From: Escherichia coli
GTDB lineage: Bacteria; Pseudomonadota; Gammaproteobacteria; Enterobacterales; Enterobacteriaceae
Strand: one strand, 5' to 3'
NCBI RefSeq assembly: GCF_003334335.1
Contig: NZ_QOWQ01000031.1
Length of the DNA stretch: 59,951 nucleotides
Shown: one piece after another, positions 1-59,951 of the stretch
How positions within the stretch are numbered: the first letter of the stretch is position 1
Layout of the letters: each line of letters starts with the position of its first letter
Translations under genes and position numbers: made by a program
The notes under the pieces: generated by a model
Told to the model about the DNA's origin: nothing
Databases searched by the model: none
The model's input: only the letters and a program-made list of their open reading frames with translations

Positions 1-99
1 AGTTATCGTGAGAGTAATTCATCGGCACGTTAAATCATATCAGGCGTAATACCACAACCCTTAAGTTAGCGCTTATGGGGTTTTTCCCCACCGTTCAGG
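1..99 (+). promoter_or_regulatory. Putative CRISPR leader, partial (cut by window edge)
   Basis: Lies immediately upstream of the first canonical repeat, at the opposite end from the degenerate terminal repeat. Type I-E leaders sit at the cas-proximal end. Promoter elements not mapped. Confidence 0.4.
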
Positions 100-494
100 G
101 TGTTCCCCGCGCCAGCGGGGATAAACCGGTCATCACGATGAATCAAAATTTCGCCCGGCTGTGTTCCCCGCGCCAGCGGGGATAAACCGCTTCTCCACCG
201 TTTGGCGAATCGGTGTGAGGGGTGTTCCCCGCGCCAGCGGGGATAAACCGATTGTTATAATTATTTATTGAAATATCATTCCGTGTTCCCCGCGCCAGCG
301 GGGATAAACCGAATCTATTGTGAATTTGAAATGGTCCAGCACTGTGTTCCCCGCGCCAGCGGGGATAAACCGGGTAAAAACACGGTCTGAACCGACATTC
401 ATGTGTGTTCCCCGCGTCAGCGGGGATAAACCGGGCGCACTGGATGCGATGATGGATATCACTTGGAGTTCCCCCGCCCCTGCGGTAGAACTCC
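100..494 (+). CRISPR. Type I-E CRISPR array: 7 x 29-bp repeats (GTGTTCCCCGCGCCAGCGGGGATAAACCG), 6 x 32-bp spacers
   Basis: Repeats at 100-128, 161-189, 222-250, 283-311, 344-372, 405-433 (one C>T variant) and 466-494 (degenerate terminal repeat GAGTTCCCCCGCCCCTGCGGTAGAACTCC). Strict 61-bp periodicity. Spacers at 129-160, 190-221, 251-282, 312-343, 373-404, 434-465. Confidence 0.95.
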
Positions 495-515
495 CAGCTC
501 CCATTTTCAAACCCA

Positions 516-1553
516 TCAAGACGCCTTCGCCAGCTCCTTCACCAACGGTAGCATTATCCGCATAACGTCACGGCAGCGACGTTCTATTCTTCCAGGAAGT
601 GCCTTATCAATATGCTGTTGATTATCCAGTCTTACGTCATGCCAGCTATTTCCCGCAGGGAATGCGGCTGTTTTTGCGCGTTGCTGATAACCATCCTTAT
701 TCCCAAGATTCCAGTTAGTCGCTTCCACCGAAAGTACAGCAATGCCCGCTTTGTCGAATATTTCTGCGTCATTACAACACCCAGTGCCTTTCGGATAATT
801 TTTATTCAAACCCGGATTGGTCGTTGCGGCTATTCCGTGACTGCGCGCAATTGCCAGCGCCCTGTCGCGCGTTAATTTCCTTACTGCTTCAGGGGTTTTT
901 ACACCGCTGTTGAAATACAATTTATCGCCAACAATTAAGTTATCGAGATTAATCACCAGCAGCGTATTTTTCTTTTCGGTGTCACTCATCCGCTTGAGTA
1001 AATTCTCAGCGCCTAATTTCCCTTCCTCTTCGCCGCTGGTCGCCACAAATCGAATACCATACTCGGTAGGCGTATTTTTCAGGCGTTCTGCCAATTCCAG
1101 CATGACACCTAAACCTGCGGCGTTATCATCCATTCCTTGTAACGTCAGCCCGCCGAGATTGGCATCGGCGTCAGCATCGCTCAGCGGGGCGTAAGTATCC
1201 AGATGCGCCATAATGATGATCTGCTGCGGCGCTTTGCCTTCATGAGCGGCAATCACCGTACTTCCTGTCACGTTATGCCAGTTCTTGCGATTATCGCGGG
1301 CGGTATAAATATACCGACTATTAAATGTCCGAATATCACTGCGATAACCCATTTGCTGAAACTGTTGGCGAATATAATCGGCAGATAACATTTCTGCTGG
1401 AGTTCCGGTCATGCGTCCCGGAAAGAAAGTAGCAATATGTCGTGCCTGGGTATTAGCAAAATCGCCAGGTTTAGGTGACGAGGCGTGTACGGGGAGAATA
1501 AAGCATACGCCGAGCGCTAGGGCAGCGGTACGGTGGCGCAATGCGGAAAACAT
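516..1553 (-). CDS. iap: Aminopeptidase Iap (M28 family; alkaline phosphatase isozyme conversion)
   Basis: 345-aa ORF with signal peptide and M28 peptidase-like sequence; sits between the CRISPR array and cysD as in E. coli. Confidence 0.85.
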   Translation of the reverse strand: MFSALRHRTAALALGVCFILPVHASSPKPGDFANTQARHIATFFPGRMTGTPAEMLSADYIRQQFQQMGYRSDIRTFNSRYIYTARDNRKNWHNVTGSTVIAAHEGKAPQQIIIMAHLDTYAPLSDADADANLGGLTLQGMDDNAAGLGVMLELAERLKNTPTEYGIRFVATSGEEEGKLGAENLLKRMSDTEKKNTLLVINLDNLIVGDKLYFNSGVKTPEAVRKLTRDRALAIARSHGIAATTNPGLNKNYPKGTGCCNDAEIFDKAGIAVLSVEATNWNLGNKDGYQQRAKTAAFPAGNSWHDVRLDNQQHIDKALPGRIERRCRDVMRIMLPLVKELAKAS

Positions 1554-1804
1554 AGTGAGTCCTTAAATACCATGCAAATTTTTTTACCGCCATAGTATGA
1601 AACTGCCGCTGCGCTAAAACAATTTCAAATCTTCCTAAACGCCCGAAATCCGGTGCCTTAAGCACTTTTTGATATTAGCTTTGCCAAATCGTTATTCCGT
1701 TAAGGAACTACTCATTCTAATTGGTAATTTCATTCGTTCTCTTACGCTCCCTATAGTCGAAACATCTGATGGCAAGAAAATAGCGGTATTGCAAAGGAAC
1801 GGTT

Positions 1805-2713
1805 ATGGATCAAATACGACTTACTCACCTGCGGCAACTGGAGGCGGAAAGCATCCACATTATTCGCGAGGTGGCGGCAGAATTCTCAAATCCGGTGATG
1901 CTCTACTCTATCGGTAAAGATTCCAGCGTCATGCTGCATCTGGCGCGCAAGGCGTTTTATCCAGGTACGCTGCCTTTCCCGTTGCTGCATGTCGATACCG
2001 GCTGGAAATTCCGCGAGATGTATGAGTTCCGCGATCGTACGGCGAAAGCCTACGGCTGCGAGCTGCTGGTGCATAAAAACCCGGAAGGCGTGGCGATGGG
2101 GATTAATCCATTCGTGCACGGCAGCGCGAAACATACCGATATTATGAAAACTGAAGGCCTGAAACAGGCGCTGAACAAATACGGTTTTGATGCCGCCTTC
2201 GGTGGTGCGCGCCGTGACGAAGAGAAATCCCGCGCTAAAGAGCGAATCTACTCTTTCCGTGACCGCTTCCATCGCTGGGATCCGAAAAATCAGCGCCCAG
2301 AGCTGTGGCACAACTACAACGGGCAAATTAACAAAGGCGAAAGCATCCGCGTCTTCCCGCTCTCTAACTGGACCGAGCAGGATATCTGGCAATACATCTG
2401 GCTGGAAAATATCGACATTGTGCCGCTGTATCTCGCTGCGGAACGTCCGGTTCTGGAACGCGACGGTATGTTGATGATGATTGATGACAACCGTATCGAC
2501 CTGCAACCGGGCGAAGTGATTAAAAAACGGATGGTGCGTTTCCGTACGCTGGGCTGCTGGCCGCTGACCGGTGCGGTGGAGTCAAATGCACAAACACTAC
2601 CGGAGATCATCGAAGAGATGCTGGTTTCTACCACCAGTGAACGTCAGGGCCGCGTGATTGACCGCGACCAGGCGGGGTCTATGGAGCTGAAAAAACGTCA
2701 GGGGTATTTTTAA
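1805..2713 (+). CDS. cysD: Sulfate adenylyltransferase subunit 2
   Basis: 302-aa ORF with PAPS-reductase-like N-terminus; immediately followed by cysN and cysC. Confidence 0.93.
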
Positions 2714-2714
2714 G

Positions 2715-4142
2715 ATGAACACCGCACTTGCACAACAAATCGCCAATGAAGGCGGCGTCGAAGCCTGGATGATTGCGCAACAACATAAAAGCCTGCTGCG
2801 TTTTCTGACCTGTGGTAGCGTCGATGACGGCAAAAGTACCCTGATTGGTCGCCTGCTGCACGATACCCGCCAAATCTACGAAGATCAGCTCTCATCGCTG
2901 CATAACGACAGTAAACGTCACGGCACCCAGGGCGAAAAGCTGGATCTGGCACTGCTGGTGGACGGCCTGCAAGCTGAGCGCGAACAGGGCATCACCATTG
3001 ACGTGGCTTACCGCTATTTCTCTACCGAGAAGCGTAAATTTATTATCGCCGACACCCCAGGGCACGAGCAGTACACCCGCAATATGGCGACTGGCGCATC
3101 GACATGTGAACTGGCGATCTTACTGATCGATGCCCGTAAAGGCGTGCTCGATCAAACCCGTCGTCACAGTTTTATCTCCACACTGTTGGGGATCAAACAT
3201 CTGGTCGTGGCGATCAACAAAATGGATCTGGTGGATTACAGTGAAAAGACGTTCACCCGTATTCGTGAAGATTATCTGACCTTTGCCGGGCAGCTGCCGG
3301 GTAATCTGGATATCCGCTTTGTGCCGCTCTCTGCACTGGAAGGCGACAACGTGGCTTCGCAAAGTGAAAGTATGGCGTGGTACAGCGGTCCAACACTGCT
3401 CGAAGTGCTGGAAACCGTGGAGATCCAGCGAGTGGTGGATGCTCAGCCAATGCGCTTCCCGGTGCAGTACGTTAATCGCCCGAATCTCGATTTTCGTGGT
3501 TACGCCGGAACGCTGGCATCCGGTCGCGTAGAAGTCGGGCAACGAGTCAAAGTGCTGCCCTCTGGTGTGGAATCAAACGTCGCCCGGATCGTGACTTTTG
3601 ATGGCGATCGCGAAGAAGCCTTTGCCGGAGAAGCGATCACCCTGGTGCTGACGGATGAGATCGACATCAGCCGTGGCGATCTGCTGCTGGCGGCAGACGA
3701 AGCGTTACCAGCTGTGCAGAGCGCGTCGGTGGATGTGGTATGGATGGCGGAACAGCCGCTTTCCCCGGGCCAGAGTTATGACATCAAAATTGCCGGTAAG
3801 AAGACGCGTGCTCGTGTTGATGGCATTCGTTATCAGGTTGATATTAATAACCTTACCCAACGCGAAGTTGAAAACCTGCCGCTGAACGGCATCGGCCTGG
3901 TGGATCTCACTTTTGACGAGCCACTGGTGTTAGATCGTTATCAGCAAAACCCGGTTACCGGTGGGCTGATTTTTATCGATCGCCTGAGCAATGTGACCGT
4001 AGGTGCCGGTATGGTGCATGAGCCAGTTAGCCAGGCAACTGCTGCGCCATCTGAATTTAGTGCATTCGAACTGGAATTGAATGCCCTGGTTCGCCGCCAC
4101 TTTCCACACTGGGGCGCGCGCGATTTGCTGGGGGATAAATAA
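2715..4142 (+). CDS. cysN: Sulfate adenylyltransferase subunit 1 (GTPase)
   Basis: 475-aa ORF with GTPase P-loop GSVDDGKST; 1-bp gap after cysD. Confidence 0.93.
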
Positions 4143-4747
4143 TGGCGCTGCATGACGAAAACGTCGTCTGGCATAGCCATCCGGTCACTGTGCAACAACG
4201 CGAGCTACACCACGGTCATCGTGGTGTAGTGCTGTGGTTTACCGGCCTCTCCGGGTCCGGTAAATCAACGGTCGCCGGGGCGCTGGAGGAGGCGTTACAT
4301 AAACTCGGCGTCAGTACGTATCTGCTGGATGGCGATAATGTTCGCCACGGATTATGCAGCGATCTCGGTTTTAGCGATGCCGATCGTAAAGAGAATATCC
4401 GTCGCGTCGGTGAAGTGGCGAATTTGATGGTTGAAGCCGGACTGGTGGTGCTGACCGCATTTATCTCGCCACACCGCGCCGAACGCCAGATGGTTCGTGA
4501 ACGCGTAGGAGAAGGGCGCTTTATCGAAGTGTTTGTCGATACGCCGCTGGCGATTTGCGAAGCCCGCGATCCAAAAGGCTTATATAAGAAAGCGCGTGCC
4601 GGTGAACTGCGCTACTTTACGGGAATAGATTCCGTTTACGAAGCGCCTGAATCGGCAGAAATTCATCTCAATGGTGAACAATTAGTAACAAATTTGGTAC
4701 AGCAATTATTAGATCTGTTGAGACAGAACGATATTATCAGATCCTGA
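4142..4747 (+). CDS. cysC: Adenylylsulfate (APS) kinase
   Basis: 201-aa ORF with P-loop GLSGSGKST; start overlaps the cysN stop. Confidence 0.93.
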
Positions 4748-4796
4748 GACACCACCGGGTTTCCATGCCCGGTTCGTCAAAGTAACAGGATCAAAT

Positions 4797-5120
4797 ATGC
4801 GTAATAGCCATAACATTACACTAACAAATAACGACAGCCTTACTGAGGATGAAGAAACCACATGGTCACTGCCTGGTGCCGTGGTCGGTTTTATCTCCTG
4901 GTTATTTGCGCTGGCGATGCCGATGTTGATTTATGGCTCTAACACGCTGTTCTTCTTTATCTACACCTGGCCTTTCTTTCTTGCGCTGATGCCCGTCGCG
5001 GTAGTGGTGGGGATTGCGCTGCATTCATTGATGGACGGAAAGCTACGCTACAGTATTGTTTTCACCCTGGTGACAGTAGGCATTATGTTTGGCGCACTGT
5101 TTATGTGGCTACTGGGCTAA
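4797..5120 (+). CDS. ygbE: Small inner-membrane protein YgbE
   Basis: 107-aa hydrophobic ORF at the conserved position between cysC and ftsB. Confidence 0.75.
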   Translation: MRNSHNITLTNNDSLTEDEETTWSLPGAVVGFISWLFALAMPMLIYGSNTLFFFIYTWPFFLALMPVAVVVGIALHSLMDGKLRYSIVFTLVTVGIMFGALFMWLLG

Positions 5121-5313
5121 TTTGTACTTTCCCGTCTCCTCTGTTCATAATTCAAACCGTAACTAATAATGAGATTATGTTCTGCACGCCCTGGGTATAC
5201 GTAACAATGGACAAATGTGGTACATTTGCCCGCGTTGTCGCGGTATCCCCAACAGAGGATGTAGAGTCGTCTTCGGATGCATGGGATGATGATGCCGTTT
5301 TTCAGGGGGCAGG

Positions 5314-5625
5314 ATGGGTAAACTAACGCTGCTGTTGCTGGCTATTCTGGTCTGGCTACAGTATTCGCTGTGGTTCGGTAAGAACGGTATACATGACTAT
5401 ACCCGCGTCAATGATGATGTGGCGGCACAGCAAGCTACAAACGCGAAACTTAAAGCGCGAAACGATCAACTTTTTGCCGAAATTGACGATCTCAATGGCG
5501 GCCAGGAGGCGCTCGAAGAGCGTGCGCGTAATGAACTCAGCATGACCAGGCCGGGCGAAACTTTTTATCGTCTGGTGCCTGACGCGTCGAAGCGCGCACA
5601 GTCTGCGGGGCAAAACAATCGATAA
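5314..5625 (+). CDS. ftsB: Cell division protein FtsB
   Basis: 103-aa ORF with N-terminal transmembrane segment and coiled coil; precedes ispD. Confidence 0.88.
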
Positions 5626-5643
5626 ATCAGCCCGGGAATTAAC

Positions 5644-6354
5644 ATGGCAACCACTCATTTGGATGTTTGCGCCGTGGTTCCGGCGGCCGGATTTGGCCGT
5701 CGAATGCAAACGGAATGTCCTAAGCAATATCTCTCAATCGGTAATCAAACCATTCTTGAACACTCGGTGCATGCGCTGCTGGCGCATCCCCGGGTGAAAC
5801 GAGTCGTCATTGCCATAAGTCCTGGCGATAGCCGTTTTGCACAACTTCCTCTGGCGAATCATCCGCAAATCACCGTTGTAGATGGCGGTGATGAGCGTGC
5901 CGATTCCGTGCTGGCAGGTCTGAAAGCCGCTGGCGACGCGCAGTGGGTATTGGTGCATGACGCCGCTCGTCCTTGTTTGCATCAGGATGACCTCGCGCGA
6001 TTGTTGGCGTTGAGCGAAACCAGCCGCACGGGGGGGATCCTCGCCGCACCAGTGCGCGATACTATGAAACGTGCCGAACCGGGCAAAAATGCCATTGCTC
6101 ATACCGTTGATCGCAACGGCTTATGGCACGCGCTGACGCCGCAATTTTTCCCTCGTGAGCTGTTACATGACTGTCTGACGCGCGCTCTAAATGAAGGCGC
6201 GACTATTACCGACGAAGCCTCGGCGCTGGAATATTGCGGATTCCATCCTCAGTTGGTCGAAGGCCGTGCGGATAACATTAAAGTCACGCGCCCGGAAGAT
6301 TTGGCACTGGCCGAGTTTTACCTCACCCGAACCATCCATCAGGAGAATACATAA
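5644..6354 (+). CDS. ispD: 2-C-methyl-D-erythritol 4-phosphate cytidylyltransferase
   Basis: 236-aa ORF with N-terminal [12 protein letters not shown] motif. Confidence 0.93.
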
Positions 6355-6833
6355 TGCGAATTGGACACGGTTTTGACGTACATGCCTTTGGCGGTGAAGG
6401 CCCAATTATCATTGGTGGCGTACGCATTCCTTACGAAAAAGGATTGCTGGCGCATTCTGATGGCGACGTGGCGCTCCATGCGTTGACCGATGCATTGCTT
6501 GGCGCGGCGGCGCTGGGGGATATCGGCAAGCTGTTCCCGGATACCGATCCGGCATTTAAAGGTGCCGATAGCCGCGAGCTGCTACGCGAAGCCTGGCGTC
6601 GTATTCAGGCGAAGGGTTATACCCTTGGCAACGTCGATGTCACTATCATCGCTCAGGCACCGAAGATGTTGCCGCACATTCCACAAATGCGCGTGTTTAT
6701 TGCCGAAGATCTCGGCTGCCATATGGATGATGTTAACGTGAAAGCCACTACTACGGAAAAACTGGGATTTACCGGACGTGGGGAAGGGATTGCCTGTGAA
6801 GCGGTGGCGCTACTCATTAAGGCAACAAAATGA
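6354..6833 (+). CDS. ispF: 2-C-methyl-D-erythritol 2,4-cyclodiphosphate synthase
   Basis: 159-aa ORF starting [12 protein letters not shown]; overlaps the ispD stop. Confidence 0.93.
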
Positions 6834-7859
6834 TTGAGTTTGATAATCTCACTTACCTCCACGGTAAACCGCAAGGCACCGGGCTGCTGAAAGCCAATCC
6901 GGAAGACTTTGTGGTGGTGGAAGATTTGGGCTTTGAGCCTGATGGTGAAGGTGAGCATATTCTGGTTAGAATCCTCAAAAACGGCTGCAATACCCGTTTT
7001 GTGGCGGATGCACTGGCGAAATTCCTGAAAATTCATGCCCGTGAAGTCAGCTTCGCTGGGCAAAAAGACAAACATGCTGTTACGGAACAGTGGTTATGCG
7101 CTCGCGTGCCGGGCAAGGAAATGCCCGATCTGAGCGCCTTTCAACTGGAAGGCTGCCAGGTGCTGGAGTATGCGCGGCACAAGCGCAAGCTGCGTTTAGG
7201 GGCGCTGAAAGGAAACGCCTTTACCCTGGTTCTGCGCGAAGTGAGCAATCGCGATGACGTTGAACAACGTCTGAACGATATTTGCGTAAAAGGTGTACCG
7301 AACTACTTCGGTGCCCAACGTTTTGGGATTGGCGGTAGCAACTTGCAGGGGGCGCAGCGCTGGGCGCAAACCAATACTCCGGTGCGCGATCGCAATAAAC
7401 GGAGTTTTTGGTTGTCGGCAGCCCGCAGTGCGTTGTTTAATCAGATTGTTGCTGAGCGCCTCAAAAAAGCAGACGTTAATCAAGTTGTTGACGGCGATGC
7501 GCTACAATTAGCCGGACGTGGTAGCTGGTTTGTCGCAACCACCGAAGAACTGGCGGAATTACAGCGTCGCGTTAACGATAAAGAGCTGATGATAACCGCC
7601 GCATTGCCGGGCAGTGGCGAATGGGGAACTCAGCGTGAAGCGCTGGCATTCGAACAAGCAGCTGTCGCCGCAGAAACTGAATTACAAGCTTTACTGGTGC
7701 GCGAAAAAGTTGAAGCCGCGCGCAGAGCGATGCTGCTGTATCCGCAACAATTAAGCTGGAATTGGTGGGATGACGTCACCGTAGAGATCCGTTTCTGGCT
7801 TCCGGCGGGTAGTTTTGCAACCAGCGTTGTCAGGGAACTTATCAACACAACAGGTGATT

Positions 7860-7879
<20 letters not shown>
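6830..7879 (+). CDS. truD: tRNA pseudouridine(13) synthase
   Basis: 349-aa ORF overlapping the ispF end by 4 bp; conserved synteny. Confidence 0.88.
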
Positions 7880-9241
<1,362 letters not shown>

Positions 9242-9380
9242 AACGTGAGGAAATACCTGGATTTTTCCTGGTTATTTTGCCGCAGGTCAGCGTATCGTGA
9301 ACATCTTTTCCAGTGTTCAGTAGGGTGCCTTGCACGGTAATTATGTCACTGGTTATTAACCAATTTTTCCTGGGGGATAA

Positions 9381-10520
9381 ATGAGCGCGGGAAGCCCAAA
9401 ATTCACCGTTCGCCGCATTGCGGCTTTGTCACTGGTTTCGCTATGGCTGGCAGGCTGTTCTGACACTTCAAATCCACCGGCACCGGTCAGCTCCGTTAAT
9501 GGCAATGCGCCTGCAAATACTAATTCTGGTATGTTGATTACGCCGCCGCCGAAAATGGGGACGACGTCTACAGCGCAGCAACCGCAAATTCAGCCGGTAC
9601 AGCAGCCACAAATTCAGGCTACTCAACAACCGCAAATCCAGCCAGTGCAGCCAGTAGCTCAGCAGCCGGTACAGATGGAAAACGGACGCATCGTCTATAA
9701 CCGTCAGTATGGGAACATTCCGAAAGGCAGTTATAGCGGCAGTACCTATACCGTGAAAAAAGGCGACACACTTTTCTATATCGCCTGGATTACTGGCAAC
9801 GATTTCCGTGACCTTGCTCAGCGCAACAATATTCAGGCACCATACGCGCTGAACGTTGGTCAGACCTTGCAGGTGGGTAATGCTTCCGGTACGCCAATCA
9901 CTGGCGGAAATGCCATTACCCAGGCCGACGCAGCAGAGCAAGGAGTTGTGATCAAGCCTGCACAAAATTCCACCGTTGCTGTTGCGTCGCAACCGACAAT
10001 TACGTATTCTGAATCTTCGGGTGAACAGAGTGCTAACAAAATGTTGCCGAACAACAAGCCAGCTGCGACCACGGTCACAGCGCCTGTAACGGTACCAACA
10101 GCAAGCACAACCGAGCCAACTGTCAGCAGTACATCAACCAGTACGCCTATCTCCACCTGGCGCTGGCCGACTGAGGGCAAAGTGATCGAAACCTTTGGCG
10201 CTTCTGAGGGGGGCAACAAGGGGATTGATATCGCAGGCAGCAAAGGACAGGCAATTATCGCGACCGCAGATGGCCGCGTTGTTTATGCTGGTAACGCGCT
10301 GCGCGGCTACGGTAATCTGATTATCATCAAACATAATGATGATTACCTGAGTGCCTACGCCCATAACGACACAATGCTGGTCCGGGAACAACAAGAAGTG
10401 AAGGCGGGGCAAAAAATAGCAACCATGGGTAGCACCGGAACCAGTTCAACACGCTTGCATTTTGAAATTCGTTACAAGGGGAAATCCGTAAACCCGCTGC
10501 GTTATTTGCCGCAGCGATAA
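9381..10520 (+). CDS. nlpD: Lipoprotein NlpD (LysM domain plus degenerate M23 peptidase domain)
   Basis: 379-aa ORF with lipoprotein signal (LAGCS), Q/P-rich repeats and a C-terminal M23-like domain. The main rpoS promoter is known to lie inside this gene; not mapped here. Confidence 0.9.
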
Positions 10521-10582
10521 ATCGGCGGAACCAGGCTTTTGCTTGAATGTTCCGTCAAGGGATCACGGGTAGGAGCCACCTT

Positions 10583-11598
10583 ATGAGTCAGAATACGCTG
10601 AAAGTTCATGATTTAAATGAAGATGCGGAATTTGATGAGAACGGAGTTGAGGTTTTTGACGAAAAGGCCTTAGTAGAAGAGGAACCCAGTGATAACGATT
10701 TGGCCGAAGAGGAACTGTTATCGCAGGGAGCCACACAGCGTGTGTTGGACGCGACTCAGCTTTACCTTGGTGAGATTGGTTATTCACCACTGTTAACGGC
10801 CGAAGAAGAAGTTTATTTTGCGCGTCGCGCACTGCGTGGAGATGTCGCCTCTCGCCGCCGGATGATCGAGAGTAACTTGCGTCTGGTGGTAAAAATTGCC
10901 CGCCGTTATGGCAATCGTGGTCTGGCGTTGCTGGACCTTATCGAAGAGGGCAACCTGGGGCTGATCCGCGCGGTAGAGAAGTTTGACCCGGAACGTGGTT
11001 TCCGCTTCTCAACATACGCAACCTGGTGGATTCGCCAGACGATTGAACGGGCGATTATGAACCAAACCCGTACTATTCGTTTGCCGATTCACATCGTAAA
11101 GGAGCTGAACGTTTACCTGCGAACCGCACGTGAGTTTACCTGCGAACCGCACGTGAGTTGTCCCATAAGCTGGACCATGAACCAAGTGCGGAAGAGATCG
11201 CAGAGCAACTGGATAAGCCAGTTGATGACGTCAGCCGTATGCTTCGTCTTAACGAGCGCATTACCTCGGTAGACACCCCGCTGGGTGGTGATTCCGAAAA
11301 AGCGTTGCTGGACATCCTGGCCGATGAAAAAGAGAACGGTCCGGAAGATACCACGCAAGATGACGATATGAAGCAGAGCATCGTCAAATGGCTGTTCGAG
11401 CTGAACGCCAAACAGCGTGAAGTGCTGGCACGTCGATTCGGTTTGCTGGGGTACGAAGCGGCAACACTGGAAGATGTAGGTCGTGAAATTGGCCTCACCC
11501 GTGAACGTGTTCGCCAGATTCAGGTTGAAGGCCTGCGCCGTTTGCGTGAAATCCTGCAAACGCAGGGGCTGAATATCGAAGCGCTGTTCCGCGAGTAA
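10583..11598 (+). pseudogene. rpoS: rpoS (sigma-S) disrupted by a 23-bp tandem duplication causing a frameshift
   Basis: ATG at 10583 after an AGGAG RBS. ORF1 (to 11272) carries sigma regions 1.2-2 and then 45 out-of-frame residues. ORF2 (11158..11598) carries regions 3.2-4 in a different frame. The span is 1016 bp, i.e. 993 + 23. Confidence 0.85.
11112..11157 (+). repeat. Perfect 23-bp tandem duplication (TTTACCTGCGAACCGCACGTGAG x2) inside rpoS
   Basis: Copies at 11112-11134 and 11135-11157, flanked by a GTT microhomology. Confidence 0.9.
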
Positions 11599-11615
11599 GT
11601 AAGCATCTGTCAGAA

Positions 11616-11646
11616 AGGCCAGTCTCAAGCGAGGCTGGCCTTTTCT
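11616..11646 (+). terminator. Rho-independent terminator downstream of rpoS
   Basis: GC-rich hairpin (AGGCCAG...CTGGCCT) followed by TTTTCT. Confidence 0.6.
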
Positions 11647-11659
11647 GTGCACAATAAAA

Positions 11660-11687
11660 GGTCCGATGCCCATCGGACCTTTTTATT
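11660..11687. terminator. Bidirectional hairpin terminator between convergent rpoS and ygbN
   Basis: GGTCCGATG-CCC-ATCGGACC stem flanked by an A-run upstream and a T-run downstream. Confidence 0.6.
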
Positions 11688-11691
11688 AAGG

Positions 11692-13056
11692 TCAAATTAC
11701 CGCCCATACGCACCAGGTAATTAAGAATCCGGTAAAACCGAGAATGGTCGTTAACACTGTCCAGGTTTTCAGACCGTCTGCTACCGATAACCCCAGATAT
11801 TTGGTCACAATCCAGAACCCTGAGTCATTAATATGTGACGCACCAAGCCCACCAAAGCAGGCTGCCAGCGTCACCAATACGCACTGAATCGGATTCAATC
11901 CCATCACCGCTTCTGAGAGTAACCCGCCGGTTGTCAGTATTGCTACGGTTGCTGACCCCTGCGATGCACGCAGCGCCAGTGAAATAATAAATGCGGCTGG
12001 TAACAGAGGCAGGTCAATCATTTGTAGCATGTTGGCAAGGGCTTTGCCGACGCCCGATTCCACCAGCACTTTGCCAAATACCCCTCCAGCACCAGTAACC
12101 AAAATCACTACCGCCGCAGTAGGAAGCGCTGAGCCCATAATGTCGCTGGTGTGTTGTAAGCTCCAGCCGCGACGTAAAGCCAATAACCAGAATGCCAGCA
12201 CCAGCGCAATCATTAGAGCTACCATTGGTGAGCCGATCAGCTGTAGCGTACCAAGCAGGGGATGCGAAGGCGGCATCAGTGTTGCGGAAACCGTACCCGC
12301 CATGATAATCGCGATAGGAATAACAATTAGCGAGGTGACCAGCGCGACGCCCGGTGGATTTATTTTATCGCTTAATTTTGTCGCGCCTTCCTCACTGGCC
12401 GGAGCCAGTTGCATCTGTTCCAGTACTTCTACTGACATCGCATATTGGCGCTTATTGATTATTTTCGCTGCAAAGTAGCCAACAACCCCTACGGGAATAG
12501 AAATCGCAATACCGATGATGGTTAGCCAGCCGATGTCTGCGTGGAGTAACCCCGCTGCGGCGACAGGGCCTGGATGCGGCGGTACCGCCACGTGAACAGT
12601 GAGCATGATCCCAGCGACAGGCAGGCCAAATTTGAGTGGCGATATTTTGGCAACCTTGGCAAAACCGTAAATGATTGGCGCAAGAATAATAAAGCCGACA
12701 TCAAAGAAGACGGGAATACCGAGGAAGAACGCTGCCAGAGTCAGCGCAGCGATAGTTCGTTTGTCACCTAACTTGCGACTGAAATAATTAGCCAGTGACT
12801 CTGCACCACCAGAGTGTTCGATCATACGCCCCAGCATAGCGCCCAGACCAATAATAATAGTGACGGAACCAAGCACACCGCCCATCCCGGCGATCATCAC
12901 TTTACCCACTTCGCCCGCCGGTATACCCGCCGCAAGTGCGACTAACAGGCTGACGAGGAGCAGAGCAACGAATGGTTGTACCTTTGCCTTGATGGCCAGC
13001 AGCAACAGCATGATTACGCCAGTTAACGCAATGCATAACAATGTAATTGTGGACAT
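11692..13056 (-). CDS. ygbN: GntP-family acid-sugar:H+ symporter
   Basis: 454-aa polytopic membrane ORF; last gene of the ygbJKLMN cluster. Confidence 0.85.
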   Translation of the reverse strand: MSTITLLCIALTGVIMLLLLAIKAKVQPFVALLLVSLLVALAAGIPAGEVGKVMIAGMGGVLGSVTIIIGLGAMLGRMIEHSGGAESLANYFSRKLGDKRTIAALTLAAFFLGIPVFFDVGFIILAPIIYGFAKVAKISPLKFGLPVAGIMLTVHVAVPPHPGPVAAAGLLHADIGWLTIIGIAISIPVGVVGYFAAKIINKRQYAMSVEVLEQMQLAPASEEGATKLSDKINPPGVALVTSLIVIPIAIIMAGTVSATLMPPSHPLLGTLQLIGSPMVALMIALVLAFWLLALRRGWSLQHTSDIMGSALPTAAVVILVTGAGGVFGKVLVESGVGKALANMLQMIDLPLLPAAFIISLALRASQGSATVAILTTGGLLSEAVMGLNPIQCVLVTLAACFGGLGASHINDSGFWIVTKYLGLSVADGLKTWTVLTTILGFTGFLITWCVWAVI

Positions 13057-13144
13057 GGGAAACCCTGTCTGAAAGTTATAGTTAACCTACCCCATCCGTA
13101 GATGGGGGGATGTATGGGTACGTTGTAATTAGGGATTTAACGAA

Positions 13145-13921
13145 TTAGCGCCAGGCGTCAAACCAGCCAAGCCCTTCTTCGGTGAGGCCACGAGGTTTAT
13201 ATTCACAACCGATCCAGCCCTGATATCCCACCTCATCGAACAGGCGGAACAGCCACGGATAGTTGATTTCTCCATCGTCCGGTTCATGTCGATCAGGTAG
13301 TCCGGCAATTTGTACGTGCGCATATTTCCCGGCGTAGTCGCGGATTAAATGCGTCAGGTTGCCATCTACTTTTTGCGCATGAAAAGTATCTAGTTGAATA
13401 AACACGTTATCTCGCGCAACTTCTTCAACAATAGCCAGTGCCTGATACTGGCTGGAGAAGAGATAATGAGGCTTAACGCCGGGGCTGAGTGCTTCAACTA
13501 ATATTCGCTTGCCGTGTGGCGCAAAGCGGTCGGCAGCGTAGCGGAGATTATCGATAAATACTGCCCGGTACCGTTCAGCATCTTCGCCAGCGGGCACGAC
13601 GCCTGCCATCACATGGACTTGTTCACAATTGAGCGCCAATGCATATTCCAGTGCCAGGTCGATGTCTGCGTGTGCTTCGTGCTCACGTCCGGGAAGGGCG
13701 GATAATCCCCATTCCCCCGCATTAATATCTCCGGGAGCGGTATTGAACAGCGCCAGTGTCAGATGGTTTTGCTCCAGTTGCTTTTGGATTTGCAGGGTGG
13801 AGTAGTCATAGGGAAACAGAAATTCCACAGCATCGAACCCGGCTTTTCGCGCTGCGGCGAAGCGTTCAATAAAAGGCACTTCGGTGAACATCATGGATAA
13901 ATTAGCTGCAAAACGAGGCAT
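13145..13921 (-). CDS. ygbM: 2-oxo-tetronate isomerase (hydroxypyruvate-isomerase-like TIM barrel; OtnI)
   Basis: 258-aa ORF; xylose-isomerase-like fold family; conserved synteny. Confidence 0.8.
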
Positions 13922-13925
13922 TGCA

Positions 13926-14564
13926 TTAACTCCTTAATTCCGCAATTTCACCTGCGGTCAGATAACGGATCGGGCGGTCACCGAGAATAAAAATCAGCTT
14001 TGCCGTTTCCTCCAGCTCTTCCATATTGTTGGCGGCTTCTTGCAGGCTTTCACCGCAAACCACTGGGCCATGATTTGCCAGTAAAAAAGCCTGATTGTCT
14101 GCTGCCAGTTCCGCCAGATCCTGTGCGATGCGTTTATCGCCCGGTCGGTAATAAGGCACCAGCGGGACATTTCCCATCCGCATCACCACGTATGGTGTGA
14201 ACGGACGAATAACGTTGCTGCTGTCCAGCCCTTGCAGGCAGGAAAGCGCCGTCGACCATGTGCTGTGCAAATGCACCACCGCTTTACAACGCGGATTGTT
14301 GCGATACAGCGCCAGATGAAAGAGCACCTCTTTCGAGGGTTTGTCACCACTTAACCATTCGCCATCCGCGGCGACTTTGGAAAGCCGCTGCGGATCGAGA
14401 TTGCCCAGGCATGAACCTGTCGGTGTCGCCAGTAAATTCCCGTCAGGTAAAAGCAGCGACAGATTGCCAGCCGAACCGGTTGCATAGCCGCGCTGAAAGA
14501 ATGAACTGGCAATCCGCGTCATCTCCTCTCGCAAAGACTGCTCTACTTTTGCGAAATCGCTCAT
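13926..14564 (-). CDS. ygbL: 3-oxo-tetronate 4-phosphate decarboxylase (class II aldolase/adducin family; OtnC)
   Basis: 212-aa ORF; class II aldolase family. Confidence 0.8.
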
Positions 14565-15823
14565 GATAAAAACTCTCTTTGGGCTCGTGAAAAAAAGGCG
14601 TCATCACCGAAGTTGCCAGATTTAAGGGCGAGTGAGACAGGCTTATCCAGTGCGTTTACCCACGGCACGCCGGGGGAAATGGTTGGGCCAATATGAAACC
14701 CTTTTATTCCCAGGCTCTGTGTGACTACGCCGGAGGTCTCACCGCCTGCGACAATAAAGCGTGTCACGCCTTCCGCTGCTAACCGCGCCGCTAGTTGAGA
14801 AAACAGTGTTTCTACTGCCTGACTGGCTTTTTGTGCACCGTATTGCTGTTGAATTGCTGCCAATGCGTCAGTGCTGGCGGTGGCAAAAACCAGTGGAGCA
14901 AGTACACTTTCCTGGCCCAGAACCCACTCTGCCAGTTCGTGTGCATAAGCGGCCAGAGTTTCAATTGAGAGGCAGCGTGCCACATCAACTTCACGGGCTG
15001 GTGCAATTTGACGGTAATGTGCTACCTGGCGGTTGGTCATTTGAGAGCATGAACCGGAGAGCACTACGCCGCGCCCAGCGAGCGGACGCCCTGCTTTGCG
15101 AGCCTGGTTACCGTTTTCTTGCGCCCACTGCCGGGCCAGGCCAATCGCCAGACCAGAACCGCCCGTTACCAGTGGGGCATCGCGCAAGGCTTCTCCCTGA
15201 ATTTCCAGATGGTGTTCGGTCAGCGCATCAAGCACCGCGTAGCGGTAGCCCTCTTGCTGTAAGCGAGCCAGCTCTTGACGAACGGCATCCACACCTTGTT
15301 CGAAAACATGTGCCGAAACGACGCCGCAGCGCCCTGTGGATTGCGCTTCAACCAGACGGGGAAGATAGCTGTCGGTCATGGGATTTACCGGGTGATGGCG
15401 CATCCCGGATTCGGCCAGCAGTTGATTCATTACGAACAAATACCCCTGATAAACCGTACGTCCGTTGACCGGCAGGGCCGGAGAGAAGACCGTAAACGGC
15501 GTGTCGAGAGCATCCATTAAGGCATCGGTAACCGGGCCAATATTACCTTTCGCCGTACTGTCGAAAGTAGAGCAGTATTTGAAATAGATCTGTTTGCAAC
15601 CTTGCTGTTGCAACCAGCTCAGAGCCGCCAGCGATTGCTGTGTGGCTTCAACCACTGGACAGGAGCGCGTTTTCAGGCTGATCACCAGTGCGTCGATTGC
15701 TTCCGGCATTTTACCTGTTGGAACACCGTTAATTTGTACCGTTGGTAGACCGTTTTCCACCAGAAAACTGGCGATATCCGTCGCGCCGGTAAAATCATCG
15801 GCGATAACGCCAATCTTGATCAT
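14561..15823 (-). CDS. ygbK: 3-oxo-tetronate kinase (DUF1537 four-carbon acid-sugar kinase family; OtnK)
   Basis: 420-aa ORF starting MIKIGVIADDFTGATD; overlaps ygbL and ygbJ by 4 bp each. Confidence 0.8.
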   Translation of the reverse strand: MIKIGVIADDFTGATDIASFLVENGLPTVQINGVPTGKMPEAIDALVISLKTRSCPVVEATQQSLAALSWLQQQGCKQIYFKYCSTFDSTAKGNIGPVTDALMDALDTPFTVFSPALPVNGRTVYQGYLFVMNQLLAESGMRHHPVNPMTDSYLPRLVEAQSTGRCGVVSAHVFEQGVDAVRQELARLQQEGYRYAVLDALTEHHLEIQGEALRDAPLVTGGSGLAIGLARQWAQENGNQARKAGRPLAGRGVVLSGSCSQMTNRQVAHYRQIAPAREVDVARCLSIETLAAYAHELAEWVLGQESVLAPLVFATASTDALAAIQQQYGAQKASQAVETLFSQLAARLAAEGVTRFIVAGGETSGVVTQSLGIKGFHIGPTISPGVPWVNALDKPVSLALKSGNFGDDAFFSRAQREFLS

Positions 15824-16728
15824 GATTTCGCTCCCGGTAGAGTGATGCCAGAGAAAATCTTGATAACTGCGCTATCGTCTTCTTTCCCGTAACCCGCGTT
15901 ACTGGCGCTGGTGAACATATTCAATGCTGTTGAGGCCAATGGCAGCGGGAAGTGCAGGGCTTTGGCTGTATCGGCAACCAGACCAAGATCCTTAACAAAA
16001 ATATCGACGGCTGAATGCGGGGTGTAATCGCCATCCACCACATGACGCATCCGGTTTTCGAACATCCAGGAATTTCCGGCGGCATTGGTCACGACGTCAT
16101 ACATCACATCCAGCGGGATCCCCGCACGGGCTGCAAGTGCCATCGCTTCGGCTCCGGCAGCAATATGTACGCCCGCTAACAACTGGTGAATAATTTTTAC
16201 GGTCGAACCTAGTCCCGGTTCTGCACCTATGCGATAAACTTTTCCGGCAACGGCTTCCAGCACGGGTGCCAGTCGTTCAAAGGCAATATCGCTACCGGAG
16301 GCCATGATAGTCATTTCACCGTTAGCGGCTTTTACTGCACCACCAGAAACTGGCGCATCCAGCATTTCCAGATCGAATCCAGCCAGAGCGGTAGCAATTT
16401 CTTGCGCATCAGCACTAGCGATAGTGGAAGAAACCATTACTGCCGTACCGGGTTTCAGATGTTGTGCAACGCCTGTTTCACCAAACAGCACCTGTTTAAC
16501 CTGGGCCGCATTGACCACCAGCACCAGCAGTGCGTCCAGTTTTTCGGCAAACGTCGCGGCGTTATCAGAAACCCCGCAAGCACCTGCCTCTTTCAACGTA
16601 GCGCAGGCATTGCTGTTCAGGTCTGCGCCCCAGGTAGAAAGACCTGCGCGGACACATGACAGTGCTGCTCCCATTCCCATTGACCCTAAGCCAACGATAC
16701 CGACATGAAACTCAGATCCCGTTTTCAT
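15820..16728 (-). CDS. ygbJ: L-threonate dehydrogenase (3-hydroxyisobutyrate dehydrogenase family; LtnD)
   Basis: 302-aa ORF with N-terminal Rossmann motif GIVGLGSMG. Confidence 0.8.
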   Translation of the reverse strand: MKTGSEFHVGIVGLGSMGMGAALSCVRAGLSTWGADLNSNACATLKEAGACGVSDNAATFAEKLDALLVLVVNAAQVKQVLFGETGVAQHLKPGTAVMVSSTIASADAQEIATALAGFDLEMLDAPVSGGAVKAANGEMTIMASGSDIAFERLAPVLEAVAGKVYRIGAEPGLGSTVKIIHQLLAGVHIAAGAEAMALAARAGIPLDVMYDVVTNAAGNSWMFENRMRHVVDGDYTPHSAVDIFVKDLGLVADTAKALHFPLPLASTALNMFTSASNAGYGKEDDSAVIKIFSGITLPGAKS

Positions 16729-16893
16729 CTGCTCTCCTTGTTAATTTAAGTGATATTTTGTTTGATATTGTGAATATAAGCGCTGGAAGATAACGATATG
16801 GTGATCTGATTCACATAAATTAACATTGTGTGTTATTTTATGTGAACTAAGCGTTAGTTGCGCCGCGCACGTTTCGCAGGCAAATAGCGTAGA

Positions 16894-17691
16894 ATGTCAG
16901 CAGGACAAAGGAAGGAGCAAAAGTTGATACCCGTAGAGCGTCGCCAAATCATCCTTGAGATGGTAGCTGAAAAAGGCATTGTCAGTATTGCTGAACTAAC
17001 GGACAGAATGAATGTGTCACATATGACCATTCGTCGGGATTTACAAAAACTGGAGCAGCAGGGAGCCGTTGTGCTGGTGTCCGGAGGCGTCCAGTCTCCG
17101 GGACGCGTGGCGCATGAACCTTCTCATCAGGTAAAAACTGCGCTGGCAATGACGCAAAAAGCGGCTATTGGCAAGCTGGCGGCAAGTCTTGTTCAGCCGG
17201 GAAGTTGTATCTATCTGGATGCGGGAACGACCACGTTAGCGATAGCACAGCATCTGATTCACATGGAGTCACTGACTGTGGTCACAAACGATTTCGTTAT
17301 TGCGGACTACTTGCTCGACAACAGTAATTGCACAATTATTCACACTGGCGGTGCAGTGTGTCGGGAAAACCGTTCCTGTGTCGGGGAAGCCGCTGCGACC
17401 ATGCTGCGCAGCCTGATGATTGATCAGGCTTTTATTTCTGCATCGTCATGGAGTGTGCGGGGGATTTCTACGCCAGCGGAAGATAAAGTCACGGTGAAAC
17501 GGGCGATTGCCAGTGCCAGCCGCCAGCGAGTTTTGGTCTGTGATGCGACGAAATATGGTCAGGTGGCGACATGGCTGGCGTTACCATTAAGCGAGTTTGA
17601 TCAGATTATTACAGACGACGGTTTGCCGGAGAGTGCCAGTCGCGCGCTGGTGAAGCAGGATCTCTCTTTGCTGGTAGCGAAAAATGAATAA
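16894..17691 (+). CDS. ygbI: DeoR-family transcriptional regulator
   Basis: N-terminal HTH and C-terminal DeoR sugar-binding domain; divergent from ygbJ. The true start may be the TTG at 16924 (255 aa). Confidence 0.8.
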   Translation: MSAGQRKEQKLIPVERRQIILEMVAEKGIVSIAELTDRMNVSHMTIRRDLQKLEQQGAVVLVSGGVQSPGRVAHEPSHQVKTALAMTQKAAIGKLAASLVQPGSCIYLDAGTTTLAIAQHLIHMESLTVVTNDFVIADYLLDNSNCTIIHTGGAVCRENRSCVGEAAATMLRSLMIDQAFISASSWSVRGISTPAEDKVTVKRAIASASRQRVLVCDATKYGQVATWLALPLSEFDQIITDDGLPESASRALVKQDLSLLVAKNE

Positions 17692-17741
17692 TGGCCTGCA
17701 ATAACACCGGGTTACTCATGCTTCACAGAAGAAGCATGAGA

Positions 17742-18398
17742 CTACTTTATTTTATAAAATGACAGCCGCCCGCTGTTCGGCGATCCGGTATCAATATAAA
17801 TCTGGTTAGCGAACGTCTGAATGTTATCAAACATCATATGTCCAAATATAAAATAATCAGCGCCGTTTATTTGTTGTAACTCGCCATTAAGCGATTTCTG
17901 CACACGATCAACAGGCCAGAGTAATTCGCTCTCCGCTATTTCTTTACCAAAGAGATATTCACTCCCCGGATAATCTGCATGTGCGATGGCATATTTTATG
18001 TTGTCGTTAGTGATTTCAATAATATGTGGAAGGTGATGGAATTTCAGCAACAGATCTATTGCCTCTTGTTGCTCTGAATCATTTAAATCGAAAAACCAGT
18101 CACCACCGCTGGCAAGCCACATATTGCCATCGCCAGTTTCGAATGCCTCAAGCGCCATCGCTTCGTGGTTGCCTTTAACCGACGTAAACCAGGGTTGGTT
18201 TAGCAGGCGCAGGACGTCAAGACTCTCCGGTCCACGATCAATATTATCGCCGACAGAAATAAGTAAGTCGATTTCGGGGAAAAAAGAGAGTTGATGTAAG
18301 CGGGATTGTAATAACTGATATTCACCATGAATATCACCAACGACCCATATATGGCGATAGTGATGGGCATTGATTTTTTGATAGCGTGTAGATGGCAT
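17742..18398 (-). CDS. pphB: Serine/threonine protein phosphatase 2 (metallophosphatase)
   Basis: 218-aa ORF with GDIHGE motif. Confidence 0.85.
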   Translation of the reverse strand: MPSTRYQKINAHHYRHIWVVGDIHGEYQLLQSRLHQLSFFPEIDLLISVGDNIDRGPESLDVLRLLNQPWFTSVKGNHEAMALEAFETGDGNMWLASGGDWFFDLNDSEQQEAIDLLLKFHHLPHIIEITNDNIKYAIAHADYPGSEYLFGKEIAESELLWPVDRVQKSLNGELQQINGADYFIFGHMMFDNIQTFANQIYIDTGSPNSGRLSFYKIK

Positions 18399-18503
18399 GG
18401 TTTTACCCTGTAAAATAAGCTTTCCTATTATACAGGGTGTTTTTATTTTATTCGTCAGTTGTCGTTAATATTCCCGATAGCAAAAGACTATCGGGAATTG
18501 TTA

Positions 18504-21065
18504 TTACACCAGGCTCTTCAAGCGATAAATCCACTCCAGCGCCTGACGCGGGGTGAGTGAATCCGGATCAAGATTTTCCAGAGCTTCGACCGCAGGCGAA
18601 GTTTCTTCTGGTACTGACAGCAAAGACATTTGCGTACCATCCACTTGCGTAGCGGCGGCGTTCGGCGAAATGCTTTCCAGCTCACGCAGCTTTTGCCGTG
18701 CGCGCTTAATAACCTCTTTTGGCACGCCTGCCAGAGCTGCAACCGCCAGGCCGTAGCTTTTGCTCGCCGCGCCATCCTGCACGCTGTGCATAAAGGCAAT
18801 GGTGTCGCCGTGCTCCAGTGCATCGAGATGCACGTTAGCGACGCCTTCCATTTTCTCCGGTAACTGGGTCAGCTCGAAATAGTGGGTAGCAAATAACGTC
18901 AATGCCTTAATCTTATTCGCCAGATTTTCCGCGCACGCCCACGCCAGCGACAGACCATCGTAGGTGGACGTTCCACGCCCGATCTCATCCATTAACACCA
19001 GACTGTATTCGGTGGCGTTATGTAAAATATTGGCGGTTTCAGTCATCTCCACCATAAAGGTTGAGCGCCCGGACGCCAGGTCATCTGCCGCGCCTACGCG
19101 GGTAAAGATGCGATCGATAGGTCCAATCTCGACTTTTTGTGCCGGTACATAGCTGCCGATGTAGGCCATCAGCGCAATCAGTGCGGTCTGGCGCATATAG
19201 GTACTTTTACCGCCCATGTTCGGACCGGTGATGATCAACATGCGGCGCTGCGGCGACAGATTCAGCGGGTTGGCGATAAATGGCTCATTCAGTACTTGTT
19301 CAACTACCGGATGGCGACCTTCGGTAATGCGAATGCCCGGTTTATCAATGAAGGTCGGGCAGGTGTAGTTCAGGGTATAGGCCCGTTCCGCCAGGTTAAC
19401 CAGCACGTCGAGTTCCGCCAGCGCGCTCGCGCTCTGTTGCAACGCTTCCAGATGCGGCAACAGCAGGTCGAACAGCTCTTCATAAAGCTGTTTTTCCAGT
19501 GCCAGTGCTTTGCCTTTTGAGGTGAGAACTTTATCTTCGTACTCTTTTAGCTCTGGAATGATGTAGCGCTCGGCGTTTTTCAGCGTCTGGCGACGCATGT
19601 AGTTGATGGGTGCCAGATGGCTTTGCCCACGGCTGATTTGAATGTAGTAGCCGTGCACCGCATTAAAGCCAACTTTCAGCGTGTCCAGGCCGGTACGTTC
19701 ACGCTCGCGGACTTCCAGACGCTCCAGATAATCGGTCGCGCCGTCAGCCAGCGCGCGCCACTCATCCAGCTCTTCGTTATAGCCCGATGCGATAACACCA
19801 CCGTCGCGTACCAGCACCGGCGGTGTGTCGATGATTGCTCGCTCCAGCAGATCGCGCAGCTCGGCAAACTCGCCCATCTTCTCACGTAGCGCCTGTACCG
19901 GTGCACTATCGACAGTTTCTAACTGCGCACGCAGCTCCGGCAGTTGCTGGAAAGCGTGGCGCATACGGGCCAGATCGCGTGGGCGAGCAGTTCGTAAAGC
20001 CAGACGTGCCAGAATACGTTCCAGGTCGCCGACCTGACGCAGTACCGGCTGTAGCCCGGCGGTGAAATCCTGCAATGCGCCAATAGTTTGCTGGCGCTCA
20101 AGCAACACGCGGGTATCGCGCACTGGCATATGCAGCCAGCGTTTCAGCATACGGCTGCCCATCGGCGTGACGGTGCAGTCGAGCACAGAAGCCAGCGTAT
20201 TTTCCGCACCACCCGCCAGGTTCTGGGTGATTTCCAGATTACGACGCGTCGCGGCATCCATAATGATGCTGTCCTGCTCACGTTCCATGGTGATGGAACG
20301 AATATGCGGCAGAGTCGTACGTTGGGTATCTTTCGCATACTGCAACAGACAACCGGCAGCACAAAGTCCGCGCGGCGCGTTCTCGACGCCAAAACCGACC
20401 AGATCGCGGGTCCCAAATTGCAGATTCAACTGCTGGCGCGCGGTGTCGATTTCAAACTCCCACAGCGGGCGACGGCGCAGGCCGCGACGGCCTTCAATTA
20501 ACGACATTTCAGCAAAATCTTCTGCATACAGCAGTTCCGCAGGATTAGTGCGTTGCAGTTCTGCCGCCATCGTTTCGCGGTCAGCCGGTTCGCTCAGGCG
20601 AAAACGCCCGGAACTGATATCCAGCGTCGCGTAGCCGAAACCTTTGCTGTCCTGCCAGATAGCCGCCAGCAGGTTGTCCTGACGCTCCTGCAACAGGGCT
20701 TCATCGCTGATGGTGCCTGGCGTAACGATACGTACAACTTTGCGCTCAACCGGACCTTTGCTGGTCGCCGGATCGCCAATTTGTTCGCAGATGGCAACGG
20801 ACTCTCCCTGATTCACCAGTTTGGCGAGATAGTTTTCCACCGCATGGTAGGGAATCCCCGCCATCGGGATCGGCTCTCCCGCCGAAGCACCGCGTTTGGT
20901 CAGTGAAATATCCAGCAGTTGCGACGCGCGTTTTGCGTCGTCATAAAACAGTTCATAAAAATCACCCATCCGGTAAAACAGCAGGATCTCGGGATGCTGG
21001 GCTTTCAGCCTGAGATACTGCTGCATCATGGGCGTATGGGCGTCGAAATTTTCTATTGCACTCAT
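18504..21065 (-). CDS. mutS: DNA mismatch repair protein MutS
   Basis: 853-aa ORF with Walker [14 protein letters not shown]; appears intact. Confidence 0.95.
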
Positions 21066-21311
21066 GGGGTTATGTCCGGTTCCCTGATATTAAATGGGGT
21101 GTGATGGTTTTTATTTTCGTTGTAATCACATAAGGCGCACATGATACCGGAGTTAATCATTTCAGGGGAAGAAGCGAACGGCGAGTTCTTGATGCTGGTT
21201 CCGGGAAAGATGCTGTTTTGCAGCTTTTGCGTGATGCTTATGAAGCAAGTACGCAAAATTGTATCGGTTGGCTAACCCTTCTTCTTTGGAGTCATAGTGC
21301 CCTTTAAGATT

Positions 21312-21334
21312 AAGATGTAATATAAATACATCTT
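21312..21334. promoter_or_regulatory. NsrR-type operator (AAGATGTAATATAAATACATCTT) upstream of ygbA
   Basis: Inverted repeat with AAGATG/CATCTT arms, 18 bp upstream of the ygbA ATG; ygbA is a known NsrR target. Confidence 0.6.
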
Positions 21335-21351
21335 AATGAGGTGGAGGCAGC

Positions 21352-21705
21352 ATGTCCGGCAAGCGTATCTCTCGTGAAAAACTGACGATTAAAAAAATGA
21401 TCGATCTTTATCAAGCGAAATGCCCGCAGGCGTCAGCGGAGCCGGAGCATTACGAGGCGTTGTTTGTTTACGCGCAAAAGCGGCTGGATAAATGTGTGTT
21501 CGGCGAAGAGAAACCAGCCTGTAAGCAGTGTCCGGTGCACTGTTACCAGCCTGCAAAGCGTGAAGAGATGAAACAGATTATGCGTTGGGCCGGGCCGAGA
21601 ATGCTGTGGCGTCATCCGATCTTAACCGTGCGTCATCTCATCGATGACAAGCGTCCGGTGCCAGAACTGCCGGAAAAATATCGTCCGAAAAAACCTCATG
21701 AATAG
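21352..21705 (+). CDS. ygbA: NsrR-regulated protein YgbA (function unknown)
   Basis: 117-aa ORF with cysteine-rich region; conserved position between mutS and fhlA. Confidence 0.8.
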   Translation: MSGKRISREKLTIKKMIDLYQAKCPQASAEPEHYEALFVYAQKRLDKCVFGEEKPACKQCPVHCYQPAKREEMKQIMRWAGPRMLWRHPILTVRHLIDDKRPVPELPEKYRPKKPHE

Positions 21706-21708
21706 TAT

Positions 21709-21732
21709 GCCGGACAGGCAGATCTGTCCGGC
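21709..21732. terminator. Hairpin between convergent ygbA and fhlA
   Basis: GCCGGACAG-GCAGAT-CTGTCCGGC, a 9-bp perfect stem in a 36-bp intergenic gap; weak flanking T/A runs. Confidence 0.45.
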
Positions 21733-21741
21733 AATTTGCAG

Positions 21742-23820
21742 TTAAATCAATGCCGATTTATCAATTCCCAGCCGCTTCATCCGTGACAGCAGGGTCGTGC
21801 GTTTCAGCCCCAGACGTTGCGCAGCGCCTTTAGGCCCGGCAACCACGCCGTTGGTTTCTTTCAGCACGCGCACAATCAACTGATATTCATCTTCGCCCTC
21901 CAGGGCGACAACCGTTGCGGCAGGCGGCGTTTCAGGTTCCGGTAAAACAATATCTGGCAATGACAGCTGCAGCACGTTACCGCGTGTTAGCAATACCGCG
22001 CGCTCAATGACGTTTTCCAGTTCGCGTACGTTACCCGGCCACTCCATGTTGCTCAAGGTGCGCAGCGTCTCGGCAGGAATGCTGTCGATATTGCGCCCCA
22101 GACGACGGGCAATTTTGAAGGTAAAGGCTTTCGCCAGCAGCGGAATATCTTCCGGACGCTCGCGTAGTGGCGGCAGGTGAATCGGGAATACGTTCAGGCG
22201 GTAATAGAGATCGCTACGGAACTCACGGTCGGCGACCATTTTTTTCAGATCGCGGTTAGTCGCGGCGATTAGACGCACGTCCGTCTGAATGATTTTGTTG
22301 CTGCCGAGACGTTCAAACTCCTGTTCCTGCAATACACGCAGCAACTTCGGCTGTAACTCCAGTGGCATATCGCCCACTTCGTCGAGGAACAGGGAGCTTT
22401 TATCCGCCAGTTCAAAACGACCGATACGCTGGGCGCTGGCACCGGTAAAAGCCCCACGCTCATGACCAAACAGATCGCTTTCCAGCAATCCGGCAGGCAT
22501 CGCCGCGCAGTTCATTTTGACCATGCGGCGATTATTACGCCCACTGAGATTATGGATCGCACGGGCAATCAGCTCTTTACCCGTGCCAGTTTCACCGAGG
22601 ATCAGCACGGTACTGTCACTTTGCGCCACCATTTCAACTTGTTTAAGCACGCTGTACATGGCTTCGCTGCGGCCAATAATCTCGCCAAATTCACTATCAA
22701 CATTGTTGAGCTGCTCGGTCAGGGCGAGGTTTTCATCAACCAGCCGTTCTTTCAGACGATGGATTTCCTGATAGGCGAGGGCGTTATCGACAGCGATTGC
22801 CACACGTTCGGCAATCTGGCGCAGTAAATTCAGATTGGTAGTGGTAAACACTTTCTCTTCGCATTGCGCCAGTTTCAGCACGCCCAGCATGGTGTCGCCA
22901 GACATCAGCGGTAACAGGCACAAGGTTTGAATCTGGTTGCCCCAGGTGTCGAACAACATGCGTTCATAGGGGGCTAAATCGTCCCGCTCGTGGAGATTGA
23001 TCAGCAGCATCTCTTTACTTTTGAACACGCGTTCGGTGAGGGTTCCGGCTTCATCGACTTCGCTCTGTTCGTGGGCGGGATGCTGTTTATCAAGATAGTG
23101 AGTGGAGTAGATGTTGAGTTTGTTTTTACGGTGGCTGCGTAAGACGATACTGATATCGTCAATGTCGAAATAGTAATGGATTTCTTTGGCGACTTCGCTG
23201 ACCAGTTCGTCCATATCCAGGCGGGAAAGCACCGCGTTGGTGATGGCGACCAGGATGCGGAAGTTATCGCGTTCCCGGCATAACAACTCATAGTCGACAT
23301 TGTTAACGACGCGGCTCTGGATTTGTTCGGTGACGACAGAAACGATCTGCGTAAATGTTTGCAGACGATTGAACTCTTTTTCGCTCCAGGGGCGATCGTC
23401 ATAACGAATAAATTCACAGCCACCAAAAATATGCCCTTCCGCCGCCAGTGGCATCAGGCAATAGTGACCAAATTTTGGGTATAGCCCACCTGCGTCCAGC
23501 TGCGGCCAGGTTTCACAAAATTCTTCGTAACTGCAATGCAGCGTATCAGGGCGCGACAAAATGCTGCGTACCGGACCGTGTGCCAGAACAGTTTCGTCTT
23601 CATATTTAATGGGGGTGTCTTTTTCACGCGACGCGTAATAAGACGCACGTTGAGTCTGCGCTTGCCACAACACAATAGCCGCGTTGTCGGCGAGCGCAGA
23701 ACGCTTTACCAGTTGCGAAAGAGCCTCACACAGCGAGGCCAGATCGGGCTGCTGCAATAGTGTCCGAGTGATGTCGAACAACCCTTGTTGTCCGAGATCA
23801 CTCATCGGTGTATATGACAT
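21742..23820 (-). CDS. fhlA: Formate hydrogenlyase transcriptional activator (sigma54-dependent)
   Basis: Start trimmed to MSYTPMSDLG (692 aa). GAF domains, AAA+ GETGTGKE and GAFTGA motifs, C-terminal HTH. Confidence 0.9.
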   Translation of the reverse strand: MSYTPMSDLGQQGLFDITRTLLQQPDLASLCEALSQLVKRSALADNAAIVLWQAQTQRASYYASREKDTPIKYEDETVLAHGPVRSILSRPDTLHCSYEEFCETWPQLDAGGLYPKFGHYCLMPLAAEGHIFGGCEFIRYDDRPWSEKEFNRLQTFTQIVSVVTEQIQSRVVNNVDYELLCRERDNFRILVAITNAVLSRLDMDELVSEVAKEIHYYFDIDDISIVLRSHRKNKLNIYSTHYLDKQHPAHEQSEVDEAGTLTERVFKSKEMLLINLHERDDLAPYERMLFDTWGNQIQTLCLLPLMSGDTMLGVLKLAQCEEKVFTTTNLNLLRQIAERVAIAVDNALAYQEIHRLKERLVDENLALTEQLNNVDSEFGEIIGRSEAMYSVLKQVEMVAQSDSTVLILGETGTGKELIARAIHNLSGRNNRRMVKMNCAAMPAGLLESDLFGHERGAFTGASAQRIGRFELADKSSLFLDEVGDMPLELQPKLLRVLQEQEFERLGSNKIIQTDVRLIAATNRDLKKMVADREFRSDLYYRLNVFPIHLPPLRERPEDIPLLAKAFTFKIARRLGRNIDSIPAETLRTLSNMEWPGNVRELENVIERAVLLTRGNVLQLSLPDIVLPEPETPPAATVVALEGEDEYQLIVRVLKETNGVVAGPKGAAQRLGLKRTTLLSRMKRLGIDKSALI

Positions 23821-23893
23821 TTTGTTCTTCCAGGAAAGCACCGCAAAGCGGTGCAAAAGGTCATTGACTAACTATAGGAGATTTAGAATTTTA

Positions 23894-24904
23894 TTAGCAT
23901 ATACGCGGAAGCGGTTCGGCGTGTGGTAAATCGAGGGTTCGTTTCACGCCATACAGACCGGCAAGACGAACACCTTTACGTTCCACCACTTCACCAATCA
24001 GCGCCGCGTCTTTCCCCAGTGGATGGGAATGTAACGCTGCCAGCACTTGCTCTGCCGCGTTGCGTTCAACAGCTATTACTAGTTTGCCTTCGTTGGCAAA
24101 GTTCAGGGCGTCCAGTCCCAGCAATTCGCAAACGCCACGCACGGCAGGTTTAACAGGCAGTGCCGCTTCTGAAAGTTCAATACCACAACCGCAGGCTGCC
24201 GCGAACTCATGAACCACCGCGTTTACACCACCACGGGTGGCATCACGCAGCGCTTTCACGCCGGGAATGTCACGCAGCGTCTGAATAAGCGGCGTCAGCA
24301 CCGCGCAGTCGCTGACCAGTTCGCCATCCAGCCCCAGCTGCTCACGCAGGTTAAGGATAGTCGCCCCGTGGTCGCCGAGTGTACCGCTCACCAGCAATAC
24401 ATCGCCTGCGGTTAGCGTCTGTGCGCCCCAGTGAATATTCGCCGGAATTGCGCCCATGCCAGCGGTGTTGATAAACAGTTTATCTACCGCGCCGCGCTGC
24501 ACCACTTTAGTATCGCCAGTAACGATGGCAATGCCTGCCGCGCGGGCGGTTTCTGCCATGCTGGTCACTACGGCTTTCAGTGTCTCCATCGGCAATCCTT
24601 CTTCGAGGATAAAGCCACAGGAGAGATAGCGCGGAATAGCGCCACTGACCGCAACGTCATTGGCTGTGCCGCAAATCGCCAGCTTGCCGATATTACCGCC
24701 AGGGAAGAACAGCGGGTCAATAACGTAACTGTCGGTGGAGAACGCCAGACGGTCGCCTTCCGCTACCAGCTGCGCCAGATCAAGACGTGCCTGATCTTCC
24801 TGCTCTGCCAGCCACGGGTTGGCAAAGGCTTCCATAAACAGGCTGTTGATTAATTGCTGCATCGCTTGGCCGCCGCTACCGTGGGCGAGTTGGATATTAT
24901 TCAC
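23894..24904 (-). CDS. hypE: Hydrogenase maturation protein HypE
   Basis: 336-aa ORF; conserved hyp operon order. Confidence 0.9.
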   Translation of the reverse strand: MNNIQLAHGSGGQAMQQLINSLFMEAFANPWLAEQEDQARLDLAQLVAEGDRLAFSTDSYVIDPLFFPGGNIGKLAICGTANDVAVSGAIPRYLSCGFILEEGLPMETLKAVVTSMAETARAAGIAIVTGDTKVVQRGAVDKLFINTAGMGAIPANIHWGAQTLTAGDVLLVSGTLGDHGATILNLREQLGLDGELVSDCAVLTPLIQTLRDIPGVKALRDATRGGVNAVVHEFAAACGCGIELSEAALPVKPAVRGVCELLGLDALNFANEGKLVIAVERNAAEQVLAALHSHPLGKDAALIGEVVERKGVRLAGLYGVKRTLDLPHAEPLPRIC

Positions 24905-26022
24905 GCTTCACTCTCCTGCTGACGATACTGATACCACGCGGCGCACGCTCCTTCGGAGGAAACCATCAGCGCACCAAACGCGGTTTGAGGATTACAGGTG
25001 TTACCAAACAGCGGGCATTGATGCGGCTTACATTTGCCCGTTAATACCTCACCACAACGCGCGCGCGGGTCATCGCAGACCTGCTGCGGTGCCGGGCGGA
25101 AATGTGCTTCGGCATCGAATCGTTGATAATCCGGCGTCAGGTGCACGCCAGAAGATTCAATCACGCCTAAGCCGCGCCATTCGCTGTCGCCGTTGACACA
25201 GAACACATCGGCAATCGCCTGTTGCGCCAGCAGGTTACCGGCATCCGGTACCACTCGACGATACTGATTCTCTACCTTGCTGTGGGCCGCTATTTTCTGC
25301 TGCACCAGCATGACCACGCCTTGTAGTAGATCAAGGGGTTCGAATCCAGCAACCACCAGCGGACGATGAAAATCGCTGGCGATAAAATTATAGGCGTCGG
25401 TGCCGATAACCATACTGACGTGACCCGGCGCGAGGAACGCATCGATACCGTTATCCGGCTGTTCCAGCAAACTGCGCAACGTCGGGATAAGCGTAATGTG
25501 CTGGCAGAAGAAGTAAAAATTCTGCACATCACGCGCTTTCGCCTGTTGCAGAGTGATAGCGGTGGTCGGCATAGTGGTTTCAAAACCTAAGCCGAAGAAC
25601 ACCACTTTGCGGGTTGGATTCTCCTGCGCCAGTTTCAACGCATCCATCGGCGAGTAAACGATGCGCACATCGGCACCGCGTGCTTTTGCCTGCAACAGCG
25701 ATCCCTGTTTCCCCGGCACGCGCATGGCGTCGCCAAAGGTACAGAAGATGACTTCCGGATGGCTGGCAATCTCCACGCAGGTGTCGATTCTACCCATCGG
25801 CAGTACGCACACCGGGCACCCCGGACCGTGGATAAACTCAACGTTTTCCGGCAGTAACTGGTCGAGGCCGAATTTAAAGATAGCGTGGGTATGACCGCCA
25901 CACACTTCCATAATCCGCAGAGGGCGTTCGGCGGTGTAAGAGAGATGTGAAGCACGTTCGCGCAGATGCTCAATTAACTGCATCACCTGTTCCGGCGCGC
26001 GATATTCATCAACAAAACGCAT
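24901..26022 (-). CDS. hypD: Hydrogenase maturation protein HypD
   Basis: 373-aa ORF; overlaps hypE by 4 bp. Confidence 0.9.
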   Translation of the reverse strand: MRFVDEYRAPEQVMQLIEHLRERASHLSYTAERPLRIMEVCGGHTHAIFKFGLDQLLPENVEFIHGPGCPVCVLPMGRIDTCVEIASHPEVIFCTFGDAMRVPGKQGSLLQAKARGADVRIVYSPMDALKLAQENPTRKVVFFGLGFETTMPTTAITLQQAKARDVQNFYFFCQHITLIPTLRSLLEQPDNGIDAFLAPGHVSMVIGTDAYNFIASDFHRPLVVAGFEPLDLLQGVVMLVQQKIAAHSKVENQYRRVVPDAGNLLAQQAIADVFCVNGDSEWRGLGVIESSGVHLTPDYQRFDAEAHFRPAPQQVCDDPRARCGEVLTGKCKPHQCPLFGNTCNPQTAFGALMVSSEGACAAWYQYRQQESEA

Positions 26023-26294
26023 TATTTTTCCTCGCCATACAACAGCGCGCCGACATCCGGCTCAACGTCAAACATGTTTTGTAAGGCGTCGAGAGTGTCG
26101 CGTGCTTCGGCTTCATTAATTACGCTCATGGCAAAGCCAACGTGTACCAGTACCCACTGGCCCACGCGCGGCTGACCGTTTTCATCGCAGCTGCCGACTA
26201 ACGTTAAATCGACATCGCGCTGAATGCCGCAGACGTCGACTTTCGCCTGGTTGCCGTCAATGGTGCGGATCTGGCCGGGAACGCCTATGCACAT
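26022..26294 (-). CDS. hypC: Hydrogenase maturation chaperone HypC
   Basis: Start trimmed to MCIGVPG (90 aa). Confidence 0.85.
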
Positions 26295-27157
26295 CGCTGT
26301 GTCTCCAGCCAGTTCAGCCACTGGTCCATCCCTTCGCCGCTGGTGGCGGAAATAAGGATGATTTCAATTTCTGGATTGACTTCGCGGGCGCAGGCGATGC
26401 ACTTTTCAACGTCAAAGTTGAGATACGGCAACAGGTCAACTTTGTTGAGCAGCATCAGCGAGGCGGCGGCAAACATATGCGGATATTTCAGCGGTTTGTC
26501 TTCACCTTCGGTAACGGAAAGCACCGCCACTTTGTGTTTTTCACCGAGATCGAAGCTGGCCGGGCATACGAGGTTGCCAACGTTTTCGATAAACAGAATA
26601 CCGTTATCGTCCAGTGGCAGACGCGGTGCGGCGTCGGCAATCATCTGTGCGTCAAGATGGCAGCCTTTACCGGTGTTCACCTGAATCGCTGGTGTGCCGG
26701 TAGCGCGAATGCGTGCGGCATCGTTCACGGTTTGCTGGTCGCCTTCAATAACTGCGCACGGAACGCTGTCTTTCAGGCGCATTAGGGTTTCCGTCAGCAG
26801 GGTGGTTTTACCGGAACCAGGGCTGGAAACCAGGTTGAGCACCAGTTGCTTGCGGGCAGCAAAGCGCGCGCGGTTGCGTTCAGCCAGACGGTTATTTTTG
26901 TCCAGCACGTCAATTTCGACTTCCAGCATCCGACGCTGGCTCATGCCCGGTGCGTGAGTGCCCGCTTCGCCATGACCGTAATGCAGGTCGCCTTCTTCAG
27001 TCTGGCTGGGGGTAAATTCAGGCGCTTTAATGCCGGTGATTTTCATCTTCGGGCGTGCCGCCGGGGCAAATGGCGCGCTACGAAACGCGGAATGAGGGTT
27101 ATGTTCATCACCCTCGATATACAGGTTGCCTTCACCGCAACCGCATGTTGTACACAT
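26285..27157 (-). CDS. hypB: Hydrogenase nickel-incorporation GTPase HypB
   Basis: 290-aa ORF with N-terminal MCTTCGCG metal-binding motif and GSGKTT P-loop. Confidence 0.92.
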
Positions 27158-27160
27158 CGC

Positions 27161-27511
27161 TCACTCCTGGTCTATTTCTATCCGCCGAATCTGTAAACCG
27201 TCGTCTGCCACAATCTGCAGCATGTCACCATGACACTGTGGACAGCGGCGGACGCGCTGGGTCAGTAGCGTCACATACTGTTGGCATGTTTCACACCAGC
27301 ATTCGGCCTCTTGTTCTTCGAGGTGCAGTTTACAACCTTCCGCCACGCTGCCGCGGCAAACCAGATCAAAACAAAAGGCAAGAGAGCTGGTTTCGACACA
27401 AGAAAATGCGCCAATTTTGAGCCAGACCCCAGTTACGCGTTTTGCGCCGTGTTTTGCGGCCTGCTGTTCGATCAATTCCAGTGCCCGTTGGCAGAGGGTT
27501 ATTTCGTGCAT
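27161..27511 (-). CDS. hypA: Hydrogenase nickel-insertion protein HypA
   Basis: Start trimmed to MHEITL (116 aa); CxxC...CxxC zinc site. Confidence 0.88.
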   Translation of the reverse strand: MHEITLCQRALELIEQQAAKHGAKRVTGVWLKIGAFSCVETSSLAFCFDLVCRGSVAEGCKLHLEEQEAECWCETCQQYVTLLTQRVRRCPQCHGDMLQIVADDGLQIRRIEIDQE

Positions 27512-27541
27512 ATCGCCTCCCATTAACTATTGCCAGCTACA

Positions 27542-27557
27542 AGCAATAATTGTGCCA
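27542..27557 (-). promoter_or_regulatory. Sigma54 -24/-12 promoter for the hyp operon
   Basis: Minus strand reads CTGGCACAATTATTGCT (GG-N10-GC), about 30 bp upstream of the hypA start. Confidence 0.55.
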
Positions 27558-27670
27558 GTGTTGATTATCCCTGCGGTGAATAATGTCGATGATGTCGAAA
27601 TGACACGTCGACACGGCGACGAAATTCATCTTTAGCTTAAAAATCTCTTTAATAACAATAAATTAAAAGT

Positions 27671-27686
27671 TGGCACAAAAAATGCT
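27671..27686 (+). promoter_or_regulatory. Sigma54 -24/-12 promoter for the hyc operon
   Basis: TGGCACAAAAAATGCT (GG-N10-GC), about 37 bp upstream of the hycA ATG; FhlA-dependent in E. coli. Confidence 0.6.
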
Positions 27687-27722
27687 TAAAGCTGGCATCT
27701 CTGTTAAACGGGTAACCTGACA

Positions 27723-28184
27723 ATGACTATTTGGGAAATAAGCGAGAAAGCCGATTACATCGCACAGCGGCATCGTCGCCTACAGGACCAGTGGCACATC
27801 TACTGCAATTCGCTGGTTCAGGGGATCACGTTATCGAAAGCGCGCCTGCATCACGCCATGAGCTGCGCGCCGGACAAAGAACTCTGTTTCGTCCTTTTTG
27901 AACATTTTCGCATTTACGTCACCCTGGCGGATGGCTTTAACAGCCACACCATCGAGTATTACGTCGAAACAAAAGATGGCGAAGACAAACAGCGGATTGC
28001 GCAGGCGCAACTGAGCATTGACGGCATGATTGATGGCAAGGTCAACATCCGCGATCGCGAACAGGTTCTGGAACACTATCTCGAAAAAATCGCTGGCGTT
28101 TACGACAGCTTATACACCGCTATTGAAAACAATGTGCCGGTGAATTTAAGCCAACTGGTAAAGGGACAAAGCCCGGCAGCATGA
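27723..28184 (+). CDS. hycA: Formate hydrogenlyase regulatory protein HycA
   Basis: 153-aa ORF; first gene of the hyc operon. Confidence 0.88.
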   Translation: MTIWEISEKADYIAQRHRRLQDQWHIYCNSLVQGITLSKARLHHAMSCAPDKELCFVLFEHFRIYVTLADGFNSHTIEYYVETKDGEDKQRIAQAQLSIDGMIDGKVNIRDREQVLEHYLEKIAGVYDSLYTAIENNVPVNLSQLVKGQSPAA

Positions 28185-28308
28185 GCTGAGGCTTTGCCCG
28201 TTTTGCAGGCGTTACGCCTGTTTGGGGATGGGCGTGTCGATGAGTGTCGAAAATGACATTTCATCGGCATGTTTTCGTCAAAAATGACAATCACCTGAGG
28301 AATGCCTG

Positions 28309-28920
28309 GTGAATCGTTTTGTAATTGCTGACTCCACGCTCTGTATCGGCTGCCACACTTGTGAGGCCGCCTGTTCAGAGACGCATCGCCAGCACGGCCT
28401 GCAATCAATGCCGCGCCTGAGAGTGATGCTGAATGAAAAAGAATCTGCGCCGCAGCTCTGTCACCACTGTGAAGATGCACCCTGCGCGGTGGTCTGCCCG
28501 GTTAACGCCATCACCCGCGTCGATGGGGCCGTGCAGTTGAATGAAAGCCTGTGCGTAAGCTGCAAGCTGTGCGGCATCGCCTGCCCGTTTGGCGCAATTG
28601 AATTTTCCGGCAGCCGTCCGCTGGATATTCCGGCAAACGCCAATACCCCGAAAGCGCCACCGGCACCGCCTGCTCCGGCGCGTGTCAGCACATTGCTTGA
28701 CTGGGTGCCAGGTATTCGCGCGATCGCCGTCAAATGTGACCTTTGTAGCTTTGATGAACAAGGTCCGGCCTGCGTGCGGATGTGCCCGACTAAAGCCCTG
28801 CATCTGGTGGATAACACCGATATCGCCCGCGTCAGCAAACGTAAGCGTGAGCTGACCTTTAACACGGACTTTGGCGATCTCACCTTGTTTCAGCAGGCTC
28901 AAAGTGGAGAGGCTAAATGA
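28309..28920 (+). CDS. hycB: Formate hydrogenlyase subunit 2 (4Fe-4S ferredoxin)
   Basis: 203-aa ORF with several CxxCxxCxxxCP motifs. Confidence 0.9.
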   Translation: MNRFVIADSTLCIGCHTCEAACSETHRQHGLQSMPRLRVMLNEKESAPQLCHHCEDAPCAVVCPVNAITRVDGAVQLNESLCVSCKLCGIACPFGAIEFSGSRPLDIPANANTPKAPPAPPAPARVSTLLDWVPGIRAIAVKCDLCSFDEQGPACVRMCPTKALHLVDNTDIARVSKRKRELTFNTDFGDLTLFQQAQSGEAK

Positions 28921-30743
28921 GCGCAATTTCCCTGATCAATAGCGGCGTGGCGTGGTTTGTCGCCGCCGCTGTTCTGGCATTTCTCTTTTCTTTTCAAAAA
29001 GCGTTAAGTGGCTGGATAGCTGGAATTGGCGGCGCGGTTGGTAGTCTGTATACGGCAGCCGCGGGCTTCACTGTACTGACTGGCGCGGTTGGCGTGAGCG
29101 GTGCGCTGTCGCTGGTAAGCTACGATGTGCAAATCTCTCCGCTTAACGCGATTTGGCTGATTACGCTCGGTCTGTGCGGTCTGTTTGTCAGCCTCTACAA
29201 CATTGACTGGCATCGCCACGCGCAGGTGAAGTGCAACGGCTTGCAGATCAATATGTTGATGGCTGCCGCCGTCTGCGCCGTCATTGCCAGCAACCTCGGC
29301 ATGTTCGTGGTAATGGCCGAAATCATGGCCCTGTGCGCGGTGTTCCTCACCAGCAACAGCAAAGAGGGCAAACTGTGGTTTGCGCTGGGGCGTCTTGGCA
29401 CTCTGCTGCTGGCGATTGCTTGCTGGCTGCTGTGGCAGCGTTACGGCACGCTGGATCTGCGCCTGCTGGATATGCGTATGCAACAGCTGCCGCTCGGTTC
29501 CGATATCTGGCTGCTCGGAGTGATTGGCTTTGGCCTGCTGGCCGGGATTATTCCGCTGCACGGCTGGGTGCCGCAGGCACATGCGAACGCCTCTGCGCCA
29601 GCTGCCGCGTTGTTTTCTACGGTAGTCATGAAAATTGGCCTGCTGGGCATTTTAACCCTGTCACTGCTGGGCGGTAATGCACCGCTGTGGTGGGGGATCG
29701 CGCTGCTGGTGCTCGGCATGATCACCGCGTTTGTCGGTGGTCTGTATGCGCTGGTGGAGCACAACATCCAGCGCCTGCTGGCTTACCACACCCTGGAAAA
29801 TATCGGCATCATCCTGCTGGGGCTGGGCGCTGGCGTAACGGGTATCGCGCTCGAACAACCGGCGCTGATTGCTCTTGGCCTGGTCGGTGGTCTGTACCAT
29901 CTGCTTAACCATAGCCTGTTCAAAAGCGTACTGTTCCTCGGGGCGGGGAGCGTCTGGTTCCGTACCGGTCATCGCGATATCGAAAAACTCGGTGGTATTG
30001 GCAAGAAAATGCCGGTTATCTCCATCGCCATGTTAGTCGGGCTGATGGCAATGGCTGCGCTGCCGCCGCTGAATGGTTTTGCCGGGGAATGGGTTATCTA
30101 TCAATCATTTTTCAAACTGAGCAATAGTGGCGCGTTTGTTGCCCGTCTGCTGGGGCCGCTGCTCGCTGTGGGGCTGGCAATTACCGGTGCGCTGGCGGTG
30201 ATGTGTATGGCGAAAGTCTATGGCGTCACGTTCCTCGGCGCGCCGCGCACCAAAGAAGCCGAAAACGCCACCTGTGCGCCGCTCCTGATGAGCGTAAGCG
30301 TAGTGGCACTGGCGATTTGCTGCGTAATTGGCGGTGTTGCTGCGCCGTGGCTACTGCCGATGCTCTCTGCTGCTGTACCTCTGCCGCTGGAGCCTGCTAA
30401 CACCACCGTTTCTCAACCGATGATCACGTTGCTGCTGATTGCCTGCCCGCTGCTGCCATTCATCATTATGGCGATTTGCAAAGGCGATCGTTTGCCATCG
30501 CGTTCCCGCGGTGCGGCCTGGGTGTGCGGTTACGACCACGAAAAATCAATGGTGATTACCGCTCACGGTTTTGCCATGCCGGTGAAACAGGCGTTTGCGC
30601 CGGTGCTGAAACTACGCAAATGGCTGAATCCGGTGTCTCTGGTGCCGGGCTGGCAGTGCGAGGGGAGTGCGTTGCTGTTCCGCCGGATGGCGCTGGTTGA
30701 ACTGGCGGTACTGGTGGTGATTATTGTTTCACGAGGAGCCTGA
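28917..30743 (+). CDS. hycC: Formate hydrogenlyase subunit 3 (NuoL-like membrane subunit)
   Basis: 608-aa polytopic membrane ORF; overlaps hycB by 4 bp. Confidence 0.9.
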   Translation: MSAISLINSGVAWFVAAAVLAFLFSFQKALSGWIAGIGGAVGSLYTAAAGFTVLTGAVGVSGALSLVSYDVQISPLNAIWLITLGLCGLFVSLYNIDWHRHAQVKCNGLQINMLMAAAVCAVIASNLGMFVVMAEIMALCAVFLTSNSKEGKLWFALGRLGTLLLAIACWLLWQRYGTLDLRLLDMRMQQLPLGSDIWLLGVIGFGLLAGIIPLHGWVPQAHANASAPAAALFSTVVMKIGLLGILTLSLLGGNAPLWWGIALLVLGMITAFVGGLYALVEHNIQRLLAYHTLENIGIILLGLGAGVTGIALEQPALIALGLVGGLYHLLNHSLFKSVLFLGAGSVWFRTGHRDIEKLGGIGKKMPVISIAMLVGLMAMAALPPLNGFAGEWVIYQSFFKLSNSGAFVARLLGPLLAVGLAITGALAVMCMAKVYGVTFLGAPRTKEAENATCAPLLMSVSVVALAICCVIGGVAAPWLLPMLSAAVPLPLEPANTTVSQPMITLLLIACPLLPFIIMAICKGDRLPSRSRGAAWVCGYDHEKSMVITAHGFAMPVKQAFAPVLKLRKWLNPVSLVPGWQCEGSALLFRRMALVELAVLVVIIVSRGA

Positions 30744-30745
30744 GA

Positions 30746-31669
30746 ATGAGTGTTTTATATCCGTTAATTCAGGCGCTGGTGTTATTTGCCGTTGCGCCGC
30801 TGCTCTCCGGTATAACCCGCGTGGCGCGCGCCCGCTTGCATAACCGTCGCGGGCCGGGCGTGTTGCAGGAGTATCGCGACATTATCAAACTGCTGGGGCG
30901 TCAGAGCGTCGGCCCGGATGCCTCCGGCTGGGTGTTCCGCCTGACGCCGTATGTGATGGTGGGCGTCATGCTGACTATCGCTACTGCGCTGCCGGTGGTG
31001 ACCGTCGGTTCTCCGCTGCCGCAACTGGGTGATTTGATCACCTTACTGTATCTCTTTGCCATCGCGCGTTTCTTCTTTGCCATTTCTGGTCTGGATACCG
31101 GTAGCCCGTTTACCGCTATCGGCGCGAGCCGTGAAGCGATGCTTGGCGTGCTGGTCGAACCGATGCTGCTGCTTGGTCTGTGGGTTGCCGCACAGGTTGC
31201 CGGTTCCACCAACATCAGCAACATCACCGACACCGTTTATCACTGGCCGCTGAGCCAGAGCATCCCGCTGGTACTGGCGCTTTGTGCCTGTGCGTTCGCC
31301 ACCTTTATCGAAATGGGCAAACTGCCGTTCGACCTGGCGGAAGCCGAGCAGGAGCTGCAGGAAGGCCCGCTCTCTGAATACAGCGGCAGCGGCTTTGGCG
31401 TCATGAAATGGGGTATCAGCCTGAAACAGCTGGTGGTGTTGCAGATGTTCGTCGGGGTGTTTATTCCGTGGGGACAAATGGAAACCTTCACCGCCGGTGG
31501 ACTGCTGCTGGCGCTGGTGATTGCCATCGTAAAACTGGTGGTCGGCGTCCTGGTTATCGCGCTGTTCGAAAACAGCATGGCCCGTCTGCGTCTTGATATT
31601 ACTCCGCGCATTACCTGGGCTGGGTTTGGCTTTGCATTTTTAGCGTTCGTCTCCTTGCTGGCGGCGTGA
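30746..31669 (+). CDS. hycD: Formate hydrogenlyase subunit 4 (NuoH-like membrane subunit)
   Basis: 307-aa membrane ORF. Confidence 0.9.
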   Translation: MSVLYPLIQALVLFAVAPLLSGITRVARARLHNRRGPGVLQEYRDIIKLLGRQSVGPDASGWVFRLTPYVMVGVMLTIATALPVVTVGSPLPQLGDLITLLYLFAIARFFFAISGLDTGSPFTAIGASREAMLGVLVEPMLLLGLWVAAQVAGSTNISNITDTVYHWPLSQSIPLVLALCACAFATFIEMGKLPFDLAEAEQELQEGPLSEYSGSGFGVMKWGISLKQLVVLQMFVGVFIPWGQMETFTAGGLLLALVIAIVKLVVGVLVIALFENSMARLRLDITPRITWAGFGFAFLAFVSLLAA

Positions 31670-31686
31670 TTAAAGAGAGTTTGAGC

Positions 31687-33396
31687 ATGTCTGAAGAAAA
31701 ATTAGGTCAACATTATCTCGCCGCGCTGAATGAGGCATTTCCGGGCGTCGTGCTGGACCACGCCTGGCAGACCAAAGATCAGCTGACTGTCACCGTAAAG
31801 GTGAACTACCTGCCGGAAGTGGTGGAGTTTCTTTACTACAAACAGGGTGGCTGGCTGTCGGTGCTGTTTGGTAACGACGAACGCAAACTGAATGGTCATT
31901 ACGCCGTTTACTACGTGCTGTCGATGGAGAAGGGCACTAAGTGTTGGATTACGGTTCGCGTCGAAGTTGACGCCAACAAACCGGAATATCCGTCCGTGAC
32001 GCCGCGCGTTCCGGCGGCGGTGTGGGGCGAGCGTGAAGTGCGCGATATGTACGGTTTGATTCCGGTTGGTCTGCCGGATGAACGTCGTCTGGTGCTGCCG
32101 GATGACTGGCCGGATGAACTTTATCCGCTGCGTAAAGACAGCATGGATTATCGTCAGCGTCCGGCACCGACCACCGATGCTGAAACCTACGAGTTCATCA
32201 ACGAACTGGGCGACAAGAAAAACAACGTCGTGCCGATTGGTCCGCTGCACGTCACTTCTGATGAACCGGGCCACTTCCGTCTGTTCGTCGATGGCGAAAA
32301 CATTATCGACGCCGACTACCGTCTGTTCTACGTCCATCGCGGCATGGAAAAACTGGCGGAAACCCGTATGGGTTATAACGAAGTGACCTTCCTCTCTGAC
32401 CGTGTGTGCGGGATCTGCGGCTTTGCCCACAGCACCGCCTACACCACGTCGGTGGAAAACGCGATGGGTATTCAGGTGCCAGAACGTGCGCAGATGATCC
32501 GCGCCATTCTGCTGGAGGTAGAACGCTTGCACTCGCATCTGCTCAACCTTGGCCTGGCCTGTCACTTTACCGGCTTCGACTCCGGCTTTATGCAGTTCTT
32601 CCGCGTGCGTGAAACCTCCATGAAAATGGCAGAGATCCTTACCGGTGCGCGTAAAACCTACGGCCTGAACTTGATCGGCGGGATTCGTCGCGATCTGCTG
32701 AAAGACGACATGATCCAGACCCGCCAGCTGGCACAACAGATGCGTCGTGAAGTGCAGGAGCTGGTGGATGTGCTGCTGAGCACTCCGAACATGGAACAGC
32801 GCACTGTCGGCATTGGTCGTCTGGACCCGGAAATCGCTCGCGACTTCAGTAACGTCGGCCCGATGGTCCGTGCCAGCGGTCACGCCCGTGATACCCGCGC
32901 CGATCACCCGTTTGTCGGCTATGGCCTGCTGCCAATGGAAGTCCACAGCGAGCAGGGCTGCGACGTTATTTCCCGTCTGAAAGTGCGTATCAACGAAGTC
33001 TATACCGCGCTGAACATGATCGACTACGGTCTGGATAACCTGCCGGGTGGCCCACTGATGGTGGAAGGCTTTACCTACATTCCGCACCGCTTTGCGCTGG
33101 GCTTTGCCGAAGCGCCGCGCGGCGATGATATCCACTGGAGCATGACCGGCGACAACCAGAAGCTGTACCGCTGGCGCTGCCGTGCCGCGACCTACGCGAA
33201 CTGGCCGACCCTGCGCTACATGCTGCGCGGCAACACCGTTTCCGATGCGCCGCTGATTATCGGTAGCCTCGACCCTTGCTACTCCTGTACCGACCGCATG
33301 ACCGTGGTCGATGTGCGTAAGAAGAAGAGCAAAGTGGTGCCGTACAAAGAACTCGAGCGTTACAGCATTGAGCGTAAAAACTCGCCGCTGAAATAA
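31687..33396 (+). CDS. hycE: Hydrogenase 3 large subunit [NiFe]
   Basis: Start trimmed to MSEEKLGQHY (569 aa); C-terminal DPCYSCTDR nickel-binding motif. Confidence 0.9.
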   Translation: MSEEKLGQHYLAALNEAFPGVVLDHAWQTKDQLTVTVKVNYLPEVVEFLYYKQGGWLSVLFGNDERKLNGHYAVYYVLSMEKGTKCWITVRVEVDANKPEYPSVTPRVPAAVWGEREVRDMYGLIPVGLPDERRLVLPDDWPDELYPLRKDSMDYRQRPAPTTDAETYEFINELGDKKNNVVPIGPLHVTSDEPGHFRLFVDGENIIDADYRLFYVHRGMEKLAETRMGYNEVTFLSDRVCGICGFAHSTAYTTSVENAMGIQVPERAQMIRAILLEVERLHSHLLNLGLACHFTGFDSGFMQFFRVRETSMKMAEILTGARKTYGLNLIGGIRRDLLKDDMIQTRQLAQQMRREVQELVDVLLSTPNMEQRTVGIGRLDPEIARDFSNVGPMVRASGHARDTRADHPFVGYGLLPMEVHSEQGCDVISRLKVRINEVYTALNMIDYGLDNLPGGPLMVEGFTYIPHRFALGFAEAPRGDDIHWSMTGDNQKLYRWRCRAATYANWPTLRYMLRGNTVSDAPLIIGSLDPCYSCTDRMTVVDVRKKKSKVVPYKELERYSIERKNSPLK

Positions 33397-33405
33397 GGAA
33401 TCGCC

Positions 33406-33948
33406 ATGTTTACCTTTATCAAAAAAGTCATCAAAACCGGCACGGCGACCTCGTCTTATCCGCTGGAGCCGATTGCGGTTGATAAAAACTTCCGTGGTAA
33501 GCCAGAGCAGAACCCGCAGCAGTGCATCGGCTGCGCGGCCTGCGTCAATGCCTGCCCGTCAAACGCCTTAACGGTTGAAACTGACCTCGCCACAGGAGAG
33601 CTTGCCTGGGAGTTTAATCTTGGGCACTGCATCTTCTGTGGACGCTGCGAAGAAGTCTGCCCGACGGCGGCGATCAAACTGTCGCAAGAGTACGAACTGG
33701 CGGTGTGGAAGAAAGAAGACTTCCTGCAACAGTCCCGCTTCGCGCTGTGCAACTGCCGCGTCTGCAATCGTCCTTTCGCCGTCCAGAAAGAGATCGACTA
33801 CGCCATTGCGCTGCTTAAGCACAACGGCGACAGCCGCGCGGAAAACCACCGCGAAAGCTTTGAGACTTGCCCGGAATGTAAGCGCCAGAAATGCCTGGTG
33901 CCGTCCGACCGTATTGAACTGACTCGCCATATGAAAGAGGCCATCTGA
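33406..33948 (+). CDS. hycF: Formate hydrogenlyase subunit 6 (ferredoxin)
   Basis: 180-aa ORF with two 4Fe-4S motifs. Confidence 0.9.
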
Positions 33949-34715
33949 TGAGCAATTTATTAGGCCCCCGTGACGCCAACGGCATTCCGGTCCCCATGAC
34001 GGTGGATGAATCCATCGCCAGCATGAAGGCGTCGTTACTGAAAAAAATCAAACGTTCTGCCTATGTTTACAGCGTGGACTGCGGCGGCTGCAACGGTTGC
34101 GAAATCGAAATTTTCGCCACGCTTTCGCCGCTGTTTGATGCAGAACGCTTCGGCATTAAAGTCGTTCCTTCACCGCGTCATGCGGATATTTTACTGTTTA
34201 CCGGCGCGGTCACCCGTGCAATGCGATCCCCTGCGCTGCGTGCGTGGCAGTCCGCGCCGGACCCGAAAATTTGTATCTCCTACGGTGCCTGCGGTAACAG
34301 TGGCGGGATCTTCCACGATCTCTACTGCGTGTGGGGCGGTACGGATAAAATTGTCCCTGTGGATGTTTATATCCCTGGCTGCCCGCCAACGCCTGCCGCC
34401 ACGCTGTACGGCTTTGCAATGGCGCTCGGCCTGCTGGAGCAGAAAATTCACGCCCGTGGGCCGGGTGAACTGGATGAACAACCGGCGGAGATCCTGCATG
34501 GTGATATGGTGCAGCCGCTGCGCGTGAAAGTGGATCGCGAAGCACGTCGCCTGGCGGGTTATCGTTACGGTCGTCAGATTGCCGATGATTACCTTACACA
34601 GTTAGGGCAGGGCGAAGAACAGGTTGCACGCTGGCTGGAAGCGGAAAACGATCCGCGTCTGAACGAGATTGTCAGCCATCTGAATCATGTTGTTGAAGAG
34701 GCGCGTATCCGATGA
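33948..34715 (+). CDS. hycG: Hydrogenase 3 small subunit (NuoB-like)
   Basis: 255-aa ORF with CGGCNGCE motif. Confidence 0.9.
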
Positions 34716-35122
34716 GTGAAAAGGTGGTGTTCAGTCAACTGAGCCGTAAATTTATTGATGAGAACGATGCCACGCCCGCCGAGGCGCAGCAGGTGGTCTA
34801 TTACAGCCTGGCGATTGGTCACCACCTTGGGGTTATCGATTGCCTGGAAGCGGCGCTCACCTGCCCGTGGGATGAATATCTGGCATGGATTGCCACTCTG
34901 GAGGCAGGCAGTGAAGCCCGCCGCAAAATGGAAGGCGTGCCGAAATATGGTGAGATCGTCATCGACATTAACCATGTGCCGATGCTGGCCAACGCATTCG
35001 ATAAAGCCCGGGCAGCGCAAACTTCGCAGCAGCAGGAATGGAGTACAATGCTGTTAAGTATGCTGCATGATATTCATCAGGAAAACGCCATCTATTTGAT
35101 GGTGAGGAGACTGCGTGACTGA
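34712..35122 (+). CDS. hycH: Formate hydrogenlyase maturation protein HycH
   Basis: 136-aa ORF; overlaps hycG by 4 bp. Confidence 0.85.
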
Positions 35123-35585
35123 CGTTTTACTCTGTGTTGGCAATAGCATGATGGGCGATGATGGCGCAGGTCCGCTGCTGGCGGAAAAGTGCGCCGCCGC
35201 GCCGAAAGGTAACTGGGTGGTGATTGACGGCGGTAGCGCACCGGAAAACGACATCGTCGCTATCCGTGAACTGCGCCCGACACGACTGCTGATTGTCGAC
35301 GCCACGGATATGGGGCTAAACCCCGGCGAGATCCGCATCATCGACCCGGATGATATCGCCGAGATGTTTATGATGACTACCCATAACATGCCGTTGAATT
35401 ACCTTATCGACCAGTTGAAAGAAGATATTGGCGAAGTGATTTTCCTCGGCATTCAGCCGGATATCGTCGGCTTTTACTACCCGATGACCCAGCCGATTAA
35501 AGATGCGGTAGAAACCGTTTATCAACGACTGGAAGGCTGGGAAGGAAATGGCGGCTTCGCGCAGTTAGCGGTGGAAGAAGAGTAG
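35115..35585 (+). CDS. hycI: Hydrogenase 3 maturation endopeptidase HycI
   Basis: 156-aa ORF; overlaps hycH by 8 bp. Confidence 0.88.
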   Translation: MTDVLLCVGNSMMGDDGAGPLLAEKCAAAPKGNWVVIDGGSAPENDIVAIRELRPTRLLIVDATDMGLNPGEIRIIDPDDIAEMFMMTTHNMPLNYLIDQLKEDIGEVIFLGIQPDIVGFYYPMTQPIKDAVETVYQRLEGWEGNGGFAQLAVEEE

Positions 35586-35656
35586 TTTTTCATTAAGGAA
35601 TCAGGACAGGGATGTTCTTGATGGGGTGAACCAGCTCTGATGCCAAATGCTAAATT

Positions 35657-35736
35657 GCCCGATGCGCTGCGCTTATCGGGCCTTCATGGTTCGTGCGACA
35701 TGTAGGCCGGATAAGGCGTTCACGCCGCATCCGGCA
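35657..35736. repeat. REP/BIME elements (two palindromic units)
   Basis: GCCCGATGCGCTGCGCTTATCGGGCC and GTAGGCCGGATAAGGCGTTCACGCCGCATCCGGCAC between hycI and ascB. Confidence 0.8.
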
Positions 35737-35743
35737 CTGTTAC

Positions 35744-38634
<2,891 letters not shown>

Positions 38635-38717
38635 CGGATTTTATCCTGTTATCAGTAGGGTAGATGTAGTTGTTATCAGTCGACGTGACGGAAAAATGCC
38701 GATGCTGAAACGGAATT

Positions 38718-38807
38718 AAGAAACCGGTTTCACAAAATCATGAATAGTTGTCACTAAATAAGCAAGAGAGTGAATTGTTCATTTTTTATATTTGTGAAAC
38801 CGGTCAC
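38718..38807. promoter_or_regulatory. Candidate AscG operators: two inverted copies of TGTGAAACCGGT in the ascF/ascG divergent promoter region
   Basis: 38720-38731 is the perfect palindrome GAAACCGGTTTC; 38793-38807 is TGTGAAACCGGTCAC. Resembles LacI/GalR-type operators. Confidence 0.5.
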
Positions 38808-38890
38808 CTGAATATTTTTCCCGCCGATTGTGCAAGGACAATCGGCAAACGGTGCAGTACACTGCGTTGATTGCGTGTAAAGGGATGAAA

Positions 38891-39904
38891 ATGATGACGA
38901 CGATGCTGGAAGTGGCGAAGCGCGCCGGGGTTTCAAAAGCGACCGTTTCCCGCGTGCTTTCAGGTAATGGCTACGTCAGCCAGGAGACTAAAGATCGCGT
39001 GTTTCAGGCGGTAGAAGAGAGCGGTTACCGTCCAAACTTGCTGGCGCGCAATCTGTCGGCGAAGAGTACTCAGACGCTGGGGCTGGTAGTGACCAACACG
39101 CTTTACCACGGCATTTATTTTAGTGAATTACTCTTTCATGCCGCGCGAATGGCGGAAGAGAAAGGGCGGCAGTTGCTATTGGCAGATGGTAAACACAGCG
39201 CAGAAGAAGAGCGCCAGGCGATTCAGTATCTGCTGGATCTGCGCTGCGACGCGATCATGATTTACCCGCGTTTTTTAAGCGTGGATGAGATCGATGACAT
39301 CATTGACGCGCACAGTCAGCCGATAATGGTGCTTAATCGCCGCCTGCGCAAAAACAGCAGCCATAGCGTCTGGTGCGATCATAAACAGACCAGTTTTAAC
39401 GCCGTGGCAGAGTTGATAAACGCCGGGCATCAGGAGATTGCTTTCCTTACCGGCTCGATGGATTCCCCCACCAGCATTGAACGTCTTGCCGGGTATAAAG
39501 ACGCGCTGGCGCAGCATGGTATTGCGCTCAATGAAAAACTTATCGCTAACGGTAAATGGACGCCTGCCAGCGGGGCCGAAGGGGTAGAAATGTTGCTCGA
39601 ACGTGGGGCTAAATTTAGCGCGTTAGTTGCCAGTAACGACGATATGGCGATAGGTGCGATGAAAGCGTTACACGAGCGCGGCGTAGCGGTGCCAGAGCAG
39701 GTGTCAGTTATCGGATTCGATGATATCGCTATTGCCCCCTACACCGTTCCGGCGCTCTCCAGCGTAAAAATTCCGGTGACTGAGATGATTCAGGAAATTA
39801 TTGGACGGCTGATTTTTATGCTCGATGGCGGGGATTTCTCACCGCCGAAAACCTTCAGCGGAAAACTGATCCGCCGCGACTCACTCATTGCTCCTTCGCG
39901 ATAA
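38891..39904 (+). CDS. ascG: LacI-family repressor of the asc operon
   Basis: Start trimmed to MMTTMLEVAKRAGVSKATVSRVL (337 aa); appears intact, with no IS insertion. Confidence 0.88.
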   Translation: MMTTMLEVAKRAGVSKATVSRVLSGNGYVSQETKDRVFQAVEESGYRPNLLARNLSAKSTQTLGLVVTNTLYHGIYFSELLFHAARMAEEKGRQLLLADGKHSAEEERQAIQYLLDLRCDAIMIYPRFLSVDEIDDIIDAHSQPIMVLNRRLRKNSSHSVWCDHKQTSFNAVAELINAGHQEIAFLTGSMDSPTSIERLAGYKDALAQHGIALNEKLIANGKWTPASGAEGVEMLLERGAKFSALVASNDDMAIGAMKALHERGVAVPEQVSVIGFDDIAIAPYTVPALSSVKIPVTEMIQEIIGRLIFMLDGGDFSPPKTFSGKLIRRDSLIAPSR

Positions 39905-40052
39905 ACATTGTCATCACATGTCATCGTCACTAGTGTCGATGACATCGTTTTTCCTGCATTACAGAAATTAATTTCCTTAAATAACAGTAAATTAAAAACT
40001 GGCATGATTTGTGAATGTATCGGCGCATTAACTGTCATTGCTGGAGAATTTG

Positions 40053-40580
40053 ATGAACCGTTTCATCATTGCTGACGCGAGTAAATGTATTGGTTGCCGT
40101 ACCTGTGAAGTAGCGTGCGTGGTTTCTCATCAGGAAAATCAGGACTGTGCATCGCTGACCCCGGAAACTTTTTTACCGCGTATCCATGTCATTAAAGGTG
40201 TGAACATTTCCACGGCGACAGTTTGCCGTCAGTGTGAAGATGCACCGTGCGCTAACGTCTGCCCGAATGGTGCTATCAGCCGTGATAAAGGGTTTGTTCA
40301 TGTGATGCAGGAACGTTGCATTGGTTGCAAAACCTGCGTTGTGGCTTGCCCGTATGGTGCGATGGAAGTGGTGGTACGTCCGGTGATCCGCAACAGCGGC
40401 GCGGGTCTGAATGTACGGGCTGACAAAGCCGAAGCCAATAAATGCGACCTGTGCAACCATCGTGAAGACGGCCCGGCGTGTATGGCGGCTTGCCCGACTC
40501 ATGCGCTGATTTGTGTCGATCGTAATAAACTTGAACAACTGAGCGCAGAAAAACGCCGCCGTACGGCGCTGATGTTCTAA
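40053..40580 (+). CDS. hydN: Electron-transfer 4Fe-4S ferredoxin HydN
   Basis: Start trimmed to [15 protein letters not shown] (175 aa); several Cys clusters. Confidence 0.88.
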
Positions 40581-40732
40581 AAATCTTACAGAACTGTTCT
40601 GGCATCAAAGGAATTCCCGGAAATATTCGTAGAATACGGAGCGGGCGGTATCGCCGACCTGTGACTGCCGGATGCGACGCTGTCGTGTCCGGCAGGGCGG
40701 GTTACGCAATTCATGATGGCGGGAATAACTCA

Positions 40733-42985
40733 ATGGCAAAAAACACATCTTGCGGTGTCCAACTGCGTATTCGTGGCAAAGTGCAGGGCGTCGGTTTTCG
40801 TCCGTTTGTCTGGCAGCTGGCACAGCAATTAAATCTTCACGGCGATGTCTGTAATGACGGCGATGGCGTAGAAGTCCGGCTGCGGGAAGACCCGGAAACG
40901 TTTCTTGTTCAATTGTATCAGCACTGCCCGCCGCTGGCGCGTATTGATAGCGTCGAGCGTGAGCCGTTTATCTGGTCACAACTGCCCACCGAGTTCACTA
41001 TACGCCAGAGCACAGGCGGCACCATGAATACGCAAATTGTTCCCGATGCCGCTACTTGCCCTGCTTGCCTTGCCGAAATGAATACCCCAGGCGAACGGCG
41101 TTATCGTTATCCGTTTATCAACTGTACCCACTGCGGCCCGCGTTTCACCATTATTCGCGCCATGCCTTACGACCGCCCGTTTACCGTGATGGCGGCGTTT
41201 CCGCTATGTCCGGCCTGTGACAAAGAGTACCGTGACCCGCTCGATCGTCGCTTCCACGCCCAGCCGGTGGCCTGCCCGGAGTGTGGCCCGCATCTTGAAT
41301 GGGTAAGTCATGGTGAACATGCGGAACAAGAGGCGGCATTACAGGCAGCTATCGCACAGTTAAAAATGGGCAAAATTGTCGCCATCAAAGGGATTGGCGG
41401 ATTTCATCTTGCCTGCGATGCACGTAACAGTAACGCGGTGGCGACACTTCGGGCGCGCAAACATCGCCCGGCGAAACCGCTGGCGGTCATGTTGCCAGTG
41501 GCTGACGGTTTACCAGACGCTGCGCGCCAGTTGCTTACCACGCCCGCCGCGCCGATTGTGCTGGTGGATAAAAAATACGTTCCTGAGCTTTGTGATGATA
41601 TCGCCCCTGACCTTAACGAAGTCGGGGTAATGTTGCCTGCGAACCCGCTCCAGCATTTGCTGTTACAGGAACTGCAATGCCCGCTGGTGATGACCTCCGG
41701 CAACCTGAGCGGTAAACCACCAGCTATCAGCAACGAACAGGCGCTGGCGGATTTGCAGGGCATTGCCGACGGATTCTTGATACATAACCGCGACATCGTG
41801 CAGCGGATGGATGATTCGGTGGTGCGCGAAAGCGGCGAAATGCTGCGCCGTTCGCGGGGGTATGTGCCGGATGCGCTGGCTTTGCCTCCGGGCTTTAAAA
41901 ATGTTCCGCCTGTGCTGTGTCTCGGCGCGGATCTGAAAAATACCTTCTGCCTGGTGCGCGGTGAACAAGCGGTGTTGAGTCAGCATCTGGGCGATTTAAG
42001 TGACGATGGCATCCAGATGCAGTGGCGCGAAGCGTTACGCCTGATGCAAAACATCTACGATTTTACCCCGCAATACGTTGTGCATGACGCGCATCCGGGC
42101 TATGTCTCCAGCCAGTGGGCGCGTGAAATGAATCTGCCGACGCAAACGGTACTGCATCATCATGCCCATGCAGCGGCGTGTCTGGCAGAGCATCAGTGGC
42201 CGCTGGATGGCGGTGATGTCATTGCTTTGACGCTCGACGGTATCGGTATGGGGGAGAACGGCGCTTTGTGGGGCGGCGAGTGCCTGCGGGTGAACTATCG
42301 CGAATGTGAGCACCTGGGCGGCTTGCCTGCAGTGGCGCTTCCGGGTGGCGATTTGGCAGCGAAGCAGCCGTGGCGAAACCTGCTGGCGCAGTGCCTGCGC
42401 TTTGTGCCGGAGTGGCAGAATTACTCTGAAACAGCAAGTGTGCAACAGCAAAACTGGAGCGTGCTGGCGCGGGCCATTGAGCGTGGAATTAACGCGCCGC
42501 TGGCGTCATCGTGTGGGCGTTTTTTCGATGCAGTGGCGGCGGCACTGGGCTGTGCGCCAGCCACGTTAAGTTATGAAGGTGAAGCGGCTTGTGCTCTGGA
42601 GGCGCTCGCAGCCTCATGCCACGGAGTGACGCATCCGGTGACAATGCCGCGGGTGGACAATCAACTGGATCTCGCCACTTTCTGGCAGCAGTGGCTGAAC
42701 TGGCAGGCACCGGTTAATCAACGCGCGTGGGCGTTTCATGATGCGCTGGCGCAGGGTTTTGCCGCGTTGATGCGTGAGCAGGCCACGATGCGTGGTATCA
42801 CTACGCTGGTATTTAGCGGCGGGGTTATTCATAACCGTTTGCTGCGTGCACGTCTGGCGCATTATCTCGCTGATTTCACATTGCTCTTTCCACAGAGTTT
42901 ACCGGCGGGTGATGGCGGTTTGTCTCTGGGGCAGGGGGTTATTGCTGCGGCGCGTTGGTTAGCGGGTGAAGTCCAGAACGGATAA
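40733..42985 (+). CDS. hypF: [NiFe]-hydrogenase maturation carbamoyltransferase HypF
   Basis: Start trimmed to [25 protein letters not shown] (750 aa); acylphosphatase domain, two CxxC zinc fingers, YrdC-like and Kae1-like domains. Confidence 0.9.
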
Positions 42986-43009
42986 AACGTGTTGCATTTG
43001 GACACCATT

Positions 43010-43092
<83 letters not shown>

Positions 43093-43112
43093 TTTTAGGC
43101 ACAGTAGCCCAC

Positions 43113-44246
43113 CTACATCGGCAATGTTTTCAACAATCCAAATGCCTCTTTCATCCGATCCTCACTGACCACAAAGGCGCGAAGCTGGTCAGCATCGTCA
43201 ACGCCGCGCGCCACCATTCCCTGGCGTTCGGTATTAATTTGCCAGCGTAAATCCTGACGCTGGGTTTCGCCTGCCAGATGCAGCGGTAATTCCGGCGTTT
43301 TGATTTTCACCAGCATCGCCGGGAGTTTCAGCGGCGTGTTATTGCCGAGAAGATTTTTTGCCAGCACCATCGCGCTAAGTTGAATCGGCTGGAGGAACGG
43401 CAATACCTGACCGTTAATTTCCGCGCAATCGCCCAGCGCGTAAATATCGGTATTACTGGTTTGCAGATAACTATCGACGCAAACGCCGCGATTAATCGTC
43501 AGCCCGGCGCGTCGTGCCAGGGCGGTTTCCGGGCGCAGTCCGGTGGCGGCAATTACCGCATCCACTTCGATGCTACGCTGGCGGTCCAGCGTTGCCAGAA
43601 TGCCAGAATCCGTTTTTTCCAGCCCCTGCAACTGAGATTTCAACAGCAGATGAACACCCATCTCCGTCAACCGATGCTGCAAGCGGCTGCTTACTTCCGG
43701 TGGCATTAACGACGCCAGAATACTGGCAGCGTTGTCGATTAGCGTGACCGCTTTGCCTGCACGACAAAAATCCATCGCCAGTTCGCTACCAATCAAACCA
43801 CCGCCAACAATCAACACGCGTCGGGCATCCCGCAGTTGCGTTTCACAGGCGCGATACTCTTGCTGACTATTTAACGTCAGCATTAACTCACGCCCAGGCA
43901 CAGGCGGGACAAAGGCGCTGGCACCGGTTGCCAGCACTAACTTGTCGTATTGCCACTGATTATTCTGGCTTTTCACCACATGGGCTTCGGCATCGATATC
44001 CGTCACCCAGGTGTGCGGAAACAGGCGCAGATTAAACTGCTCGGCAAATTCACCCGCCGTCTGGCGGGTAAGGTCGTCGGCACGTTGCCCCTGACTGATA
44101 ACATGGCTGAGGTCAGGTTTGTTGTACTCATCTATGCTGTCGGCGGCAATCAAGGTTAATGGAATAGTGGCGTCCTGTTTGCGAATATTTTTCACCAGTT
44201 GTCGGGCGGCGAAGCCCGAACCAATGATCACAATGCCGTTGCTCAT
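43113..44246 (-). CDS. norW: NADH:flavorubredoxin oxidoreductase
   Basis: 377-aa ORF with FAD/NAD(P)-binding GxGxxG motifs. Confidence 0.9.
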
Positions 44247-45682
44247 TTTGCCTCCGATGCCAGTTCGTCAAAGACGTCTTTGCCGAGGGAGCATTCCGGG
44301 CACAGGAAGTTATCCGGGACTTCACTCCACGGCGTTCCTGGTGCAACGTCCTGCATTGGCTCGCCTTTTGCCGGATCGTAAATCCACCGGCAGACGCTGC
44401 ACTGCATCCGTGGGCCGAGGTCAGCCGTCGTGGCGGCAGAGGTTTCTTCTTTAACTACCGTATTCACCGTGCTCTGCGGCAGCGGCGCGAGCGCCCACTG
44501 ACGGGCGATTTCGCGACCGTGTTCACGGCATAACTCCAGAGCGTCCTGGTCTGGTCGCCATTTGGCTTTCAGGCTGAGCGACATTTCGAAACCCGCATCC
44601 TGCAGGCGCGTGGAAAGACGATCCACCGCACCGCCGCTCCAGCCGTGAGAGCCGAAAGCACTGGCGCGTTTGTTACGGAAGCGTAAACCAGTCATCTCCT
44701 CCACCAGCCCGGCGATTTTCGGCATCATCACGTTATTCATCGTCGAAGTGCCGACCAGCACGCCTTTTGAGCGGAAGACATTGGTCAGGATTTCGTTTTT
44801 ATCGCTTCGGGCGACGTTGAAAATTTTCACCGCCACGCGTGGGTCGGTTTCCGCAATCCCCTGGGCGATAGCGTCAGCCATCATGCGGGTGTTATTCGAC
44901 ATGGTGTCGTAGAAAATGGTGATTCTGTCTTCCTGATAATCAGCCGCCCATTTCAGGTACAGCTCGACAATTTGCGTCGGGTTATCGCGCCAGACCACGC
45001 CGTGGGAGGTCGCTATCATATCGACTGATAAGTTAAAGCCCAGGATCTCGGTAATTTTCGGCGTTACCAGGCGGCTGAACGGCGTCAGGATATTGGCGTA
45101 GTAACGCTGGCACTGCTCGAAAAGCTCCGTCTGATCCACTTCATCGTTGAACAGATGCTCGTCACAGTAGTGCTGACCGAAAGCATCGTTACTGAACAGC
45201 ACCGCGTCGCCTGTCAGGTAAGTCATCATGCTGTCCGGCCAGTGCAGCATTGGTGTTTCGACAAAAATGAGCTGTTTGCCGTTGCCGATATCCAGCGTGT
45301 CGCCAGTTTTCACCACATTAAAATTCCACTCCGGATGATGGTGATGACCATTTATCGAGTCGATAGCGTTGGCAGTACAGTAGATCGGCGTATCGGGAAT
45401 TTGTGCCATCAGTTCGGTCAGCGCCCCAGCGTGGTCCTCTTCTGCATGGTTAATCACGATGTAATCGATATCCGCCAGATCGATTTCATTACGCAGGTTC
45501 TGCACAAATTCGCGGCTGAATTTATGGTCGACGGTGTCGATCAGCACGTTTTTTTCTTCGCGGATGAGGTAGCTATTGTAGCTGCTGCCGCGCAGCGTTT
45601 TATATTCCGTGCCGTGAAAATCACGCACTTCCCAGTCACGTTGACCAACCCAATGAATGTTATTTTTCACCACAATAGACAT
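44243..45682 (-). CDS. norV: Anaerobic nitric oxide reductase flavorubredoxin
   Basis: 479-aa ORF: metallo-beta-lactamase-like and flavodoxin domains plus C-terminal rubredoxin (CSVC...CPEC). Confidence 0.92.
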
Positions 45683-45729
45683 AGCAACCTCAATTTATTC
45701 AGCGTGTTCTAAAAAGATGTCTTGCTAAT

Positions 45730-45745
45730 TGCAGATTGCGTGCCA
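45730..45745 (-). promoter_or_regulatory. Sigma54 -24/-12 promoter for norVW
   Basis: Minus strand reads TGGCACGCAATCTGCA, about 48 bp upstream of the norV start. Confidence 0.65.
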
Positions 45746-45800
45746 GTTTTTTATCTGATTGTTTTTACTCTATAAATAAAATTATGCCCATTAATGAGTA

Positions 45801-45856
45801 GTCAAAATGACTATCAATCAAATGGTCGATATGACAATATCTATAGTCAAATTGAC
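45801..45856. promoter_or_regulatory. Three NorR enhancer boxes (GT-N7-AC)
   Basis: GTCAAAATGAC (45801-45811), GTCGATATGAC (45825-45835), GTCAAATTGAC (45846-45856), between the divergent norR and norV starts. Confidence 0.7.
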
Positions 45857-45868
45857 AGTGAGGCAAAG

Positions 45869-47383
45869 ATGAGTTTTTCCGTTGATGTGCTGGCGAATAT
45901 CGCCATCGAATTGCAGCGTGGGATTGGTCACCAGGATCGTTTTCAGCGCCTGATCACCACGCTACGTCAGGTGCTGGAGTGCGATGCGTCTGCGTTGCTA
46001 CGTTACGATTCGCGGCAGTTTATTCCGCTTGCCATCGACGGTCTGGCAAAGGATGTACTCGGTAGACGCTTTGCGCTGGAAGGGCATCCACGGCTGGAAG
46101 CGATTGCCCGCGCCGGGGATGTGGTGCGCTTTCCCGCAGACAGCGAATTGCCCGATCCCTATGACGGTTTGATTCCTGGGCAGGAGAGTCTGAAGGTTCA
46201 CGCCTGCGTTGGTCTGCCATTGTTTGCCGGGCAAAACCTGATCGGCGCACTGACGCTCGACGGGATGCAGCCCGATCAGTTCGATGTTTTCAGCGACGAA
46301 GAGCTACGGCTGATTGCTGCGCTGGCGGCGGGAGCGTTAAGCAATGCGTTGCTGATTGAACAACTGGAAAGCCAGAATATGCTGCCAGGCGATGCCACGC
46401 CGTTTGAAGCGGTGAAACAGACGCAGATGATTGGCTTGTCCCCTGGCATGACGCAACTGAAAAAAGAGATTGAGATTGTGGCGGCGTCCGATCTCAACGT
46501 CCTGATCAGCGGTGAGACTGGAACCGGTAAGGAGCTGGTGGCGAAAGCGATTCATGAAGCCTCGCCACGGGCGGTGAATCCGCTGGTCTATCTCAACTGT
46601 GCTGCACTGCCGGAAAGTGTGGCGGAAAGTGAGTTGTTCGGGCATGTGAAAGGAGCGTTTACTGGCGCTATCAGTAATCGCAGCGGGAAGTTTGAAATGG
46701 CGGATAACGGCACGCTGTTTCTGGATGAGATCGGCGAGTTGTCGTTGGCATTGCAGGCCAAGCTGCTGAGGGTGTTGCAGTATGGCGATATTCAGCGCGT
46801 TGGCGATGACCGTTGTTTGCGGGTCGATGTGCGCGTGCTGGCGGCGACTAACCGCGATTTACGCGAAGAGGTGCTGGCAGGGCGATTCCGCGCCGATTTG
46901 TTTCATCGCCTGAGCGTGTTTCCACTTTCGGTGCCGCCGCTGCGTGAGCGGGGCGATGATGTCATTCTGCTGGCGGGGTATTTCTGCGAGCAGTGTCGTT
47001 TGCGGCAGGGGCTCTCCCGCGTGGTATTAAGTGCCGGAGCGCGAAATTTACTGCAACACTACAGTTTTCCGGGAAACGTGCGCGAACTGGAACATGCTAT
47101 TCATCGGGCGGTAGTTCTGGCGAGAGCCACCCGCAGCGGCGATGAAGTGATTCTTGAGGCGCAACATTTTGCTTTTCCTGAGGTGACGTTGCCGACGCCA
47201 GAAGTGGCGGCGGTGCCCGTTGTTAAGCAAAACCTGCGTGAAGCGACAGAAGCGTTCCAGCGTGAAACTATTCGTCAGGCACTGGCACAAAATCATCACA
47301 ACTGGGCTGCCTGCGCGCGGATGCTGGAAACCGACGTCGCCAACCTGCATCGGCTGGCGAAACGTCTGGGATTGAAGGATTAA
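45869..47383 (+). CDS. norR: Nitric-oxide-responsive sigma54-dependent activator NorR
   Basis: Start trimmed to [12 protein letters not shown] (504 aa); GAF domain, AAA+ GETGTGKE and GAFTGA motifs, C-terminal HTH. Confidence 0.9.
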
Positions 47384-48345
47384 ATAATCCCGGCCTGATA
47401 GAAATCCTGCAGGTTTATTGCGCCGGTGAGTTTGCCGTTTTCATCCACCACCGGTGCGGCAGTGATTTTGCGCTTCATCAGGATCTCTTTGGCGTCGATG
47501 GCGCGACTTTGCGATTGCAACGTGGTGCCGCCGACCGTCATCGCTTCATTGACTGGCGTGGTGAGTGCGCCGCCGCCAACCAGCCAGCGACGTAAATCGC
47601 CGTCGGTAAAGACGCCTTGTACCTGTTGTTGAGCGTCACATACCGCCACCAGCCCCAGACCGGTGCGGCTGAGTTCCAGCATCGCATCCATCACGCTGGC
47701 GGTTAACGCCACCTGTGGGATGGCATCGTCACGGCGCATCAGATGATGCACTTTATTCAGCAAGCGAGCGCCCAGTGCCCCGGCTGGGTGGGAGCGGGCA
47801 AAATCTTCTTCATTAAATCCGCGCGCCTGCATGACCGCCATCGCCAGCGCGTCACCCATCATCAGGGTATTGACGGTGCTGGAGGTCGGCGCAAGGTGCA
47901 TCGGGCAGGCTTCGCGTTCTACGGAGATATCCAGCACCGCTTTTGCCGCCAGGCCCAGCGGTGACGTCGGTTTGCCGGTCATCGCCAGCAGCGCGATAGA
48001 TTTATCTTCCAGACGCGGAATAATCAGATCCAGTTCCTTCGCGCCACCGGAGTAAGAGATAAACAGCATCACATCGCGGCTTTCGATCATCCCCAGATCG
48101 CCGTGCAGCGCTTCTGCCGGATGGACAAAAAAAGCCGGAGTGCCGGTACTGGCAAGCGTTGCGGCGATTTTCTTACCAATGTGGCCCGATTTGCCAATTC
48201 CCGAAACCACCACTTTGCCTTCACAGTGCAGGATGATATTGGCGGCGCGAACAAAATCATCGCCCAGACGTTCCGGTAAACGGCTTGCTTCCTGCAACTC
48301 CAGCATTAACGTCTGACGTCCCGCGTTCAGTAGTGCTTCACTCAT
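47380..48345 (-). CDS. gutQ: D-arabinose 5-phosphate isomerase (SIS + CBS domains)
   Basis: 321-aa ORF; last gene of the srl/gut operon. Confidence 0.88.
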
Positions 48346-49111
48346 TGCTCTCTCCGGTTATGATCACATCGATCCCTTTCTCTTCCAGCGCCTGACGAAA
48401 CGCCGGATCGATACCTGCGTCGGTAATCAGCTTATCGACGCTTTCAAGACTGCAAACTACGTTGGGGCTTTTACGGCCAAACTTTGATGAGTCCGCCATC
48501 AAAATCACTTCGCGCGCGGCATTGCACATTGCCTTACTGACGGTATAAACCTCGTTAAAGGTGGTTACGCCCGCATTGAGATCGATGCCGTCGGTGCCCA
48601 TAAACAATTTATCGAAGGTGAAATGCTCGAAGGCATTCTCTGCCAGTTGCCCGTGAAATGAGGCCGATTTTTTGCGAAACGTTCCGCCTGGCATCAGGAT
48701 AGTTTGTTCGTTATCCAGTTCGGATAGCGCATTGACGATATGCAGGCTGTTGGTCATCACCGTGATGTTATTAAAGCGCGAGAGCAGGGGAACCATCTGC
48801 AAAACGGTACTGCCAGCATCAAGAATGATCGAATCGCCATCATGGATAAAACTAACGGCAGCTTCTGCAATCAGCTCTTTCTTGTGGGTGTTGATGAGTG
48901 TTTTATGATCGATAGGCGGATCGGATTCCTCTTTATTCAACACCACTCCGCCATAAGTACGAATGACGGTTCCGGCATGTTCCAGAATGACCAGATCTTT
49001 GCGAATGGTTGTGCCTGTGGTGTCAAAGTATTGCGCCAATTCTTCAACCGAGCATTTACCCTGCTTTTGCAGATACTCCAGAATGGCGGCCTGACGCTGA
49101 CGAGGTTTCAT
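48338..49111 (-). CDS. srlR: Glucitol operon repressor (DeoR family)
   Basis: 257-aa ORF with N-terminal HTH. Confidence 0.88.
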
Positions 49112-49177
49112 GGGCGTGATTACCTGATTTAGGTTTCAAAATGATAACTTCGCAAGCAAGTAACATTCACAACGAAA

Positions 49178-49537
49178 TTATCCACGTTTCAGTTTAAGCG
49201 CCAATGATAGAGCATTCTGTGATAGTGGATCATGGGGAAAGATCACATCGGGCTGTAAATCACCCGCATGCATACCGGTAATTGCGGGAATTTTTTGCGG
49301 TCGGGCGAAGACGGTCAGTCCTTTCATAAACAAGGTGTCGACGATGCGCTGCTGATCGTCCAGCGCGATGGCGACCACGACCCGCGGTTTAAAGCGCCCG
49401 CTGGAACGGCCCACGCCAACCCGCCCTTGCTGGCATAGTGTGTCGAAGGCACGGTTAAAACGAGAAATTTGCCAGCCGCCTAAGGCCAGTTGCGCACACC
49501 AGGCGATAACGGCGACGGTGATGAGTGCGGATACCAT
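49178..49537 (-). CDS. gutM: Glucitol operon activator GutM
   Basis: 119-aa ORF with N-terminal hydrophobic segment. Confidence 0.82.
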   Translation of the reverse strand: MVSALITVAVIAWCAQLALGGWQISRFNRAFDTLCQQGRVGVGRSSGRFKPRVVVAIALDDQQRIVDTLFMKGLTVFARPQKIPAITGMHAGDLQPDVIFPHDPLSQNALSLALKLKRG

Positions 49538-49641
49538 AACTTTTCCTTAATGTAGTGGCGGAAGTCCTGTATGCCTGATGAGCGTAGCGCATCAGGCATT
49601 CTATAGTCTCACGGAGATCCTTAATGGATCTCCGCTGTTGA

Positions 49642-50796
<1,155 letters not shown>

Positions 50797-50806
50797 GTTT
50801 CAGCCT

Positions 50807-52344
<1,538 letters not shown>

Positions 52345-52581
52345 TTATTGTTTTATTACCAAACGGCAACCTAATCTAATCAGATTGAAAGATTTAAAAG
52401 TGTTATTTTGATCGCAAAATGAAAGATAAATATTTTAATTTGAAAGTTTGAATAAAAGGATAGCGAGGGGAATGAGTTGAGTTATGTAAAGTCCGTATCG
52501 GGCAGTGACTACCGCTTCCTTGTGCGGGGCGTGATGCTTTACCATACTTGCCCCTGGTTGAATCTGTTAAATGGACCCCTC

Positions 52582-53667
52582 ATGTTCAAGCGTCGTTATG
52601 TAACATTGCTTCCCCTTTTTGTGTTGCTTGCCGCCTGTAGCAGCAAGCCAAAACCTACTGAGACTGATACGACCACCGGAACGCCGTCTGGCGGCTTCCT
52701 GCTTGAGCCGCAGCACAATGTGATGCAGATGGGCGGCGATTTCGCTAATAACCCGAATGCCCAGCAGTTCATCGACAAAATGGTGAACAAACACGGTTTC
52801 GATCGTCAGCAGTTGCAGGAAATTCTCTCCCAGGCGAAGCGTCTGGATTCGGTACTGCGGCTGATGGATAACCAGGCACCAACCACATCGGTGAAACCGC
52901 CATCAGGTCCGAACGGCGCATGGCTCCGTTATCGCAAAAAATTTATTACGCCGGACAACGTGCAGAACGGTGTGGTTTTCTGGAATCAGTATGAAGATGC
53001 GTTGAATCGCGCGTGGCAGGTGTATGGAGTACCGCCGGAAATTATCGTCGGGATTATCGGCGTTGAAACCCGCTGGGGGCGCGTGATGGGGAAAACTCGC
53101 ATCCTCGATGCGCTGGCAACGCTGTCATTTAACTACCCACGCCGCGCGGAGTATTTCTCTGGCGAGCTGGAAACCTTCCTGTTGATGGCGCGCGACGAGC
53201 AGGACGATCCGCTCAATCTGAAAGGTTCCTTTGCCGGGGCGATGGGCTACGGACAGTTTATGCCGTCGTCTTACAAACAATATGCGGTAGATTTCAGCGG
53301 CGACGGGCATATCAACCTGTGGGATCCGGTTGATGCGATCGGTAGCGTGGCGAACTATTTCAAAGCGCACGGCTGGGTGAAAGGCGATCAGGTCGCGGTA
53401 ATGGCAAACGGTCAGGCTCCAGGCTTGCCAAATGGCTTCAAAACTAAGTACAGCATTTCGCAGCTTGCCGCCGCAGGTTTAACGCCACAGCAGCCGCTGG
53501 GCAACCATCAACAAGCCAGCCTGCTGCGTCTGGATGTTGGCACCGGCTACCAGTACTGGTACGGTCTGCCGAACTTCTACACCATCACCCGTTACAACCA
53601 CAGCACCCATTACGCAATGGCGGTCTGGCAGTTAGGACAAGCCGTGGCGCTGGCGCGAGTACAGTAG
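52582..53667 (+). CDS. mltB: Membrane-bound lytic murein transglycosylase B
   Basis: Start trimmed to MFKRRYVTLLPLFVLLAACSS (361 aa) with lipoprotein signal. Confidence 0.88.
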   Translation: MFKRRYVTLLPLFVLLAACSSKPKPTETDTTTGTPSGGFLLEPQHNVMQMGGDFANNPNAQQFIDKMVNKHGFDRQQLQEILSQAKRLDSVLRLMDNQAPTTSVKPPSGPNGAWLRYRKKFITPDNVQNGVVFWNQYEDALNRAWQVYGVPPEIIVGIIGVETRWGRVMGKTRILDALATLSFNYPRRAEYFSGELETFLLMARDEQDDPLNLKGSFAGAMGYGQFMPSSYKQYAVDFSGDGHINLWDPVDAIGSVANYFKAHGWVKGDQVAVMANGQAPGLPNGFKTKYSISQLAAAGLTPQQPLGNHQQASLLRLDVGTGYQYWYGLPNFYTITRYNHSTHYAMAVWQLGQAVALARVQ

Positions 53668-53811
53668 CTATTTACAAGAGGGGGGCGTGAGCTTCCCTCT
53701 GGCTAATCAGCTTTTTTCTGAATCCTCCTCGTAAAATTGCAACGCCAACACCATCTTCCTGACGAAAGTGCTATCTTGTCCGGCATAAATTTTTGACTGA
53801 CAGAGGTTGTG

Positions 53812-54309
53812 ATGACTGACAGTGAACTGATGCAGTTAAGTGAACAGGTTGGGCAGGCGCTGAAAGCCCGTGGCGCAACCGTAACAACTGCCGAGTCTTG
53901 TACCGGTGGTTGGGTAGCGAAAGTGATTACCGATATTGCCGGTAGCTCCGCCTGGTTTGAACGCGGATTTGTCACCTACAGTAACGAAGCCAAAGCGCAG
54001 ATGATCGGCGTACGCGAAGAGACGCTGGCGCAGCATGGCGCGGTGAGTGAACCCGTCGTGGTGGAAATGGCGATAGGCGCACTGAAAGCGGCTCGTGCTG
54101 ATTATGCCGTGTCTATTAGTGGTATCGCCGGGCCGGATGGCGGCAGTGAAGAGAAGCCTGTCGGCACCGTCTGGTTTGCTTTTGCCACTGCCCGCGGTGA
54201 AGGCATTACCCGGCGGGAATGCTTCAGCGGCGACCGTGATGCGGTGCGTCGTCAGGCTACTGCGTATGCATTGCAGACCTTGTGGCAACAATTTCTACAA
54301 AACACTTGA
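53812..54309 (+). CDS. pncC: NMN amidohydrolase (CinA C-terminal-domain protein)
   Basis: 165-aa ORF immediately upstream of recA. Confidence 0.85.
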   Translation: MTDSELMQLSEQVGQALKARGATVTTAESCTGGWVAKVITDIAGSSAWFERGFVTYSNEAKAQMIGVREETLAQHGAVSEPVVVEMAIGALKAARADYAVSISGIAGPDGGSEEKPVGTVWFAFATARGEGITRRECFSGDRDAVRRQATAYALQTLWQQFLQNT

Positions 54310-55450
<1,141 letters not shown>

Positions 55451-55518
55451 TCGTCTTGTTTGATACACAAGGGTCGCATCTGCGGCCCTTTTGCTTTTTT
55501 AAGTTGTAAGGATATGCC

Positions 55519-56019
55519 ATGACAGAATCAACATCCCGTCGCCCGGCATATGCTCGCCTGTTGGATCGTGCGGTACGCATTCTGGCGGTGCGCGATCACA
55601 GTGAGCAAGAACTGCGACGTAAACTCGCGGCACCGATTATGGGCAAAAATGGCCCAGAAGAGATTGATGCTACGGCAGAAGATTACGAGCGCGTTATTGC
55701 CTGGTGCCATGAACATGGCTATCTCGATGACAGCCGATTTGTTGCGCGCTTTATCGCCAGCCGTAGCCGCAAAGGTTATGGACCTGCGCGTATTCGCCAG
55801 GAACTGAATCAGAAAGGTATTTCCCGCGAAGCGACAGAAAAAGCGATGCGTGAATGTGACATCGACTGGTGCGCACTGGCGCGCGATCAGGCGACGCGAA
55901 AATATGGCGAACCTTTGCCAACTGTCTTTTCAGAAAAAGTTAAGATCCAGCGTTTTCTGCTCTATCGTGGCTATCTGATGGAAGATATCCAGGAGATTTG
56001 GCGAAATTTTGCCGACTGA
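55519..56019 (+). CDS. recX: RecA regulator RecX
   Basis: 166-aa ORF directly downstream of recA. Confidence 0.9.
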
Positions 56020-56146
56020 ACGCATACGGTATTTTACTTCCCAGTCAAGAAAACTTATCTTATTCCCACTTTTCAGTTACCAGCCCGGCGGTTAAGACAC
56101 GCTGGAGCTGGTGGCGATATTTCGTTAGCTTGATTTCAGGATAATT

Positions 56147-58777
56147 ATGAGCAAGAGCACCGCTGAGATCCGTCAGGCGTTTCTCGACTTTTTCCATAGT
56201 AAGGGACATCAGGTAGTTGCCAGCAGCTCCCTGGTACCCCATAACGACCCAACTTTGTTGTTTACCAACGCCGGGATGAACCAGTTCAAGGATGTGTTCC
56301 TTGGGCTCGACAAGCGTAATTATTCCCGCGCTACCACTTCCCAACGCTGCGTGCGTGCGGGTGGTAAACACAACGACCTGGAAAACGTCGGTTACACCGC
56401 GCGTCACCATACCTTCTTCGAAATGCTGGGCAACTTCAGCTTCGGCGACTATTTCAAACACGATGCCATTCAGTTTGCATGGGAACTGCTGACCAGCGAA
56501 AAATGGTTTGCCCTGCCGAAAGAGCGTCTGTGGGTTACCGTCTATGAAAGCGACGACGAAGCCTACGAAATCTGGGAAAAAGAAGTAGGGATCCCGCGCG
56601 AACGTATTATTCGCATCGGCGATAACAAAGGTGCGCCATACGCATCTGACAACTTCTGGCAGATGGGTGACACTGGTCCGTGCGGCCCGTGCACCGAAAT
56701 CTTCTACGATCACGGCGACCACATTTGGGGGGGCCCTCCGGGAAGCCCGGAAGAAGACGGCGACCGCTACATTGAGATCTGGAACATCGTCTTCATGCAG
56801 TTCAACCGCCAGGCCGATGGCACGATGGAACCGCTGCCGAAGCCGTCTGTAGATACCGGTATGGGTCTGGAGCGTATTGCTGCGGTGCTGCAACACGTTA
56901 ACTCTAACTATGACATCGACCTGTTCCGCACGCTGATCCAGGCGGTAGCGAAAGTCACTGGCGCAACCGATCTGAGCAATAAATCGCTGCGCGTAATCGC
57001 TGACCACATTCGTTCTTGTGCGTTCCTGATCGCGGATGGCGTAATGCCGTCCAATGAAAACCGTGGTTATGTACTGCGTCGTATCATTCGTCGCGCAGTG
57101 CGTCACGGTAATATGCTCGGCGCGAAAGAAACCTTCTTCTACAAACTGGTTGGTCCGCTGATCGACGTTATGGGCTCTGCGGGTGAAGACCTGAAACGCC
57201 AGCAGGCGCAGGTTGAGCAGGTGCTGAAGACTGAAGAAGAGCAGTTTGCTCGTACTCTGGAGCGCGGTCTGGCGTTGCTGGATGAAGAGCTGGCAAAACT
57301 TTCTGGTGATACGCTGGATGGTGAAACTGCTTTCCGTCTGTACGACACCTATGGCTTCCCGGTTGACCTGACGGCTGATGTTTGTCGTGAGCGCAACATC
57401 AAAGTTGACGAAGCTGGTTTTGAAGCTGCAATGGAAGAGCAGCGTCGTCGCGCGCGCGAAGCCAGCGGCTTTGGTGCCGATTACAACGCAATGATCCGTG
57501 TTGACAGTGCATCTGAATTTAAAGGCTATGACCATCTGGAACTGAACGGCAAAGTGACTGCGCTGTTTGTTGATGGTAAAGCGGTTGATGCCATCAATGC
57601 AGGCCAGGAAGCTGTGGTCGTGCTGGATCAAACGCCATTCTATGCGGAATCCGGCGGTCAGGTTGGCGATAAAGGCGAACTGAAAGGCGCTAACTTCTCC
57701 TTTGCGGTGGAAGATACGCAGAAATACGGCCAGGCGATTGGTCACATCGGTAAACTTGCTGCGGGTTCTCTGAAAGTGGGCGACGCGGTGCAGGCTGATG
57801 TTGATGAGGCTCGTCGCGCCCGTATTCGTCTGAATCACTCCGCAACGCACCTGATGCACGCTGCGCTGCGCCAGGTTCTGGGTACTCATGTATCGCAGAA
57901 AGGTTCACTGGTTAACGACAAGGTGCTGCGCTTCGACTTCTCACACAACGAAGCGATGAAACCAGAAGAGATTCGTGCGGTCGAAGACCTGGTGAACACA
58001 CAGATTCGTCGCAATTTGCCGATCGAAACCAACATCATGGATCTCGAAGCGGCGAAAGCGAAAGGTGCGATGGCGCTGTTCGGCGAGAAGTATGATGAGC
58101 GCGTACGCGTGCTGAGCATGGGCGATTTCTCTACCGAGTTGTGTGGCGGTACTCACGCCAGCCGCACTGGTGATATTGGTCTGTTCCGCATCATCTCTGA
58201 ATCGGGTACTGCTGCAGGCGTTCGTCGTATCGAAGCGGTAACCGGAGAAGGTGCTATCGCCACCGTTCATGCAGACAGCGATCGCTTAAGCGAAGTCGCG
58301 CATCTGCTGAAAGGCGATAGCAATAATCTGGCTGATAAAGTGCGCTCAGTACTGGAACGTACGCGTCAGCTGGAAAAAGAGTTACAACAGCTTAAAGAAC
58401 AAGCTGCCGCACAGGAGAGCGCAAATCTTTCCAGTAAGGCAATTGATGTTAATGGTGTTAAGCTGTTGGTTAGCGAGCTTAGCGGTGTTGAGCCGAAAAT
58501 GTTGCGTACCATGGTTGACGATTTAAAAAATCAGCTGGGGTCGACAATTATCGTGCTGGCAACGGTAGTCGAAGGTAAGGTTTCTCTGATTGCAGGCGTA
58601 TCTAAGGACGTCACAGATCGTGTGAAAGCAGGGGAACTGATTGGTATGGTCGCTCAGCAGGTGGGCGGCAAGGGTGGTGGACGTCCTGACATGGCGCAAG
58701 CCGGTGGTACGGATGCTGCGGCCTTACCTGCAGCGTTAGCCAGTGTGAAAGGCTGGGTCAGCGCGAAATTGCAATAA
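56147..58777 (+). CDS. alaS: Alanine--tRNA ligase
   Basis: 876-aa ORF with class II aaRS catalytic, editing and C-terminal domains. Confidence 0.95.
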
Positions 58778-59011
58778 TATAAGCGTCAGGCAATGCCGTG
58801 GACTCGCTTCACGGCATTCGCATTAACGCTATCGACAACGATAAAGTCAGGTTGAAGTTGTGTATATCGGCTAAACTTAGGTTTAACAGAATGTAATGCC
58901 ATGACTGCTTAGATGTAATGTGTTTGTCATTGCTTACTTTTTGGCGTTATATGATGGATAATGCCGGGATACAGAGAGACCCGACTCTTTTAATCTTTCA
59001 AGGAGCAAAGA

Positions 59012-59197
59012 ATGCTGATTCTGACTCGTCGAGTTGGTGAGACCCTCATGATTGGGGATGAGGTCACCGTGACAGTTTTAGGGGTAAAGGGCAACCAGGT
59101 ACGTATTGGCGTAAATGCCCCGAAGGAAGTTTCTGTTCACCGTGAAGAGATCTACCAGCGTATCCAGGCTGAAAAATCCCAGCAGTCCAGTTACTAA
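59012..59197 (+). CDS. csrA: Carbon storage regulator CsrA
   Basis: 61-aa ORF: [61 protein letters not shown]. Confidence 0.97.
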
Positions 59198-59512
59198 TCT
59201 TTCCGCGTCTCATCTTTATCGGTGAGACGCACCCTCAAAATTTCTCCTTCACTCTATAGTCTTTTCGCTTTACTCCCGTTCATTCAACTTAAGTCTCCAT
59301 TTTTTTGCATTACTACTATCTGTCAGACCTCCATTCTTCTGTTGATAAAACACTCTTTTTGACGTTTTTACAGACTAATTGAACGTGAAGTGTGCAAACG
59401 ATAAAAGTGTAGGAAAAATTGTTTGACTTATAAGTCTCAGAAAGTAATATGTGCGCCACGCAGCGACGATGAGCGATAAACAAGTTCTTCGAAGCACTCG
59501 TAAGAGGCGTGT

Positions 59513-59605
59513 GGTGAGGTGGCCGAGAGGCTGAAGGCGCTCCCCTGCTAAGGGAGTATGCGGTCAAAAGCTGCATCCGGGGTTCGAATCCCCGCCTCAC
59601 CGCCA
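59513..59605 (+). tRNA. serV: tRNA-Ser (anticodon GCU)
   Basis: GGTGAGG/CCTCACC acceptor stem, long variable arm, T-arm GGTTCGAATCC, 3' GCCA; anticodon loop CTGCTAA. Confidence 0.9.
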
Positions 59606-59608
59606 TTT

Positions 59609-59685
59609 GCATCCGTAGCTCAGCTGGATAGAGTACTCGGCTACGAACCGAGCGGTCGGAGGTTCGAATCCTCCCGGATGCACCA
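59609..59685 (+). tRNA. argV: tRNA-Arg (anticodon ACG)
   Basis: GCATCCG/CGGATGC acceptor stem, anticodon loop CTACGAA, T-arm GGTTCGAATCC, 3' ACCA. Starts 3 bp after tRNA-Ser. Confidence 0.9.
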
Positions 59686-59800
59686 TATTCTACGTACTTT
59701 CAGCGATGAAGGTATGGAAGAGGTGGCGGTAATAACCGCAGGCACCAGGGAGGATAACGTTGCTTTAGCAACGGCCCGAAGGGCGAGCCGCAAGGCGAGT

Positions 59801-59819
59801 AATCCTCCCGGATGCACCA
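59801..59819 (+). repeat. 19-nt direct copy of the tRNA-Arg 3' end (AATCCTCCCGGATGCACCA) in the inter-tRNA spacer
   Basis: Identical to 59667-59685 (T-arm 3' half, acceptor 3' strand and CCA). Confidence 0.85.
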
Positions 59820-59883
59820 TCTCTTACTTGATACGGCTTTAGTAGCGGTATCAAAAAATCTGCAGTAAAGTAAGTTTCCCGAT

Positions 59884-59951
59884 GCATCCGTAGCTCAGCT
59901 GGATAGAGTACTCGGCTACGAACCGAGCGGTCGGAGGTTCGAATCCTCCCG
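59884..59951 (+). tRNA. argY: tRNA-Arg (anticodon ACG), 3' end cut by window edge
   Basis: Identical to the first 68 nt of the tRNA-Arg at 59609. Confidence 0.85.

Follow-up and report, generated by a model that had tools for sequence, protein, structure and literature searches.

NlpD of Escherichia coli is an outer membrane lipoprotein that activates the amidase AmiC for daughter-cell separation (PMC5533458). An "unusual amino acid repeat" of the E. coli protein is named in the title of an early paper (Ichikawa et al., 1994, J Bacteriol 176:1630; title as cited in PMC2736372), and the P/Q-rich repeat region was noted again by Tidhar et al. (2009) (PMC2736372). In the domain analysis of Tsang, Yakhnina and Bernhardt (2017), no mutant lacking just the repeat was tested, and the NlpD(1–115) construct was not assessable for function (PMC5533458). 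The literature yielded no experiment with an NlpD from which the repeat had been removed. The repeat described here is the one on record since 1994, in the same gene and with no difference in kind. NlpD has two linkers, and the repeat sits in the N-terminal one, already described as disordered.

Flexible tethers are also found in other envelope proteins, such as LpoB, an outer membrane lipoprotein with a long disordered N-terminal linker, and TonB, with its proline-rich spacer. The length requirement of these two proteins has been tested by experiment, unlike that of the NlpD repeat. The NlpD segment resembles both tethers in being low-complexity, proline-rich and extended, features that let an anchored protein span the periplasm. 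This is an analogy of function, with no sequence relationship.

Identity and domain organization of NlpD

The stretch of E. coli DNA analysed here (59,951 nt, referred to as the window) carries truD, surE, pcm, nlpD and rpoS, arranged as is usual for E. coli. The order surE-pcm-nlpD-rpoS is also annotated in the E. coli genomes that we fetched. The main features of nlpD are as follows.

9381..10520, + strand: nlpD coding sequence, 379 amino acids plus stop (ORF list, Pfam and E. coli genome matches)
9447..9458, + strand: lipobox L-A-G-C, residues 23–26 (translation; LWLAGC at residues 21–26)
9459..9746, + strand: N-terminal linker, residues 27–122, from the anchor to LysM, holding the repeat (AlphaFold; DISOPRED in PMC5533458)
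9747..9875, + strand: LysM domain, residues 123–165 (Pfam PF01476, E = 4.2e-12)
10215..10496, + strand: Peptidase_M23 or degenerate LytM domain, residues 279–372 (Pfam PF01551, E = 4.6e-33)

The first-pass annotation had taken the gene for nlpD, and the identification holds. Pfam detects LysM and Peptidase_M23, the lipobox LAGC is present, and the gene, annotated as "murein hydrolase activator NlpD", was matched in 5,422 of 5,426 complete E. coli genomes. Many E. coli strains have exactly the NlpD protein encoded in the window. With an M23 domain, a LysM domain upstream of it, a lipobox cysteine and the surE-pcm-nlpD-rpoS position, it is assigned to NlpD on its sequence features. Cys26, which is nearly invariant across 120 NlpD homologues, is the lipid-anchored first residue of the mature protein. 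RefSeq/PGAP now starts nlpD at the TTG at 9426 (364 aa) instead of the classical ATG at 9381 (379 aa), and with two starts in use, database protein lengths for one allele are 15 residues apart.

The stretch connecting LysM and M23 (residues 166–278) is a separate, T/S/A/P-rich linker. The Q/P-rich repeat had initially been described as a low-complexity linker between these two domains. Its low-complexity, Q/P-rich nature was borne out but its location was not, as the repeat occupies residues 66–98 and is thus N-terminal of LysM (residues 123–165). The PDB relatives EnvC and DipM align to residues 230–379 of NlpD, and none of the PDB relatives offers a solved structure that covers the repeat segment.

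Anatomy of the repeat

The repeat consists of three 24-nt units and a degenerate tail, and two further direct repeats lie within it.

9576..9599, + strand: repeat unit 1, CAGCAACCGCAAATTCAGCCGGTA, encoding QQPQIQPV
9600..9623, + strand: repeat unit 2, CAGCAGCCACAAATTCAGGCTACT, encoding QQPQIQAT
9624..9647, + strand: repeat unit 3, CAACAACCGCAAATCCAGCCAGTG, encoding QQPQIQPV
9648..9674, + strand: degenerate tail QPVAQQPVQ, directly after unit 3
9579..9589 and 9627..9637, + strand: two copies of the 11-nt direct repeat CAACCGCAAAT (alignments of strain Z1322HEC0006)
9591..9602 and 9663..9674, + strand: two copies of the 12-nt direct repeat CAGCCGGTACAG (repeat search; alignment of strain Z142-6)

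The translated units (9576–9647) and the tail together form residues 66–98 (nt 9576–9674). A repeat at about 9580–9680 had been proposed from the sequence; it is real, and the peptide string given for it was essentially right. In-register unit starts were located at 9576, 9600 and 9624 by a direct repeat search, while Tandem Repeats Finder reported a period-24 array at 9579–9643 with 2.7 copies and 70% matches. The units have diverged from each other, with DNA identities of 71–86%. The first 9 nt of the tail (CAGCCAGTA, 9648–9656) form a tandem pair with the preceding CAGCCAGTG (9639–9647).

The best 48-nt in-frame self-match of nlpD is 33/48, at an offset of 24. In 500 codon shuffles of the gene the self-match averaged 24.5 (SD 1.2) with a maximum of 29, and none reached 33. 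At the protein level, QQPQIQ occurs three times in the linker at a spacing of 8 residues, and when just the linker residues were shuffled 5,000 times, no peptide of at least six residues ever occurred three times. The repeat is far beyond chance and is not a product of Q/P-rich composition. Four nucleotide positions vary among the QQPQIQ cores of the three units, and all four are synonymous.

Disorder and conservation of the N-terminal linker

AlphaFold prediction with a 120-sequence alignment gave block-mean pLDDT values of 47–59 for residues 41–100, compared with 87–95 for LysM and 92–98 for M23. Residues 41–100 were modeled as coil with almost no secondary structure, and short strands appeared only from residue 98. 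With a shallow alignment of 18 close homologues the mean pLDDT was 34 and the M23 domain was unfolded too, so that this model carries no information on disorder. In the earlier domain analysis, DISOPRED predicted disorder for both the N-terminal and the LysM-dLytM linkers (PMC5533458).

Residues 61–98 are the least conserved segment of NlpD among 16 Enterobacteriaceae representatives. The column conservation is 0.35 there, as opposed to 0.71 for residues 27–60 and at least 0.84 from residue 99 onward, and the length of the counterpart segment in these representatives ranges from 20 to 65 aa. Over a wider range of 115 diverse homologues, the distance from the anchor cysteine to LysM is 13–145 aa with a median of 41. 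The QQPQIQ octapeptides are confined to Escherichia; different Q/P/V-rich strings occur in Salmonella, Citrobacter, Kosakonia and Enterobacter. Yersinia NlpD has no P/Q repeat (PMC2736372). In its predicted coil conformation, its low model confidence beside folded domains and its poor conservation of sequence and length, the repeat segment has the properties of a disordered linker.

Disorder is predicted for the second linker too, but this linker is strongly conserved in Enterobacteriaceae, with an overall value of 0.84 versus 0.35 for the Q/P segment. Within it, residues 196–226 (9966–10058, including the rpoS promoter) show a conservation of 0.94 and no gaps. The conservation of the second linker is consistent with a double constraint imposed by the rpoS promoter and leader that overlap it.

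Length variation among complete genomes

We searched 5,426 complete E. coli genomes for length variants of nlpD with 60-nt junction probes. These represented all in-frame deletions and duplications that could arise through short homology, in five allele backgrounds. The probes were separated by 50-nt random spacers, and the E-value cut-off admitted near-full probe matches only. In a local check, normal alleles scored at most 90 bits and true variants at least 111 bits. The census covered in-frame indels of 6, 9 and 12–87 nt, required a microhomology of at least 3 nt for the 6- and 9-nt indels and at least 5 nt for those of 12 nt and longer, and tolerated up to about two mismatches. The variants found are listed below.

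−48 nt, 61 genomes: three units reduced to one; breakpoint in CAACCGCAAAT, 9579–9589 / 9627–9637
−72 nt, 2 genomes: breakpoint in CAGCCGGTACAG, 9591–9602 / 9663–9674
+48 nt, 1 genome (strain PapRG-04-4): five units, checked by translation; breakpoint in the CAACCGCAAAT pair
−9 nt, 7 genomes: one QPV lost at 9639–9656
+9 nt, 4 genomes: one QPV gained at 9639–9656

Length variants were thus present in 75 of the 5,426 genomes (1.4%), and the standard length in 98.6%. The proposal that the repeat number is polymorphic between strains was therefore correct, and the alternative outcome of an identical number in all strains did not hold; the polymorphism is, however, rare. The next commonest allele after the standard one is −48, at 1.1% of complete genomes. 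Several common length alleles, as expected of a VNTR typing marker, were not seen among these genomes, where one allele accounts for about 98.6%. All breakpoints lie in exact 8–12-nt direct repeats, and all variants found are in frame, the probes having covered in-frame changes only. nlpD was annotated as intact in all ten variant loci that were fetched, with lengths of 1047, 1023, 1143, 1086 or 1104 nt from the PGAP start.

The length of nlpD was also examined with longer queries. With the full-gene query of 1,140 nt, 38 of 40 records taken at even ranking steps span exactly 1,140 nt. With 111-nt and 200-nt queries, 59 and 10 of approximately 5,400 records, respectively, showed less than 80% coverage, and the weakest of them were the in-frame −48 and −72 variants of strains Z1322HEC0006 and Z142-6, respectively. 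Literature searches found no published strain-level census of the NlpD repeat length and no report of an nlpD deletion in O157. Papers on the "o454-nlpD polymorphism" were considered as a prior report and rejected, as they treat the mutS-rpoS intergenic region.

Recurrence of the 48-nt deletion and alleles in wider collections

The haplotypes carrying the −48 allele were compared over 1,065 ungapped nlpD columns. The −48 allele of O157:H7 EC4115 is one SNP away from the full-length allele of O157:H7 E32511, but 10 SNPs separate it from the −48 alleles carried by P276M and ECCWS199, which in turn are one SNP from the full-length allele of the window. Z1322HEC0006 and PEC145 represent two further backgrounds. 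The deletion is thus found on at least four nlpD haplotypes; it recurs and has arisen at least about four times. Judged by strain names and genome sizes, about half of the −48 genomes belong to O157:H7 or are O157-sized, the outbreak strains TW14359 and EC4115 among them. This share probably stems from one event, so that events are far fewer than genomes.

The wider protein collection contains a +24-aa allele in an E. coli assembly, as well as −19-aa and −3-aa alleles. The −16-aa allele is also present in Shigella dysenteriae, S. flexneri and S. boydii. An Escherichia assembly (GCA_026283405.1), whose surE-rpoS region is 90.6% identical to that of the window, has a seven-unit QQPQIQxx allele that contains a perfect duplication of the 72-nt three-unit block. 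In the same assembly, an opposite-strand MarR-family gene (Pfam) lies downstream of rpoS, where the window has a 454-aa ORF (11692–13056, − strand). In strain STEC409, an IS1 element is inserted in nlpD.

Position of the rpoS promoter

The main rpoS promoter lies inside nlpD, as had been pointed out along with the repeat.

9982..10016, + strand: main rpoS promoter, with −35 hexamer TTGCGT at 9982–9987, −10 hexamer TATTCT at 10005–10010 and start at about 10016

A generic sigma-70 scan of 9250–10600 picked up no promoter, and the promoter was therefore placed from published coordinates. The hexamers reported at −601 to −596 and −578 to −573 (PMC1852560) match the sequence read here, and an rpoS leader of 567 nt (PMC10948607), counted back from the ATG at 10583, gives the start site. 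From the last base of the repeat (9674) it is 308 nt to the start of the −35 hexamer, which is within the second linker. The same RpoS protein (WP_000081550.1) is encoded in all ten variant loci fetched. The further suggestion that rearrangements of the repeat can affect rpoS expression found no support here, judging from this distance, the in-frame nature of the variants and the unchanged RpoS.

The window contains a lesion in rpoS itself (10583–11598), a perfect 23-nt tandem duplication in which GTTTACCTGCGAACCGCACGTGA occurs twice (11111–11156). The duplication changes the reading frame from about codon 191 onward, which leaves two ORFs (10547–11272 and 11158–11598). As the duplication splits rpoS, the strain is very probably RpoS-defective. 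The duplication was absent from all 5,426 complete E. coli genomes. The annotation of O157:H7 E32511 lists rpoS as a pseudogene interrupted by an internal stop. In addition, an E. coli-like NlpD of 340 aa (P0032), known from a single Logan contig, lacks 39 residues of the second linker (QPTITYSE...VPTAS; about 9990–10106 in the window), and this deletion would remove the rpoS promoter region.

Discussion

The Q/P repeat of nlpD is a real, already known and ordinary feature. In our assessment it is quite probably part of a disordered P/Q-rich spacer under loose constraint, in which slippage generates near-neutral length alleles. The most likely function of the segment is that of a flexible spacer. 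The tether would join the outer membrane lipid anchor at Cys26 to the peptidoglycan-binding LysM domain and would let LysM and dLytM reach far and move freely enough to work at the septal cell wall. Its role would be passive, and length and sequence would for that reason be only loosely constrained. The diverged 24-nt units still have identical stretches of 8–12 nt in common, and these could, on rare occasions, be the sites of replication slippage or short-homology recombination, giving in-frame contractions and, less often, expansions, which may persist as neutral or nearly neutral alleles. We infer the slippage mechanism and the near-neutrality, as we do the spacer function. The variants resemble short-homology slipped-strand events in their breakpoints within 8–12-nt direct repeats, in the reciprocal pairs −48/+48 and −9/+9 and in their recurrence. 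They differ from a hypervariable VNTR or a phase-variable tract, as the variation is of low frequency and the units are diverged.

Not every observation points to a purely passive role. The synonymous-only differences in the QQPQIQ cores, together with the presence of three units in E. fergusonii, hint at selection on the peptide and not on length alone, and four to seven units are found in a more distant Escherichia. The octapeptides may thus be a functional motif, for example a multivalent low-affinity site for septal peptidoglycan or an envelope partner, whose copy number could tune NlpD recruitment or AmiC activation. NlpD(1–115)-mCherry, which has the N-terminal linker alone, was weakly enriched at mid-cell independently of lipidation (PMC5533458), and the linker may therefore have a binding activity. 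We nevertheless regard such a motif as unlikely. LysM alone is enough for septal localization (PMC5533458), and Salmonella, Citrobacter, Enterobacter and Kosakonia do not conserve the motif, retaining no more than a loose QP(V/I)Q-rich stretch; about one unit is all that C. freundii has, and Yersinia has none (PMC2736372). Lineages with a single unit, namely an O157:H7 sublineage and Shigella, are successful. The exact same length in 98.6% of genomes is compatible with purifying selection on length as well as with a loosely constrained spacer.

The occurrence of the −48 deletion on at least four haplotypes and the existence of both gains and losses could also be read as a contingency locus, that is, a hypermutable locus with copy number under diversifying selection, for instance if part of NlpD were exposed at the surface and seen by the host. 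Surface detection of NlpD in Haemophilus influenzae is mentioned in PMC5533458. This is highly improbable for the E. coli repeat, given that only 1.4% of the 5,426 genomes vary and that about half of the −48 genomes appear to be one O157:H7 lineage, with far fewer events than genomes. True contingency loci have homogeneous units, whereas those of nlpD are 71–86% identical in DNA, and near-identical units with frequent copy-number change were not found (75 of 5,426 genomes vary). Nor was there expression switching by frameshift or promoter spacing among the variants recovered with the in-frame probes, all of which are multiples of 3 nt, so that nothing is switched on or off. Finally, the repeat length might act at the DNA or RNA level on rpoS, through read-through from nlpD promoters or through shifted upstream promoter elements. 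rpoS is transcribed from promoters upstream of nlpD as well as from one inside it (PMC10948607), and the repeat is on the nlpD-rpoS bicistronic transcript. With the −35 hexamer 308 nt past the repeat end, a reading frame kept in all variants, for which no polarity is expected, and the same intact RpoS (WP_000081550.1) in ten of ten variant loci, we give this explanation almost no credence.

A last consideration concerns the recurrent 16-residue contraction, which was fixed independently in Shigella, in an O157:H7 sublineage and in a number of commensal backgrounds, and which might be adaptive. We consider such an adaptive role very unlikely. If true, a shorter tether would change the reach of NlpD to the septal wall and retune AmiC activation or envelope robustness, and copy number would be a slowly mutable tuning knob.

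The flexible spacer remains our preferred reading, and the census shows a rare and ordinary slippage polymorphism in a repeat that itself matters little. The useful points for the biology of E. coli are the corrected position of the repeat, a length polymorphism in about 1.4% of complete genomes that reflects a few recurrent in-frame events, and an rpoS promoter at a comfortable distance from the repeat. Anyone asking whether tether length matters for NlpD regulation could start from the natural one-, three- and five-unit alleles.

Follow-up and report, generated by a model that had tools for sequence, protein, structure and literature searches.

The rpoS gene of this Escherichia coli strain is interrupted by a perfect 23-bp tandem duplication. 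The allele is very probably a spontaneous loss-of-function mutation of recent date, private to the strain and produced by slippage-type duplication, with a null effect predicted. The stretch of DNA analysed here, referred to as the window, is 59,951 nt long and contains 49 annotated genes that were checked; rpoS is the only broken one among them, and the other 48, including mutS, are intact. In the remaining 10 kb of the window, full-length ORFs were found for srlDBEA, mltB, pncC, recA, recX and alaS.

The identification of the disrupted gene as rpoS, proposed in an earlier note on this DNA, is borne out by synteny and by the profile score of the translation from which one copy of the repeat was deleted. 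The gene order pcm-nlpD-rpoS-ygbN is colinear with that of the annotated genomes ML35 and NCTC9041, with rpoS convergent to ygbN, and the same order surrounds rpoS on a Logan contig (SRR3824134) that carries the duplication. Deletion of positions 11135–11157 gives a 330-aa protein, which scores 604.6 bits against the RpoS equivalog model NF004207 of NCBIfam (cut-off 394) and 480.7 bits against TIGR02394 (cut-off 378.7). Sigma-S chains of solved holoenzymes in the PDB, for example 5ipl_F and 6omf_F, are nearly the same in sequence as the restored protein. Judged by its sequence, the gene at 10583–11598 is a disrupted member of the RpoS (sigma-S, sigma-38) family. Codon 33 reads GAG on translation, as had been noted earlier.

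A substitution was seen in the rpoS gene of NCTC9041, which has a G (position 11175 of the NCTC9041 record) where the window (position 11198) and ML35 have a T, changing Ile198 to Ser by codon numbering. The annotated RpoS accessions differ between the two genomes, being WP_000081564.1 in NCTC9041 and WP_000081550.1 in ML35. The Ile198Ser change of NCTC9041 may be another storage-associated rpoS variant.

The coordinates of the locus, the repeat and the two resulting reading frames are given in Table 1. TRF reports a single array with a period of 23, 2.1 copies, 100% matches and no indels, and the unit has only its two tandem occurrences in the window, even when two mismatches are allowed. The array consists of two units plus three bases because the trinucleotide GTT both precedes the first copy and trails the second; the microhomology is exactly 3 bp, the outer flanking bases being different. 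The novel junction joins CACGTGAG directly to TTTACCTG. None of 100 dinucleotide-preserving shuffles of the sequence contained the duplicated pattern, and the chance expectation of a perfect 23-nt tandem pair in 59,951 nt is ~8.5e-10. Both the perfect tandem pair and the GTT microhomology bounding it had been claimed in the earlier note; the repeat search, TRF and the shuffles confirm the former, and the latter holds at its exact length of 3 bp. In an alignment with rpoS of ML35 the allele shows a clean 23-base insertion and is otherwise the same. By its coordinates the allele may be named c.532_554dup (3′-most register), p.Leu185PhefsTer46.

Table 1. Positions of the rpoS locus, its tandem duplication and the resulting reading frames in the window.
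Feature	Position	Strand	Description
rpoS locus as present	10583–11598	+	1,016 nt, i.e. 993 nt plus the 23-nt duplication
ORF actually encoded, 229 aa	10583–11272	+	RpoS residues 1–184 followed by 45 out-of-frame residues; stop TAG at 11270–11272
23-bp unit, copy 1	11112–11134	+	TTTACCTGCGAACCGCACGTGAG
23-bp unit, copy 2	11135–11157	+	Identical to copy 1; extra relative to wild type; register ambiguous by 3 nt
Full repeat array with GTT microhomology	11111–11159	+	GTT at 11111–11113, 11134–11136 and 11157–11159
Stranded coding sequence, RpoS residues 185–330	11158–11598	+	In another frame; TTG-started 146-aa ORF; profile positions 185–329

The single-copy state is found in ML35, in NCTC9041 and in the top matches listed among 5,408 matching genomes, where 151 nt of the query align with 128 nt of the record. 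The 151-nt query is by itself non-discriminating, as wild-type genomes match it in two overlapping pieces of 100% identity. A junction-specific 44-mer gave no match in 5,426 complete RefSeq genomes of E. coli; in an offline control, this query survived the low-complexity filter, matched the window and gave no match to the wild type. A 30-nt junction pattern likewise had no match in the GTDB species representatives or in the JGI metagenome contigs. Over positions 9000–14000, 5,001 nt of the query correspond to 4,978 nt of the record at 99.5% identity in many complete genomes, and the 23 bases are the sole difference from many phylogroup-A-like genomes across the 5 kb around rpoS. Compared with NCTC9041 across 50 kb, the window shows eight SNPs and one indel, the latter being the rpoS duplication. 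Among complete genomes, those nearest to the window are phylogroup-A-like (ML35, NCTC9041, CFS3292, FORC 064 and others), and the allele is present in none of them. As one copy has not yet diverged from the other and the allele is found in no relative, we infer that it is recent and private to the strain or culture.

Several further differences from these relatives lie elsewhere in the window. Six of the eight SNPs relative to NCTC9041 change an amino acid, one in rpoS and five outside it; from NCTC9041 to the window, the latter are R321G in iap (position 593), V21A in ygbN (12995), R42S in hycG (34071), A214T in ascF (37995) and P219S in norV (45028). In ML35 the aldolase gene ygbL is shortened by an IS1-flanked insertion (7904–10978 of the ML35 record), the cargo of which comprises a gene of the CDP-glycerol glycerophosphotransferase family and a hypothetical gene, whereas the window keeps an uninterrupted ygbL-otnK-ltnD arrangement. 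At its start the window has ~76 nt matching the end of the IS4-like element IS421, followed by the iap-proximal CRISPR array (both within 1–438), in which six repeats of GTGTTCCCCGCGCCAGCGGGGATAAACCG with a 61-nt period occupy positions 100–438. The junction of IS421 with the CRISPR array is 100% identical in many phylogroup-A-like genomes, FORC 064 and CFS3292 among them. The 3′ end (59513–59951) extends ~250 nt beyond tRNA-Ser(GCT) and tRNA-Arg(ACG) and lies near a tRNA-Arg cluster, and the matching stretch of NCTC9041 has three annotated tRNA-Arg genes. That both ends lie at or near repeated DNA suggests that a short-read draft assembly produced the window as one complete contig.

How might the duplication have arisen? 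The wild-type gene contains two GTT trinucleotides at a spacing of 23 nt, and we propose that the nascent strand slipped from one to the other as the DNA was replicated, so that the 23 nt in question would have been copied twice. It is the 3-bp microhomology by itself that points to slippage. The features expected of a slippage-type duplication are all found: the copies stand head to tail, close relatives have one copy only, and the unit is bounded by microhomology. When the wild-type and duplicated segments were folded as DNA on both strands, neither did better than shuffled sequences (z-scores 0.13 to −1.01); with no notable hairpin potential in the unit, a structural driver of slippage was rejected. 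The mutant would most likely have been selected in a stored or starved culture or on a poor carbon source, and selection in a host is also possible.

Two perfect adjacent copies can be deleted exactly, so rare revertants would be expected under stress selection, and exact reversion to wild type by slippage or by unequal sister-strand exchange is plausible. This raises the question of whether duplication and collapse might together form an ON/OFF device for the stress response, which would keep mixtures of rpoS− and rpoS+ cells as a form of bet-hedging, in the manner of a contingency locus. In favour of this, exact deletion could act on the perfect adjacent copies, and the window has an intact recA; the chromosomal tract of 15-bp repeats in tolA of E. 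coli contracts at ~7e-5 (PMC3477136), and reversible mutations of a global regulator are known in Staphylococcus aureus agr (PMC6686034). We nevertheless consider such a switch improbable. In the wild-type gene there is no repeat tract but just 3 bp of microhomology, and no structure-forming potential was seen in the unit. The tolA tract has 13 copies, and an array of only two should collapse far less often; the open literature searched gave no deletion rate for a two-copy repeat of ~20 bp, only that of the multi-copy tolA tract. One agr duplication allele yielded no revertants (PMC6686034), and the spectrum of rpoS null alleles in the databases consists mostly of lesions that are irreversible, among them nonsense mutations and 1-bp deletions. 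The same junction does not recur in independent strains (no matches among the 5,426 complete genomes, the GTDB representatives and the JGI metagenomes); its lack of matches in these collections speaks against a recurrent, evolved switch at the site. It is just as doubtful that the duplication is a practically reversible OFF state, in which a small standing fraction of exact single-copy revertants would outgrow the rest once acid, oxidative stress or starvation set in, although in that case the loss of rpoS in the lineage of the strain would be a bet-hedging state and not a dead end. A private loss-of-function mutation is the reading we prefer.

Such a reading presupposes that the second copy is real. 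A genome with a single copy, in which the extra 23-mer was made by the assembler or by a chimera in the library, would be in keeping with the likeness of the window to a short-read draft contig, ending at the IS421/CRISPR array and near the tRNA-Arg cluster, and with the absence of the junction from all other genomes searched. However, the exact 229-aa product is recorded on two Logan contigs. One of them, contig 155 of SRR3824134 (30,738 nt), belongs to a separate assembly with different ends and is 100% identical to window positions 583–21272 over 20,690 nt, duplication included; the other, of 35,387 nt, encodes the same product. A normal short read is longer than the 46-nt array, and a novel junction would enter a k-mer assembly only by way of reads, which makes an artefact unlikely. 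The rest of the window is clean as well, with only the eight SNPs relative to NCTC9041 over 50 kb and with the other annotated genes that were checked intact. The worry about assembly error is thus largely answered by the identical duplication in the SRR3824134 assembly together with the product of the second contig: the duplication was present in the DNA of the organism and not in one assembly alone, although the two Logan contigs and the window may not come from independent cultures. An artefact is accordingly very hard to sustain, and the material that was sequenced does carry the allele.

The start codon of rpoS is the ATG at 10583, and the wild-type frame is kept through Glu184, beyond which the aberrant tail runs FTCEPHV...SALPR. 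Translation thus agrees with the previous reading of a frame lost after codon 184, followed by 45 aberrant residues and the stop listed in Table 1. The 229-aa product scores 351.4 bits on NF004207 and the 146-aa C-terminal ORF 241.8 bits, both under the cut-off of 394. In the restored protein, Pfam places region 1.2 at residues 56–88, region 2 at 94–163, region 3 at 174–248 and region 4 at 262–315, whereas the encoded product retains Sigma70_r1_2 (56–88) and Sigma70_r2 (94–163) only and lacks the full domain set of a group-2 sigma factor. The break falls 11 residues into region 3, and therefore nearly all of region 3 (3.0/3.1/3.2) is lost together with region 4. The earlier note had placed regions 3.2–4 downstream and out of frame; the change of frame stands, but by the Pfam boundaries the loss is larger, taking in nearly the whole of region 3.

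Records of the exact 146-aa ORF (MSHKLDHE...) exist for 487 contigs, and several records from E. coli, Salmonella and Raoultella give it the name RpoS. Given this number, it may be common for a frameshift or stop to lie upstream of codon 185 and for gene callers to emit the same fragment each time.

The sigma-3.2 linker and the contacts of region 4 with the beta-flap and the −35 element are needed for a productive holoenzyme. A fragment without them would form no productive holoenzyme, and from the established structure and function of sigma factors the strain should be RpoS-null. The +23 insertion throws translation out of frame after Glu184, within region 3, and ends it 45 codons later. With a promoter and long leader identical to those of wild-type genomes, rpoS probably continues to be transcribed and regulated; no gene on its strand follows that polarity could affect. 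The predicted phenotype comprises absence of the HPII catalase, poor glycogen staining, absence of the rdar morphotype and weaker survival of acid, of oxidative stress and of stationary phase, with better nutrient scavenging as the predicted gain of the SPANC/GASP trade-off. Sigma-S lacking region 4 alone is said to keep some activity in vitro, as reportedly found by Gowrishankar et al. in 2003. By analogy, the truncated RpoS may have trace activity, but the truncation removes far more than region 4.

Might function be recovered by other means, either through translational frame recovery or through two halves that reassemble on core polymerase after a restart at TTG 11158 or ATG 11239? The downstream frame does encode exactly RpoS residues 185–330, termination-reinitiation is conceivable as the aberrant frame stops ~30 nt past ATG 11239, and SigO-RsoA of Bacillus subtilis is a natural two-subunit sigma factor. 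Nevertheless, this is the least credible of the alternatives, since the four restart candidates (TTG 11158, ATG 11239, TTG 11305 and ATG 11368) all lack a preceding Shine-Dalgarno-like motif, no slippery heptamer of the form X XXY YYZ lies in the translated frame at 11090–11272, the protein is split within a folded domain, region 3 (Pfam 174–248), and not in a linker, and for a comparable allele, the 5-bp duplication of CFT073, loss of function has been reported (PMC3573659). Frame recovery and restart were rejected as unsupported by the searches for these two motifs, and with the split in a folded domain a null allele is to be expected.

Taken as a whole, this is a genuine but ordinary strain-specific rpoS knockout, unsurprising to specialists and raising no new question. 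Recurrent, short-lived inactivation of rpoS is well documented, and the allele is one further example, of which only the type of lesion is slightly unusual. Users of the strain should expect RpoS-null behaviour, namely an HPII-negative, stress-sensitive and rdar-negative strain that would be a better scavenger, so that phenotypes measured on it will not represent the lineage. Annotation pipelines will either treat this rpoS as a pseudogene or report it as two separate ORFs. As a perfect tandem duplication can revert exactly, the allele would also be a convenient natural substrate for the study of duplication collapse and of selection for or against sigma-S.

The recurrence of rpoS null alleles, which the earlier note gave as established, has ample support in the literature (PMC2700278, PMC7845604, PMC10401003, PMC3573659) and in the clusters of RpoS fragments. 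Selection on succinate gives rpoS nulls, duplications among them (PMC2700278). Loss of rpoS is frequent among laboratory-stored strains, and over 60,472 genomes the gene shows many low-frequency deleterious variants (PMC10401003); independent rpoS lesions also emerge within single infections and are selected within patients (PMC7845604). In protein clusters at 90% identity, the N-terminal fragment has 299 members and the C-terminal ORF 523; the members listed for the N-terminal cluster bear mostly distinct lesions, with truncations at 170, 191, 194 and 197 and frameshift prefixes ending at 182–193. A study by Bleibtreu et al. from 2014 is said to be among the works on null or attenuated rpoS alleles. 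Like generic rpoS nulls, the present allele is a private, low-frequency inactivating lesion; the rest of the genome is ordinary, and loss of the gene is repeatedly favoured by short-term selection. Unlike most catalogued lesions, which are point mutations, 1-bp indels or deletions, a perfect duplication is less common and can revert exactly. A 23-bp duplication in rpoS was not found described in the literature searched, nor was SRR3824134, and the allele looks like an undescribed one of a thoroughly described kind.

Three known systems invite a closer comparison. The rpoS819 allele lies at the extreme 3′ end of the gene, replaces the last few residues only and is attenuated rather than null. 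According to the passage of PMC7858067 that cites Zambrano et al. 1993, rpoS819 is a GASP allele with a 46-bp duplication; it resembles the present allele as a tandem duplication in rpoS, and there the mutation was selected in starved cultures, the reduced sigma-S activity improving scavenging. In contrast, the break is here at residue 184 of 330 with region 3 and region 4 lost, and a null is expected; an attenuated allele of the rpoS819 type would keep regions 1–4 and change the extreme C-terminus, which is not what was found. As in the agr variants of S. aureus, a global regulator is turned off through a repeat-type mutation that can be restored exactly. In agr, a different regulator in a different organism, reversion was shown experimentally (a poly(A) tract, and a duplication plus inversion; PMC6686034), whereas for this rpoS allele it is a possibility. 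The third comparison is with CFT073, of which the sequenced stock carries a 5-bp rpoS duplication giving a truncated, non-functional sigma-S, the original isolate being wild type (PMC3573659, Hryckowian and Welch 2013). That allele is a duplication of 5 bp in a B2 UPEC background and was tested phenotypically; the one described here has 23 bp, lies at another position of the gene and in another background, and its effect is predicted. Both are nonetheless the same kind of event, a short tandem duplication in rpoS that shifts the frame and truncates sigma-S.

Follow-up and report, generated by a model that had tools for sequence, protein, structure and literature searches.

The mutS-rpoS interval of the Escherichia coli contig analysed here (NZ_QOWQ01000031.1; a stretch of 59,951 nt, hereafter the window) holds seven open reading frames at positions 11692-18398, limits that coincide exactly with those of the original prediction (Table 1). 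pphB and ygbIJKLMN sit between mutS and rpoS in the K-12 order. Protein identities were established with NCBIfam equivalog models at their curated cut-offs. Each of the seven proteins (YgbN, YgbM, YgbL, YgbK, YgbJ, YgbI and PphB) is complete and exceeds its cut-off, and by these matches the gene assignments predicted from the sequence (LtnD, OtnK, OtnC, OtnI, a GntP-family transporter, a DeoR-type YgbI and pphB) are correct. YgbN is the presumed importer of acid sugars. YgbM also matches NF007441 (588 bits), a model oddly named 'HPr family phosphocarrier protein'. The start of ygbI is placed at the TTG at 16924, with GGAAGGAG ahead of it; an in-frame ATG at 16894 would give a product of 265 aa. 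The NF040890 profile begins at residue 11 of this longer frame, and the 255-aa form is that of the K-12 annotation. An Rfam scan of positions 9000-22000 detected no RNA families at gathering thresholds.

Table 1. Features of the mutS-rpoS interval and its flanks in the window, with profile matches of the encoded proteins.
Feature	Position	Strand	Description	Profile match
rpoS (flank)	10583-11598	+	frame disrupted	
rpoS-ygbN junction	11599-11691		93 nt; rpoS-proximal polymorphic site	
rpoS terminator hairpin	11617-11640		T-run 11641-11644, then 8-nt filler 11645-11652	
hairpin flanked by A and T runs	11660-11679		likely ygbN or bidirectional terminator	
ygbN	11692-13056	-	454 aa; GntP-family transporter	NF007332, 824.5 bits (cut-off 524), profile 1-454 of 454
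ygbM / otnI	13145-13921	-	258 aa; 2-oxo-tetronate isomerase	NF043033, 396 bits (cut-off 325)
ygbL / otnC	13926-14564	-	212 aa	NF043034, 334.8 bits (cut-off 250)
ygbK / otnK	14561-15823	-	420 aa; 3-oxo-tetronate kinase	NF043035, 598 bits (cut-off 350)
ygbJ / ltnD	15820-16728	-	302 aa; L-threonate dehydrogenase	NF043037, 473.7 bits (cut-off 350)
divergent ygbJ-ygbI spacer	16729-16923		195 bp; candidate YgbI operator	
ygbI	16924-17691	+	255 aa; DeoR-type repressor	NF040890, 481.9 bits (cut-off 400)
hairpin between convergent ygbI and pphB	17715-17740		10-pair stem; likely bidirectional terminator	
pphB (PrpB)	17742-18398	-	218 aa; protein Ser/Thr phosphatase 2	NF007425, 467.2 bits (cut-off 332), residues 1-218 of 218
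mutS (flank)	18504-21065	-	853 aa	TIGR01070, 1388 bits

The adjacent rpoS gene carries a 23-bp tandem duplication (copies at 11114-11136 and 11137-11159) that puts everything downstream of codon 185 out of frame. The gene product has 185 native residues and then 44 read in the wrong frame, codon 230 being a stop, and the NCBIfam RpoS match ends at profile position 187 of 329; with one copy taken out, the 330-aa RpoS is recovered. The predicted rpoS lesion is therefore real, as seen in the alignment to MG1655, in the sequence and in its translation. The duplication occurs in no complete E. coli genome, and the best matches differ from the window by that gap alone. A second difference from K-12 lies at rpoS codon 33, which is GAG in the window and CAG in K-12.

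Reading frame of otnK and the ygbJ-N operon

The genes from ygbJ to ygbN follow each other closely on the reverse strand. ygbJ and ygbK overlap by 4 bp (ATGA), as do ygbK and ygbL (also ATGA), and ygbL and ygbM are separated by 4 nt and ygbM and ygbN by 88 nt. The cluster had been described as one of tightly coupled, overlapping frames, which holds for ygbJ/ygbK and ygbK/ygbL but not for ygbL/ygbM and ygbM/ygbN, leaving overlaps at two of the four junctions. Given the two 4-bp overlaps, and K-12 RNA-seq data in which a transcript crosses from ygbK to ygbL (PMC4168707), we infer that ygbJ to ygbN form a single transcription unit. The 88-nt spacer between ygbM and ygbN could harbour a separate promoter.

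The window encodes an OtnK with both of its Pfam domains, SBD_N at residues 4-228 and NBD_C at 253-411, and the protein aligns end to end with the structures 3dqq, 1yzy and 5dmh. The gene differs from its K-12 counterpart in the length of a C run at 14672-14676, which has five residues in the window and four in K-12. With the extra C at 14676, the 420-aa frame of the window overlaps ygbL. The lineage-specific 1-bp deletion in K-12, seen in 370 K-12 strain genomes, yields a product of 388 aa followed by a 91-nt gap; this protein departs from the OtnK of the window after residue 384 and is missing the C-terminal 36 residues, among them the final part of the nucleotide-binding domain. The division of the genes into 'ygbJK' and 'ygbLM' operons is therefore false, being a consequence of the deletion. 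No description of the K-12 ygbK frameshift was found in the literature searched.

The ygbJ-ygbI control region

The divergent spacer between ygbJ and ygbI contains three copies of the 15-nt motif TGTTAWTTTAWGTGA, at 16739-16753 (+), 16811-16825 (-) and 16831-16845 (+), the last two of which make up a 16-nt inverted repeat. The whole 60 kb contain no match besides these three, the expected number being 0.37; the motif was defined on the very sequence that was then scanned for it. Conservation of the motif extends to K-12, CI5 and Nissle. The orthologous spacer of Klebsiella has two degenerate copies, a modest result given that 6 of 200 shuffled sequences also reach two.

YgbI of the window is a full-length DeoR-type protein identical to that of K-12, where it gives a single ChIP-exo peak, located between ygbI and ygbJ, and where deletion of ygbI derepresses ygbJKLMN (PMC8464067). 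Mutations in ygbI likewise increase ygbJKLMN expression (PMC6452873). The three motif copies are put forward as a candidate, and probable, YgbI operator.

Consensus scans for promoters and terminators were used just to point at hairpins. They yielded 10 promoter matches against 7.3±2.6 in shuffled sequences and 9 terminator matches against 7.4±3.2, neither above chance. The hairpin between ygbI and pphB may act as a terminator of both genes, a reading kept conditional because the terminator scan as a whole does not rise above chance.

Interval type across E. coli

The mutS-rpoS interval is a known hotspot of recombination and insertion, and four patterns of the o454-nlpD / mutS-rpoS region, I to IV, have been distinguished, with pattern II corresponding to K-12 and ECOR group A (Ewers 2014; PMC4209514). 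The predicted value of the interval for strain typing is thus borne out, having already been published in the form of these patterns (PMC4209514). Among 5426 complete genomes of E. coli, the ygb block, scored as present when at least 80% of it is matched, occurs in 4576 (84%) and is missing from some 15-16%; the K-12-type junction of rpoS and ygbN occurs in 1950 (~36%), and the kpd insert in 2418 (~45%). Three other configurations were read directly from CI5, O145:H28 and Nissle 1917. The expectation of a polymorphic interval is confirmed: aligned to E. coli genomes the segment is not invariant, and the variation among the 5426 genomes disposes of the objection that it might be the same in all E. 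coli. With these counts, the earlier PCR-derived frequencies of the types are brought up to date. Earlier work on the same patterns is reportedly that of Herbelin 2000, Culham & Wood 2000 and LeClerc 1999.

In the window, ygbN adjoins rpoS without intervening genes. The 2.9-kb insert of MarR and kpdBCD genes is absent, and a blastn search of the entire window with the CI5 insert returned only a 27-nt chance match at 43063. The B2-specific genes for an MBL-fold hydrolase (c3302/o347) and a flavodoxin are likewise absent from the window, and matches to the Nissle insert are limited to the duplicated part of ygbN and the 46 rpoS-proximal nucleotides. At the junction, homology to insert-bearing strains stops at 11644 and restarts at 11653, where CI5 holds 2895 bp; no flanking direct repeats that would account for the 2.9-kb indel at 11644/11653 were found. 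This layout fits pattern II, in which ygbN is present with rpoS alone separating it from nlpD. The layout is distinct from pattern I (O157/O145 type), which has the kpd insert and lacks ygbI-N, from pattern III (B2), with its MBL-fold hydrolase, flavodoxin and partial ygbN duplication, and from pattern IV (CI5/EPEC type), in which the 2895-bp MarR and kpdBCD insert accompanies the ygb block. What marks the K-12 type is the lack of an rpoS-proximal insert, and the typing value of the interval resides in what sits, or does not sit, beside rpoS, which in the window is nothing.

The O145:H28 genome has a gap spanning 11645 to 17742, so that ygbI-N is gone and pphB is kept; we read this as a loss of ygbI-N. 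Since pphB is retained there, and since 5406 of the 5426 genomes match some part of the block, pphB is effectively a core gene, near-universal in E. coli rather than part of the variable content. These observations bear on the notion that the K-12 lineage is defined by the pphB-ygbIJKLMN block as a lineage-specific island gained by horizontal transfer. The hotspot nature of the interval, the low G+C of pphB (0.42-0.46 over 17500-18499, below its surroundings) and the genomes without ygbI-N would suit such an origin. The block nevertheless occupies one and the same site in 84% of the complete genomes, which cover all types examined, CI5 and the B2 strain Nissle among them, the G+C of ygbI-N is genome-typical at ~0.52, neither mobility genes nor flanking repeats are seen, and the K-12 type is set apart by a missing insert. 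Together with the retention of pphB in O145:H28, this makes acquisition as a K-12 island very improbable.

Function of the cluster and comparison with known systems

We consider it highly probable (about 85%) that the window carries the K-12/ECOR-A pattern II interval with three independent units, namely the ygbJKLM(N) operon, ygbI and pphB. The DeoR-type YgbI would bind the 195-bp spacer common to both genes, probably through the three TGTTAWTTTAWGTGA copies, and would repress the whole ygbJ-N operon until a pathway inducer appears; pphB, convergent with ygbI, is an unrelated Ser/Thr phosphatase gene. The operon has the components of the four-step LtnD/OtnI/OtnK/OtnC pathway (Zhang 2016, PNAS, as summarised in PMC12540250), the chemistry of which has been established in other bacteria for threonate (PMC12540250). 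Judged by its gene content, the strain is predicted to be able to catabolise L-threonate. DenD extends the pathway to D-erythronate. The block contains no second dehydrogenase, and L-threonate is therefore the better-supported substrate. The MG1655 annotation still calls the enzymes 'putative', and the phenotypes described for E. coli in the literature consulted relate to tartrate rather than threonate.

A different native role, in the catabolism of L- or meso-tartrate with YgbI as the tartrate-pathway repressor, has been proposed for K-12. With ygbI deleted, MG1655 is able to grow on 20 mM L-tartrate, and the wild type is not (PMC8464067); two independent lines evolved on meso-tartrate gained ygbI mutations and overexpressed ygbJKLMN (PMC6452873). 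Growth, however, appears only once the repressor is lost, so that tartrate does not act as an inducer; those who ran the evolution study themselves describe the activity as promiscuous (PMC6452873), and each of the four enzymes reaches equivalog level for its counterpart in the L-threonate pathway. Because K-12 otnK is truncated, moreover, the tartrate experiments are silent on the intact pathway. We regard tartrate as an unlikely native substrate. Less plausible still is a cluster that has no function in this strain, being cryptic or in decay as in K-12. The frameshift in K-12 otnK, the inactivation of the adjacent rpoS in the window and the repression of the operon in wild-type K-12 under laboratory conditions (PMC8464067) would be in keeping with decay, but the seven frames of the window are full length against their profiles, otnK is intact through NBD_C, and the whole 6707-nt segment is 100% identical in many E. 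coli chromosomes from independent isolates.

With an operon for L-threonate use in a pattern II interval as the favoured reading, the locus is an ordinary one, its interval type, pathway and regulator all having been published. Tentatively, and with rather less than even odds, we suggest that L-threonate catabolism is broken in the K-12 reference, intact here and in ~92% of the E. coli that bear the cluster, and missing in the O157 type. Were this true, strains would vary in threonate use in step with their mutS-rpoS pattern, and the K-12 view of the cluster (separate 'ygbJK' and 'ygbLM' operons, an action of YgbI on ygbLM and ygbN that is only indirect, and tartrate as substrate) would be an artefact of the reference strain. 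The otnK allele of the window is the species-typical one. Experiments on the ygb operon should not rely on K-12, since its otnK is frameshifted.

In MG1655 (b2734-b2740) the seven genes, their order and orientation, and the rpoS/ygbN junction all match those of the window; the 15-kb fhlA-umpG region around the segment is 99.68% identical to the window, and the YgbL, YgbI and MutS proteins are identical. Six amino-acid substitutions are spread across YgbN, YgbM and YgbJ, and one falls in PphB. The designation 'K-12-type' is accordingly apt for the gene content and not for the alleles, as the 420-aa rather than 388-aa otnK and the GAG rather than CAG codon in rpoS attest. In relation to the four-step L-threonate pathway, the cluster of the window contains all four enzyme families, LtnD, OtnI, OtnK and OtnC, together with a transporter and a repressor; OtnC, a protein of the class II aldolase fold, is a member of this four-step cluster. 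An orthologous divergent pair of ltnD and a DeoR-type regulator, with ~69% DNA identity, lies in the chromosomal ltnD-ygbI-blaSHV region of Klebsiella, and the spacer of that pair has repeated motifs similar to those of the window. The copies mobilised by IS26 onto plasmids are only an IS26-flanked fragment linked to blaSHV-12, and not a functional catabolic cluster.

Gene content of the mutS-rpoS interval

The original prediction placed a K-12-type pphB plus ygbIJKLMN module in the mutS-rpoS interval, and the reading frames, protein profiles and gene order agree with this content. The predicted limits, 11692-18398, coincide exactly with the outermost coordinates in the table of open reading frames, and every product was matched over its full length by an NCBIfam equivalog model, above the curated cut-off. 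The segment is flanked by mutS (18504-21065) on one side and nlpD-rpoS on the other. Its gene order is common to the window and K-12 MG1655, and across the 15-kb fhlA-umpG region of MG1655 the two sequences are collinear, with 99.68% identity. Reading-frame limits, equivalog matches and collinearity thus confirm the segment, which is beyond chance.

Genes of the segment (open reading frame table) and their NCBIfam equivalog matches
Gene	Coordinates	Strand	Product	Score (bits)	Cut-off (bits)
ygbN	11692-13056	-	GntP-family transporter	824	
ygbM (otnI)	13145-13921	-	2-oxo-tetronate isomerase	396	325
ygbL (otnC)	13926-14564	-			
ygbK (otnK)	14561-15823	-	3-oxo-tetronate kinase	598	350
ygbJ (ltnD)	15820-16728	-	L-threonate dehydrogenase	474	350
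ygbI	end 17691	+	repressor	482	400
pphB	17742-18398	-	PphB	467	332

The tight coupling by overlapping frames attributed to the cluster holds at ygbJ/ygbK and ygbK/ygbL, each with a 4-bp overlap (ATGA), and does not extend to ygbL/ygbM and ygbM/ygbN, which are spaced by 4 and 88 nt. The start of ygbI is most likely the TTG at 16924, with GGAAGGAG just upstream, because the K-12 annotation uses the same codon and the profile match opens at residue 11 of the longer reading frame. A hairpin lies between ygbI and pphB (17715-17740), and further hairpins are located 3' of rpoS and 3' of ygbN. The totals from promoter and terminator scans were not above chance, and Rfam returned no family match in window positions 9000-22000.

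Two peculiarities of individual genes were observed. In RefSeq, as in its best NCBIfam model (NF007441), YgbM bears the name 'HPr family phosphocarrier protein'. It is, however, an isomerase of the TIM-barrel type and also scores above the cut-off of the model for 2-oxo-tetronate isomerase; the HPr label therefore looks like a propagated annotation error. The G+C content around pphB, which we take to be a lambda-phosphatase-like gene, is 0.42-0.46 (17500-18499) against about 0.52 in the adjoining genes, and may reflect an older foreign origin.

Interval types and the rpoS lesion

Alignment to other genomes bears out the polymorphism ascribed to the interval. Only 1950 of the 5426 complete E. 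coli genomes match a 517-nt probe for the rpoS/ygbN junction without interruption; elsewhere the match ends at window position 11644, right behind the rpoS terminator's T-run. In 4576 complete genomes the coverage of the ygbN-pphB block reaches 80% or more, and the kpd insert, a 2.9-kb block between rpoS and ygbN, is present in 2418. In CI5 this insert measures 2895 bp and encodes a MarR/SlyA-like regulator and hydroxyarylic acid decarboxylase BCD. O145:H28 RM13514 carries the CI5-type insert and has pphB but no ygbI-N. In Nissle 1917 (B2), genes for an MBL-fold hydrolase and a flavodoxin are accompanied by a partial duplication of ygbN. Both the kpd and the B2-specific insert are absent from the window. 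Arithmetic estimates, as distinct from direct counts, give about 1950 genomes of the K-12 type, 1040 of the B2 type, 1580 with insert and ygb genes, and 840 with the insert and without ygb.

Several of the retrieved stretches display damaged genes. In the EHEC strain RM13514, an internal stop interrupts the gene for decarboxylase subunit C in the rpoS-proximal insert (13489-14916 of its stretch, L003). About 1 kb of the 3' part of ygbN is duplicated beside the B2-specific insert in Nissle 1917 (L006, 9657-15135), where RefSeq annotates both GntP-family (ygbN) features as incomplete pseudogenes, one also frameshifted, and rpoS as a frameshifted pseudogene. In E. coli 53_142304 a deletion of the whole interval fuses a 3'-truncated rpoS directly to a 3'-truncated mutS (L004, 7231-10396); both an RpoS-null state and a mismatch-repair mutator phenotype would be predicted for this strain.

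The rpoS lesion of the window is real: a 23-bp sequence, TACCTGCGAACCGCACGTGAGTT, stands twice in perfect tandem (11114-11136 and 11137-11159). The duplication shifts the frame after codon 185 and yields a product of 229 aa, composed of 185 native and 44 out-of-frame residues and devoid of regions 3 and 4. Removal of one copy restores the 330-aa RpoS. None of the complete E. coli genomes in the collection contains the duplication, many of the best matches being otherwise identical across 11.9 kb; it is therefore a marker private to the isolate and not of a lineage. Codon 33 of rpoS (10679) is GAG (Glu) in the window versus CAG (Gln) in MG1655, the known K-12-specific variation at this codon; on this evidence the strain is not K-12.

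The use of the interval in strain typing is already in print. Ewers 2014 (PMC4209514), citing Herbelin 2000, Culham & Wood 2000, LeClerc 1999 and Kotewicz 2003, sorted the interval types into patterns I-IV, with pattern II representing K-12/ECOR A, and put the classification forward as a typing tool. The original interpretation is thus supported, and concerns a well-described locus.

Substrate and regulation of the ygb operon

The published route leads from L-threonate through 2-oxo-tetronate, 3-oxo-tetronate and then 3-oxo-tetronate 4-phosphate to DHAP and CO2 (Zhang et al. 2016, as relayed in PMC12540250 and PMC12506659). Equivalog models would assign the E. coli ygb genes to this route by homology, which is established practice. 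The cluster contains a single dehydrogenase gene, scoring as LtnD, which makes L-threonate a better supported candidate substrate than D-erythronate. Tartrate is an unlikely native substrate of the operon: a K-12 ygbI deletion does grow on L-tartrate (PMC8464067), and ygbI mutations arose in meso-tartrate-evolved lines in a published evolution study, but both phenotypes were seen only after derepression and in a K-12 background with truncated otnK. We treat tartrate use as a side activity next to the L-threonate assignment.

The 195-nt ygbJ-ygbI spacer contains three copies of TGTTAWTTTAWGTGA, two of them arranged as a 16-nt inverted repeat. The 60-kb window has no other match at up to two mismatches, against 0.37 matches expected, a count made partly circular by deriving the motif from the same copies. 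The copies are kept in K-12, CI5 and Nissle, and the orthologous Klebsiella spacer has two degenerate copies, a number reached in 6 of 200 shuffles. In K-12, one YgbI ChIP-exo peak maps to this spacer, and deletion of ygbI derepresses ygbJKLMN (Gao et al. 2021, PMC8464067). Motif counts, conservation and the ChIP-exo peak therefore make TGTTAWTTTAWGTGA a reasonable candidate operator.

A Klebsiella-derived fragment orthologous to ygbJ-ygbI (ltnD and a DeoR regulator), about 69% identical to the window, was found on plasmid pKAM645_2 (L005, 3403-6209) and 1154 other plasmids, on many of which it adjoins blaSHV-12 between IS26 copies.

The otnK frameshift of K-12

Base by base, the window differs from MG1655 by 22 substitutions, the 23-bp insertion in rpoS and one extra C (14676). 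This C falls within a C5 run in ygbK (14672-14676, minus strand), where MG1655 has C4 (about 8482 of its stretch, L001). With one C fewer, the MG1655 YgbK leaves the frame past residue 384 and stops at 388, followed by an 'intergenic' gap of 91 nt to ygbL. The 420-aa YgbK of the window aligns along its entire length with homologs of solved structure, 3dqq (Salmonella), 1yzy and 5dmh, and has a complete NBD_C domain (253-411), the end of which is missing from the K-12 product. The exact K-12 allele occurs in 370 genomes, those listed being K-12 derivatives, and otnK is intact in about 4200. The tight ygbK/ygbL coupling is therefore the species norm, absent from K-12 itself.

No description of this frameshift was found in the literature searched. 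It is the sole point worth carrying on, as it bears on the annotation and testing of the operon. The frameshift explains both the division of the cluster into ygbJK and ygbLM in RegulonDB-type annotation and the K-12 transcript that crosses the ygbK-ygbL gap, given as 92 nt, in an RNA-seq study (PMC4168707).

Follow-up and report, generated by a model that had tools for sequence, protein, structure and literature searches.

A conserved 15-bp element around a CRP site as the proposed operator of YgbI in the ltnD/ygbI spacer of Escherichia coli

The divergent spacer between ltnD (ygbJ) and ygbI of Escherichia coli contains a repeated 15-bp unit, with the consensus TGTTAATTTWWGTGA, that was conserved in the 12 Enterobacterales compared and occurred in three to four copies around a CRP site. 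We propose that this 15-mer is the operator of the repressor YgbI and that YgbI acts, from the copies of this element, on a class-II-type ltnD promoter activated by CRP. We estimate the probability of this reading as a whole at about 0.6. The analysis was carried out on a stretch of 59,951 nucleotides of E. coli DNA (GCF_003334335.1, NZ_QOWQ01000031.1), referred to here as the window, and coordinates are those of the window unless another sequence is named (Table 1).

The binding of YgbI in the spacer, the repression of the operon, the binding of CRP in vitro and the start of ygbI come from published experiments. ChIP-exo detected a single YgbI site in the genome, between ygbI and ygbJ (NC_000913.2 2859304-2859334, signal/noise 12.5), and deletion of ygbI raised the expression of ygbJ, K, L, M and N by log2 5.6, 5.2, 5.1, 4.6 and 4.0 (16- to 47-fold) and resulted in a strain that grows on L-tartrate (Gao 2021). 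The same control by YgbI was deduced from evolved strains, and ygbI mutants also over-expressed ygbI (Sastry 2019; Guzman 2019). YgbI is a confirmed factor in RegulonDB v12, which took up the site of Gao 2021. Since a single target precludes a motif search, the published site is a 31-bp interval without a motif (Gao 2021). A paper on dgcZ of EPEC mentions a 'YgbI-binding box', for which no sequence is given in the text; this box showed no regulation. The region-level binding of YgbI, the regulatory outcome and the CRP site are already known. An earlier note on this DNA, made from the sequence, had placed operators through which YgbI would control both ygbI and ygbJKLMN in this spacer; it was right about the region and the regulator, both already published, and wrong about the motif.

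The RefSeq ygbI starts at TTG 16924, the orthologues all align from the residue encoded at this codon, and GGAAGGAG precedes it. The transcription start of ygbI was mapped 21 nt upstream of the TTG (Mendoza-Vargas 2009, PMC2760140). The region had previously been described as 165 bp long with its right border at 16893, a border that rests on a superseded ygbI start at ATG 16894. Because ygbI begins at TTG 16924, the spacer is 16729-16923 and measures 195 bp. Its description as AT-rich was borne out (37% G+C in 16729-16893 versus 53% for the window). The open reading frame from ATG 16894 (265 aa) over-extends ygbI, and the mapped transcription start falls within it. A scan of 16500-17100 against Rfam gave no RNA family match.

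Table 1. Features of the ltnD/ygbI spacer and its borders, with palindromes of related loci
Feature	Sequence	Position	Strand	Remark
ltnD (ygbJ), L-threonate dehydrogenase		first ATG base 16728	-	
O1a, proposed YgbI operator	TGTTAATTTAAGTGA	16739-16753	+	predicted +14 to +28 of ltnD transcript
O1b, weak 15-mer	TGTTTGATATTGTGA	16759-16773	+	predicted -7 to +8 of ltnD promoter; 20 bp after O1a
Repeat 1 of the earlier note	TGTGAATATAAGCG	16769-16782	+	last pentamer of O1b, ltnD -10 and 4 spacer bases
Predicted ltnD (ygbJ) -10 hexamer	TATATT	16773-16778	-	inside repeat 1; implies start near 16766
CRP site	TATGGTGATCTGATTCACATAA	16797-16818		core GGTGA-N6-TCACA 16800-16815, centre 16807.5; contains TTCACA
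O2, proposed YgbI operator	TGTTAATTTATGTGA	16811-16825	- (inverted)	predicted -45 to -59 of ltnD promoter
O3, proposed YgbI operator	TGTTATTTTATGTGA	16831-16845	+	predicted -65 to -79 of ltnD promoter
Repeat 2 of the earlier note	TGTGAACTAAGCG	16841-16853	+	last pentamer of O3 and 8 non-conserved bases
Palindrome, E. coli	AACTAAgcgTTAGTT	16845-16859		
Palindromes, related loci		L007 2429-2443; L008 2427-2449; L009 2434-2446		
YgbI ChIP-exo peak		16846-16876		published; -57 to -27 of ygbI promoter
ygbI promoter		16890-16903	+	-10 TAGAAT 16890-16895; mapped transcription start ~16902/3
ygbI, DeoR-type repressor		start codon TTG 16924	+	255 aa, RefSeq

The spacer of the window was compared with 11 further ltnD/ygbI spacers, from E. 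albertii, Salmonella, Entomohabitans, two Serratia, Pectobacterium, Dickeya, Citrobacter portucalensis, Pantoea and two further genomes (12 Enterobacterales), and the orphan ygbI of Y. pseudotuberculosis, which has no ltnD operon beside it, was added as a thirteenth. The spacers were gathered via homologous proteins and the contigs encoding them; a contig scan with YgbI alone gave only four loci. The identity of YgbI among the orthologues was 58-96%, gene order was conserved at the orthologous loci, and ygbI was divergent from ltnD-otnK-aldolase in 11 of the 12 orthologous loci fetched, the exception being the Y. pseudotuberculosis orphan. The N-terminal PF08220 (HTH_DeoR) and the C-terminal PF00455 (DeoRC sensor) were found on YgbI and on all orthologues, and the helix-turn-helix, GxxSIxELTxxxxVSHMT(I/V)RRD(L/V)Q.LE, was invariant among them; the operator should therefore be conserved too.

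The comparison established the conservation, spacing, specificity and copy number of the 15-mer. Alignment of the ltnD-proximal 100 bp showed a single 1-nt indel across all genera, with conserved blocks at 16739-53 (TGTTAAtTTnAGTGA), 16757-62 (TTTGTT), 16768-82 (TG.T.AAT.TAAGCG), 16800-15 (gGTGA-N6-TCACA) and 16811-24 (TCACAnAAATTAAC). The close clade also keeps TGTTAtTTTaTGTGA (16831-45), the ygbI -10 block, AAATAGCGTAGAAT at the ygbI promoter and the ribosome-binding site; no such conservation was seen between 16846 and about 16880 in this clade. O1a, which lies just upstream of the ltnD ribosome-binding site, was fixed in position in 12 of 12 Enterobacterales, and O2 was likewise kept in all of them. 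O3 was present in E. albertii, Salmonella, Entomohabitans, L008 and L009, at 15.6-25.2 bits. The spacing between O1a and O2, taken from alignment-based positions, amounted to 72 bp in the close clade and to 73 bp in all others; in an unconstrained search, O1 of Entomohabitans and L009 was shifted inward by 20 bp, which gave spacings of 52 and 53.

A position weight matrix was trained on 24 O1a and O2 sites, those of E. coli included (18.6 bits, consensus TGTTAATTTTAGTGA). The information in the 15-mer was concentrated in TGTTAA and GTGA, 10 bp apart. Searching the 60-kb window at a threshold of at least 12 bits resulted in three matches, O1a, O2 and O3. The first two scored 25.2 bits each and are training sites of the matrix; O3, which lies outside the training set, scored 21.3 bits and was the only non-training match at this threshold. 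In the 73.5 kb of orthologous loci, all matches of at least 12 bits except two were located in ltnD/ygbI spacers. The similarity of the copies to each other was also far from what shuffled sequence gives: eight pairs of 15-mers had at least 13/15 identity, versus a shuffle mean of 0.06, and none of 300 shuffles reached eight.

O1b scored 8.9 bits in E. coli, and the same place scored 18.4 bits in L009 and 10-11 bits in Salmonella and Entomohabitans; its TTTGTT and TGTGAA/TGTTAA blocks were conserved in the spacer alignment. By reading of the sequence, pentamers are found at 16739, 16749, 16759 and 16769, with a 10-bp period, and the pentamer-class listing gives only 16739 and 16769 of these four. 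O2 and O3 constitute an inverted pair, with the same 20 bp between centres as O1a and O1b, and a 16-nt inverted repeat at 16810-25/16831-46 is 94% complementary, a value reached by 1.3% of shuffles. Pentamers of the YGWKA class, which was defined after seeing the sequences, were three-fold enriched, and in 12 of the 13 spacers same-strand YGWKA pairs at 10-11 bp were more numerous than in almost every shuffle.

Two to five copies of the 15-mer were found per spacer in the 13 genomes. Serratia, Pectobacterium, Dickeya and Citrobacter are without O3 and have instead a copy, TGATAATWATTGTGA, located 25-62 bp upstream of the ygbI start codon, and the orphan ygbI of Y. pseudotuberculosis retains two copies. 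These extra copies upstream of ygbI, together with those of the Yersinia orphan, indicate that the 15-mer travels with ygbI and not with ltnD. At the Yersinia locus (L014, ~2362-2410 and 2446-2460) the orphan keeps TGTTAATTTTGGTGA...GGTGAAAATTAACG, which looks like O1a and O2 joined by deletion of the intervening promoter, and a copy is also present on its own promoter. Pectobacterium (L011 ~2396-2420) and Dickeya (L013 ~2421-2445) have in common an element, GACGTGAATTTATGATAATTATCG, upstream of ygbI, with the pentamers CGTGA-N5-TGATA; this suggests that sites may differ in the order of their pentamers.

Footprint-seq revealed a previously undescribed CRP site at ygbI/ygbJ, taTGTGAatcagaTCACCata, with an inferred in vitro Kd of 8.4 nM (Wang, Stringer and Wade 2026 preprint, PMC12871828). 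The published sequence maps to 16797-16817. The TTCACA at 16810-16815, previously regarded as an additional inverted half-site for YgbI, is present as described; since the published CRP site covers it, it is one arm of that experimentally footprinted site. The CRP core agrees with the consensus TGTGA-N6-TCACA at 9 of 10 positions, with one mismatch, was kept in the orthologues, and has TCACA in common with O2.

Read on the minus strand, repeat 1 contains CGCT-TATATT in E. coli, with CGCT-TACATT in its place elsewhere, and the T, A and final T of the -10 hexamer (TA.ATT) were kept in nearly all orthologues at a fixed distance from the CRP site. The CRP centre at 16807.5 corresponds to -41.5 relative to the predicted ltnD start (~16766), and no -35 match was found there. 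Because no indel separates the -10 and CRP elements, the predicted class II geometry is kept in all genera. We infer a class-II-type, CRP-activated ltnD promoter with a predicted start near 16766. Scanning the minus strand for consensus promoters gave nothing, as is expected for the ltnD promoter since it has no -35; for such a promoter the scan is uninformative. A different ygbJ promoter, TTCACA-16-GTTAAT, was given from sequence alone by Shimada 2014. Its -35 lies within O3 and is missing in distant genera.

The proposed mechanism would be as follows. The ltnD-otnK-ygbLMN operon would be transcribed leftward from a start near 16766, with no -35, a -10 TATATT (16778 to 16773) and CRP centred at 16807.5. 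YgbI would bind the 15-bp elements through the pentamers TGTTA and TGTGA, a direct repeat 10 bp apart. O1a and O1b would cover the start site and the early transcribed region, O2 would share TCACA with the promoter-distal CRP half-site, and O3 would pair with O2 as an inverted repeat; with the operators so placed, occupancy by YgbI would exclude both RNA polymerase and CRP. One YgbI oligomer may bridge the O1 and O2/O3 sides via a loop, as in DeoR and GlpR, and the invariant 72/73-bp spacing between O1a and O2 (~7 helical turns) suggests such a looping oligomer. YgbI would be released by an intermediate of the threonate/erythronate pathway. The same sites would serve autoregulation of ygbI, and genera further removed carry an additional copy right on the ygbI promoter. 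The role of YgbI as reader of the 15-mer, the ltnD start site, the competition with CRP, the looping and the inducer are the parts of this scheme that we infer. Its most specific form, in which YgbI reads the non-palindromic TGTTA-N5-TGTGA, prevents activation directly via the pentamer common to O2 and CRP and holds O1 by a 72/73-bp loop, is tentative, and we place it slightly below an even chance.

Known systems of the same family resemble this scheme. YgbI and E. coli DeoR are 30% identical over 210 residues, and their recognition helices (VSHMTIRRDL and VSEMTIRRDL, respectively) are identical in 9 of 10 residues. The DeoR operators O1, O2 and OE are 16-bp palindromes, TGTTAGAA-TTCTAACA (PMC5326754). 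The near-identical helix, taken with this operator sequence, makes TGTTA a plausible contact of YgbI. As in E. coli deo, the sites contain a TGTTA core, and several operators are spread across a promoter region with a CRP site; DeoR is known to form loops cooperatively, and for YgbI this is plausible. Unlike the DeoR operator, the YgbI 15-mer is not palindromic, being a direct repeat of two related pentamers. Single 15-mers fail the DeoR-type palindrome test, and an inverted repeat is seen only in the O2/O3 pair, with TAACA-N5-TGTTA at its centre. The proposed YgbI operators are 20 and 72/73 bp apart, whereas those of deo are separated by hundreds of bp. In further contrast to deo, one of the proposed operators shares a half-site with CRP, and YgbI has a single known target.

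GlpR, AgaR and UlaR are DeoR-type repressors of sugar-acid and polyol genes whose tandem, phased sites overlap the -10, the start and the CRP site, and repressors of the GlpR type act at a CRP-dependent promoter with a pathway intermediate as inducer. The arrangement proposed for YgbI is similar in its tandem, helically phased sites at a CRP-dependent promoter, but the sequence of the sites differs from the 15-mer. In Brucella the DeoR-family protein VdtR represses the ltnD promoter of an ltnD/otnK erythronate-threonate cluster, which is induced in vivo by D-erythronate or L-threonate, and in gel shifts VdtR bound several sub-fragments of this promoter, which indicates multiple sites (PMC10580937). 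VdtR and YgbI belong to the same pathway and the same family, although the organism is distant; since the operator sequence of VdtR is undefined, the two motifs are not comparable.

The proposed link of YgbI to the 15-mer rests on comparison, and O1b is weak in E. coli. The main evidence against the 15-mers as operators is the ChIP-exo interval, which, taken as it stands, would place the binding in sequence that is not conserved, between O3 and the ygbI -10. Its placement in the window depends on the offset from NC_000913.2 to NC_000913.3, which we take to be +1978. The published YgbI and CRP sites concern the same spacer, regulator and operon, but the 31-bp interval misses the conserved 15-mers: it abuts O3 and overlaps none of them. 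It covers a palindrome found in E. coli only (AACTAAgcgTTAGTT) and the last 8 nt of repeat 2, and its sequence was not conserved in E. albertii or Salmonella. A possible third pentamer, CGTTA, is seen at 16852, 11 bp past the TGTGA of O3 (TGATA in E. albertii). It would possibly extend the O3 array into the peak.

Taken literally, the ChIP-exo result suggests another arrangement, in which the palindrome, with its DeoR-like GTTAG, is the main operator and blocks the ygbI promoter, the 15-mers being auxiliary or used otherwise. Nearly the whole palindrome lies under the peak, CGTTAG is similar to the TGTTAG half-site of DeoR, GTTAGT and ACTAAC occur in the dicC operator region with which YgbI was pulled down, and Salmonella has a different palindrome in the same place. 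However, the palindrome is destroyed in E. albertii, the YgbI of which is 96% identical and has the same helix, and the sequence in Salmonella is another one; being degraded in the former and replaced in the latter, it ranks lower as main operator. Its half-sites point outward, unlike those of DeoR operators, and by a rough estimate some 30% of 60-bp stretches of this kind would contain 6-bp arms by chance. The palindrome also lies ~90 bp upstream of the predicted ltnD start, a poor position for 16- to 47-fold repression unless it cooperates with other sites. We consider this arrangement unlikely. Palindromes with arms of 6-7 bp between O3 and the ygbI -10 were observed in 4 of 6 close species, unrelated in sequence (arms AACTAA/TTAGTT, AACAAAC/GTTTGTT, CCGCCC/GGGCGG and GTAGCC/GGCTAC), and in E. 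albertii none was present. Conserved palindromicity as a structure or operator was rejected, as it was not beyond chance (~0.07, a rough estimate) and was absent in E. albertii.

A global factor might bind the 15-mers in place of YgbI, either ArcA, which recognizes TGTTA direct repeats, or nucleoid proteins on AT-rich DNA. In the ArcA box the direct repeats have an 11-bp centre-to-centre spacing, and the second pentamer contains GTTA. TGTTAATT agrees in full with the first half of the ArcA box, one Reg-Seq bait enriched ArcA together with YgbI, and H-NS was flagged for the spacer by Shimada 2014. Against this, the second pentamer of the 15-mer has GTGA at a 10-bp spacing, which differs from the known GTTA at 11 bp of ArcA, the copies track ygbI, including its own promoter and the orphan Yersinia gene, and the motif is absent elsewhere in the 60-kb window. 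The YgbI ChIP-exo signal, moreover, is confined to the ltnD/ygbI spacer. Binding of the 15-mers by a global factor is thus very improbable, and an ArcA box was discarded as a candidate on the second pentamer, (A/T)GTGA at 10-bp spacing in the 24 training sites, as compared with the ArcA consensus.

Reg-Seq mass spectrometry also assigns YgbI to idnK (-48 to -27), leuABCD and dicC. The reported bait intervals at these three loci gave no match to the 15-mer matrix, which tells against the 15-mer as the operator, and were therefore dropped as an independent link between YgbI and the 15-mer. The only matrix match near the baits, TGTCATTATTTGTGA, scored 13.4 bits; it lies between idnD and idnK, ~90 bp upstream of where YgbI had been assigned. 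This match (L019 2460-2474, MG1655 4494459-4494473) overlaps a CRP-like TGTGATGAAGATCACG, a composite layout like that of O2 and the CRP site.

The direct repeats TGTGAA(T/C)(A)TAAGCG were themselves put forward in the earlier note as the recognition units of YgbI, with TTCACA as an extra half-site, and there is little chance that this is correct. Both strings exist, one base to the right of 16768-16781 and 16840-16852 where they had been placed, and their distance is the 72 bp, start to start, that had been given. Repeated sites are used by DeoR-type repressors, repeat 1 is conserved in many genera, and repeat 2 overlaps the ChIP-exo peak by 8 nt. The degenerate pattern TGTGAA(T/C)-TAAGCG was unique in the window, though it was written after seeing the repeats. 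With dinucleotide-preserving shuffles of the 195-bp spacer, the best gapped direct repeat was this pair in extended form, with a score of 12 that 11.7% of shuffles reached, and the 13/14-nt core of the pair (score 9) was reached by 77%; as a pair, the repeats are not beyond chance for an AT-rich spacer.

The orthologues separate the two repeats. Repeat 1 was kept across Enterobacterales, while repeat 2 retained TGTGA only: its counterpart is TGTGACGTAAGTG in E. albertii (YgbI 96% identical) and TGTGAAATAACAA in Salmonella, and TAAGCG was lost in both despite an identical YgbI helix. A second copy of TAAGCG is also absent from distant orthologous spacers. Loss of the repeats from orthologous loci had been named in the earlier note as an outcome that would refute these operators, and the non-conserved TAAGCG of repeat 2 counts against them; since repeat 2 is not conserved, TGTGAAY-TAAGCG fails as a repeated operator conserved with its regulator. 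Repeat 1 does keep its TAAGCG, but there the sequence falls on the predicted ltnD -10 hexamer (its first two bases) and on four spacer bases, and TTCACA belongs to the CRP site. Read at the level of the sequence, what the repeats have in common is the TGTGA with which each begins, and which ends O1b in the case of repeat 1 and O3 in the case of repeat 2; the flanks are unrelated.

The 15-mer matters chiefly for annotation. As a regulator with a single target, YgbI was validated only recently and has no defined motif, and the 15-mer is a testable operator for it. If true, the TGTTA-N5-TGTGA reading would provide the first base-resolution operator and a mechanism for YgbI, beyond the 31-bp ChIP-exo interval. 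The silence of ltnD-otnK-ygbLMN in wild-type K-12 would be accounted for by a composite layout in which operators flank a class II CRP promoter, and the same layout would explain loss of function of ygbI as a route to growth on tartrate in evolution experiments. The system is an ordinary case of DeoR/GlpR-style phased multi-operator repression with CRP activation and involves no new principle; the base-level assignment of operators would be a modest refinement. The 15-mer consensus and the composite geometry were not found in the searchable literature.

Several further observations were made at the locus. On the plus strand, the promoter scan gave a sigma-70-like promoter directed at ygbI, TTCACA-18-TATTTT with a TG extension (16810-16839), which Shimada 2014 gives as well. 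With the -35 in O2 and the -10 in O3, this promoter would initiate at ~16846, at the left border of the ChIP-exo peak, and it could serve ygbI as a second promoter covered by operators. Within the ygbI coding region, a matrix match of 11.5 bits, TGTGAATAATTGTGC, was detected on the minus strand at 17330-17344, and it recurs at the same codon position in Salmonella (L007 2907-2921) with 14.0 bits; either an auxiliary operator inside the gene or mere coding conservation could account for it.

Within E. coli, polymorphism in the spacer was too sparse to tell the models apart. Neither the spacer nor ltnD/ygbI had a match in 838 of 5426 complete E. coli genomes, which indicates that the locus is accessory in this species. 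In strain 720632 an 801-bp stretch was identical to the window (16400-17200), and ygbL is annotated there as a pseudogene with an internal stop. In E. coli KFu019 (L024 ~2380-2500) the spacer is broken near window position 16797 by foreign DNA with genes for a protein with a transposase domain, an HTH protein and a regulator of the MerR family, and this insert parts CRP/O2/O3 and ygbI from ltnD.

Follow-up and report, generated by a model that had tools for sequence, protein, structure and literature searches.

The palindrome that lies directly upstream of ygbA in Escherichia coli is very probably the operator by which the repressor NsrR keeps this gene off until nitric oxide appears, and bound NsrR would do so by occluding RNA polymerase. 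We analysed the site within a stretch of 59,951 nucleotides (contig NZ_QOWQ01000031.1; hereafter the window), which is chromosomal DNA of E. coli K-12. That an NsrR site precedes ygbA was already known, and the finding is confirmed as correct but ordinary. The only additions made here are the evidence that the left half-site houses a -10 element, the extent to which the site is conserved across species, and the structure of the alleles found in E. coli.

The NsrR box upstream of ygbA

The box is situated near the downstream end of the 286-bp spacer (21066-21351) that makes up the whole interval between mutS (18504-21065, minus strand, RefSeq annotation) and the regulated gene ygbA (21352-21705, plus strand), an ORF, likewise annotated by RefSeq, for a 117-aa protein that belongs to the YgbA_NO family (Pfam PF11756). 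The sequence AAGATGTAATATAAATACATCTT occupies 21312-21334 on the plus strand, so that its 3' end falls 17 nt before the ygbA ATG (21352). It occurs once in the window, even when three mismatches are allowed, and a search of the window with the 23-nt NsrR pattern returned the box as the sole match with zero mismatches. The position given for this element in a preliminary description is therefore exact, as a reading of the sequence confirms. The same description called it an 11-1-11 inverted repeat matching the NsrR box. The match to the 11-1-11 model of NsrR is sound, with AAGATGTAATA-T-AAATACATCTT spanning 21312-21334, and is supported by its matrix rank, by shuffled sequences, by conservation and by the published ygbA site (PMC5320621). 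However, the arms in this reading are complementary at nine of 11 positions and not at all 11. A perfect inverted repeat is present in the K-12 allele at 21309-21337, where 11-nt arms ATTAAGATGTA (21309-21319) and TACATCTTAAT (21327-21337) flank a 7-nt gap; of 2000 sequences obtained by dinucleotide shuffling of the spacer, only four contained a perfect arm of at least 11 nt.

To score candidate sites, we built a palindromic weight matrix on 24 NsrR sites reported in strain CFT073 (PMC5320621 Table 4), with ygbA and hycB left out. The ygbA box reaches 23.5 bits and ranks first among 59,929 positions in the window, 9 bits above the next match (hycB, 14.6 bits), and only about four training sites exceed it when scored by leave-one-out. 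Not one of 2000 dinucleotide shuffles of the spacer contained a site that reached 23.5 bits, their maxima averaging 5.2 and peaking at 22.2. A chance origin of the box is excluded. The right half-site (21324-21334; AAGATGTATTT on the minus strand) is the arm nearer to the NsrR consensus, and with 15.3 bits it outscores every other 11-nt half-site candidate in the window. The left half-site departs from the consensus at positions 7, 9 and 11, with T, A and A in place of C, T and T. In architecture and core bases, the box is the same as the NsrR operators of ytfE, hmp and hcp, which also are 11-1-11 elements with a consensus of about AAGATGCATTT-N-AAATGCATCTT. Leave-one-out scores for these operators are 31.6 bits (ytfE), 26.7 bits (hcp) and 19.2 bits (hmp), and the score for ygbA thus lies within their upper range.

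A scan of one genome per species across the Enterobacterales yielded 80 loci with ygbA relatives, which represent Escherichia, Citrobacter, Salmonella, Klebsiella, Raoultella, Enterobacter, Kluyvera, Lelliottia, Leclercia, Pluralibacter, Phytobacter, Rahnella, Hafnia and others. Within the 300 nt upstream of ygbA, 79 of the 80 species have their best match to the matrix 12-22 nt before the ATG; in Hafnia this distance is 41 nt. Most of these matches score 15-27 bits, and 79 of 80 reach at least 11 bits; the one weak site scores 4.2 bits. When 25 genera are aligned, the upstream flanks are unalignable (42% mean column identity) and the box is the sole conserved non-coding block upstream of ygbA. 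Nine of its columns are invariant (A21313, G21317, T21318, A21319, A21322, T21323, T21327, T21333 and T21334) and four more are nearly so (A21312, A21326, C21329 and A21330). Judged by these comparisons, the NsrR box is a phylogenetic footprint in 80 species.

Published regulation of ygbA by NsrR

For the sequence match, its statistics, its conservation and its geometry relative to the ATG we rely on the present analysis, and for NsrR-dependent expression and binding in vivo we rely on the literature. NsrR is an iron-sulfur, nitric oxide-sensitive repressor that recognises an 11-1-11 repeat (PMC5320621). Its motif, gATGyAT-N5-ATrCATc, was derived by Rodionov et al. 2005 (PMC1274295), and a personal communication in that paper describes YjeB/NsrR as a nitric oxide-sensitive protein that represses hmp, ytfE and ygbA. 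For CFT073, Mehta et al. 2015 (PMC5320621) list an 11-1-11 site in front of ygbA. The preliminary description regarded ygbA as an NsrR-repressed gene, and published data agree: as cited in PMC5320621, ygbA was found to be regulated by NsrR in E. coli by Bodenmiller & Spiro 2006 and to be bound by NsrR in a K-12 ChIP-chip study by Partridge 2009, and ygbA mRNA in Salmonella is elevated 31.8-fold when nsrR is mutated (Gilberthorpe et al. 2007, PMC2884951). The check that had been proposed, namely the measurement of ygbA expression in an nsrR mutant, has thus already been carried out in this earlier work. In CFT073, ygbA is among the most-induced genes in anaerobic nitrate-grown cultures; ChIP-seq in this strain gave no NsrR peak at ygbA, which the authors judged to be a probable false negative (PMC5320621). 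In the literature consulted, where two of the primary papers are represented through later citation, we came across neither direct in vitro binding nor a footprint for the ygbA box.

It is conceivable that the main user of the palindrome is some other regulator, such as NarL/NarP, FNR or IscR, an Rrf2 protein related to NsrR, and that the likeness to an NsrR site is secondary, although we consider this very unlikely. The heptamer recognised by NarL in the nitrate/nitrite response mediated by NarL/NarP has the consensus TACYYMT. One segment of the box, TACATCT at 21327-21333, is a single base away from this consensus, but a reading of the sequence reveals that the heptamer-like arms are wrongly oriented and are placed 7 nt apart, rather than in a 7-2-7 arrangement. 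The induction of ygbA in anaerobic nitrate-grown cultures also could be attributed to such a regulator, yet published work ascribes the induction of the NsrR regulon by nitrate to nitric oxide that is made from nitrite (PMC5320621). Moreover, the conserved columns fit the NsrR matrix across all 23 positions of the box. Deletion of nsrR alone is sufficient for the 31.8-fold rise seen in Salmonella (PMC2884951), and the mutant data thus leave no need for another regulator at ygbA.

A predicted promoter within the operator

The left half-site of the box appears to contain more than a binding site for NsrR. In all 77 species for which the core of the box was located, the sequence TAnnAT is present, and in 73 of these it takes the form TATTAT, TAATAT, TAGAAT or TAAAAT. 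The central base of the box (position 12) is T in 67 of 67 distinct boxes, even though it carries only 0.02 bits in the NsrR matrix, and 66 of 67 have A at position 11, where NsrR sites favour T (0.79). Because positions 11 and 12 have no explanation in NsrR recognition, and because they form TAnnAT together with T7 and A8, we infer that a sigma-70 -10 hexamer, TAATAT in the window, is built into the left half-site at 21318-21323 on the plus strand.

The remainder of the promoter is less distinct. A possible weak -35 element, TAGTGC (21295-21300, plus strand), is found 17 nt upstream of the -10 and agrees with TTGACA at two of six positions. Corresponding hexamers in other genera match at two to four positions, as with CTGAAA (4/6) in the Enterobacter group, and the spacing is 17 nt in 67 of 77 species and 16 or 18 nt in the remainder. 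A scan of 20950-21800 for consensus sigma-70 promoters returned no promoter, because the -35 of ygbA is poor, and as a result it is conservation from which the ygbA promoter is assigned. From the position of the -10, transcription is predicted to start at the A 7 nt after it (21330, plus strand), which would give a 22-nt leader with GGAGG at 21343-21347 as its ribosome-binding site. In 70 of the 77 species, 26-31 nt separate the -10 from the ATG. The earlier placement of the box over the likely ygbA promoter is plausible: the box does overlap the only plausible -10, a candidate marked by the conserved TAnnAT, but the -35 is weak and the consensus scan was negative.

An NsrR dimer would be seated on two 11-bp half-sites (21312-21322 and 21324-21334), of which, if these assignments are correct, the left would contain the -10 (21318-21323) and the right would cover the predicted start near A21330. 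Since both elements would lie under the dimer, we infer that bound NsrR would exclude RNA polymerase. Nitric oxide would then damage the cluster of NsrR, the protein would leave the DNA, and ygbA would be transcribed with a leader of approximately 22 nt.

The symmetry of the site could also be thought to reflect a hairpin, whether a cruciform in the DNA or a fold in the RNA of an extended ygbA leader, instead of a site for protein binding. RNA of the K-12 allele would indeed form an 11-bp stem, and the segment 21300-21360 has a minimum free energy of -15.8 kcal/mol (z = -2.7 relative to shuffles). However, the symmetry mates do not covary among 67 distinct orthologous boxes, in which changes on one side go uncompensated: positions 4 and 20 are complementary in 20 of the 67 boxes, and positions 5 and 19 in 41. 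The stem is broken at positions 4 and 20 in natural alleles of E. coli, and, if transcription starts near 21330, the right arm alone would be transcribed. A hairpin is therefore an extremely improbable explanation. A structured RNA element or riboswitch in the leader was likewise considered and rejected, given that compensatory changes are lacking and that an Rfam search of 20900-21800 gave no match at an E-value of 1 or below.

Scarcely any probability attaches to the proposal that the conserved block is a core promoter alone (-10 and start) with incidental NsrR-like symmetry: four of the nine invariant columns do belong to the TAnnAT pattern, but a promoter needs none of AA at 21312-21313, TT at 21333-21334, G21317, T21327 and C21329, which are invariant or nearly so, the right half-site by itself is the top NsrR half-site in 60 kb, and nsrR-dependent expression has been published (PMC2884951, and work cited in PMC5320621).

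Neighbourhood, protein product and alleles of ygbA

Downstream of ygbA and convergent with it is fhlA (21742-23820, minus strand), beyond which RefSeq annotates, in order, hyp, hyc, asc, hydN-hypF, norVW and norR. Across species this arrangement is not stable. Only 23 of 80 species have mutS within 1.5 kb upstream of ygbA, and 38 of 80 have fhlA within 1.5 kb downstream. The NsrR box travels with ygbA and not with its neighbours. The gap between fhlA and mutS is a known hotspot for the gain and loss of islands, for example sitABCD and SPI-1 (PMC7232297), and the neighbour counts agree with this report. The preliminary description had placed ygbA between two loci relevant to nitrosative stress, which has little meaning, as mutS is not such a locus, adjoins ygbA in only 23 of the 80 species, and borders a known island hotspot.

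Other elements related to nitric oxide are nevertheless present in the window. The genes norW and norV, with the divergent norR (43113-47383), lie about 22 kb from ygbA and constitute the second dedicated nitric oxide-sensing system of E. coli; these, rather than mutS, are the true nitric oxide-related neighbours of ygbA in the window. In the hycA-hycB spacer, the second-best match in the window (AAATGACATTTCATCGGCATGTT, 28251-28273) has exactly the sequence of the NsrR site that ChIP-seq detected upstream of hycB in CFT073, and the hypA-hycA spacer carries a single good NsrR half-site (AAGATGAATTT, 27622-27632, minus strand, 12.6 bits). Both hycB and hypA are published ChIP targets of NsrR, the latter in K-12 as well as in CFT073 (PMC5320621). 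Their sites belong to the same motif family as the ygbA box, but the matches are much weaker (14.6 bits for hycB and one good half-site for hypA), and published work gives a less clear picture of their regulatory effect. The remark about a nitrosative-stress neighbourhood is thus largely incidental, although the window does hold the NsrR targets hycB and hypA as well as norR-norVW.

Several further features were observed in the DNA that flanks ygbA. The mutS-proximal part of the spacer (21098-21195) is identical across nine Escherichia sequences, including those of E. albertii and E. whittamii, except at columns 21124 and 21173, and probably comprises the mutS promoter and leader on the minus strand; positions 21215-21310 vary among the same nine sequences. 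The spacer also contains a 44-aa ORF (21141-21275, plus strand) that is annotated in many E. coli genomes as the RefSeq 'hypothetical protein' WP_000611932.1. Only four of the 80 species, all of them Escherichia, have this ORF, its product is 63-93% identical compared with 96-99% for the flanking MutS and YgbA, and a 1-nt indel near 21261 is found in EPEC E2348/69 and in E. albertii, with the EPEC record carrying no annotation for it. On the grounds of its restriction to Escherichia, its low identity and the indel, we judged that it is probably spurious as an upstream gene. In the 36-bp gap between the convergent ygbA and fhlA genes, a hairpin, GCCGGACAG-gcagat-CTGTCCGGC (21709-21732), is likely to be a terminator common to both; a terminator scan made no call at this position, probably because the T-run that follows the hairpin is short. 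Finally, an AT-rich block, AAATGAAAATAATTCTTATTT, is shared by two Salmonella loci (L023 and L026) and two Citrobacter loci (L012 and L022) at about 80-110 nt upstream of ygbA. The block precedes the NsrR box in genera that have sitABCD rather than mutS next to ygbA, and it may resemble a Fur/MntR-type box for the divergent sit operon.

The product of the regulated gene aligns with Pfam PF11756 (YgbA_NO) at E = 1.4e-40, with residues 4-106 covering positions 1-104 of the 106 in the model. Four cysteines, C48, C57, C60 and C64 (CX8CX2CX3C), are invariant in 79 YgbA orthologues, which suggests that they may form a metal or iron-sulfur site. A search of the PDB for relatives of YgbA with a solved structure produced only matches at the level of chance (best E-value 0.32). 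Expression of YgbA inside macrophages is reportedly very high.

Within E. coli, the 761-nt stretch around the NsrR box has 100% identity to MG1655 and is found in 5420 of 5426 complete genomes. The last 56 nt before ygbA (21296-21351) are unusually polymorphic. Among 5382 genomes with a match to this segment, 2106 have an identity of at least 99%, 437 of 95-99% and 398 of 90-95%, and 2442 are only 80-90% identical; this last class amounts to 45% of complete E. coli genomes. In nine Escherichia sequences, the box itself varies only at positions 4 (21315, A/T), 17 (21328, A/G) and 20 (21331, T/C), which occur in at least five combinations and are of low information content in the NsrR matrix (0.45, 0.66 and 0.45 bits, respectively). 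Other E. coli alleles break the perfect repeat at positions 4 and 20. This pattern of variation indicates that palindromic perfection is particular to the K-12 allele, and that the conserved entity is the motif. The entry for CFT073 (AAGGTGCATTTATATTACAACTT; Mehta et al. 2015, PMC5320621 Table 4) provides an example, as it is the reverse complement of an allele, AAGTTGTAATATAAATGCACCTT, that differs from the box in the window solely at positions 4, 17 and 20, with T4, G17 and C20 in CFT073 against A4, A17 and T20 in K-12. Locus, gene and 23-bp element are the same, and, aside from the more palindromic character of the K-12 allele in the window, nothing of substance differs between them.

By its NsrR site, ygbA is marked as a member of the core nitric oxide stress regulon, a membership that was already established, and the finding therefore has little value beyond correct annotation. 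One could speculate that the fusion of operator and promoter, combined with diverged alleles, sets lineage-specific NsrR occupancy or basal expression of ygbA, although on balance we think it unlikely. If true, such tuning by alleles would account for the detection of NsrR at ygbA by ChIP in K-12 but not in CFT073.

Follow-up and report, generated by a model that had tools for sequence, protein, structure and literature searches.

The stretch of DNA analyzed here (the window, 59,951 nucleotides of Escherichia coli) carries the hypABCDE-fhlA and hycABCDEFGHI genes in divergent orientation, together with hydN and hypF (Table 1). The region singled out by the initial annotation, positions 27512 to 27722, proved to be the exact 211-bp spacer between the ATG of hypA (27511, minus strand) and the ATG of hycA (27723, plus strand). 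The genes at either end of the two units were readily identified: HycA scored 301 bits against NF007567 (cut-off, 180), and FhlA, a protein of 692 amino acids identical to that of K-12, scored 1542 bits against NF011958 (cut-off, 830). RefSeq holds no annotation for the spacer itself, because promoters are not annotated there. Formate induction of the FhlA regulon and its counteraction by HycA are established for K-12. The first description of divergent NtrA (sigma-54)-dependent hyc and hyp promoters is said to be that of Lutz et al. 1990 (Mol Microbiol 4:13).

Table 1. Genes, promoter motifs and candidate regulatory elements, in window coordinates
Feature	Position	Strand	Sequence or basis
hypA, first gene of hypABCDE-fhlA, 116 aa	27161-27511	-	K-12 annotation, identical protein, NCBIfam HypA match
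hycA, formate hydrogenlyase regulator (anti-activator), first hyc gene	27723-28184	+	NCBIfam equivalog NF007567
fhlA, sigma-54 enhancer-binding activator, last gene of the hyp unit	21742-23820	-	NCBIfam equivalog NF011958
P_hyp, sigma-54 promoter of hypABCDE-fhlA	27542-27558	-	CTGGCACAATTATTGCT; -24 GG 27556-55, -12 GC 27544-43
P_hyc, sigma-54 promoter of hycABCDEFGHI	27670-27686	+	TTGGCACAAAAAATGCT; -24 GG 27672-73, -12 GC 27684-85
UAS1, candidate FhlA-type enhancer	27584-27621		TGTCGATGATGTCGAAATGACACGTCGACACGGCGACG; six YGWCR units
IHF-like site, between UAS1 and the hyc -24	27653-27665	+	TAACAATAAATTA; one mismatch to WATCAANNNNTTR
Near-consensus sigma-54 motif inside hycA, hyc direction, between UAS1 and UAS2	27791-27807	+	GTGGCACATCTACTGCA
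UAS2, second candidate FhlA-type element, hycA-hycB spacer	28235-28291		from TGTCGATGAGTGTCGAAAATGACA to TTTTCGTCAAAAATGACA
hydN-hypF sigma-54 promoter, FhlA regulon	39999-40015	+	CTGGCATGATTTGTGAA; ChIP-seq site OS26; YGWCR cluster 39909-39944
norV sigma-54 promoter with NorR boxes, norR-norVW	45730-45858	-	TGGCACGCAATCTGCA; ChIP-seq site OS25; three GT-N7-AC NorR boxes upstream

Two sigma-54 promoter motifs in the hypA-hycA spacer

The initial annotation had proposed one sigma-54 promoter for each operon, both fitting GG-N10-GC. This fit is real, since exactly 10 nt lie between the GG and the GC in each motif. The plus-strand 16-mer TGGCACAAAAAATGCT was found precisely where it had been placed, at positions 27671 to 27686. 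For the minus strand, the 16-mer TGGCACAATTATTGCT does occupy positions 27542 to 27557, but the 17-mer that had been quoted for these coordinates carries a leading C and extends to 27558, a slip of one base. From the 3' end of the 16-mer to the ATG there are 36 nt in front of hycA and 30 nt in front of hypA. Transcription start sites were placed 19 nt beyond the motif centre, the convention of Bonocora et al. 2015 (PMC4591121). On this basis the hyc start is predicted at A27697 on the plus strand, with a leader of 26 nt to the hycA ATG, and the hyp start at A27531 on the minus strand, with a leader of 20 nt to the hypA ATG.

A pair of GG-N10-GC matches could in principle be a product of chance in an AT-rich spacer, devoid of any promoter function. 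The pattern taken alone is indeed loose, and a search of the window for the fuller consensus with one mismatch allowed returned 4 matches, where 3.8 were expected. The exact matches tell against this reading. When compared with the consensus TGGCAC-N5-TTGCW, P_hyp agrees at 16 of 16 positions and P_hyc at 15 of 16, where ATGCT replaces TTGCT. Among all 59,951 bases of the window, TGGCAC-N5-WTGCW has two occurrences against an expectation of 0.18, both in the hypA-hycA spacer and each facing its own gene; none of 100 shuffles contained two or more matches.

We searched the surroundings for other elements as well. The spacer holds no sigma-70-like promoters beyond chance (1 weak match, 0.8 expected), a scan of positions 27300 to 28400 for sigma-70 promoters and terminators returned nothing in excess of chance, and an Rfam scan of the whole window yielded three tRNAs at its far end and nothing else. 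Aside from this, we observed that P_hyp (27531-27557) and P_hyc (27671-27697) form a 27-nt inverted repeat of 81% identity, running beyond the -12 element as far as the predicted starts. In the part that extends past -12, both promoters have TGCTTnnAGCTGGCA in common; this extension is restricted to Escherichia and is lacking in the other genera.

Conservation and published evidence

A scan with HycA, limited to one genome per species, gave 80 loci from about 20 enterobacterial genera, among them Escherichia, Salmonella, Citrobacter, Enterobacter, Klebsiella, Kluyvera, Raoultella, Lelliottia and Kosakonia. Every one of the 80 loci contains exactly one forward TGGCA-N7-TGC, starting 50 to 53 nt 5' of the hycA ATG, and exactly one reverse copy before hypA. 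Across these loci the promoter 16-mer ends 34 to 37 nt short of the hycA ATG and mostly 28 to 34 nt short of the hypA ATG. In an alignment of 15 genera, the invariant columns comprise the hyp -12 GCAATA, the hyp -24 TGCCA, the hyc -24 TGGCA, the hyc -12 TGCT and parts of the enhancer, whereas the five bases that separate the -24 and -12 blocks vary freely (AAAAA, GAATC and GATGA, for example). A fixed GG/GC around a variable N5 is what selection on sigma-54 contacts predicts. Within E. coli, the 1.1 kb around the spacer, 100% identical to K-12 MG1655, was matched in 5,426 of 5,426 complete genomes, as was the spacer alone at no less than 90% identity.

By the number of bases that separate the two promoter 16-mers, the related loci form spacing classes: 91 in 3 loci, 101-102 in 19, 111 in 1 and 113-115 in 58. 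These steps of about one or two helical turns suggest that the rotational phase between the promoters may be kept, with the reservation that the classes track clades and that only about three independent events lie beneath them. Steps of about 10 to 11 bp also appeared in the distances from the enhancer core to the promoters; these are partly an artefact of a 9-10-nt repeat inside the enhancer, so we relied only on the total promoter-to-promoter spacing classes.

The claim of divergent sigma-54 promoters was borne out by published occupancy data, with which the conservation over 80 loci agrees. The 17-mers of two sigma-54 ChIP-seq sites, OS27 and OS28, are letter for letter the two motifs of the window. 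OS27 (TTGGCACAAAAAATGCT), before hycA, was recorded with a fold above threshold of 91 and a predicted start 26 nt from the gene, and OS28 (CTGGCACAATTATTGCT), before hypA, with a fold above threshold of 201 and a predicted start 20 nt from the gene; EcoCyc lists both as experimentally confirmed promoters, according to Table 1 of Bonocora et al. 2015 (PMC4591121). Moreover, the hycA/hypA spacer emerged as a peak when sigma-54 holoenzyme was used for in vitro selection (gSELEX; Shimada et al. 2021, PMC8743547), and the orthologous hycA/hypA sites of Salmonella Typhimurium bind sigma-54 by ChIP-chip (Samuels et al. 2013, PMC3844500). Microarrays in Salmonella showed a sigma-54 dependence of 26-fold for hyc and 5.6-fold for hyp, and both operons were assigned to FhlA (PMC3844500), in agreement with the FhlA- and formate-dependent control that had been suggested for this DNA. 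Chance matches, already refuted by the invariant position of the sites across 80 loci and about 20 genera and by their ChIP-seq occupancy (PMC4591121), retain a negligible likelihood. We thus read the spacer as two back-to-back sigma-54 promoters switched by FhlA and formate, with a probability of about 97%. Sigma-54 occupancy, sigma-54 dependence and the assignment to FhlA and formate are here carried over from published work on identical or orthologous sequence. As the divergent hyc/hyp promoters are already known in full, their rediscovery in E. coli adds nothing new.

A separate question is how much of hyp transcription P_hyp accounts for. The operon may be expressed mainly from an FNR-dependent sigma-70 promoter inside hypA, with P_hyp only adding to this under fermentative, formate-rich conditions. 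The summit of an FNR ChIP-seq peak at 2,848,688 (U00096.2) corresponds to about window position 27492, within hypA near its 5' end; the authors of that study assigned it to hycABCDEFGHI, yet its position fits an FNR-dependent internal hyp promoter better. Positive regulation of the hyp operon by FNR has been reported (PMC3149613), and in Salmonella the sigma-54 dependence is the weaker for hyp (PMC3844500). However, P_hyp has both the stronger sigma-54 occupancy and the better consensus match of the two promoters, and a scan of hypA for the FNR box TTGAT-N4-ATCAA at up to 2 mismatches found nothing that would account for the published FNR peak. On balance we lean toward such an internal promoter, which would complement the sigma-54 promoter and not replace P_hyp; P_hyp and P_hyc would in that case differ in importance. 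An FNR-dependent promoter internal to hypA was reportedly described by Lutz in 1991 and by Messenger and Green in 2003.

Candidate enhancers and the proposed mechanism

FhlA control calls attention to the sequence between the two sigma-54 promoters, where UAS1 forms the densest YGWCR cluster of the window. Its centre is upstream of both predicted starts, by about 95 bp for hyc and about 72 bp for hyp. An unbiased scan of the window for clusters of at least five YGWCR in 50 nt recovered only UAS1 and the cluster at 39909-39944 upstream of hydN, with 0.36 expected per shuffle, and the UAS1 core TGnCG..GAAATGACA is kept across genera. The first 22 nt of UAS1 have a near copy at 28235-28258, within UAS2; a pattern that fits both elements finds these two and nothing else in the window (0.00 expected), and UAS2, too, is kept in other genera. 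UAS2 terminates in the highly conserved TTTCGTCAAAAATGAC, immediately 5' of the ribosome-binding site of hycB.

A review gives CATTTCGTACGAAATG as the FhlA consensus; even with 3 mismatches allowed, the window does not contain it. The half-site CGAAATG shows no enrichment there (10 matches, 14 expected), and between the promoters only the half-site-like CGAAATG (27596) and CGAAATT (27620) are present. The candidate enhancer was therefore tentatively assigned to FhlA through its repeat structure, its conservation, its recurrence at three FhlA-regulated sites and the literature. Descriptions of the FhlA enhancer sites or of the internal FNR-dependent hyp promoter were not found in the literature searched.

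An IHF-like site separates UAS1 from the hyc -24 element. The scan for the IHF consensus is not significant on its own, with 51 matches in the window and 42 expected. Nevertheless, the orthologous site is a perfect WATCAANNNNTTR in most other genera, and its distance to the hyc -24 T, counted from its first base, is 18 to 19 nt in at least 62 of the 81 loci; it is only this conservation across genera that gives the site weight.

These elements can be allocated to the promoters in two ways. Either a single enhancer is shared, or UAS1 serves P_hyc only, by way of the IHF bend, and the distant UAS2 serves P_hyp. The second arrangement would suit the presence of the IHF-like site on the hyc side alone and the conservation of UAS2 as a near copy of UAS1. 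Moreover, UAS1 is unusually near P_hyp, nearer to its start than most enhancers, so that P_hyp may use UAS2 instead. No feature of the sequence ties UAS2 to P_hyp, however, and UAS2 could equally boost hyc or act on hycB. We consider the odds of separate enhancers to be even. Footprinting papers on FhlA from 1994 are said to have assigned a site between hycA and hycB to hyp.

A third sigma-54-like site is located inside hycA. Together with P_hyp it makes up a 28-nt inverted repeat of 71% identity. As an internal promoter, it would give hycB-I transcripts that lack the anti-activator hycA. The evidence leans against this role, which we hold to be very improbable: the motif is missing from the 135 published sigma-54 ChIP-seq sites, though only about 110 bp from a strong peak (PMC4591121), most of it is accounted for by conserved W-x-x-Y-C codons, and in 19 of the 81 loci Cys is encoded by TGT, with loss of the -12 GC.

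Taken together, a mechanism can be proposed for the two FhlA-switched sigma-54 promoters, in which we infer where transcription starts and how the enhancers are shared out among the promoters. P_hyp would drive hypABCDE-fhlA leftward and P_hyc would drive hycABCDEFGHI rightward. Sigma-54 RNA polymerase would sit on each promoter as a closed complex, unable to initiate alone. FhlA is proposed to bind UAS1, with its TGTCG/TGACA repeats, between the promoters, and probably also UAS2 in the hycA-hycB spacer; once FhlA has bound formate, its ATPase would open both promoters. Directly upstream of the hyc -24 element, an IHF-type bend would bring the enhancer-bound FhlA to the polymerase. The cotranscription of fhlA with hyp would close a positive feedback loop, and the position of the anti-activator hycA as the first hyc gene a negative one. 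The promoters confine hydrogen production from formate to fermentation in E. coli and its relatives, and they make a textbook example of enhancer-dependent transcription.

Gene integrity and comparison with known systems

The initial annotation had further stated that the hyc, hyp, hydN, hypF and fhlA genes are intact and that the FHL-1 complex is predicted to be functional, subject to fdhF. We found all of these genes at full length and free of internal stops, and the proteins encoded by fhlA, hypE/D/C/B/A, hycA-hycI, hydN and hypF are those of K-12 except for a single substitution, R42S in HycG. The first statement thus stands. The second holds for the reading frames but is overstated, as intact frames are necessary and not sufficient. 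The genes for fdhF, selenocysteine insertion, molybdenum cofactor and ModE, nickel uptake, FNR, rpoN and IHF all lie outside the window; with so many required genes elsewhere, and with the substitution in HycG, "predicted functional" goes too far. In BL21(DE3), FHL activity is missing, for the most part because fnr, modE and molybdate uptake, and nickel transport are defective; FDH-H activity stays limiting as well, and the wild-type hyc operon failed to rescue FHL activity in this strain (PMC3149613). The control region is intact here, but intact genes do not equal a functional pathway.

The HycG substitution affects codon 42 (window 34071-34073) and lies three residues N-terminal to the first Cys in the CGGCNGC Fe-S cluster motif. 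The surrounding 86-nt stretch has a 100% match in no complete E. coli genome, and R42S occurs in 0 of 1,315 matching genomes. Position 42 is R in chain G of the solved FHL structure 7Z0S and H in MbhJ of P. furiosus.

Other features of this genome were noted along the way. The rpoS gene (10583-11598) carries a 23-bp tandem duplication, with GTTTACCTGCGAACCGCACGTGA present twice at 11111-11156, not found in K-12; as the frame is shifted and 5 in-frame stops follow, full-length RpoS cannot be made. The stretch with the duplication was matched at 99% or more in 4 of 5,411 complete E. coli genomes. With a short query over the duplication junction, BLAST joined the pieces, and genomes with and without the duplication were inseparable. 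For students of this strain, this rare frameshift and HycG R42S would matter more than the promoters. A type I-E CRISPR array with the repeat GTGTTCCCCGCGCCAGCGGGGATAAACCG and a period of 61 occupies positions 100 to 438, adjoining iap; positions 1 to 404 of the window cannot be aligned to K-12, which means that most of its spacers differ from those of the K-12 array. At the 3' end of otnK/ygbK (14672), a 1-bp insertion relative to K-12 yields a frame of 420 amino acids, compared to the 388 annotated in K-12.

The nearest known counterpart is the hycAp/hypAp pair of K-12, which has the same 17-mers in the same orientation and at the same distances to the start codons. From position 405 to 59951 the window is 99.716% identical to K-12, and over 27000-28300 the two agree base for base, with zero differences. 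The K-12 MG1655 genome nevertheless differs from this close relative, in which rpoS is frameshifted and HycG R42S is private. Salmonella Typhimurium has the same divergent layout of hycA and hypA, with 113 bases between the -24 elements. In contrast to the TGGCAC found here, its promoters read TGGCAT at -24, and their N5 differs too (TGGCATGGAAAATGCT, TGGCATAAATATTGCT).

Within the same regulon, hydN-hypF and fdhF resemble hyc and hyp in that a -24/-12 promoter stands behind an AT-rich IHF-like module, with a cluster of TGTCG/TGACA/CGTCA farther upstream. Indeed, the hydN (39973-40015) and hyc (27645-27686) promoters share a near-identical module of about 30 nt, AATAACA(A/G)TAAATTAAAA..TGGCA, made up of the IHF-like site and the -24 element. 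Unlike the divergent hyc/hyp pair, hydN-hypF and fdhF have single promoters; moreover, the hydN -12 element reads TGA and not TGC, and fdhF has about 9 extra bases from the IHF-like module to the -24 element.

The window contains one more system of related design, norR-norVW. NorV shows 5 amino acid differences from K-12, and nowhere else in the right half of the window is the divergence greater. As at hyc/hyp, a sigma-54 promoter, divergent genes and an adjacent gene for a GAF-domain enhancer-binding activator come together. Here, however, the sigma-54 promoter serves norV only, the enhancer boxes follow GT-N7-AC, and nitric oxide, not formate, is the signal.

Follow-up and report, generated by a model that had tools for sequence, protein, structure and literature searches.

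The gaps between hycI and ascB and between hypF and norW each hold one pair of repetitive extragenic palindromes (REPs), and both sites are ordinary E. coli REP/BIME pairs of a kind already known. We consider it very probable that these are two BIMEs of the y/z1/z2 family that were seeded by the transposase RayT, that they would act as exonuclease blocks in 3' untranslated regions, that the one next to ascB would stall ribosomes, and that the one next to norW is of the kind able to bind gyrase. Every functional step proposed here for the two sites is carried over from what is reported for the REP family. An earlier note on this DNA had placed REP palindromes at 35657-35736 and 43010-43092 of the window (the whole stretch of 59,951 nucleotides that was analyzed); they are present there, with coordinates right to within one base. 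It had also described them as REP/BIME elements of a known kind, located where transcription units end, and the high copy number, the family stem, and the location in convergent gaps all agree with this.

Two REP pairs in convergent intergenic gaps

Positions 26158-46158 of the window aligned without gaps to positions 2832000-2852000 of MG1655, in reverse orientation and with 99.8% identity (39 mismatches); window position p converts to MG1655 position 2878158 - p. The gene names hycI(+)/ascB(-) and hypF(+)/norW(-) come from the annotation of MG1655 and of other E. coli genomes matched by both regions, and are those given in the earlier note. The stop codon of hycI (+ strand) lies at 35583-35585 and that of ascB (- strand) at 35746-35744, leaving 158 bp between these convergent genes. 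For the equally convergent hypF (+ strand, stop codon 42983-42985) and norW (- strand, stop codon 43115-43113), the distance is 127 bp. In this arrangement, two transcripts share each gap as 3' untranslated sequence.

The first site (35657-35736, 80 bases) is made up of a z1-class REP and a canonical y REP, with a linker of 16 nt between them. Its sequence reads T-GCCCGATGCGCTGCGCTTATCGGGC-CTTC (35656-35685), ATGGTTCGTGCGACAT (35686-35701), and GTAG-GCCGGATAAGGCGTTCACGCCGCATCCGGC-A (35702-35736). The z1-class REP, here called R1, is of the short type and lies on the - strand (35656-35685), with a stem-loop at 35657-35681 (GCCCGAT...ATCGGGC) in which the fourth stem pair is a compensated C-G. 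Its flanking tetranucleotide is GAAG on the - strand (CTTC at 35682-35685), which replaces GTAG, and its inner sequence AAGCGCAGCGC ranks second in frequency among the short-type variants in a set of 315 REPs from other genomes. The linker (35686-35701), measured between the tetranucleotides, differs from the 35-nt L motif. The y REP, R2, lies on the + strand (35702-35736) and consists of GTAG, a stem-loop at 35706-35735, and a final A; on the ascB mRNA, read from the - strand, its hairpin starts 8 nt past the stop codon. Judged by its components, this site is an atypical BIME, with the composition of BIME-1 (z1 + y) minus the defining L linker.

The second site (43009-43092, 84 bases) pairs a y REP with a z2-class REP across a linker of 12 nt, and reads T-GCCGGATGCGGCGTAAACGCCTTATCCGGC-CTAC (43009-43043), ACATGCGTCCCC (43044-43055), and GTAG-GTCGGATAAGACGCGCCAGCGTCGCATCCGAC-A (43056-43092). 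The canonical y REP, R3, lies on the - strand (43009-43043); its stem-loop at 43010-43039 is near-identical to that of R2 when read on that strand, where its GTAG corresponds to CTAC at 43040-43043. After the linker (43044-43055, 12 nt between the tetranucleotides) comes R4, a z2-class REP of the long type on the + strand (43056-43092), made up of GTAG, a stem-loop at 43060-43091 (GTCGGAT...ATCCGAC), and a final A. Its second stem pair is a compensated T-A, a position at which U-A occurs in 6 other distinct REPs, and its inner sequence AAGACGCGCCAGCGTCGC was found 4 times among the 315 REPs from other genomes. Going by its sequence, this site is one BIME-2-type unit, with 12 nt between its y and z2-class REPs. 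Within each pair, at both sites, the GTAG-bearing ends point toward each other, and a repeat finder detected every palindrome and showed the two REPs of each pair to be complementary to one another. The single palindrome type quoted in the earlier note thus describes one y REP per site, resembling GCCGGATAAGGCGTTCACGCCGCATCCGGC, but not the partners, which are z1-class at the first site and z2-class at the second.

Neither gap was matched in an Rfam scan of the window, in which the only matches were three tRNAs at the window end. The RefSeq annotation of NC_000913.3 carries zero repeat features, even at REP325, and its silence at these loci is therefore uninformative. The supplementary tables of PMC3333891, PMC6061677, and PMC12306157 hold no entry for hycI, ascB, hypF, norW, or srlD. 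Elsewhere in the window, the three tRNA genes are consecutive (59513-59951), the last one being truncated by the window edge. At the other end, positions 222-372 hold tandem repeats with a period of 61 and about 2.5 units, which contain GTGTTCCCCGCGCCAGCGGGGATAAACCG. We take this to be the type I-E CRISPR repeat of E. coli; the Rfam scan of the window at gathering thresholds returned no CRISPR family.

Membership in the REP family and class assignment

Both sites are far beyond chance. The 13-mer GCCGGATGCGGCG occurs with zero mismatches exactly twice in the window, once per site, while looser matches are background. The 601-bp regions around the sites match a median of at least 37 (first site) and at least 27 (second site) places per genome, and each is present in all 5426 complete E. 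coli genomes. At least 120 stretches of DNA from Escherichia, Citrobacter, and Pseudocitrobacter contain an exact copy of the 35-mer GTAGGCCGGATAAGGCGTTYACGCCGCATCCGGCA, which comprises GTAG and the y REP; E. albertii, Pseudocitrobacter faecalis, and E. coli each account for dozens of the matches listed, and Citrobacter werkmanii for one.

A covariance model was seeded, after family alignment, with the five REPs of the window: R1 to R4 and a solitary fifth REP, R5, described below. The seeds score 48.7 (R1), 59.8 (R2), 58.4 (R3), 51 (R4), and 44.2 bits (R5), the 49 to 60 bits of R1 to R4 following by construction, as these REPs seed the model. Independent support comes from 288 further matches to the model in 668 kb of Escherichia, Citrobacter, and Pseudocitrobacter DNA. 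In the 150 best of these matches (104 distinct sequences), the seven-pair outer stem is 99.7% paired, and changes on both sides of the stem occur at two positions only. These are the fourth pair, which is G-C or U-A and distinguishes y from z, and the second, which is C-G, with U-A in 6 of the 104 distinct sequences. The compensatory changes fall exactly at the two positions where R1 and R4 depart from the consensus.

A pattern scan of 1.02 Mb of loci from other genomes yielded the 315 REPs referred to above. Their stem-loops fall into three size classes of 25, 30, and 32-33 nt, which correspond to z1, y, and z2. The fourth stem pair is G-C in 200, T-A in 98, C-G in 7, and A-T in 2 of them, and the second is C-G in 290 and T-A in 10. 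As C-G at the fourth and T-A at the second pair recur in the family, the stems of R1 and R4 are recurrent compensated variants. GTAG precedes the stem in 285 of the 315 REPs; within the window, it is present on R2, R3, and R4 and absent from R1 (GAAG) and R5 (GTAT).

All five REPs of the window share the family stem GNCNGAT...ATCNGNC (consensus GCC[G/T]GAT...ATC[C/A]GGC), and R1 to R4 carry the AA bulge, which is largely lost in R5. The three size classes, the extragenic location, the high copy number, and the GTAG on R2, R3, and R4 are further points of likeness. The differences are the GAAG and the C-G fourth pair of R1, the T-A second pair of R4 together with its y-like G-C fourth pair, and the GTAT and nearly perfect stem of R5; these departures are minor variants with parallels elsewhere in the family. 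As both sites align with the y/z1/z2 consensus, a comparison that the earlier note had named as the check on its reading, their identity as REPs stands.

BIME-1 has been defined as z1 + y in single copy with a long, well-conserved L linker that is often an IHF site, and BIME-2 as z2 + y in tandem copies with a short linker, while atypical BIMEs are chimeras of the two (PMC3333891). In our sample from other genomes, pairs of y with the short class have linkers of 34-35 nt in 47 of 66 cases and of 16-21 nt in 11 of 66, and the conserved core of the 35-nt L linker is AATATATTGAATTT, one base from the IHF consensus. Since the short class partners y across the 35-nt L linker, it is z1. The long class was named through REP325 at yjdM-yjdN, which has been described as six Y+Z2 units (PMC4550694). 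In MG1655, REP325 consists of y and the long class (GCCTGATAAGACGCGCAAGCGTCGCATCAGGC), and as its authors call it Y+Z2, the long class is z2.

The second site resembles REP325 and BIME-2 in its y + z2 composition, its facing GTAG sides, and its short linker, and its number of units varies between strains. However, it has one unit in place of six, and its linker is 12 nt long compared with 17 nt in REP325; sampled y/z2 pairs in that orientation mostly have 14-17 nt. The first site resembles BIME-1, RIP, and RIB elements in pairing z1 and y in the same relative orientation and in single copy, but differs from them in having a linker of 16 nt rather than the 35-nt L (which contains AATATATTGAATTT) and in lacking the IHF motif. 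A hairpin with a 5' guide-like tetranucleotide is also found in the subterminal hairpins of IS200/IS605 elements and in the REPtron of RayT (TnpAREP). In these systems, tetranucleotide and hairpin are recognized as single-stranded DNA by a Y1 HUH enzyme (PMC3333891, PMC8266576). Unlike the RayT REPtron, neither of the two BIMEs adjoins a transposase gene, which makes them non-autonomous copies.

Other REPs in the window and variation among E. coli genomes

REPs had been assigned to operon boundaries, which holds for both pairs but overlooks R5, whose stem-loop at 49573-49597 lies inside the srl operon. This solitary, z1-like REP (49569-49598, + strand, with GTAT and a nearly perfect stem) sits in the srlD-gutM gap, according to the annotation. 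A perfect hairpin that is not a REP (49612-49634) adjoins it, directly past the srlD stop codon. The fold z-scores of R5 and the neighboring hairpin are -6.0 and -4.3, and the region may be an intra-operon RNA stabilizer or an attenuator between structural and regulatory genes. All five REPs are intergenic, and five per 60 kb is in line with the 584 REPs of the K-12 genome (PMC3333891).

A further palindrome, the perfect 10-bp hairpin TGCCGGACAG-GCAGAT-CTGTCCGGCA at 21702-21735, occupies the 36-bp gap between the convergent genes fhlA and ygbA. Its outer stem is weakly REP-like, at 19.6 bits and an E-value of about 0.001 with the covariance model, and it is probably either a terminator that both genes share or a relic of a REP. 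Loose matches at 19782, 40667, 41866, 50994, and 3650 were rejected, as they lie in coding DNA and are either missed by the model or score at chance level; the match at 40664-40696 reaches 14.6 bits (E = 0.04).

Both loci vary among the 5426 E. coli genomes, with allele frequencies that are rough, as they rest on 40 evenly spaced rows per ranking. Between hypF and norW, roughly one genome in two resembles the window in having one unit, and roughly one in three has two, with a gap of 221-225 bp and a decayed second y REP. About 13% have a REP-less gap of 78 bp with a different hairpin (737 of the 5426 genomes fall below 80% coverage). In the REP-less gap of strain AH50 (locus L004, 275-352), the hairpin is CCCTCGCCCTTTGGGCGAGGG, and hypF is four codons shorter. 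A 17-nt piece of this locus, TGGCGGATGTGGCGTAA, resembles the head of a y REP.

Between hycI and ascB, we found z1, linker, and y (the window and L008), z1 and y without the linker (L007 and L009), and z1 alone (L006 and L010, where the y REP R2 is absent). The y REP at ascB is missing in roughly a tenth to an eighth of E. coli genomes. The filled form GCGACATGTAG[GCCGGATAAGGCGTTCACGCCGCATCCGGCACTG]TTAC differs cleanly from the empty forms GCGACAGTAGGTTAC or GCGACGGTAGTTAC. In the window, 35702-35739 is filled, GTAG[GCCGG...CCGGCACTG]TTAC, versus the empty GTAGGTTAC or GTAGTTAC of L006 and L010, that is, GTAG(G)TTAC. From these sequences, the GTAG and linker kept in the empty alleles would favor loss of the hairpin over its gain. 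It seems improbable that the y REP is a natural on/off switch that tunes AscB by stalling, or that the filled/empty pair reveals insertion or excision of a REP at its GTAG side in vivo.

The presence/absence and copy-number polymorphism at both loci shows that the repeats are dispensable, which weighs against the functions proposed below. Such polymorphism has already been described for BIMEs (PMC3333891), and the copy-number variation at hypF/norW and hycI/ascB resembles what has been reported for BIME-2 and for atypical BIMEs.

On the hycI side of the first site, about 43% of the genomes depart from the K-12 arrangement (2346 of 5426 have no place that covers at least 80% of the first-site query). 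In the non-K-12 genomes that were inspected, hycI and the z1 REP are separated by a complete or reduced islet, which consists of a gene for a 251-aa hypothetical protein and a HigB/HigA toxin-antitoxin pair. Compared with loci L007-L011, window positions 35586-35655, the 70 bases from the hycI stop codon to the z1 REP, resemble a scar left by two microhomology deletions, one between copies of the short repeat GATGTGC inside the hypothetical gene and one between copies of ACTGA around higBA. This reading accounts for 70 bases upstream of the first BIME that are otherwise without assignment.

Origin and candidate roles of the two BIMEs

The REP-associated tyrosine transposase RayT probably seeded and reshaped both BIMEs by way of single-stranded REP hairpins with a 5' GTAG. 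Such action would account for both the high copy number and the copy-number variation between strains. The rayT gene lies outside the window; in MG1655, the annotation includes it, with y REPs on either side. RayT is not known to mobilize REPs in vivo. In vitro, RayT cleaves and recombines REPs (PMC3333891), for which it requires both GTAG and the stem bulge (PMC3333891, PMC8266576), and the E. coli enzyme tolerates no mutation of GTAG (PMC8266576). By this rule, R1, with its GAAG, should not be a substrate of RayT.

Transcription of both strands would make the elements part of the 3' untranslated regions of hycI, ascB, hypF, and norW. By analogy with the family, a stable RNA hairpin in the 3' untranslated region that acts against exonucleases is the likeliest role: either the GC-rich hairpins or the long hairpin formed between the two REPs would probably stop 3'-to-5' exonucleases, which would fix and stabilize the 3' ends of transcripts that end without intrinsic termination. 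Transcribed REPs have been reported to resist 3' exonucleases and to set steady-state 3' ends, many of the transcripts being Rho-terminated further downstream (PMC6061677). The predicted RNA folds are consistent with this role. At the second site, the two strands fold at -50.2 and -53.0 kcal/mol (z-scores -6.0 and -4.5) into one long inter-REP hairpin, and at the first site at -41.0 and -42.3 kcal/mol, with modest z-scores of -2.2 and -2.6.

Stable hairpins directly past four stop codons could also be bidirectional intrinsic (Rho-independent) terminators of the convergent genes that are merely REP-like, and on the + strand R4 is followed by ACATTTT. However, a terminator scan of 35586-35743 and 42986-43112 found no hairpin-plus-T-run site in either gap; the four T after R4 are the only ones, as the other three hairpin exits lack a T run. 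Moreover, unlike locus-specific terminators, these sequences are repeats with identical copies at many other places in the genome. Intrinsic terminators were rejected on these grounds, and we regard this explanation as very unlikely. The claim in the earlier note that the repeats mark transcript ends is supported by their position between convergent genes only. A role that lies mainly at the DNA level, in which the repeats bind IHF, DNA gyrase, or Pol I and organize the chromosome, is also unlikely, though less so. BIME-2-type y + z2 units are reported as gyrase targets and the L linkers of BIME-1 as binding IHF (PMC3333891; Espeli and Boccard 1997), and the second site is a y + z2 unit; it would thus be of the BIME-2 kind able to bind DNA gyrase. 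IHF, which the earlier note had listed among the possible functions, is excluded, however, by linkers of 16 and 12 nt versus 35 nt for L and by the lack of the core motif WATCAANNNNTTR, within one mismatch, in either gap. A further argument against a mainly DNA-level role is that each locus in the window has a single unit.

A more serious alternative, which we consider quite possible though not the favored reading, is that these REPs are neutral selfish DNA that persists as harmless insertions between convergent 3' ends, with no selected role in RNA or translation. In its favor, hypF/norW is polymorphic within one species, with 0, 1, or 2 units, hycI/ascB varies between z1 only, z1 + y, and z1 + y without linker, the second y copy has decayed in the two-unit hypF/norW allele, and GTAG has been lost from R1 and R5. 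On the other hand, once transcribed, any GC-rich hairpin with an energy of -40 to -50 kcal/mol impedes 3' exonucleases whether it is selected or not (PMC6061677). Neutrality is a question of selection and is compatible with a block to exonucleases.

Besides its candidate role at RNA 3' ends, the hairpin at ascB may affect translation. The distance from stop codon to stem is 8 nt for ascB, 21 for norW, 24 for hypF, and 71 for hycI. REPs are reported to lower translation only if fewer than 16 nt separate their start from the stop codon (Liang et al. 2015, cited through PMC12306157), and at 8 nt, ascB alone qualifies. The y REP would here be near enough to stall a terminating ribosome and to lower AscB output. 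ascB belongs to a cryptic operon, however, so any such effect may not matter.

The REP family has been described since the 1980s, and assigning 80 and 84 intergenic bases to this long-described family carries little weight beyond annotation. The generic list of functions for such repeats can be corrected here, since neither element can serve as an IHF site. With 8 nt between the ascB stop codon and the y REP, an effect on translation is predicted that can be tested, and the presence or absence of single REPs between strains, with clean boundaries, is material for studies of REP gain and loss.

Follow-up and report, generated by a model that had tools for sequence, protein, structure and literature searches.

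A conserved AscG operator and a putative CRP box bearing an Escherichia-specific AscG half-site between ascF and ascG of Escherichia coli

The control of the ascFB operon of Escherichia coli by AscG and CRP has been described before. Both the AscG sites of ascFB and its control by CRP were published in 2009 (Ishida, Kori and Ishihama, J Bacteriol 191:6136) and are listed in regulatory databases, and the pair of motifs analysed here is a rediscovery, located at the same locus as the published ascFB AscG operators and identical to them in sequence. What the literature provides is AscG repression via a 14-mer that lies within what we call site A, the existence of two AscG sites at ascFB and the targeting of ascF by CRP, with ascF being among the known CRP targets and also recovered by CRP genomic SELEX. 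In a synthetic-promoter study, the AscG binding sequence of PascF is given as TGAAACCGGTTTCT; AscG acting on this sequence at +1 repressed strongly, and it was all but inert at -61 of a synthetic promoter. The AscG motif in RegPrecise comprises 20 bp and 30 bits. For E. coli itself, our analysis is thus of little consequence, because the sites are already known. What it adds is that site A alone is kept as an operator across genera and that the AscG character of the other site, i.e. site B, is specific to Escherichia; it also speaks against a looping model.

Promoters of related design offer several points of comparison. Class-I CRP promoters, in which CRP sits near -61.5 or -71.5 (as in lac), resemble the asc control region in combining a TGTGA-N6-TCAC box with a free spacer, a fixed distance and a weak core promoter. 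They are unlike it in that the spacer at asc in Escherichia holds a repressor half-site and has A/G edges, and the position assigned to the asc box rests on an inferred transcription start. The loops formed by GalR on OE/OI and by LacI on O1/O3 likewise involve a repressor of the LacI/GalR family and two sites bracketing a promoter. In contrast to these loops, the second asc site is a half-operator placed on a CRP box and is missing at the majority of the orthologous loci, and in a study of chimeric repressors the AscG chimera does not display the published signature of dimer–dimer looping. Finally, the PtxS operator of Pseudomonas (5'-TGAAACCGGTTTCA-3') is the same 14-bp palindrome as that of site A, is served by a LacI-family repressor and is found near -10/+1 of its targets. 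PtxS, however, differs from AscG as a regulator, in its effector (2-ketogluconate) and in its genes, and the half-site common to both proteins thus represents a family-level recognition element rather than homology of the loci.

The window, i.e. the whole 59,951-bp stretch of DNA analysed here, carries K-12-type DNA at this locus: positions 38300-39300 are 100% identical to an MG1655 record, and 3,201 nt compared with NC_000913.3 (MG1655) contain one mismatch. This sole difference, at 37995, makes codon 214 of ascF ACG (Thr) in the window and GCG (Ala) in MG1655. The regulated operon begins with ascF (37177-38634, minus strand), which encodes a PTS IIBC transporter for cellobiose, arbutin and salicin and is followed downstream by ascB (35744-37168, minus strand); ascG (38894-39904, plus strand) encodes a LacI/GalR-family repressor of 336 aa. 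Between the divergent ascF and ascG genes, the annotation leaves a spacer of 259 bp (38635-38893), and both motifs lie inside it, as had been claimed when the region was first read from sequence only. That ascG is intact, another claim of this sequence-only reading, is borne out by annotation, translation and Pfam, which agree on a 336-codon LacI-family open reading frame with the expected domains, i.e. the LacI helix–turn–helix (PF00356, E = 3e-21) and a periplasmic-binding-protein core (PF13377 and PF00532); the translation has no C-terminal extension past its 336 residues. The closest NCBIfam models, GalR and GalS, are both matched below their equivalog cut-offs, and AscG is thus a distinct paralog. 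Each of the 4,701 E. coli records with ascG has the gene in full length or nearly so. In WL164, the lowest-ranked ascG record among those listed, an IS621-family transposase is annotated beside a partial ascG match. Neither the asc control region nor ascG is matched in about 13% (726/5,426) of the complete E. coli genomes.

The two motifs are exactly where the sequence-only reading had placed them: the perfect 12-bp palindrome GAAACCGGTTTC occupies 38720-38731 and the second motif, TGTGAAACCGGTCAC, occupies 38793-38807. Their dyads, taken in the AscG register, are 76 bp apart, which confirms the earlier estimate of about 75 bp and corresponds to 7.24 helical turns at 10.5 bp per turn. The sequence common to both, TGTGAAACCGGT, occurs twice in the window, on the minus strand at 38734-38723 and on the plus strand at 38793-38804, and was not found in any of 100 dinucleotide-preserving shuffles. 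In the repeat search, these copies extend to a perfect inverted repeat with a left arm at 38723-38736 (ACCGGTTTCACAAA) and a right arm at 38791-38804 (TTTGTGAAACCGGT), the arms being 14 nt long, 100% complementary and separated by 54 nt; the 9-mer GAAACCGGT also forms a direct repeat with a spacing of 76 bp. A 12-bp palindrome by itself, by contrast, is not rare: 14 perfect ones were seen in the window versus about 20 expected from Markov-1 simulations (about 0.09 are expected per 259 bp), and the palindrome alone was dropped as an argument for significance. The argument is therefore based on the repeat copy and on conservation. Nor is the operator-type sequence TGAAACCGGTTTCA overrepresented in the window when up to three mismatches are allowed (five found versus 2.6 expected).

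Conservation was assessed by scanning one genome per species, which yielded 80 loci with relatives of AscG at 66-99% identity in Escherichia, Citrobacter, Enterobacter, Klebsiella/Raoultella, Kluyvera, Leclercia, Aeromonas, Sodalis and other genera, with ascF divergent from ascG in every one of the 80. The intergenic regions analysed, again 80, comprise those of 79 loci and that of the window; one locus of Citrobacter koseri (L020), where the AscF match starts at residue 53, was left out. Promoter regions were aligned without gaps, anchored on site A, and a symmetrised AscG matrix built from the 18 distinct site A sequences outside Escherichia was scored over the whole window.

Site A (TAAGAAACCGGTTTCACA, 38717-38734), whose core palindrome (38720-38731, dyad at 38725.5) reads GAAACC/GGTTTC, was found in 80/80 intergenic regions from Escherichia to Aeromonas, with an invariant core and the consensus TAGGAAACCGGTTCCACA; the Aeromonas version is perfectly palindromic over 18 bp (TGTGGAACCGGTTCCACA). 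It is the top match of the AscG matrix in the window (27.6 bits), has the even palindromic form and the central CG expected of LacI/GalR operators, whose palindromes span 14-20 bp, and co-occurs with ascG in all 80 orthologous regions analysed. The published 14-mer TGAAACCGGTTTCT corresponds to positions 38732-38719 of the window on the minus strand, i.e. it lies inside site A. Site A is thus a true LacI/GalR-type AscG operator. The proposal that both motifs are AscG operators holds for site A, which matches the published 14-mer, but not for site B as an equivalent second operator, because site B appears to be primarily a CRP box. Within E. coli, about 55% of the records differ from K-12 somewhere within 38698-38755. 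The main variant around site A, A38719G, lies immediately outside the core and brings the sequence back to the cross-genus consensus: K-12 has A at this position (TTAAGAAACC), and the aligned strains as well as nearly all other genera have G (TTAGGAAACC).

The same alignment points to a putative ascFB promoter next to this operator. A strongly conserved 'atgatT' just upstream of site A marks a candidate -10 element (CATGAT, 38737-38742, minus strand), and a conserved 'tctTG' block, 17 bp upstream of the -10, provides a candidate -35 element (TTGCTT, 38760-38765, minus strand). Together, these elements agree with the consensus at 7/12 positions, which makes for a weak core promoter. A scan of 38600-38930 with consensus promoter and terminator models returned no sigma-70 match at threshold; such a scan would miss a promoter because of this weakness, as expected for one that depends on an activator. 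From the position of the -10 element, we infer that ascFB transcription starts near 38730. This would place the dyad of site A at about +5.5, i.e. at the classical position for promoter occlusion, in agreement with the published repression by AscG at +1, and the dyad of the CRP box at about -70.5 (or about -60.5 in those regions where the distance between the two is 65 bp).

Site B has a different evolutionary signature. As a CRP box (TGTGA-AACCGG-TCACC, 38793-38808) it has its dyad at 38800.5, and as an AscG site its dyad would be at 38801.5. Its sequence, TGTGAAACCGGTCACC, agrees with the CRP consensus TGTGA-N6-TCACA at 9/10 positions; taken alone this is weak evidence, since 60 kb contain three matches of this quality versus 1.6 expected. 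Across the orthologous regions, however, a CRP-like box with at most two mismatches to the consensus is present at this position in 78/80 cases, and the remaining two have three mismatches at the same place. The half-sites are conserved (TGTGA or CGTGA on the left, TCAC or TCGC on the right) and the 6-bp spacer between them is unconstrained, occurring in 35 distinct forms. Seventy-four regions have 73-75 bp between the box and the dyad of site A; four others, belonging to four lineages, have 65 bp, exactly one helical turn less. The distance to the ascG promoter, by contrast, is not conserved. With half-sites and distance kept and the spacer free, site B would be a CRP box phased to the ascF promoter; it does not behave like an operator of the LacI family, in which the centre is the most constrained part.

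Superimposed on this box is a partial AscG site. The left half of site B together with the spacer constitutes one AscG half-site (TGTGAAACC/GG), and the right half, GGTCACCTG, does not match AscG, being in the CRP register, which is 2 bp out of the AscG register. Site B nevertheless ranks second on the AscG matrix in the window, with 13.2 bits as compared with 7.7 bits for the third. Across the orthologous regions this character is rare: a second AscG-like site above 8 bits was found only in four Escherichia and three Kluyvera regions, and the other spacers score around 3 bits or lower. The spacer AACCGG occurs exclusively in Escherichia, with AACCGA as the near-match in Kluyvera. Considered as an AscG site, site B thus fails to co-occur with ascG across the orthologous loci. 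Within E. coli, a 56-nt stretch around site B is the same in 4,408/4,679 records. The edges of the Escherichia spacer are A....G, as opposed to T....A in most orthologs, and with the preferred T/A flanks lost, CRP affinity may be weaker in E. coli; likewise, AscG affinity at site B may be low because of the failing right half. Judged by this comparative pattern, site B is most plausibly a CRP box in the first place rather than a second, equivalent operator, and the simplest reading would be that an ancestral CRP box gained an AscG half-site in Escherichia.

Taken together, the two sites suggest a mechanism in which AscG blocks RNA polymerase at site A, CRP acts as a class-I activator at site B and, in Escherichia, AscG competes with CRP for the latter; we regard this as probable. 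An AscG dimer bound to site A would cover approximately -4 to +14 and would thereby keep RNA polymerase from the promoter. cAMP-CRP bound to site B, whose centre is at about -70.5 from the inferred start and thus at a class-I position, would recruit polymerase to the weak promoter. Only in Escherichia would the AACCGG spacer join with the left CRP half-site to form a perfect AscG half-site with a CCGG centre, on which AscG could compete with CRP, i.e. exert anti-activation. Acting together, both sites would hold ascFB off as long as ascG is intact. According to Ishida, Kori and Ishihama, AscG site 2 reportedly overlaps a CRP box and repression reportedly consists in interference with the binding of CRP and RNA polymerase. 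As to the basis of the individual elements, the motifs, their conservation and their spacing were computed here, and it is from these that we infer the start site, class-I activation and the competition between AscG and CRP. The near-inert behaviour of AscG at -61 of a CRP-independent promoter fits the idea that AscG bound upstream acts only via the activator.

An important question is whether site B contributes to repression at all and, if so, in which way. It could be a CRP box and nothing else, with its AscG-like left half being a by-product of shared TGTG...CC letters and with AscG acting via site A alone. This would accord with the ancestral and near-universal state, i.e. a CRP box with an arbitrary spacer, with a right half that is unfit for AscG and with the minimal effect of AscG at -61 of the synthetic promoter, but this promoter was CRP-independent and therefore could not reveal anti-activation. 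Chance similarity also accounts poorly for an exact repeat of TGTGAAACCGGT where none is expected, for the second rank among about 60,000 positions on a matrix derived independently of site B, for the constancy of its surroundings in E. coli (the 4,408 of 4,679 records with identical sequence) and for the two AscG binding sites reported in the literature, and we consider this explanation unlikely. The sequence-only reading had raised the possibility of repressor looping. AscG dimers on both sites would then make contact and bend the 76-bp promoter segment into a loop, in the manner of LacI on O1–O3 or GalR on OE–OI. Two AscG-like sites at this distance do flank the -35 and -10 elements, GalR, as the closest model family to AscG, does loop, and the two ascFB sites have been mentioned in the literature in connection with looping. 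Yet a second AscG-like site is confined to Escherichia and a few Kluyvera, with more than 65 other species having one operator and a plain CRP box; site B is only a half-operator (13.2 versus 27.6 bits); a distance of 7.24 turns would put the sites out of phase; AscG ends at residue 336 without any further C-terminal extension; and AscG was nearly inert at -61 of the synthetic promoter. Moreover, the LLhA/Q55A chimera, which combines the DNA-binding domain of LacI with the AscG core, showed a less than twofold dependence on operator spacing, unlike the GalR and TreR chimeras, a result that its authors themselves contrast with the presence of two AscG sites. Given the single-operator rule, the half-operator nature of site B, the spacing of 7.24 turns and the chimera result, looping is not supported and has to be regarded as improbable.

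Two further explanations concern the protein and the DNA segment involved. The sites might be operators not for AscG but for its paralogs GalR or GalS, serving cross-regulation or chromosome anchoring: these are the nearest NCBIfam models of AscG, and an in silico GalR scan lists a position in the ascG–ascF spacer (2839356, 12.7 bits) as well as AAGAAACCGGTTTCAC at 2839425-2839440. The same study, however, identified 15 regions bound by GalR in ChIP-chip, none of them at asc, and on these data GalR cross-binding was rejected. In addition, the centre of the GalR consensus is G/T-A-A-N-CG and not AACCGG, and the site co-occurs with ascG across genera, which leaves this explanation with very little credibility. 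Alternatively, the 14-nt inverted repeats could delimit an invertible element whose promoter is switched between ascFB and ascG. They bracket the -35 and -10 elements, a single strand can fold on the arms (z = -4.0), and in one complete genome, that of E. coli TUM1226 (NZ_CP135719.1; positions 3561-3819 of the segment retrieved as L084), the 58 bp between the repeats, corresponding to 38735-38792 of the window, are present as the exact reverse complement. The flanks of this inversion are unchanged, the one base that does not match K-12 is non-K-12 in the other aligned strains as well, and the inferred ascF promoter now points toward ascG. A junction-specific query, however, detected the inverted arrangement in just 1/4,680 E. 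coli genomes carrying the region, no recombinase gene is annotated nearby, where hycI and hydN are the neighbours, and the repeat is limited to Escherichia and explained by the binding sites. A regulated, fimS-type switch was rejected with regard to the singleton inversion and the absence of an adjacent recombinase, and an invertible element of this kind is the least credible explanation of all. A single template-switch event suffices, and the inversion in TUM1226 is likely such a sporadic event at a quasi-palindrome. The preferred reading thus remains that of occlusion by AscG at site A combined with competition between AscG and CRP at site B.

With regard to how this arrangement arose, one can envisage that the ancestral state consisted of the AscG operator and a plain CRP box, and that Escherichia rewrote only the spacer of the latter (from T....A to AACCGG), thereby embedding an AscG half-site. 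This would have added anti-activation and perhaps crypticity to the existing repression, with the 14-nt inverted repeat as a by-product that occasionally flips the promoter, as in TUM1226. As a whole, this scenario is tentative, and we consider it possible rather than likely. The comparative value of the locus is modest and consists in an activator box that, in a single genus, would secondarily have turned into a composite site for activator and repressor. The locus may also serve as a testable example of a repressor half-site evolving inside the free spacer of a CRP box.

Beyond sites A and B, the AscG matrix has its third match in the window at 40050-40069 (TTGATGAACCGTTTCATCAT, 7.7 bits), directly downstream of ascG and overlapping the start codon of hydN, which is probably a chance occurrence within coding sequence. 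A reported AscG target elsewhere in the genome is the prpR–prpB spacer. In the corresponding segment of NC_000913.3 (positions 2488-2545 of 346000-349500, retrieved as L002), no palindromic AscG site was found, the best matrix score being -9.8 bits; the spacer contains four direct TGAAAC repeats 10-12 bp apart and one GTTTCA. If AscG binding at prpR–prpB is real, it thus has to use a different site architecture, and because a palindromic AscG site is absent there, the prp sites could not be used for refining the motif.

A TGAAAC half-site is also found in the ascF leader, at 38706-38711 on the plus strand and 16-18 bp from the dyad of site A. It recurs at this spacing in 43/80 regions, is absent in Enterobacter/Lelliottia and Klebsiella/Raoultella, and may represent an auxiliary AscG half-site. 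On the other side of the spacer, an alignment anchored at the ascG start indicates a putative ascG promoter at 38835-38863 (plus strand), with AGGACA (38835-38840) as the -35 and TACACT (38858-38863) as the -10 element. The latter lies within a 14-mer, GTGCAGTACACTGC (38852-38865), that precedes the ascG start by about 30 nt and hardly varies between Escherichia and Aeromonas. This 14-mer includes the inverted repeat GCAGT-AC-ACTGC and is more conserved than a TACACT -10 element would need to be; it could be either the ascG promoter or else a binding site for another protein.

A few other features of the spacer deserve mention. Between site B and the putative ascG promoter, positions 38823-38846 can be drawn as a hairpin whose 9-bp stem encloses a loop of 6 nt (GCCGATTGT-N6-ACAATCGGC). 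The stem is perfect in K-12, is broken by single substitutions in other Escherichia and is not followed by a run of T. An Rfam scan of 38550-38950 gave matches at chance level only (E = 0.45 and 0.89), far below the gathering scores. Immediately upstream of the ascF start codon, the leader (38636-38680) contains CCTGTT(TT)ATCAGTAGGGTA on the plus strand, which is conserved in many genera, and in E. coli this stretch includes the direct repeat TGTTATCAGT at 38647-38656 and 38671-38680. In the Citrobacter koseri locus that was set aside (strain NCTC10786, L020, 2080-2500), the late start of the AscF match points to an ascF gene with a frameshift or a lesion at its 5' end; operator, -10 element and CRP box are all intact there.

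Follow-up and report, generated by a model that had tools for sequence, protein, structure and literature searches.

The window analysed here is a 59,951-nucleotide stretch of the Escherichia coli contig NZ_QOWQ01000031.1 (assembly GCF_003334335.1), in which positions 45683–45868 are the exact 186-bp spacer between the start codons of two divergent genes, norV (ATG at 45682, minus strand) and norR (ATG at 45869). The spacer has a G+C content of 32%, compared to 53% for the whole window. norV (44243–45682, minus strand) encodes the 479-residue flavorubredoxin NO reductase (NCBIfam NF003954 equivalog, 1041.8 bits, cut-off 711, residues 1–479 covered), with a di-iron motif, HAEEDH, at residue 79 and a C-terminal rubredoxin domain matched at residues 427–472, which bears CSVC at 428 and CPEC at 461. 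The second gene of the operon, norW (43113–44246, minus strand), encodes the 377-residue NADH:flavorubredoxin reductase, as assigned by its RefSeq K-12 position and by the NF003437 equivalog (684.6 bits, cut-off 392, residues 1–377 covered). norR (45869–47383, plus strand) encodes a 504-residue NO-sensing sigma-54 enhancer-binding protein with GAF, AAA+ and helix-turn-helix domains (NF003451 equivalog, 822.2 bits, cut-off 476). The protein has the same sequence as K-12 NorR and carries the proposed iron ligands R75, D96, D99, C113 and D131, as well as R81, a GAFTGA motif at 262 and a Walker A motif at 215. A mechanical list of open reading frames extends norR to an upstream ATG at 45794; the RefSeq start is 45869. 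Both reading frames that flank the spacer are preceded by a GAGG ribosome-binding site, for norV at 45688–45691 (minus strand; 5 nt upstream of the ATG, conserved at 0.8–0.9 over 62 species) and for norR at 45860–45863 (plus strand; within a conserved block of the 62-species alignment). An initial annotation, made from the sequence alone, had described the NO-detoxification module as intact; indeed, NorR, NorV with its rubredoxin domain and NorW are all full length and score above the equivalog cut-offs.

Over positions 45683–45869 (187 bases), the window is 100% identical to E. coli K-12 MG1655. In the RefSeq annotation of K-12, the spacer match is flanked by norW, norV and norR (gene order ascG, hydN, hypF, norW, norV, norR, gutQ, srlR, gutM, srlD), so that the comparison with annotated E. 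coli norR-norV intergenic regions, which had been proposed as a check, came out as a complete match. Spacer-matching sequence was found in every one of the 5426 complete E. coli genomes, in one of them without full-length coverage. The K-12 norR–norVW intergenic region (norVp) was reportedly the subject of work by Hutchings and colleagues in 2002, Gardner and colleagues in 2003 and Tucker and colleagues in 2004. The present locus matches it at 186 of 186 bp, has the same three NorR sites and sigma-54 -24/-12 element and encodes the same NorR protein; it differs only in the downstream structural genes, which carry 36 SNPs with five NorV and six NorW substitutions. From the sites, with their identity, positions and statistics, from the intactness of all three genes and from the cross-species conservation, all computed here, we are close to certain that we are dealing with the control region between the divergent norR and norVW of E. 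coli, unchanged from K-12.

All 36 differences from K-12, found over 12,187 aligned bases (39683–51869) with no gaps, lie within 43572–45374, that is, in norW and the 3′ two-thirds of norV, where divergence amounts to about 2%; both flanks are identical. This 1.8-kb tract looks like a homologous-recombination patch. Among the residues that it alters is Q432R of NorV, adjoining the first rubredoxin CxxC. The NorV and NorW substitutions have no effect on the control region. Between hypF and norW, some 35 bp (about 43009–43043) behave like a REP-type repeat, with a median of 24 matches in each E. coli genome. Scanned against Rfam, the whole window gave matches to tRNAs only, at 59513–59951, and none in the norV-norR spacer; at least three tRNA genes are clustered at this right end, the last being cut by the window edge.

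The three GT-N7-AC boxes that had been reported between 45801 and 45856 were all found in place. They correspond to NorR enhancer site 1 (GTCAAAATGAC, 45801–45811, centred at about -87), site 2 (GTCGATATGAC, 45825–45835, centred at about -111) and site 3 (GTCAAATTGAC, 45846–45856, centred at about -132). The three mutagenic primers of Tucker et al. (2010), as well as both outer ones, map to the window. Each mutagenic primer was designed to change one site from GT-N7-AC to GG-N7-CC (PMC2831303), and each deviates from the window at two positions only: primer Site1 (on 45792–45819) at 45802 and 45810, primer Site2 (on 45817–45842) at 45826 and 45834, and primer Site3 (on 45839–45868) at 45847 and 45855. 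As these mismatches hit just the T of GT and the A of AC, the boxes in the window are the sites of that study. There, disruption of any one site led to complete loss of norVW expression and norV-lacZ induction (PMC2831303). Aerobic and anaerobic induction were almost identical in the same work (PMC2831303), so that the anaerobiosis suggested in the initial annotation is not needed for a norV-lacZ assay with NO donors.

Could such matches be functionless coincidences in AT-rich intergenic DNA? The bare pattern, on which the boxes had originally been called, is too loose to answer this question. GT-N7-AC occurs 183 times in the window, with a second cluster of three in 56 bp at 56361, and of 300 dinucleotide-shuffled versions of the window, 184 (61%) had three occurrences within 56 bp, so that such a cluster is not above chance. 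We therefore rejected clustering of the bare pattern as evidence. The sigma-54 consensus is similarly permissive, as TGGCAC-N5-TTGCA with one mismatch matched the window three times while 2.13 matches were expected, a count that is not significant. However, the actual sites are inverted repeats of greater length, and the spacer contains a trio of the extended form GTC-N5-GAC within 56 bp, which arose in none of the 300 shuffles. Moreover, conservation over some 100 species extends to the boxes and the -24 element but not to the DNA in between, and the identical sequence has been addressed directly by published mutagenesis and ChIP-seq. Shuffle test, conservation and experiments together exclude coincidence, to which we assign practically no weight.

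A fourth perfect palindrome of the form GTCA-N3-TGAC (GTCACGTTGAC, 45635–45645) lies in norV codons 13–16, about 75–85 nt downstream of the predicted transcription start. It was rejected as a NorR site because GT-N7-AC is kept there in only 21 of 114 species and the wobble position of Gly13 is free (GGC in 39, GGT in 34, GGA in 27 and GGG in 14 species). This palindrome is probably a codon coincidence.

For the cross-species comparison, one genome per species was scanned for the norV codons for WEVRDFHG, which yielded 120 loci; 115 of these, with the norV ATG 48 nt upstream of the match as expected and at least 250 nt of upstream sequence, were used. A divergent norR was present at 104 of the 115 loci. 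The interval from -200 to -95 contained three or more GT-N7-AC boxes at 105 loci, and that from -90 to -40 contained TGGCAY-N6-TG, likewise at 105 of the 115. The commonest box spacing was that of E. coli, 21/24 bp, at 53 of the 115. We then aligned 62 non-identical spacers, from 62 species, with MAFFT and scored conservation as the share of E. coli bases. The three boxes are conserved at 0.88–0.90 (site 1, 0.90; site 2, 0.88; site 3, 0.89), compared to 0.51–0.59 for the spacers between them, and TGGCAC and the TG of the -12 element reach nearly 0.99.

The sigma-54 promoter of norVW (CTGGCACGCAATCTGCA, 45730–45746, minus strand) has its -24 GG at 45744–45743 and its -12 GC at 45732–45731. A minus-strand element resembling TGGCAC-N5-TTGCA had been noted at 45730–45745; its position holds (45745–45730 reads TGGCACGCAATCTGCA), but the -12 part is CTGCA, one mismatch from the TTGCA given. 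As the consensus count is uninformative alone, support for this promoter comes from its identity with a ChIP-seq motif: Bonocora et al. (2015) attribute sigma-54 peak OS25 to norV, with a flag for experimental confirmation in EcoCyc, and its 17-mer equals CTGGCACGCAATCTGCA. In addition, gSELEX with RpoN holoenzyme gave a peak within the norR/norV spacer. With the Tucker primers and the sigma-54 ChIP-seq motif both falling on these elements, the initial assignment of a NorR enhancer architecture upstream of norV is well founded.

In Bonocora et al. (2015), transcription is predicted to start 19 bp downstream from the centre of the motif, and the distance listed to norV is 37 bp. In the window, the motif centre is at 45738; the predicted norVW start would thus be 45719 (minus strand), with a 5′ UTR of about 37 nt, in agreement with the published table. 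This +1 position is our prediction from that rule.

Three more sigma-54 promoters in the window, those of hypA, hycA and hydN in the formate-hydrogenlyase regulon (27542–27558, minus strand; 27670–27686, plus strand; 39999–40015, plus strand), are exact copies of ChIP-seq motifs of Bonocora et al. (2015). With the norVW promoter, this brings the sigma-54 promoters in the window to four, and two enhancer-binding proteins serve them. A good sigma-54-like match, TGGCACATCTACTGCA (27792–27807, plus strand), lies in sense orientation inside the hycA reading frame (27723–28184). The main text of the sigma-54 ChIP-seq paper (Bonocora et al., 2015) does not include it, and it could be a chance match or a low-occupancy intragenic site.

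The -12 element differs among genera. Conservation reaches only about 0.4 at the C of its GC, because TTGAT stands there in many genera, and 43 of the 115 norV loci contain no GG-N10-GC element in the promoter region. TGGCACG-N4-TTGAT, with A replacing the canonical -12 C, is the norV promoter sequence of the inspected loci from Enterobacter, Klebsiella, Raoultella, Providencia and Proteus, where it lies about -65 to -50 before the norV ATG. The corresponding sequence is YTGCA in Escherichia, Citrobacter and Salmonella. Measured between the first bases of site 1 and of TGGCA, the enhancer-to-promoter distance also varies; among the 115 loci it forms two classes, 53–54 bp (38 loci) and 64–67 bp (62 loci); in E. 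coli it is 66 bp. As the two classes differ by about one helical turn, this observation suggests that face-of-helix phasing is maintained.

Overall, other Enterobacterales (Salmonella, Citrobacter, Enterobacter, Klebsiella, Pectobacterium and others) share with E. coli the divergent norR, three tandem GT-N7-AC repeats at 19–21/24–25 bp spacing, a TGGCAC placed equally far from the start codon of norV and, a short way upstream of this TGGCAC, an IHF-like element. They differ from E. coli in the TTGAT of many genera, compared to CTGCA, in the two distance classes between site 1 and the -24 element, and in IHF elements that fit the consensus better than that of E. coli.

The IHF element is the one component that the initial annotation left unmentioned when it called the control region complete; for the boxes and the promoter all coordinates given were correct. 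According to the introduction of Tucker et al. (2010; PMC2831303), the DNA bound by IHF lies between the enhancers and the transcription start of norV. At a threshold of one mismatch, no IHF consensus match was found between promoter and site 1 (45746–45800); matches between sites 1 and 2 were rejected, as they lie in the wrong location. Cross-species position points to a candidate. The consensus WATCAANNNNTTR, with at most one mismatch, occurs 18–19 bp upstream of TGGCA in 81 of 103 species, compared to 2 of 103 at control offsets. At the corresponding place, 19 bp upstream of the -24 element, the window has AAACAATCAGATA (45752–45764, minus strand), a degenerate copy with two mismatches and a poor fit to the consensus. 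We infer that this may be the exact IHF site; its position agrees with the published IHF location.

We also considered whether norVW might chiefly be controlled by another NO or oxygen regulator, NsrR or FNR, binding in the spacer. NsrR control of norVW has been predicted in Photobacterium profundum (Rodionov, 2005). At five Photobacterium loci in our set, no divergent norR, NorR box or sigma-54 element was detected upstream of norV, and these loci fit the published prediction. In the E. coli spacer, however, neither an NsrR palindrome (up to four mismatches) nor an FNR box (up to two mismatches) was found, and norVW is, according to a review, the only known NorR target in E. coli. Control of norVW chiefly by NsrR or FNR is therefore hardly credible here. 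A single NarL/P-like heptamer, TACTCAT (45794–45800), lies in poorly conserved columns and is probably due to chance.

A more serious alternative concerns the direction in which the boxes act. They might mainly form an operator for negative autoregulation of norR, whose sigma-70 promoter would overlap them, with norVW activation being secondary. Only 12 bp separate the end of site 3 from the norR ATG. The enhancer block must therefore share sequence with the promoter and leader of norR, which makes autoregulation plausible. Modest autorepression of E. coli norR was reportedly seen by Hutchings and colleagues in 2002. For Vibrio norR2, negative autoregulation via NorR sites has been proposed (Rodionov, 2005). 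However, a consensus scan of 45400–46100 found no plus-strand sigma-70 promoter-like site; its sole match lies on the minus strand (45837–45810) and is at chance level. Moreover, every site is essential for norV activation (PMC2831303), so that autoregulation would add to the activator role rather than replace it. We regard a primarily operator function as possible but rather unlikely, and retain the reading of the three boxes as the NorR enhancer of norVW.

The blood isolate AF3 of E. coli (NZ_OZ547117.1; locus L125, 1501–1641), the one partial-coverage record seen for the spacer, has an exact 45-bp deletion that aligns to window positions 45812–45856. The deletion fuses site 1, GTCAAAATGAC, straight to the flank of site 3, AGTGAGGCAAAG, so that a single NorR box is left. 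It probably arose by recombination between the repeated boxes, although this record may contain an assembly error. By the results of Tucker et al. (2010; PMC2831303), norVW induction should be abolished in a strain with one box. As sites 1 and 3 are direct repeats spaced by 45 bp, one could picture a deletion-prone enhancer that offers a natural route to losing NO-inducible norVW; relatedly, the two-class spacing (53–54 and 64–67 bp) and the -12 TTGAT could mark an activation geometry tuned across Enterobacterales. We consider these ideas very unlikely to describe a real property of the system. Even if true, they would leave the identity of the window's own sequence unchanged.

NorR binding, the need for each site, sigma-54 occupancy, NO sensing and the dependence of transcription on NO, NorR and RpoN are taken from the literature on the identical K-12 sequence and, by sequence identity, would be expected in the present strain. 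In this model, NorR would be pre-assembled as a higher-order oligomer on the three inverted repeats with centres near -87, -111 and -132, as published for the identical sequence, and sigma-54 RNA polymerase would form a closed complex on the -24/-12 element. IHF would bend the AT-rich DNA between enhancers and promoter. Binding of NO to the mononuclear iron of the NorR GAF domain would then lift repression of the AAA+ ATPase, whose ATP hydrolysis, dependent on all three enhancer sites, would remodel the closed complex to the open form. Transcription of norVW would provide flavorubredoxin and its NADH reductase, and thereby the reduction of NO to N2O.

As compared from the literature, NorR-dependent promoters of hmp in Pseudomonas aeruginosa and Vibrio cholerae and of norAB in Ralstonia eutropha share with this arrangement the regulator family, tandem GT-N7-AC boxes upstream of a sigma-54 promoter and NO-responsive activation. 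They differ in the target enzymes, which are a flavohaemoglobin and a haem b3-iron NO reductase, respectively.

The control region described here is thus already known and thoroughly characterised, and it shows no deviation from the reference sequence. For the present window, its value lies in correct annotation, and no new question is opened. In synthetic biology, the region is also reported to serve as an NO-responsive part in biosensors. The strain carries an intact wild-type NO-detoxification switch, and the experimental results obtained with K-12 therefore apply to it directly.
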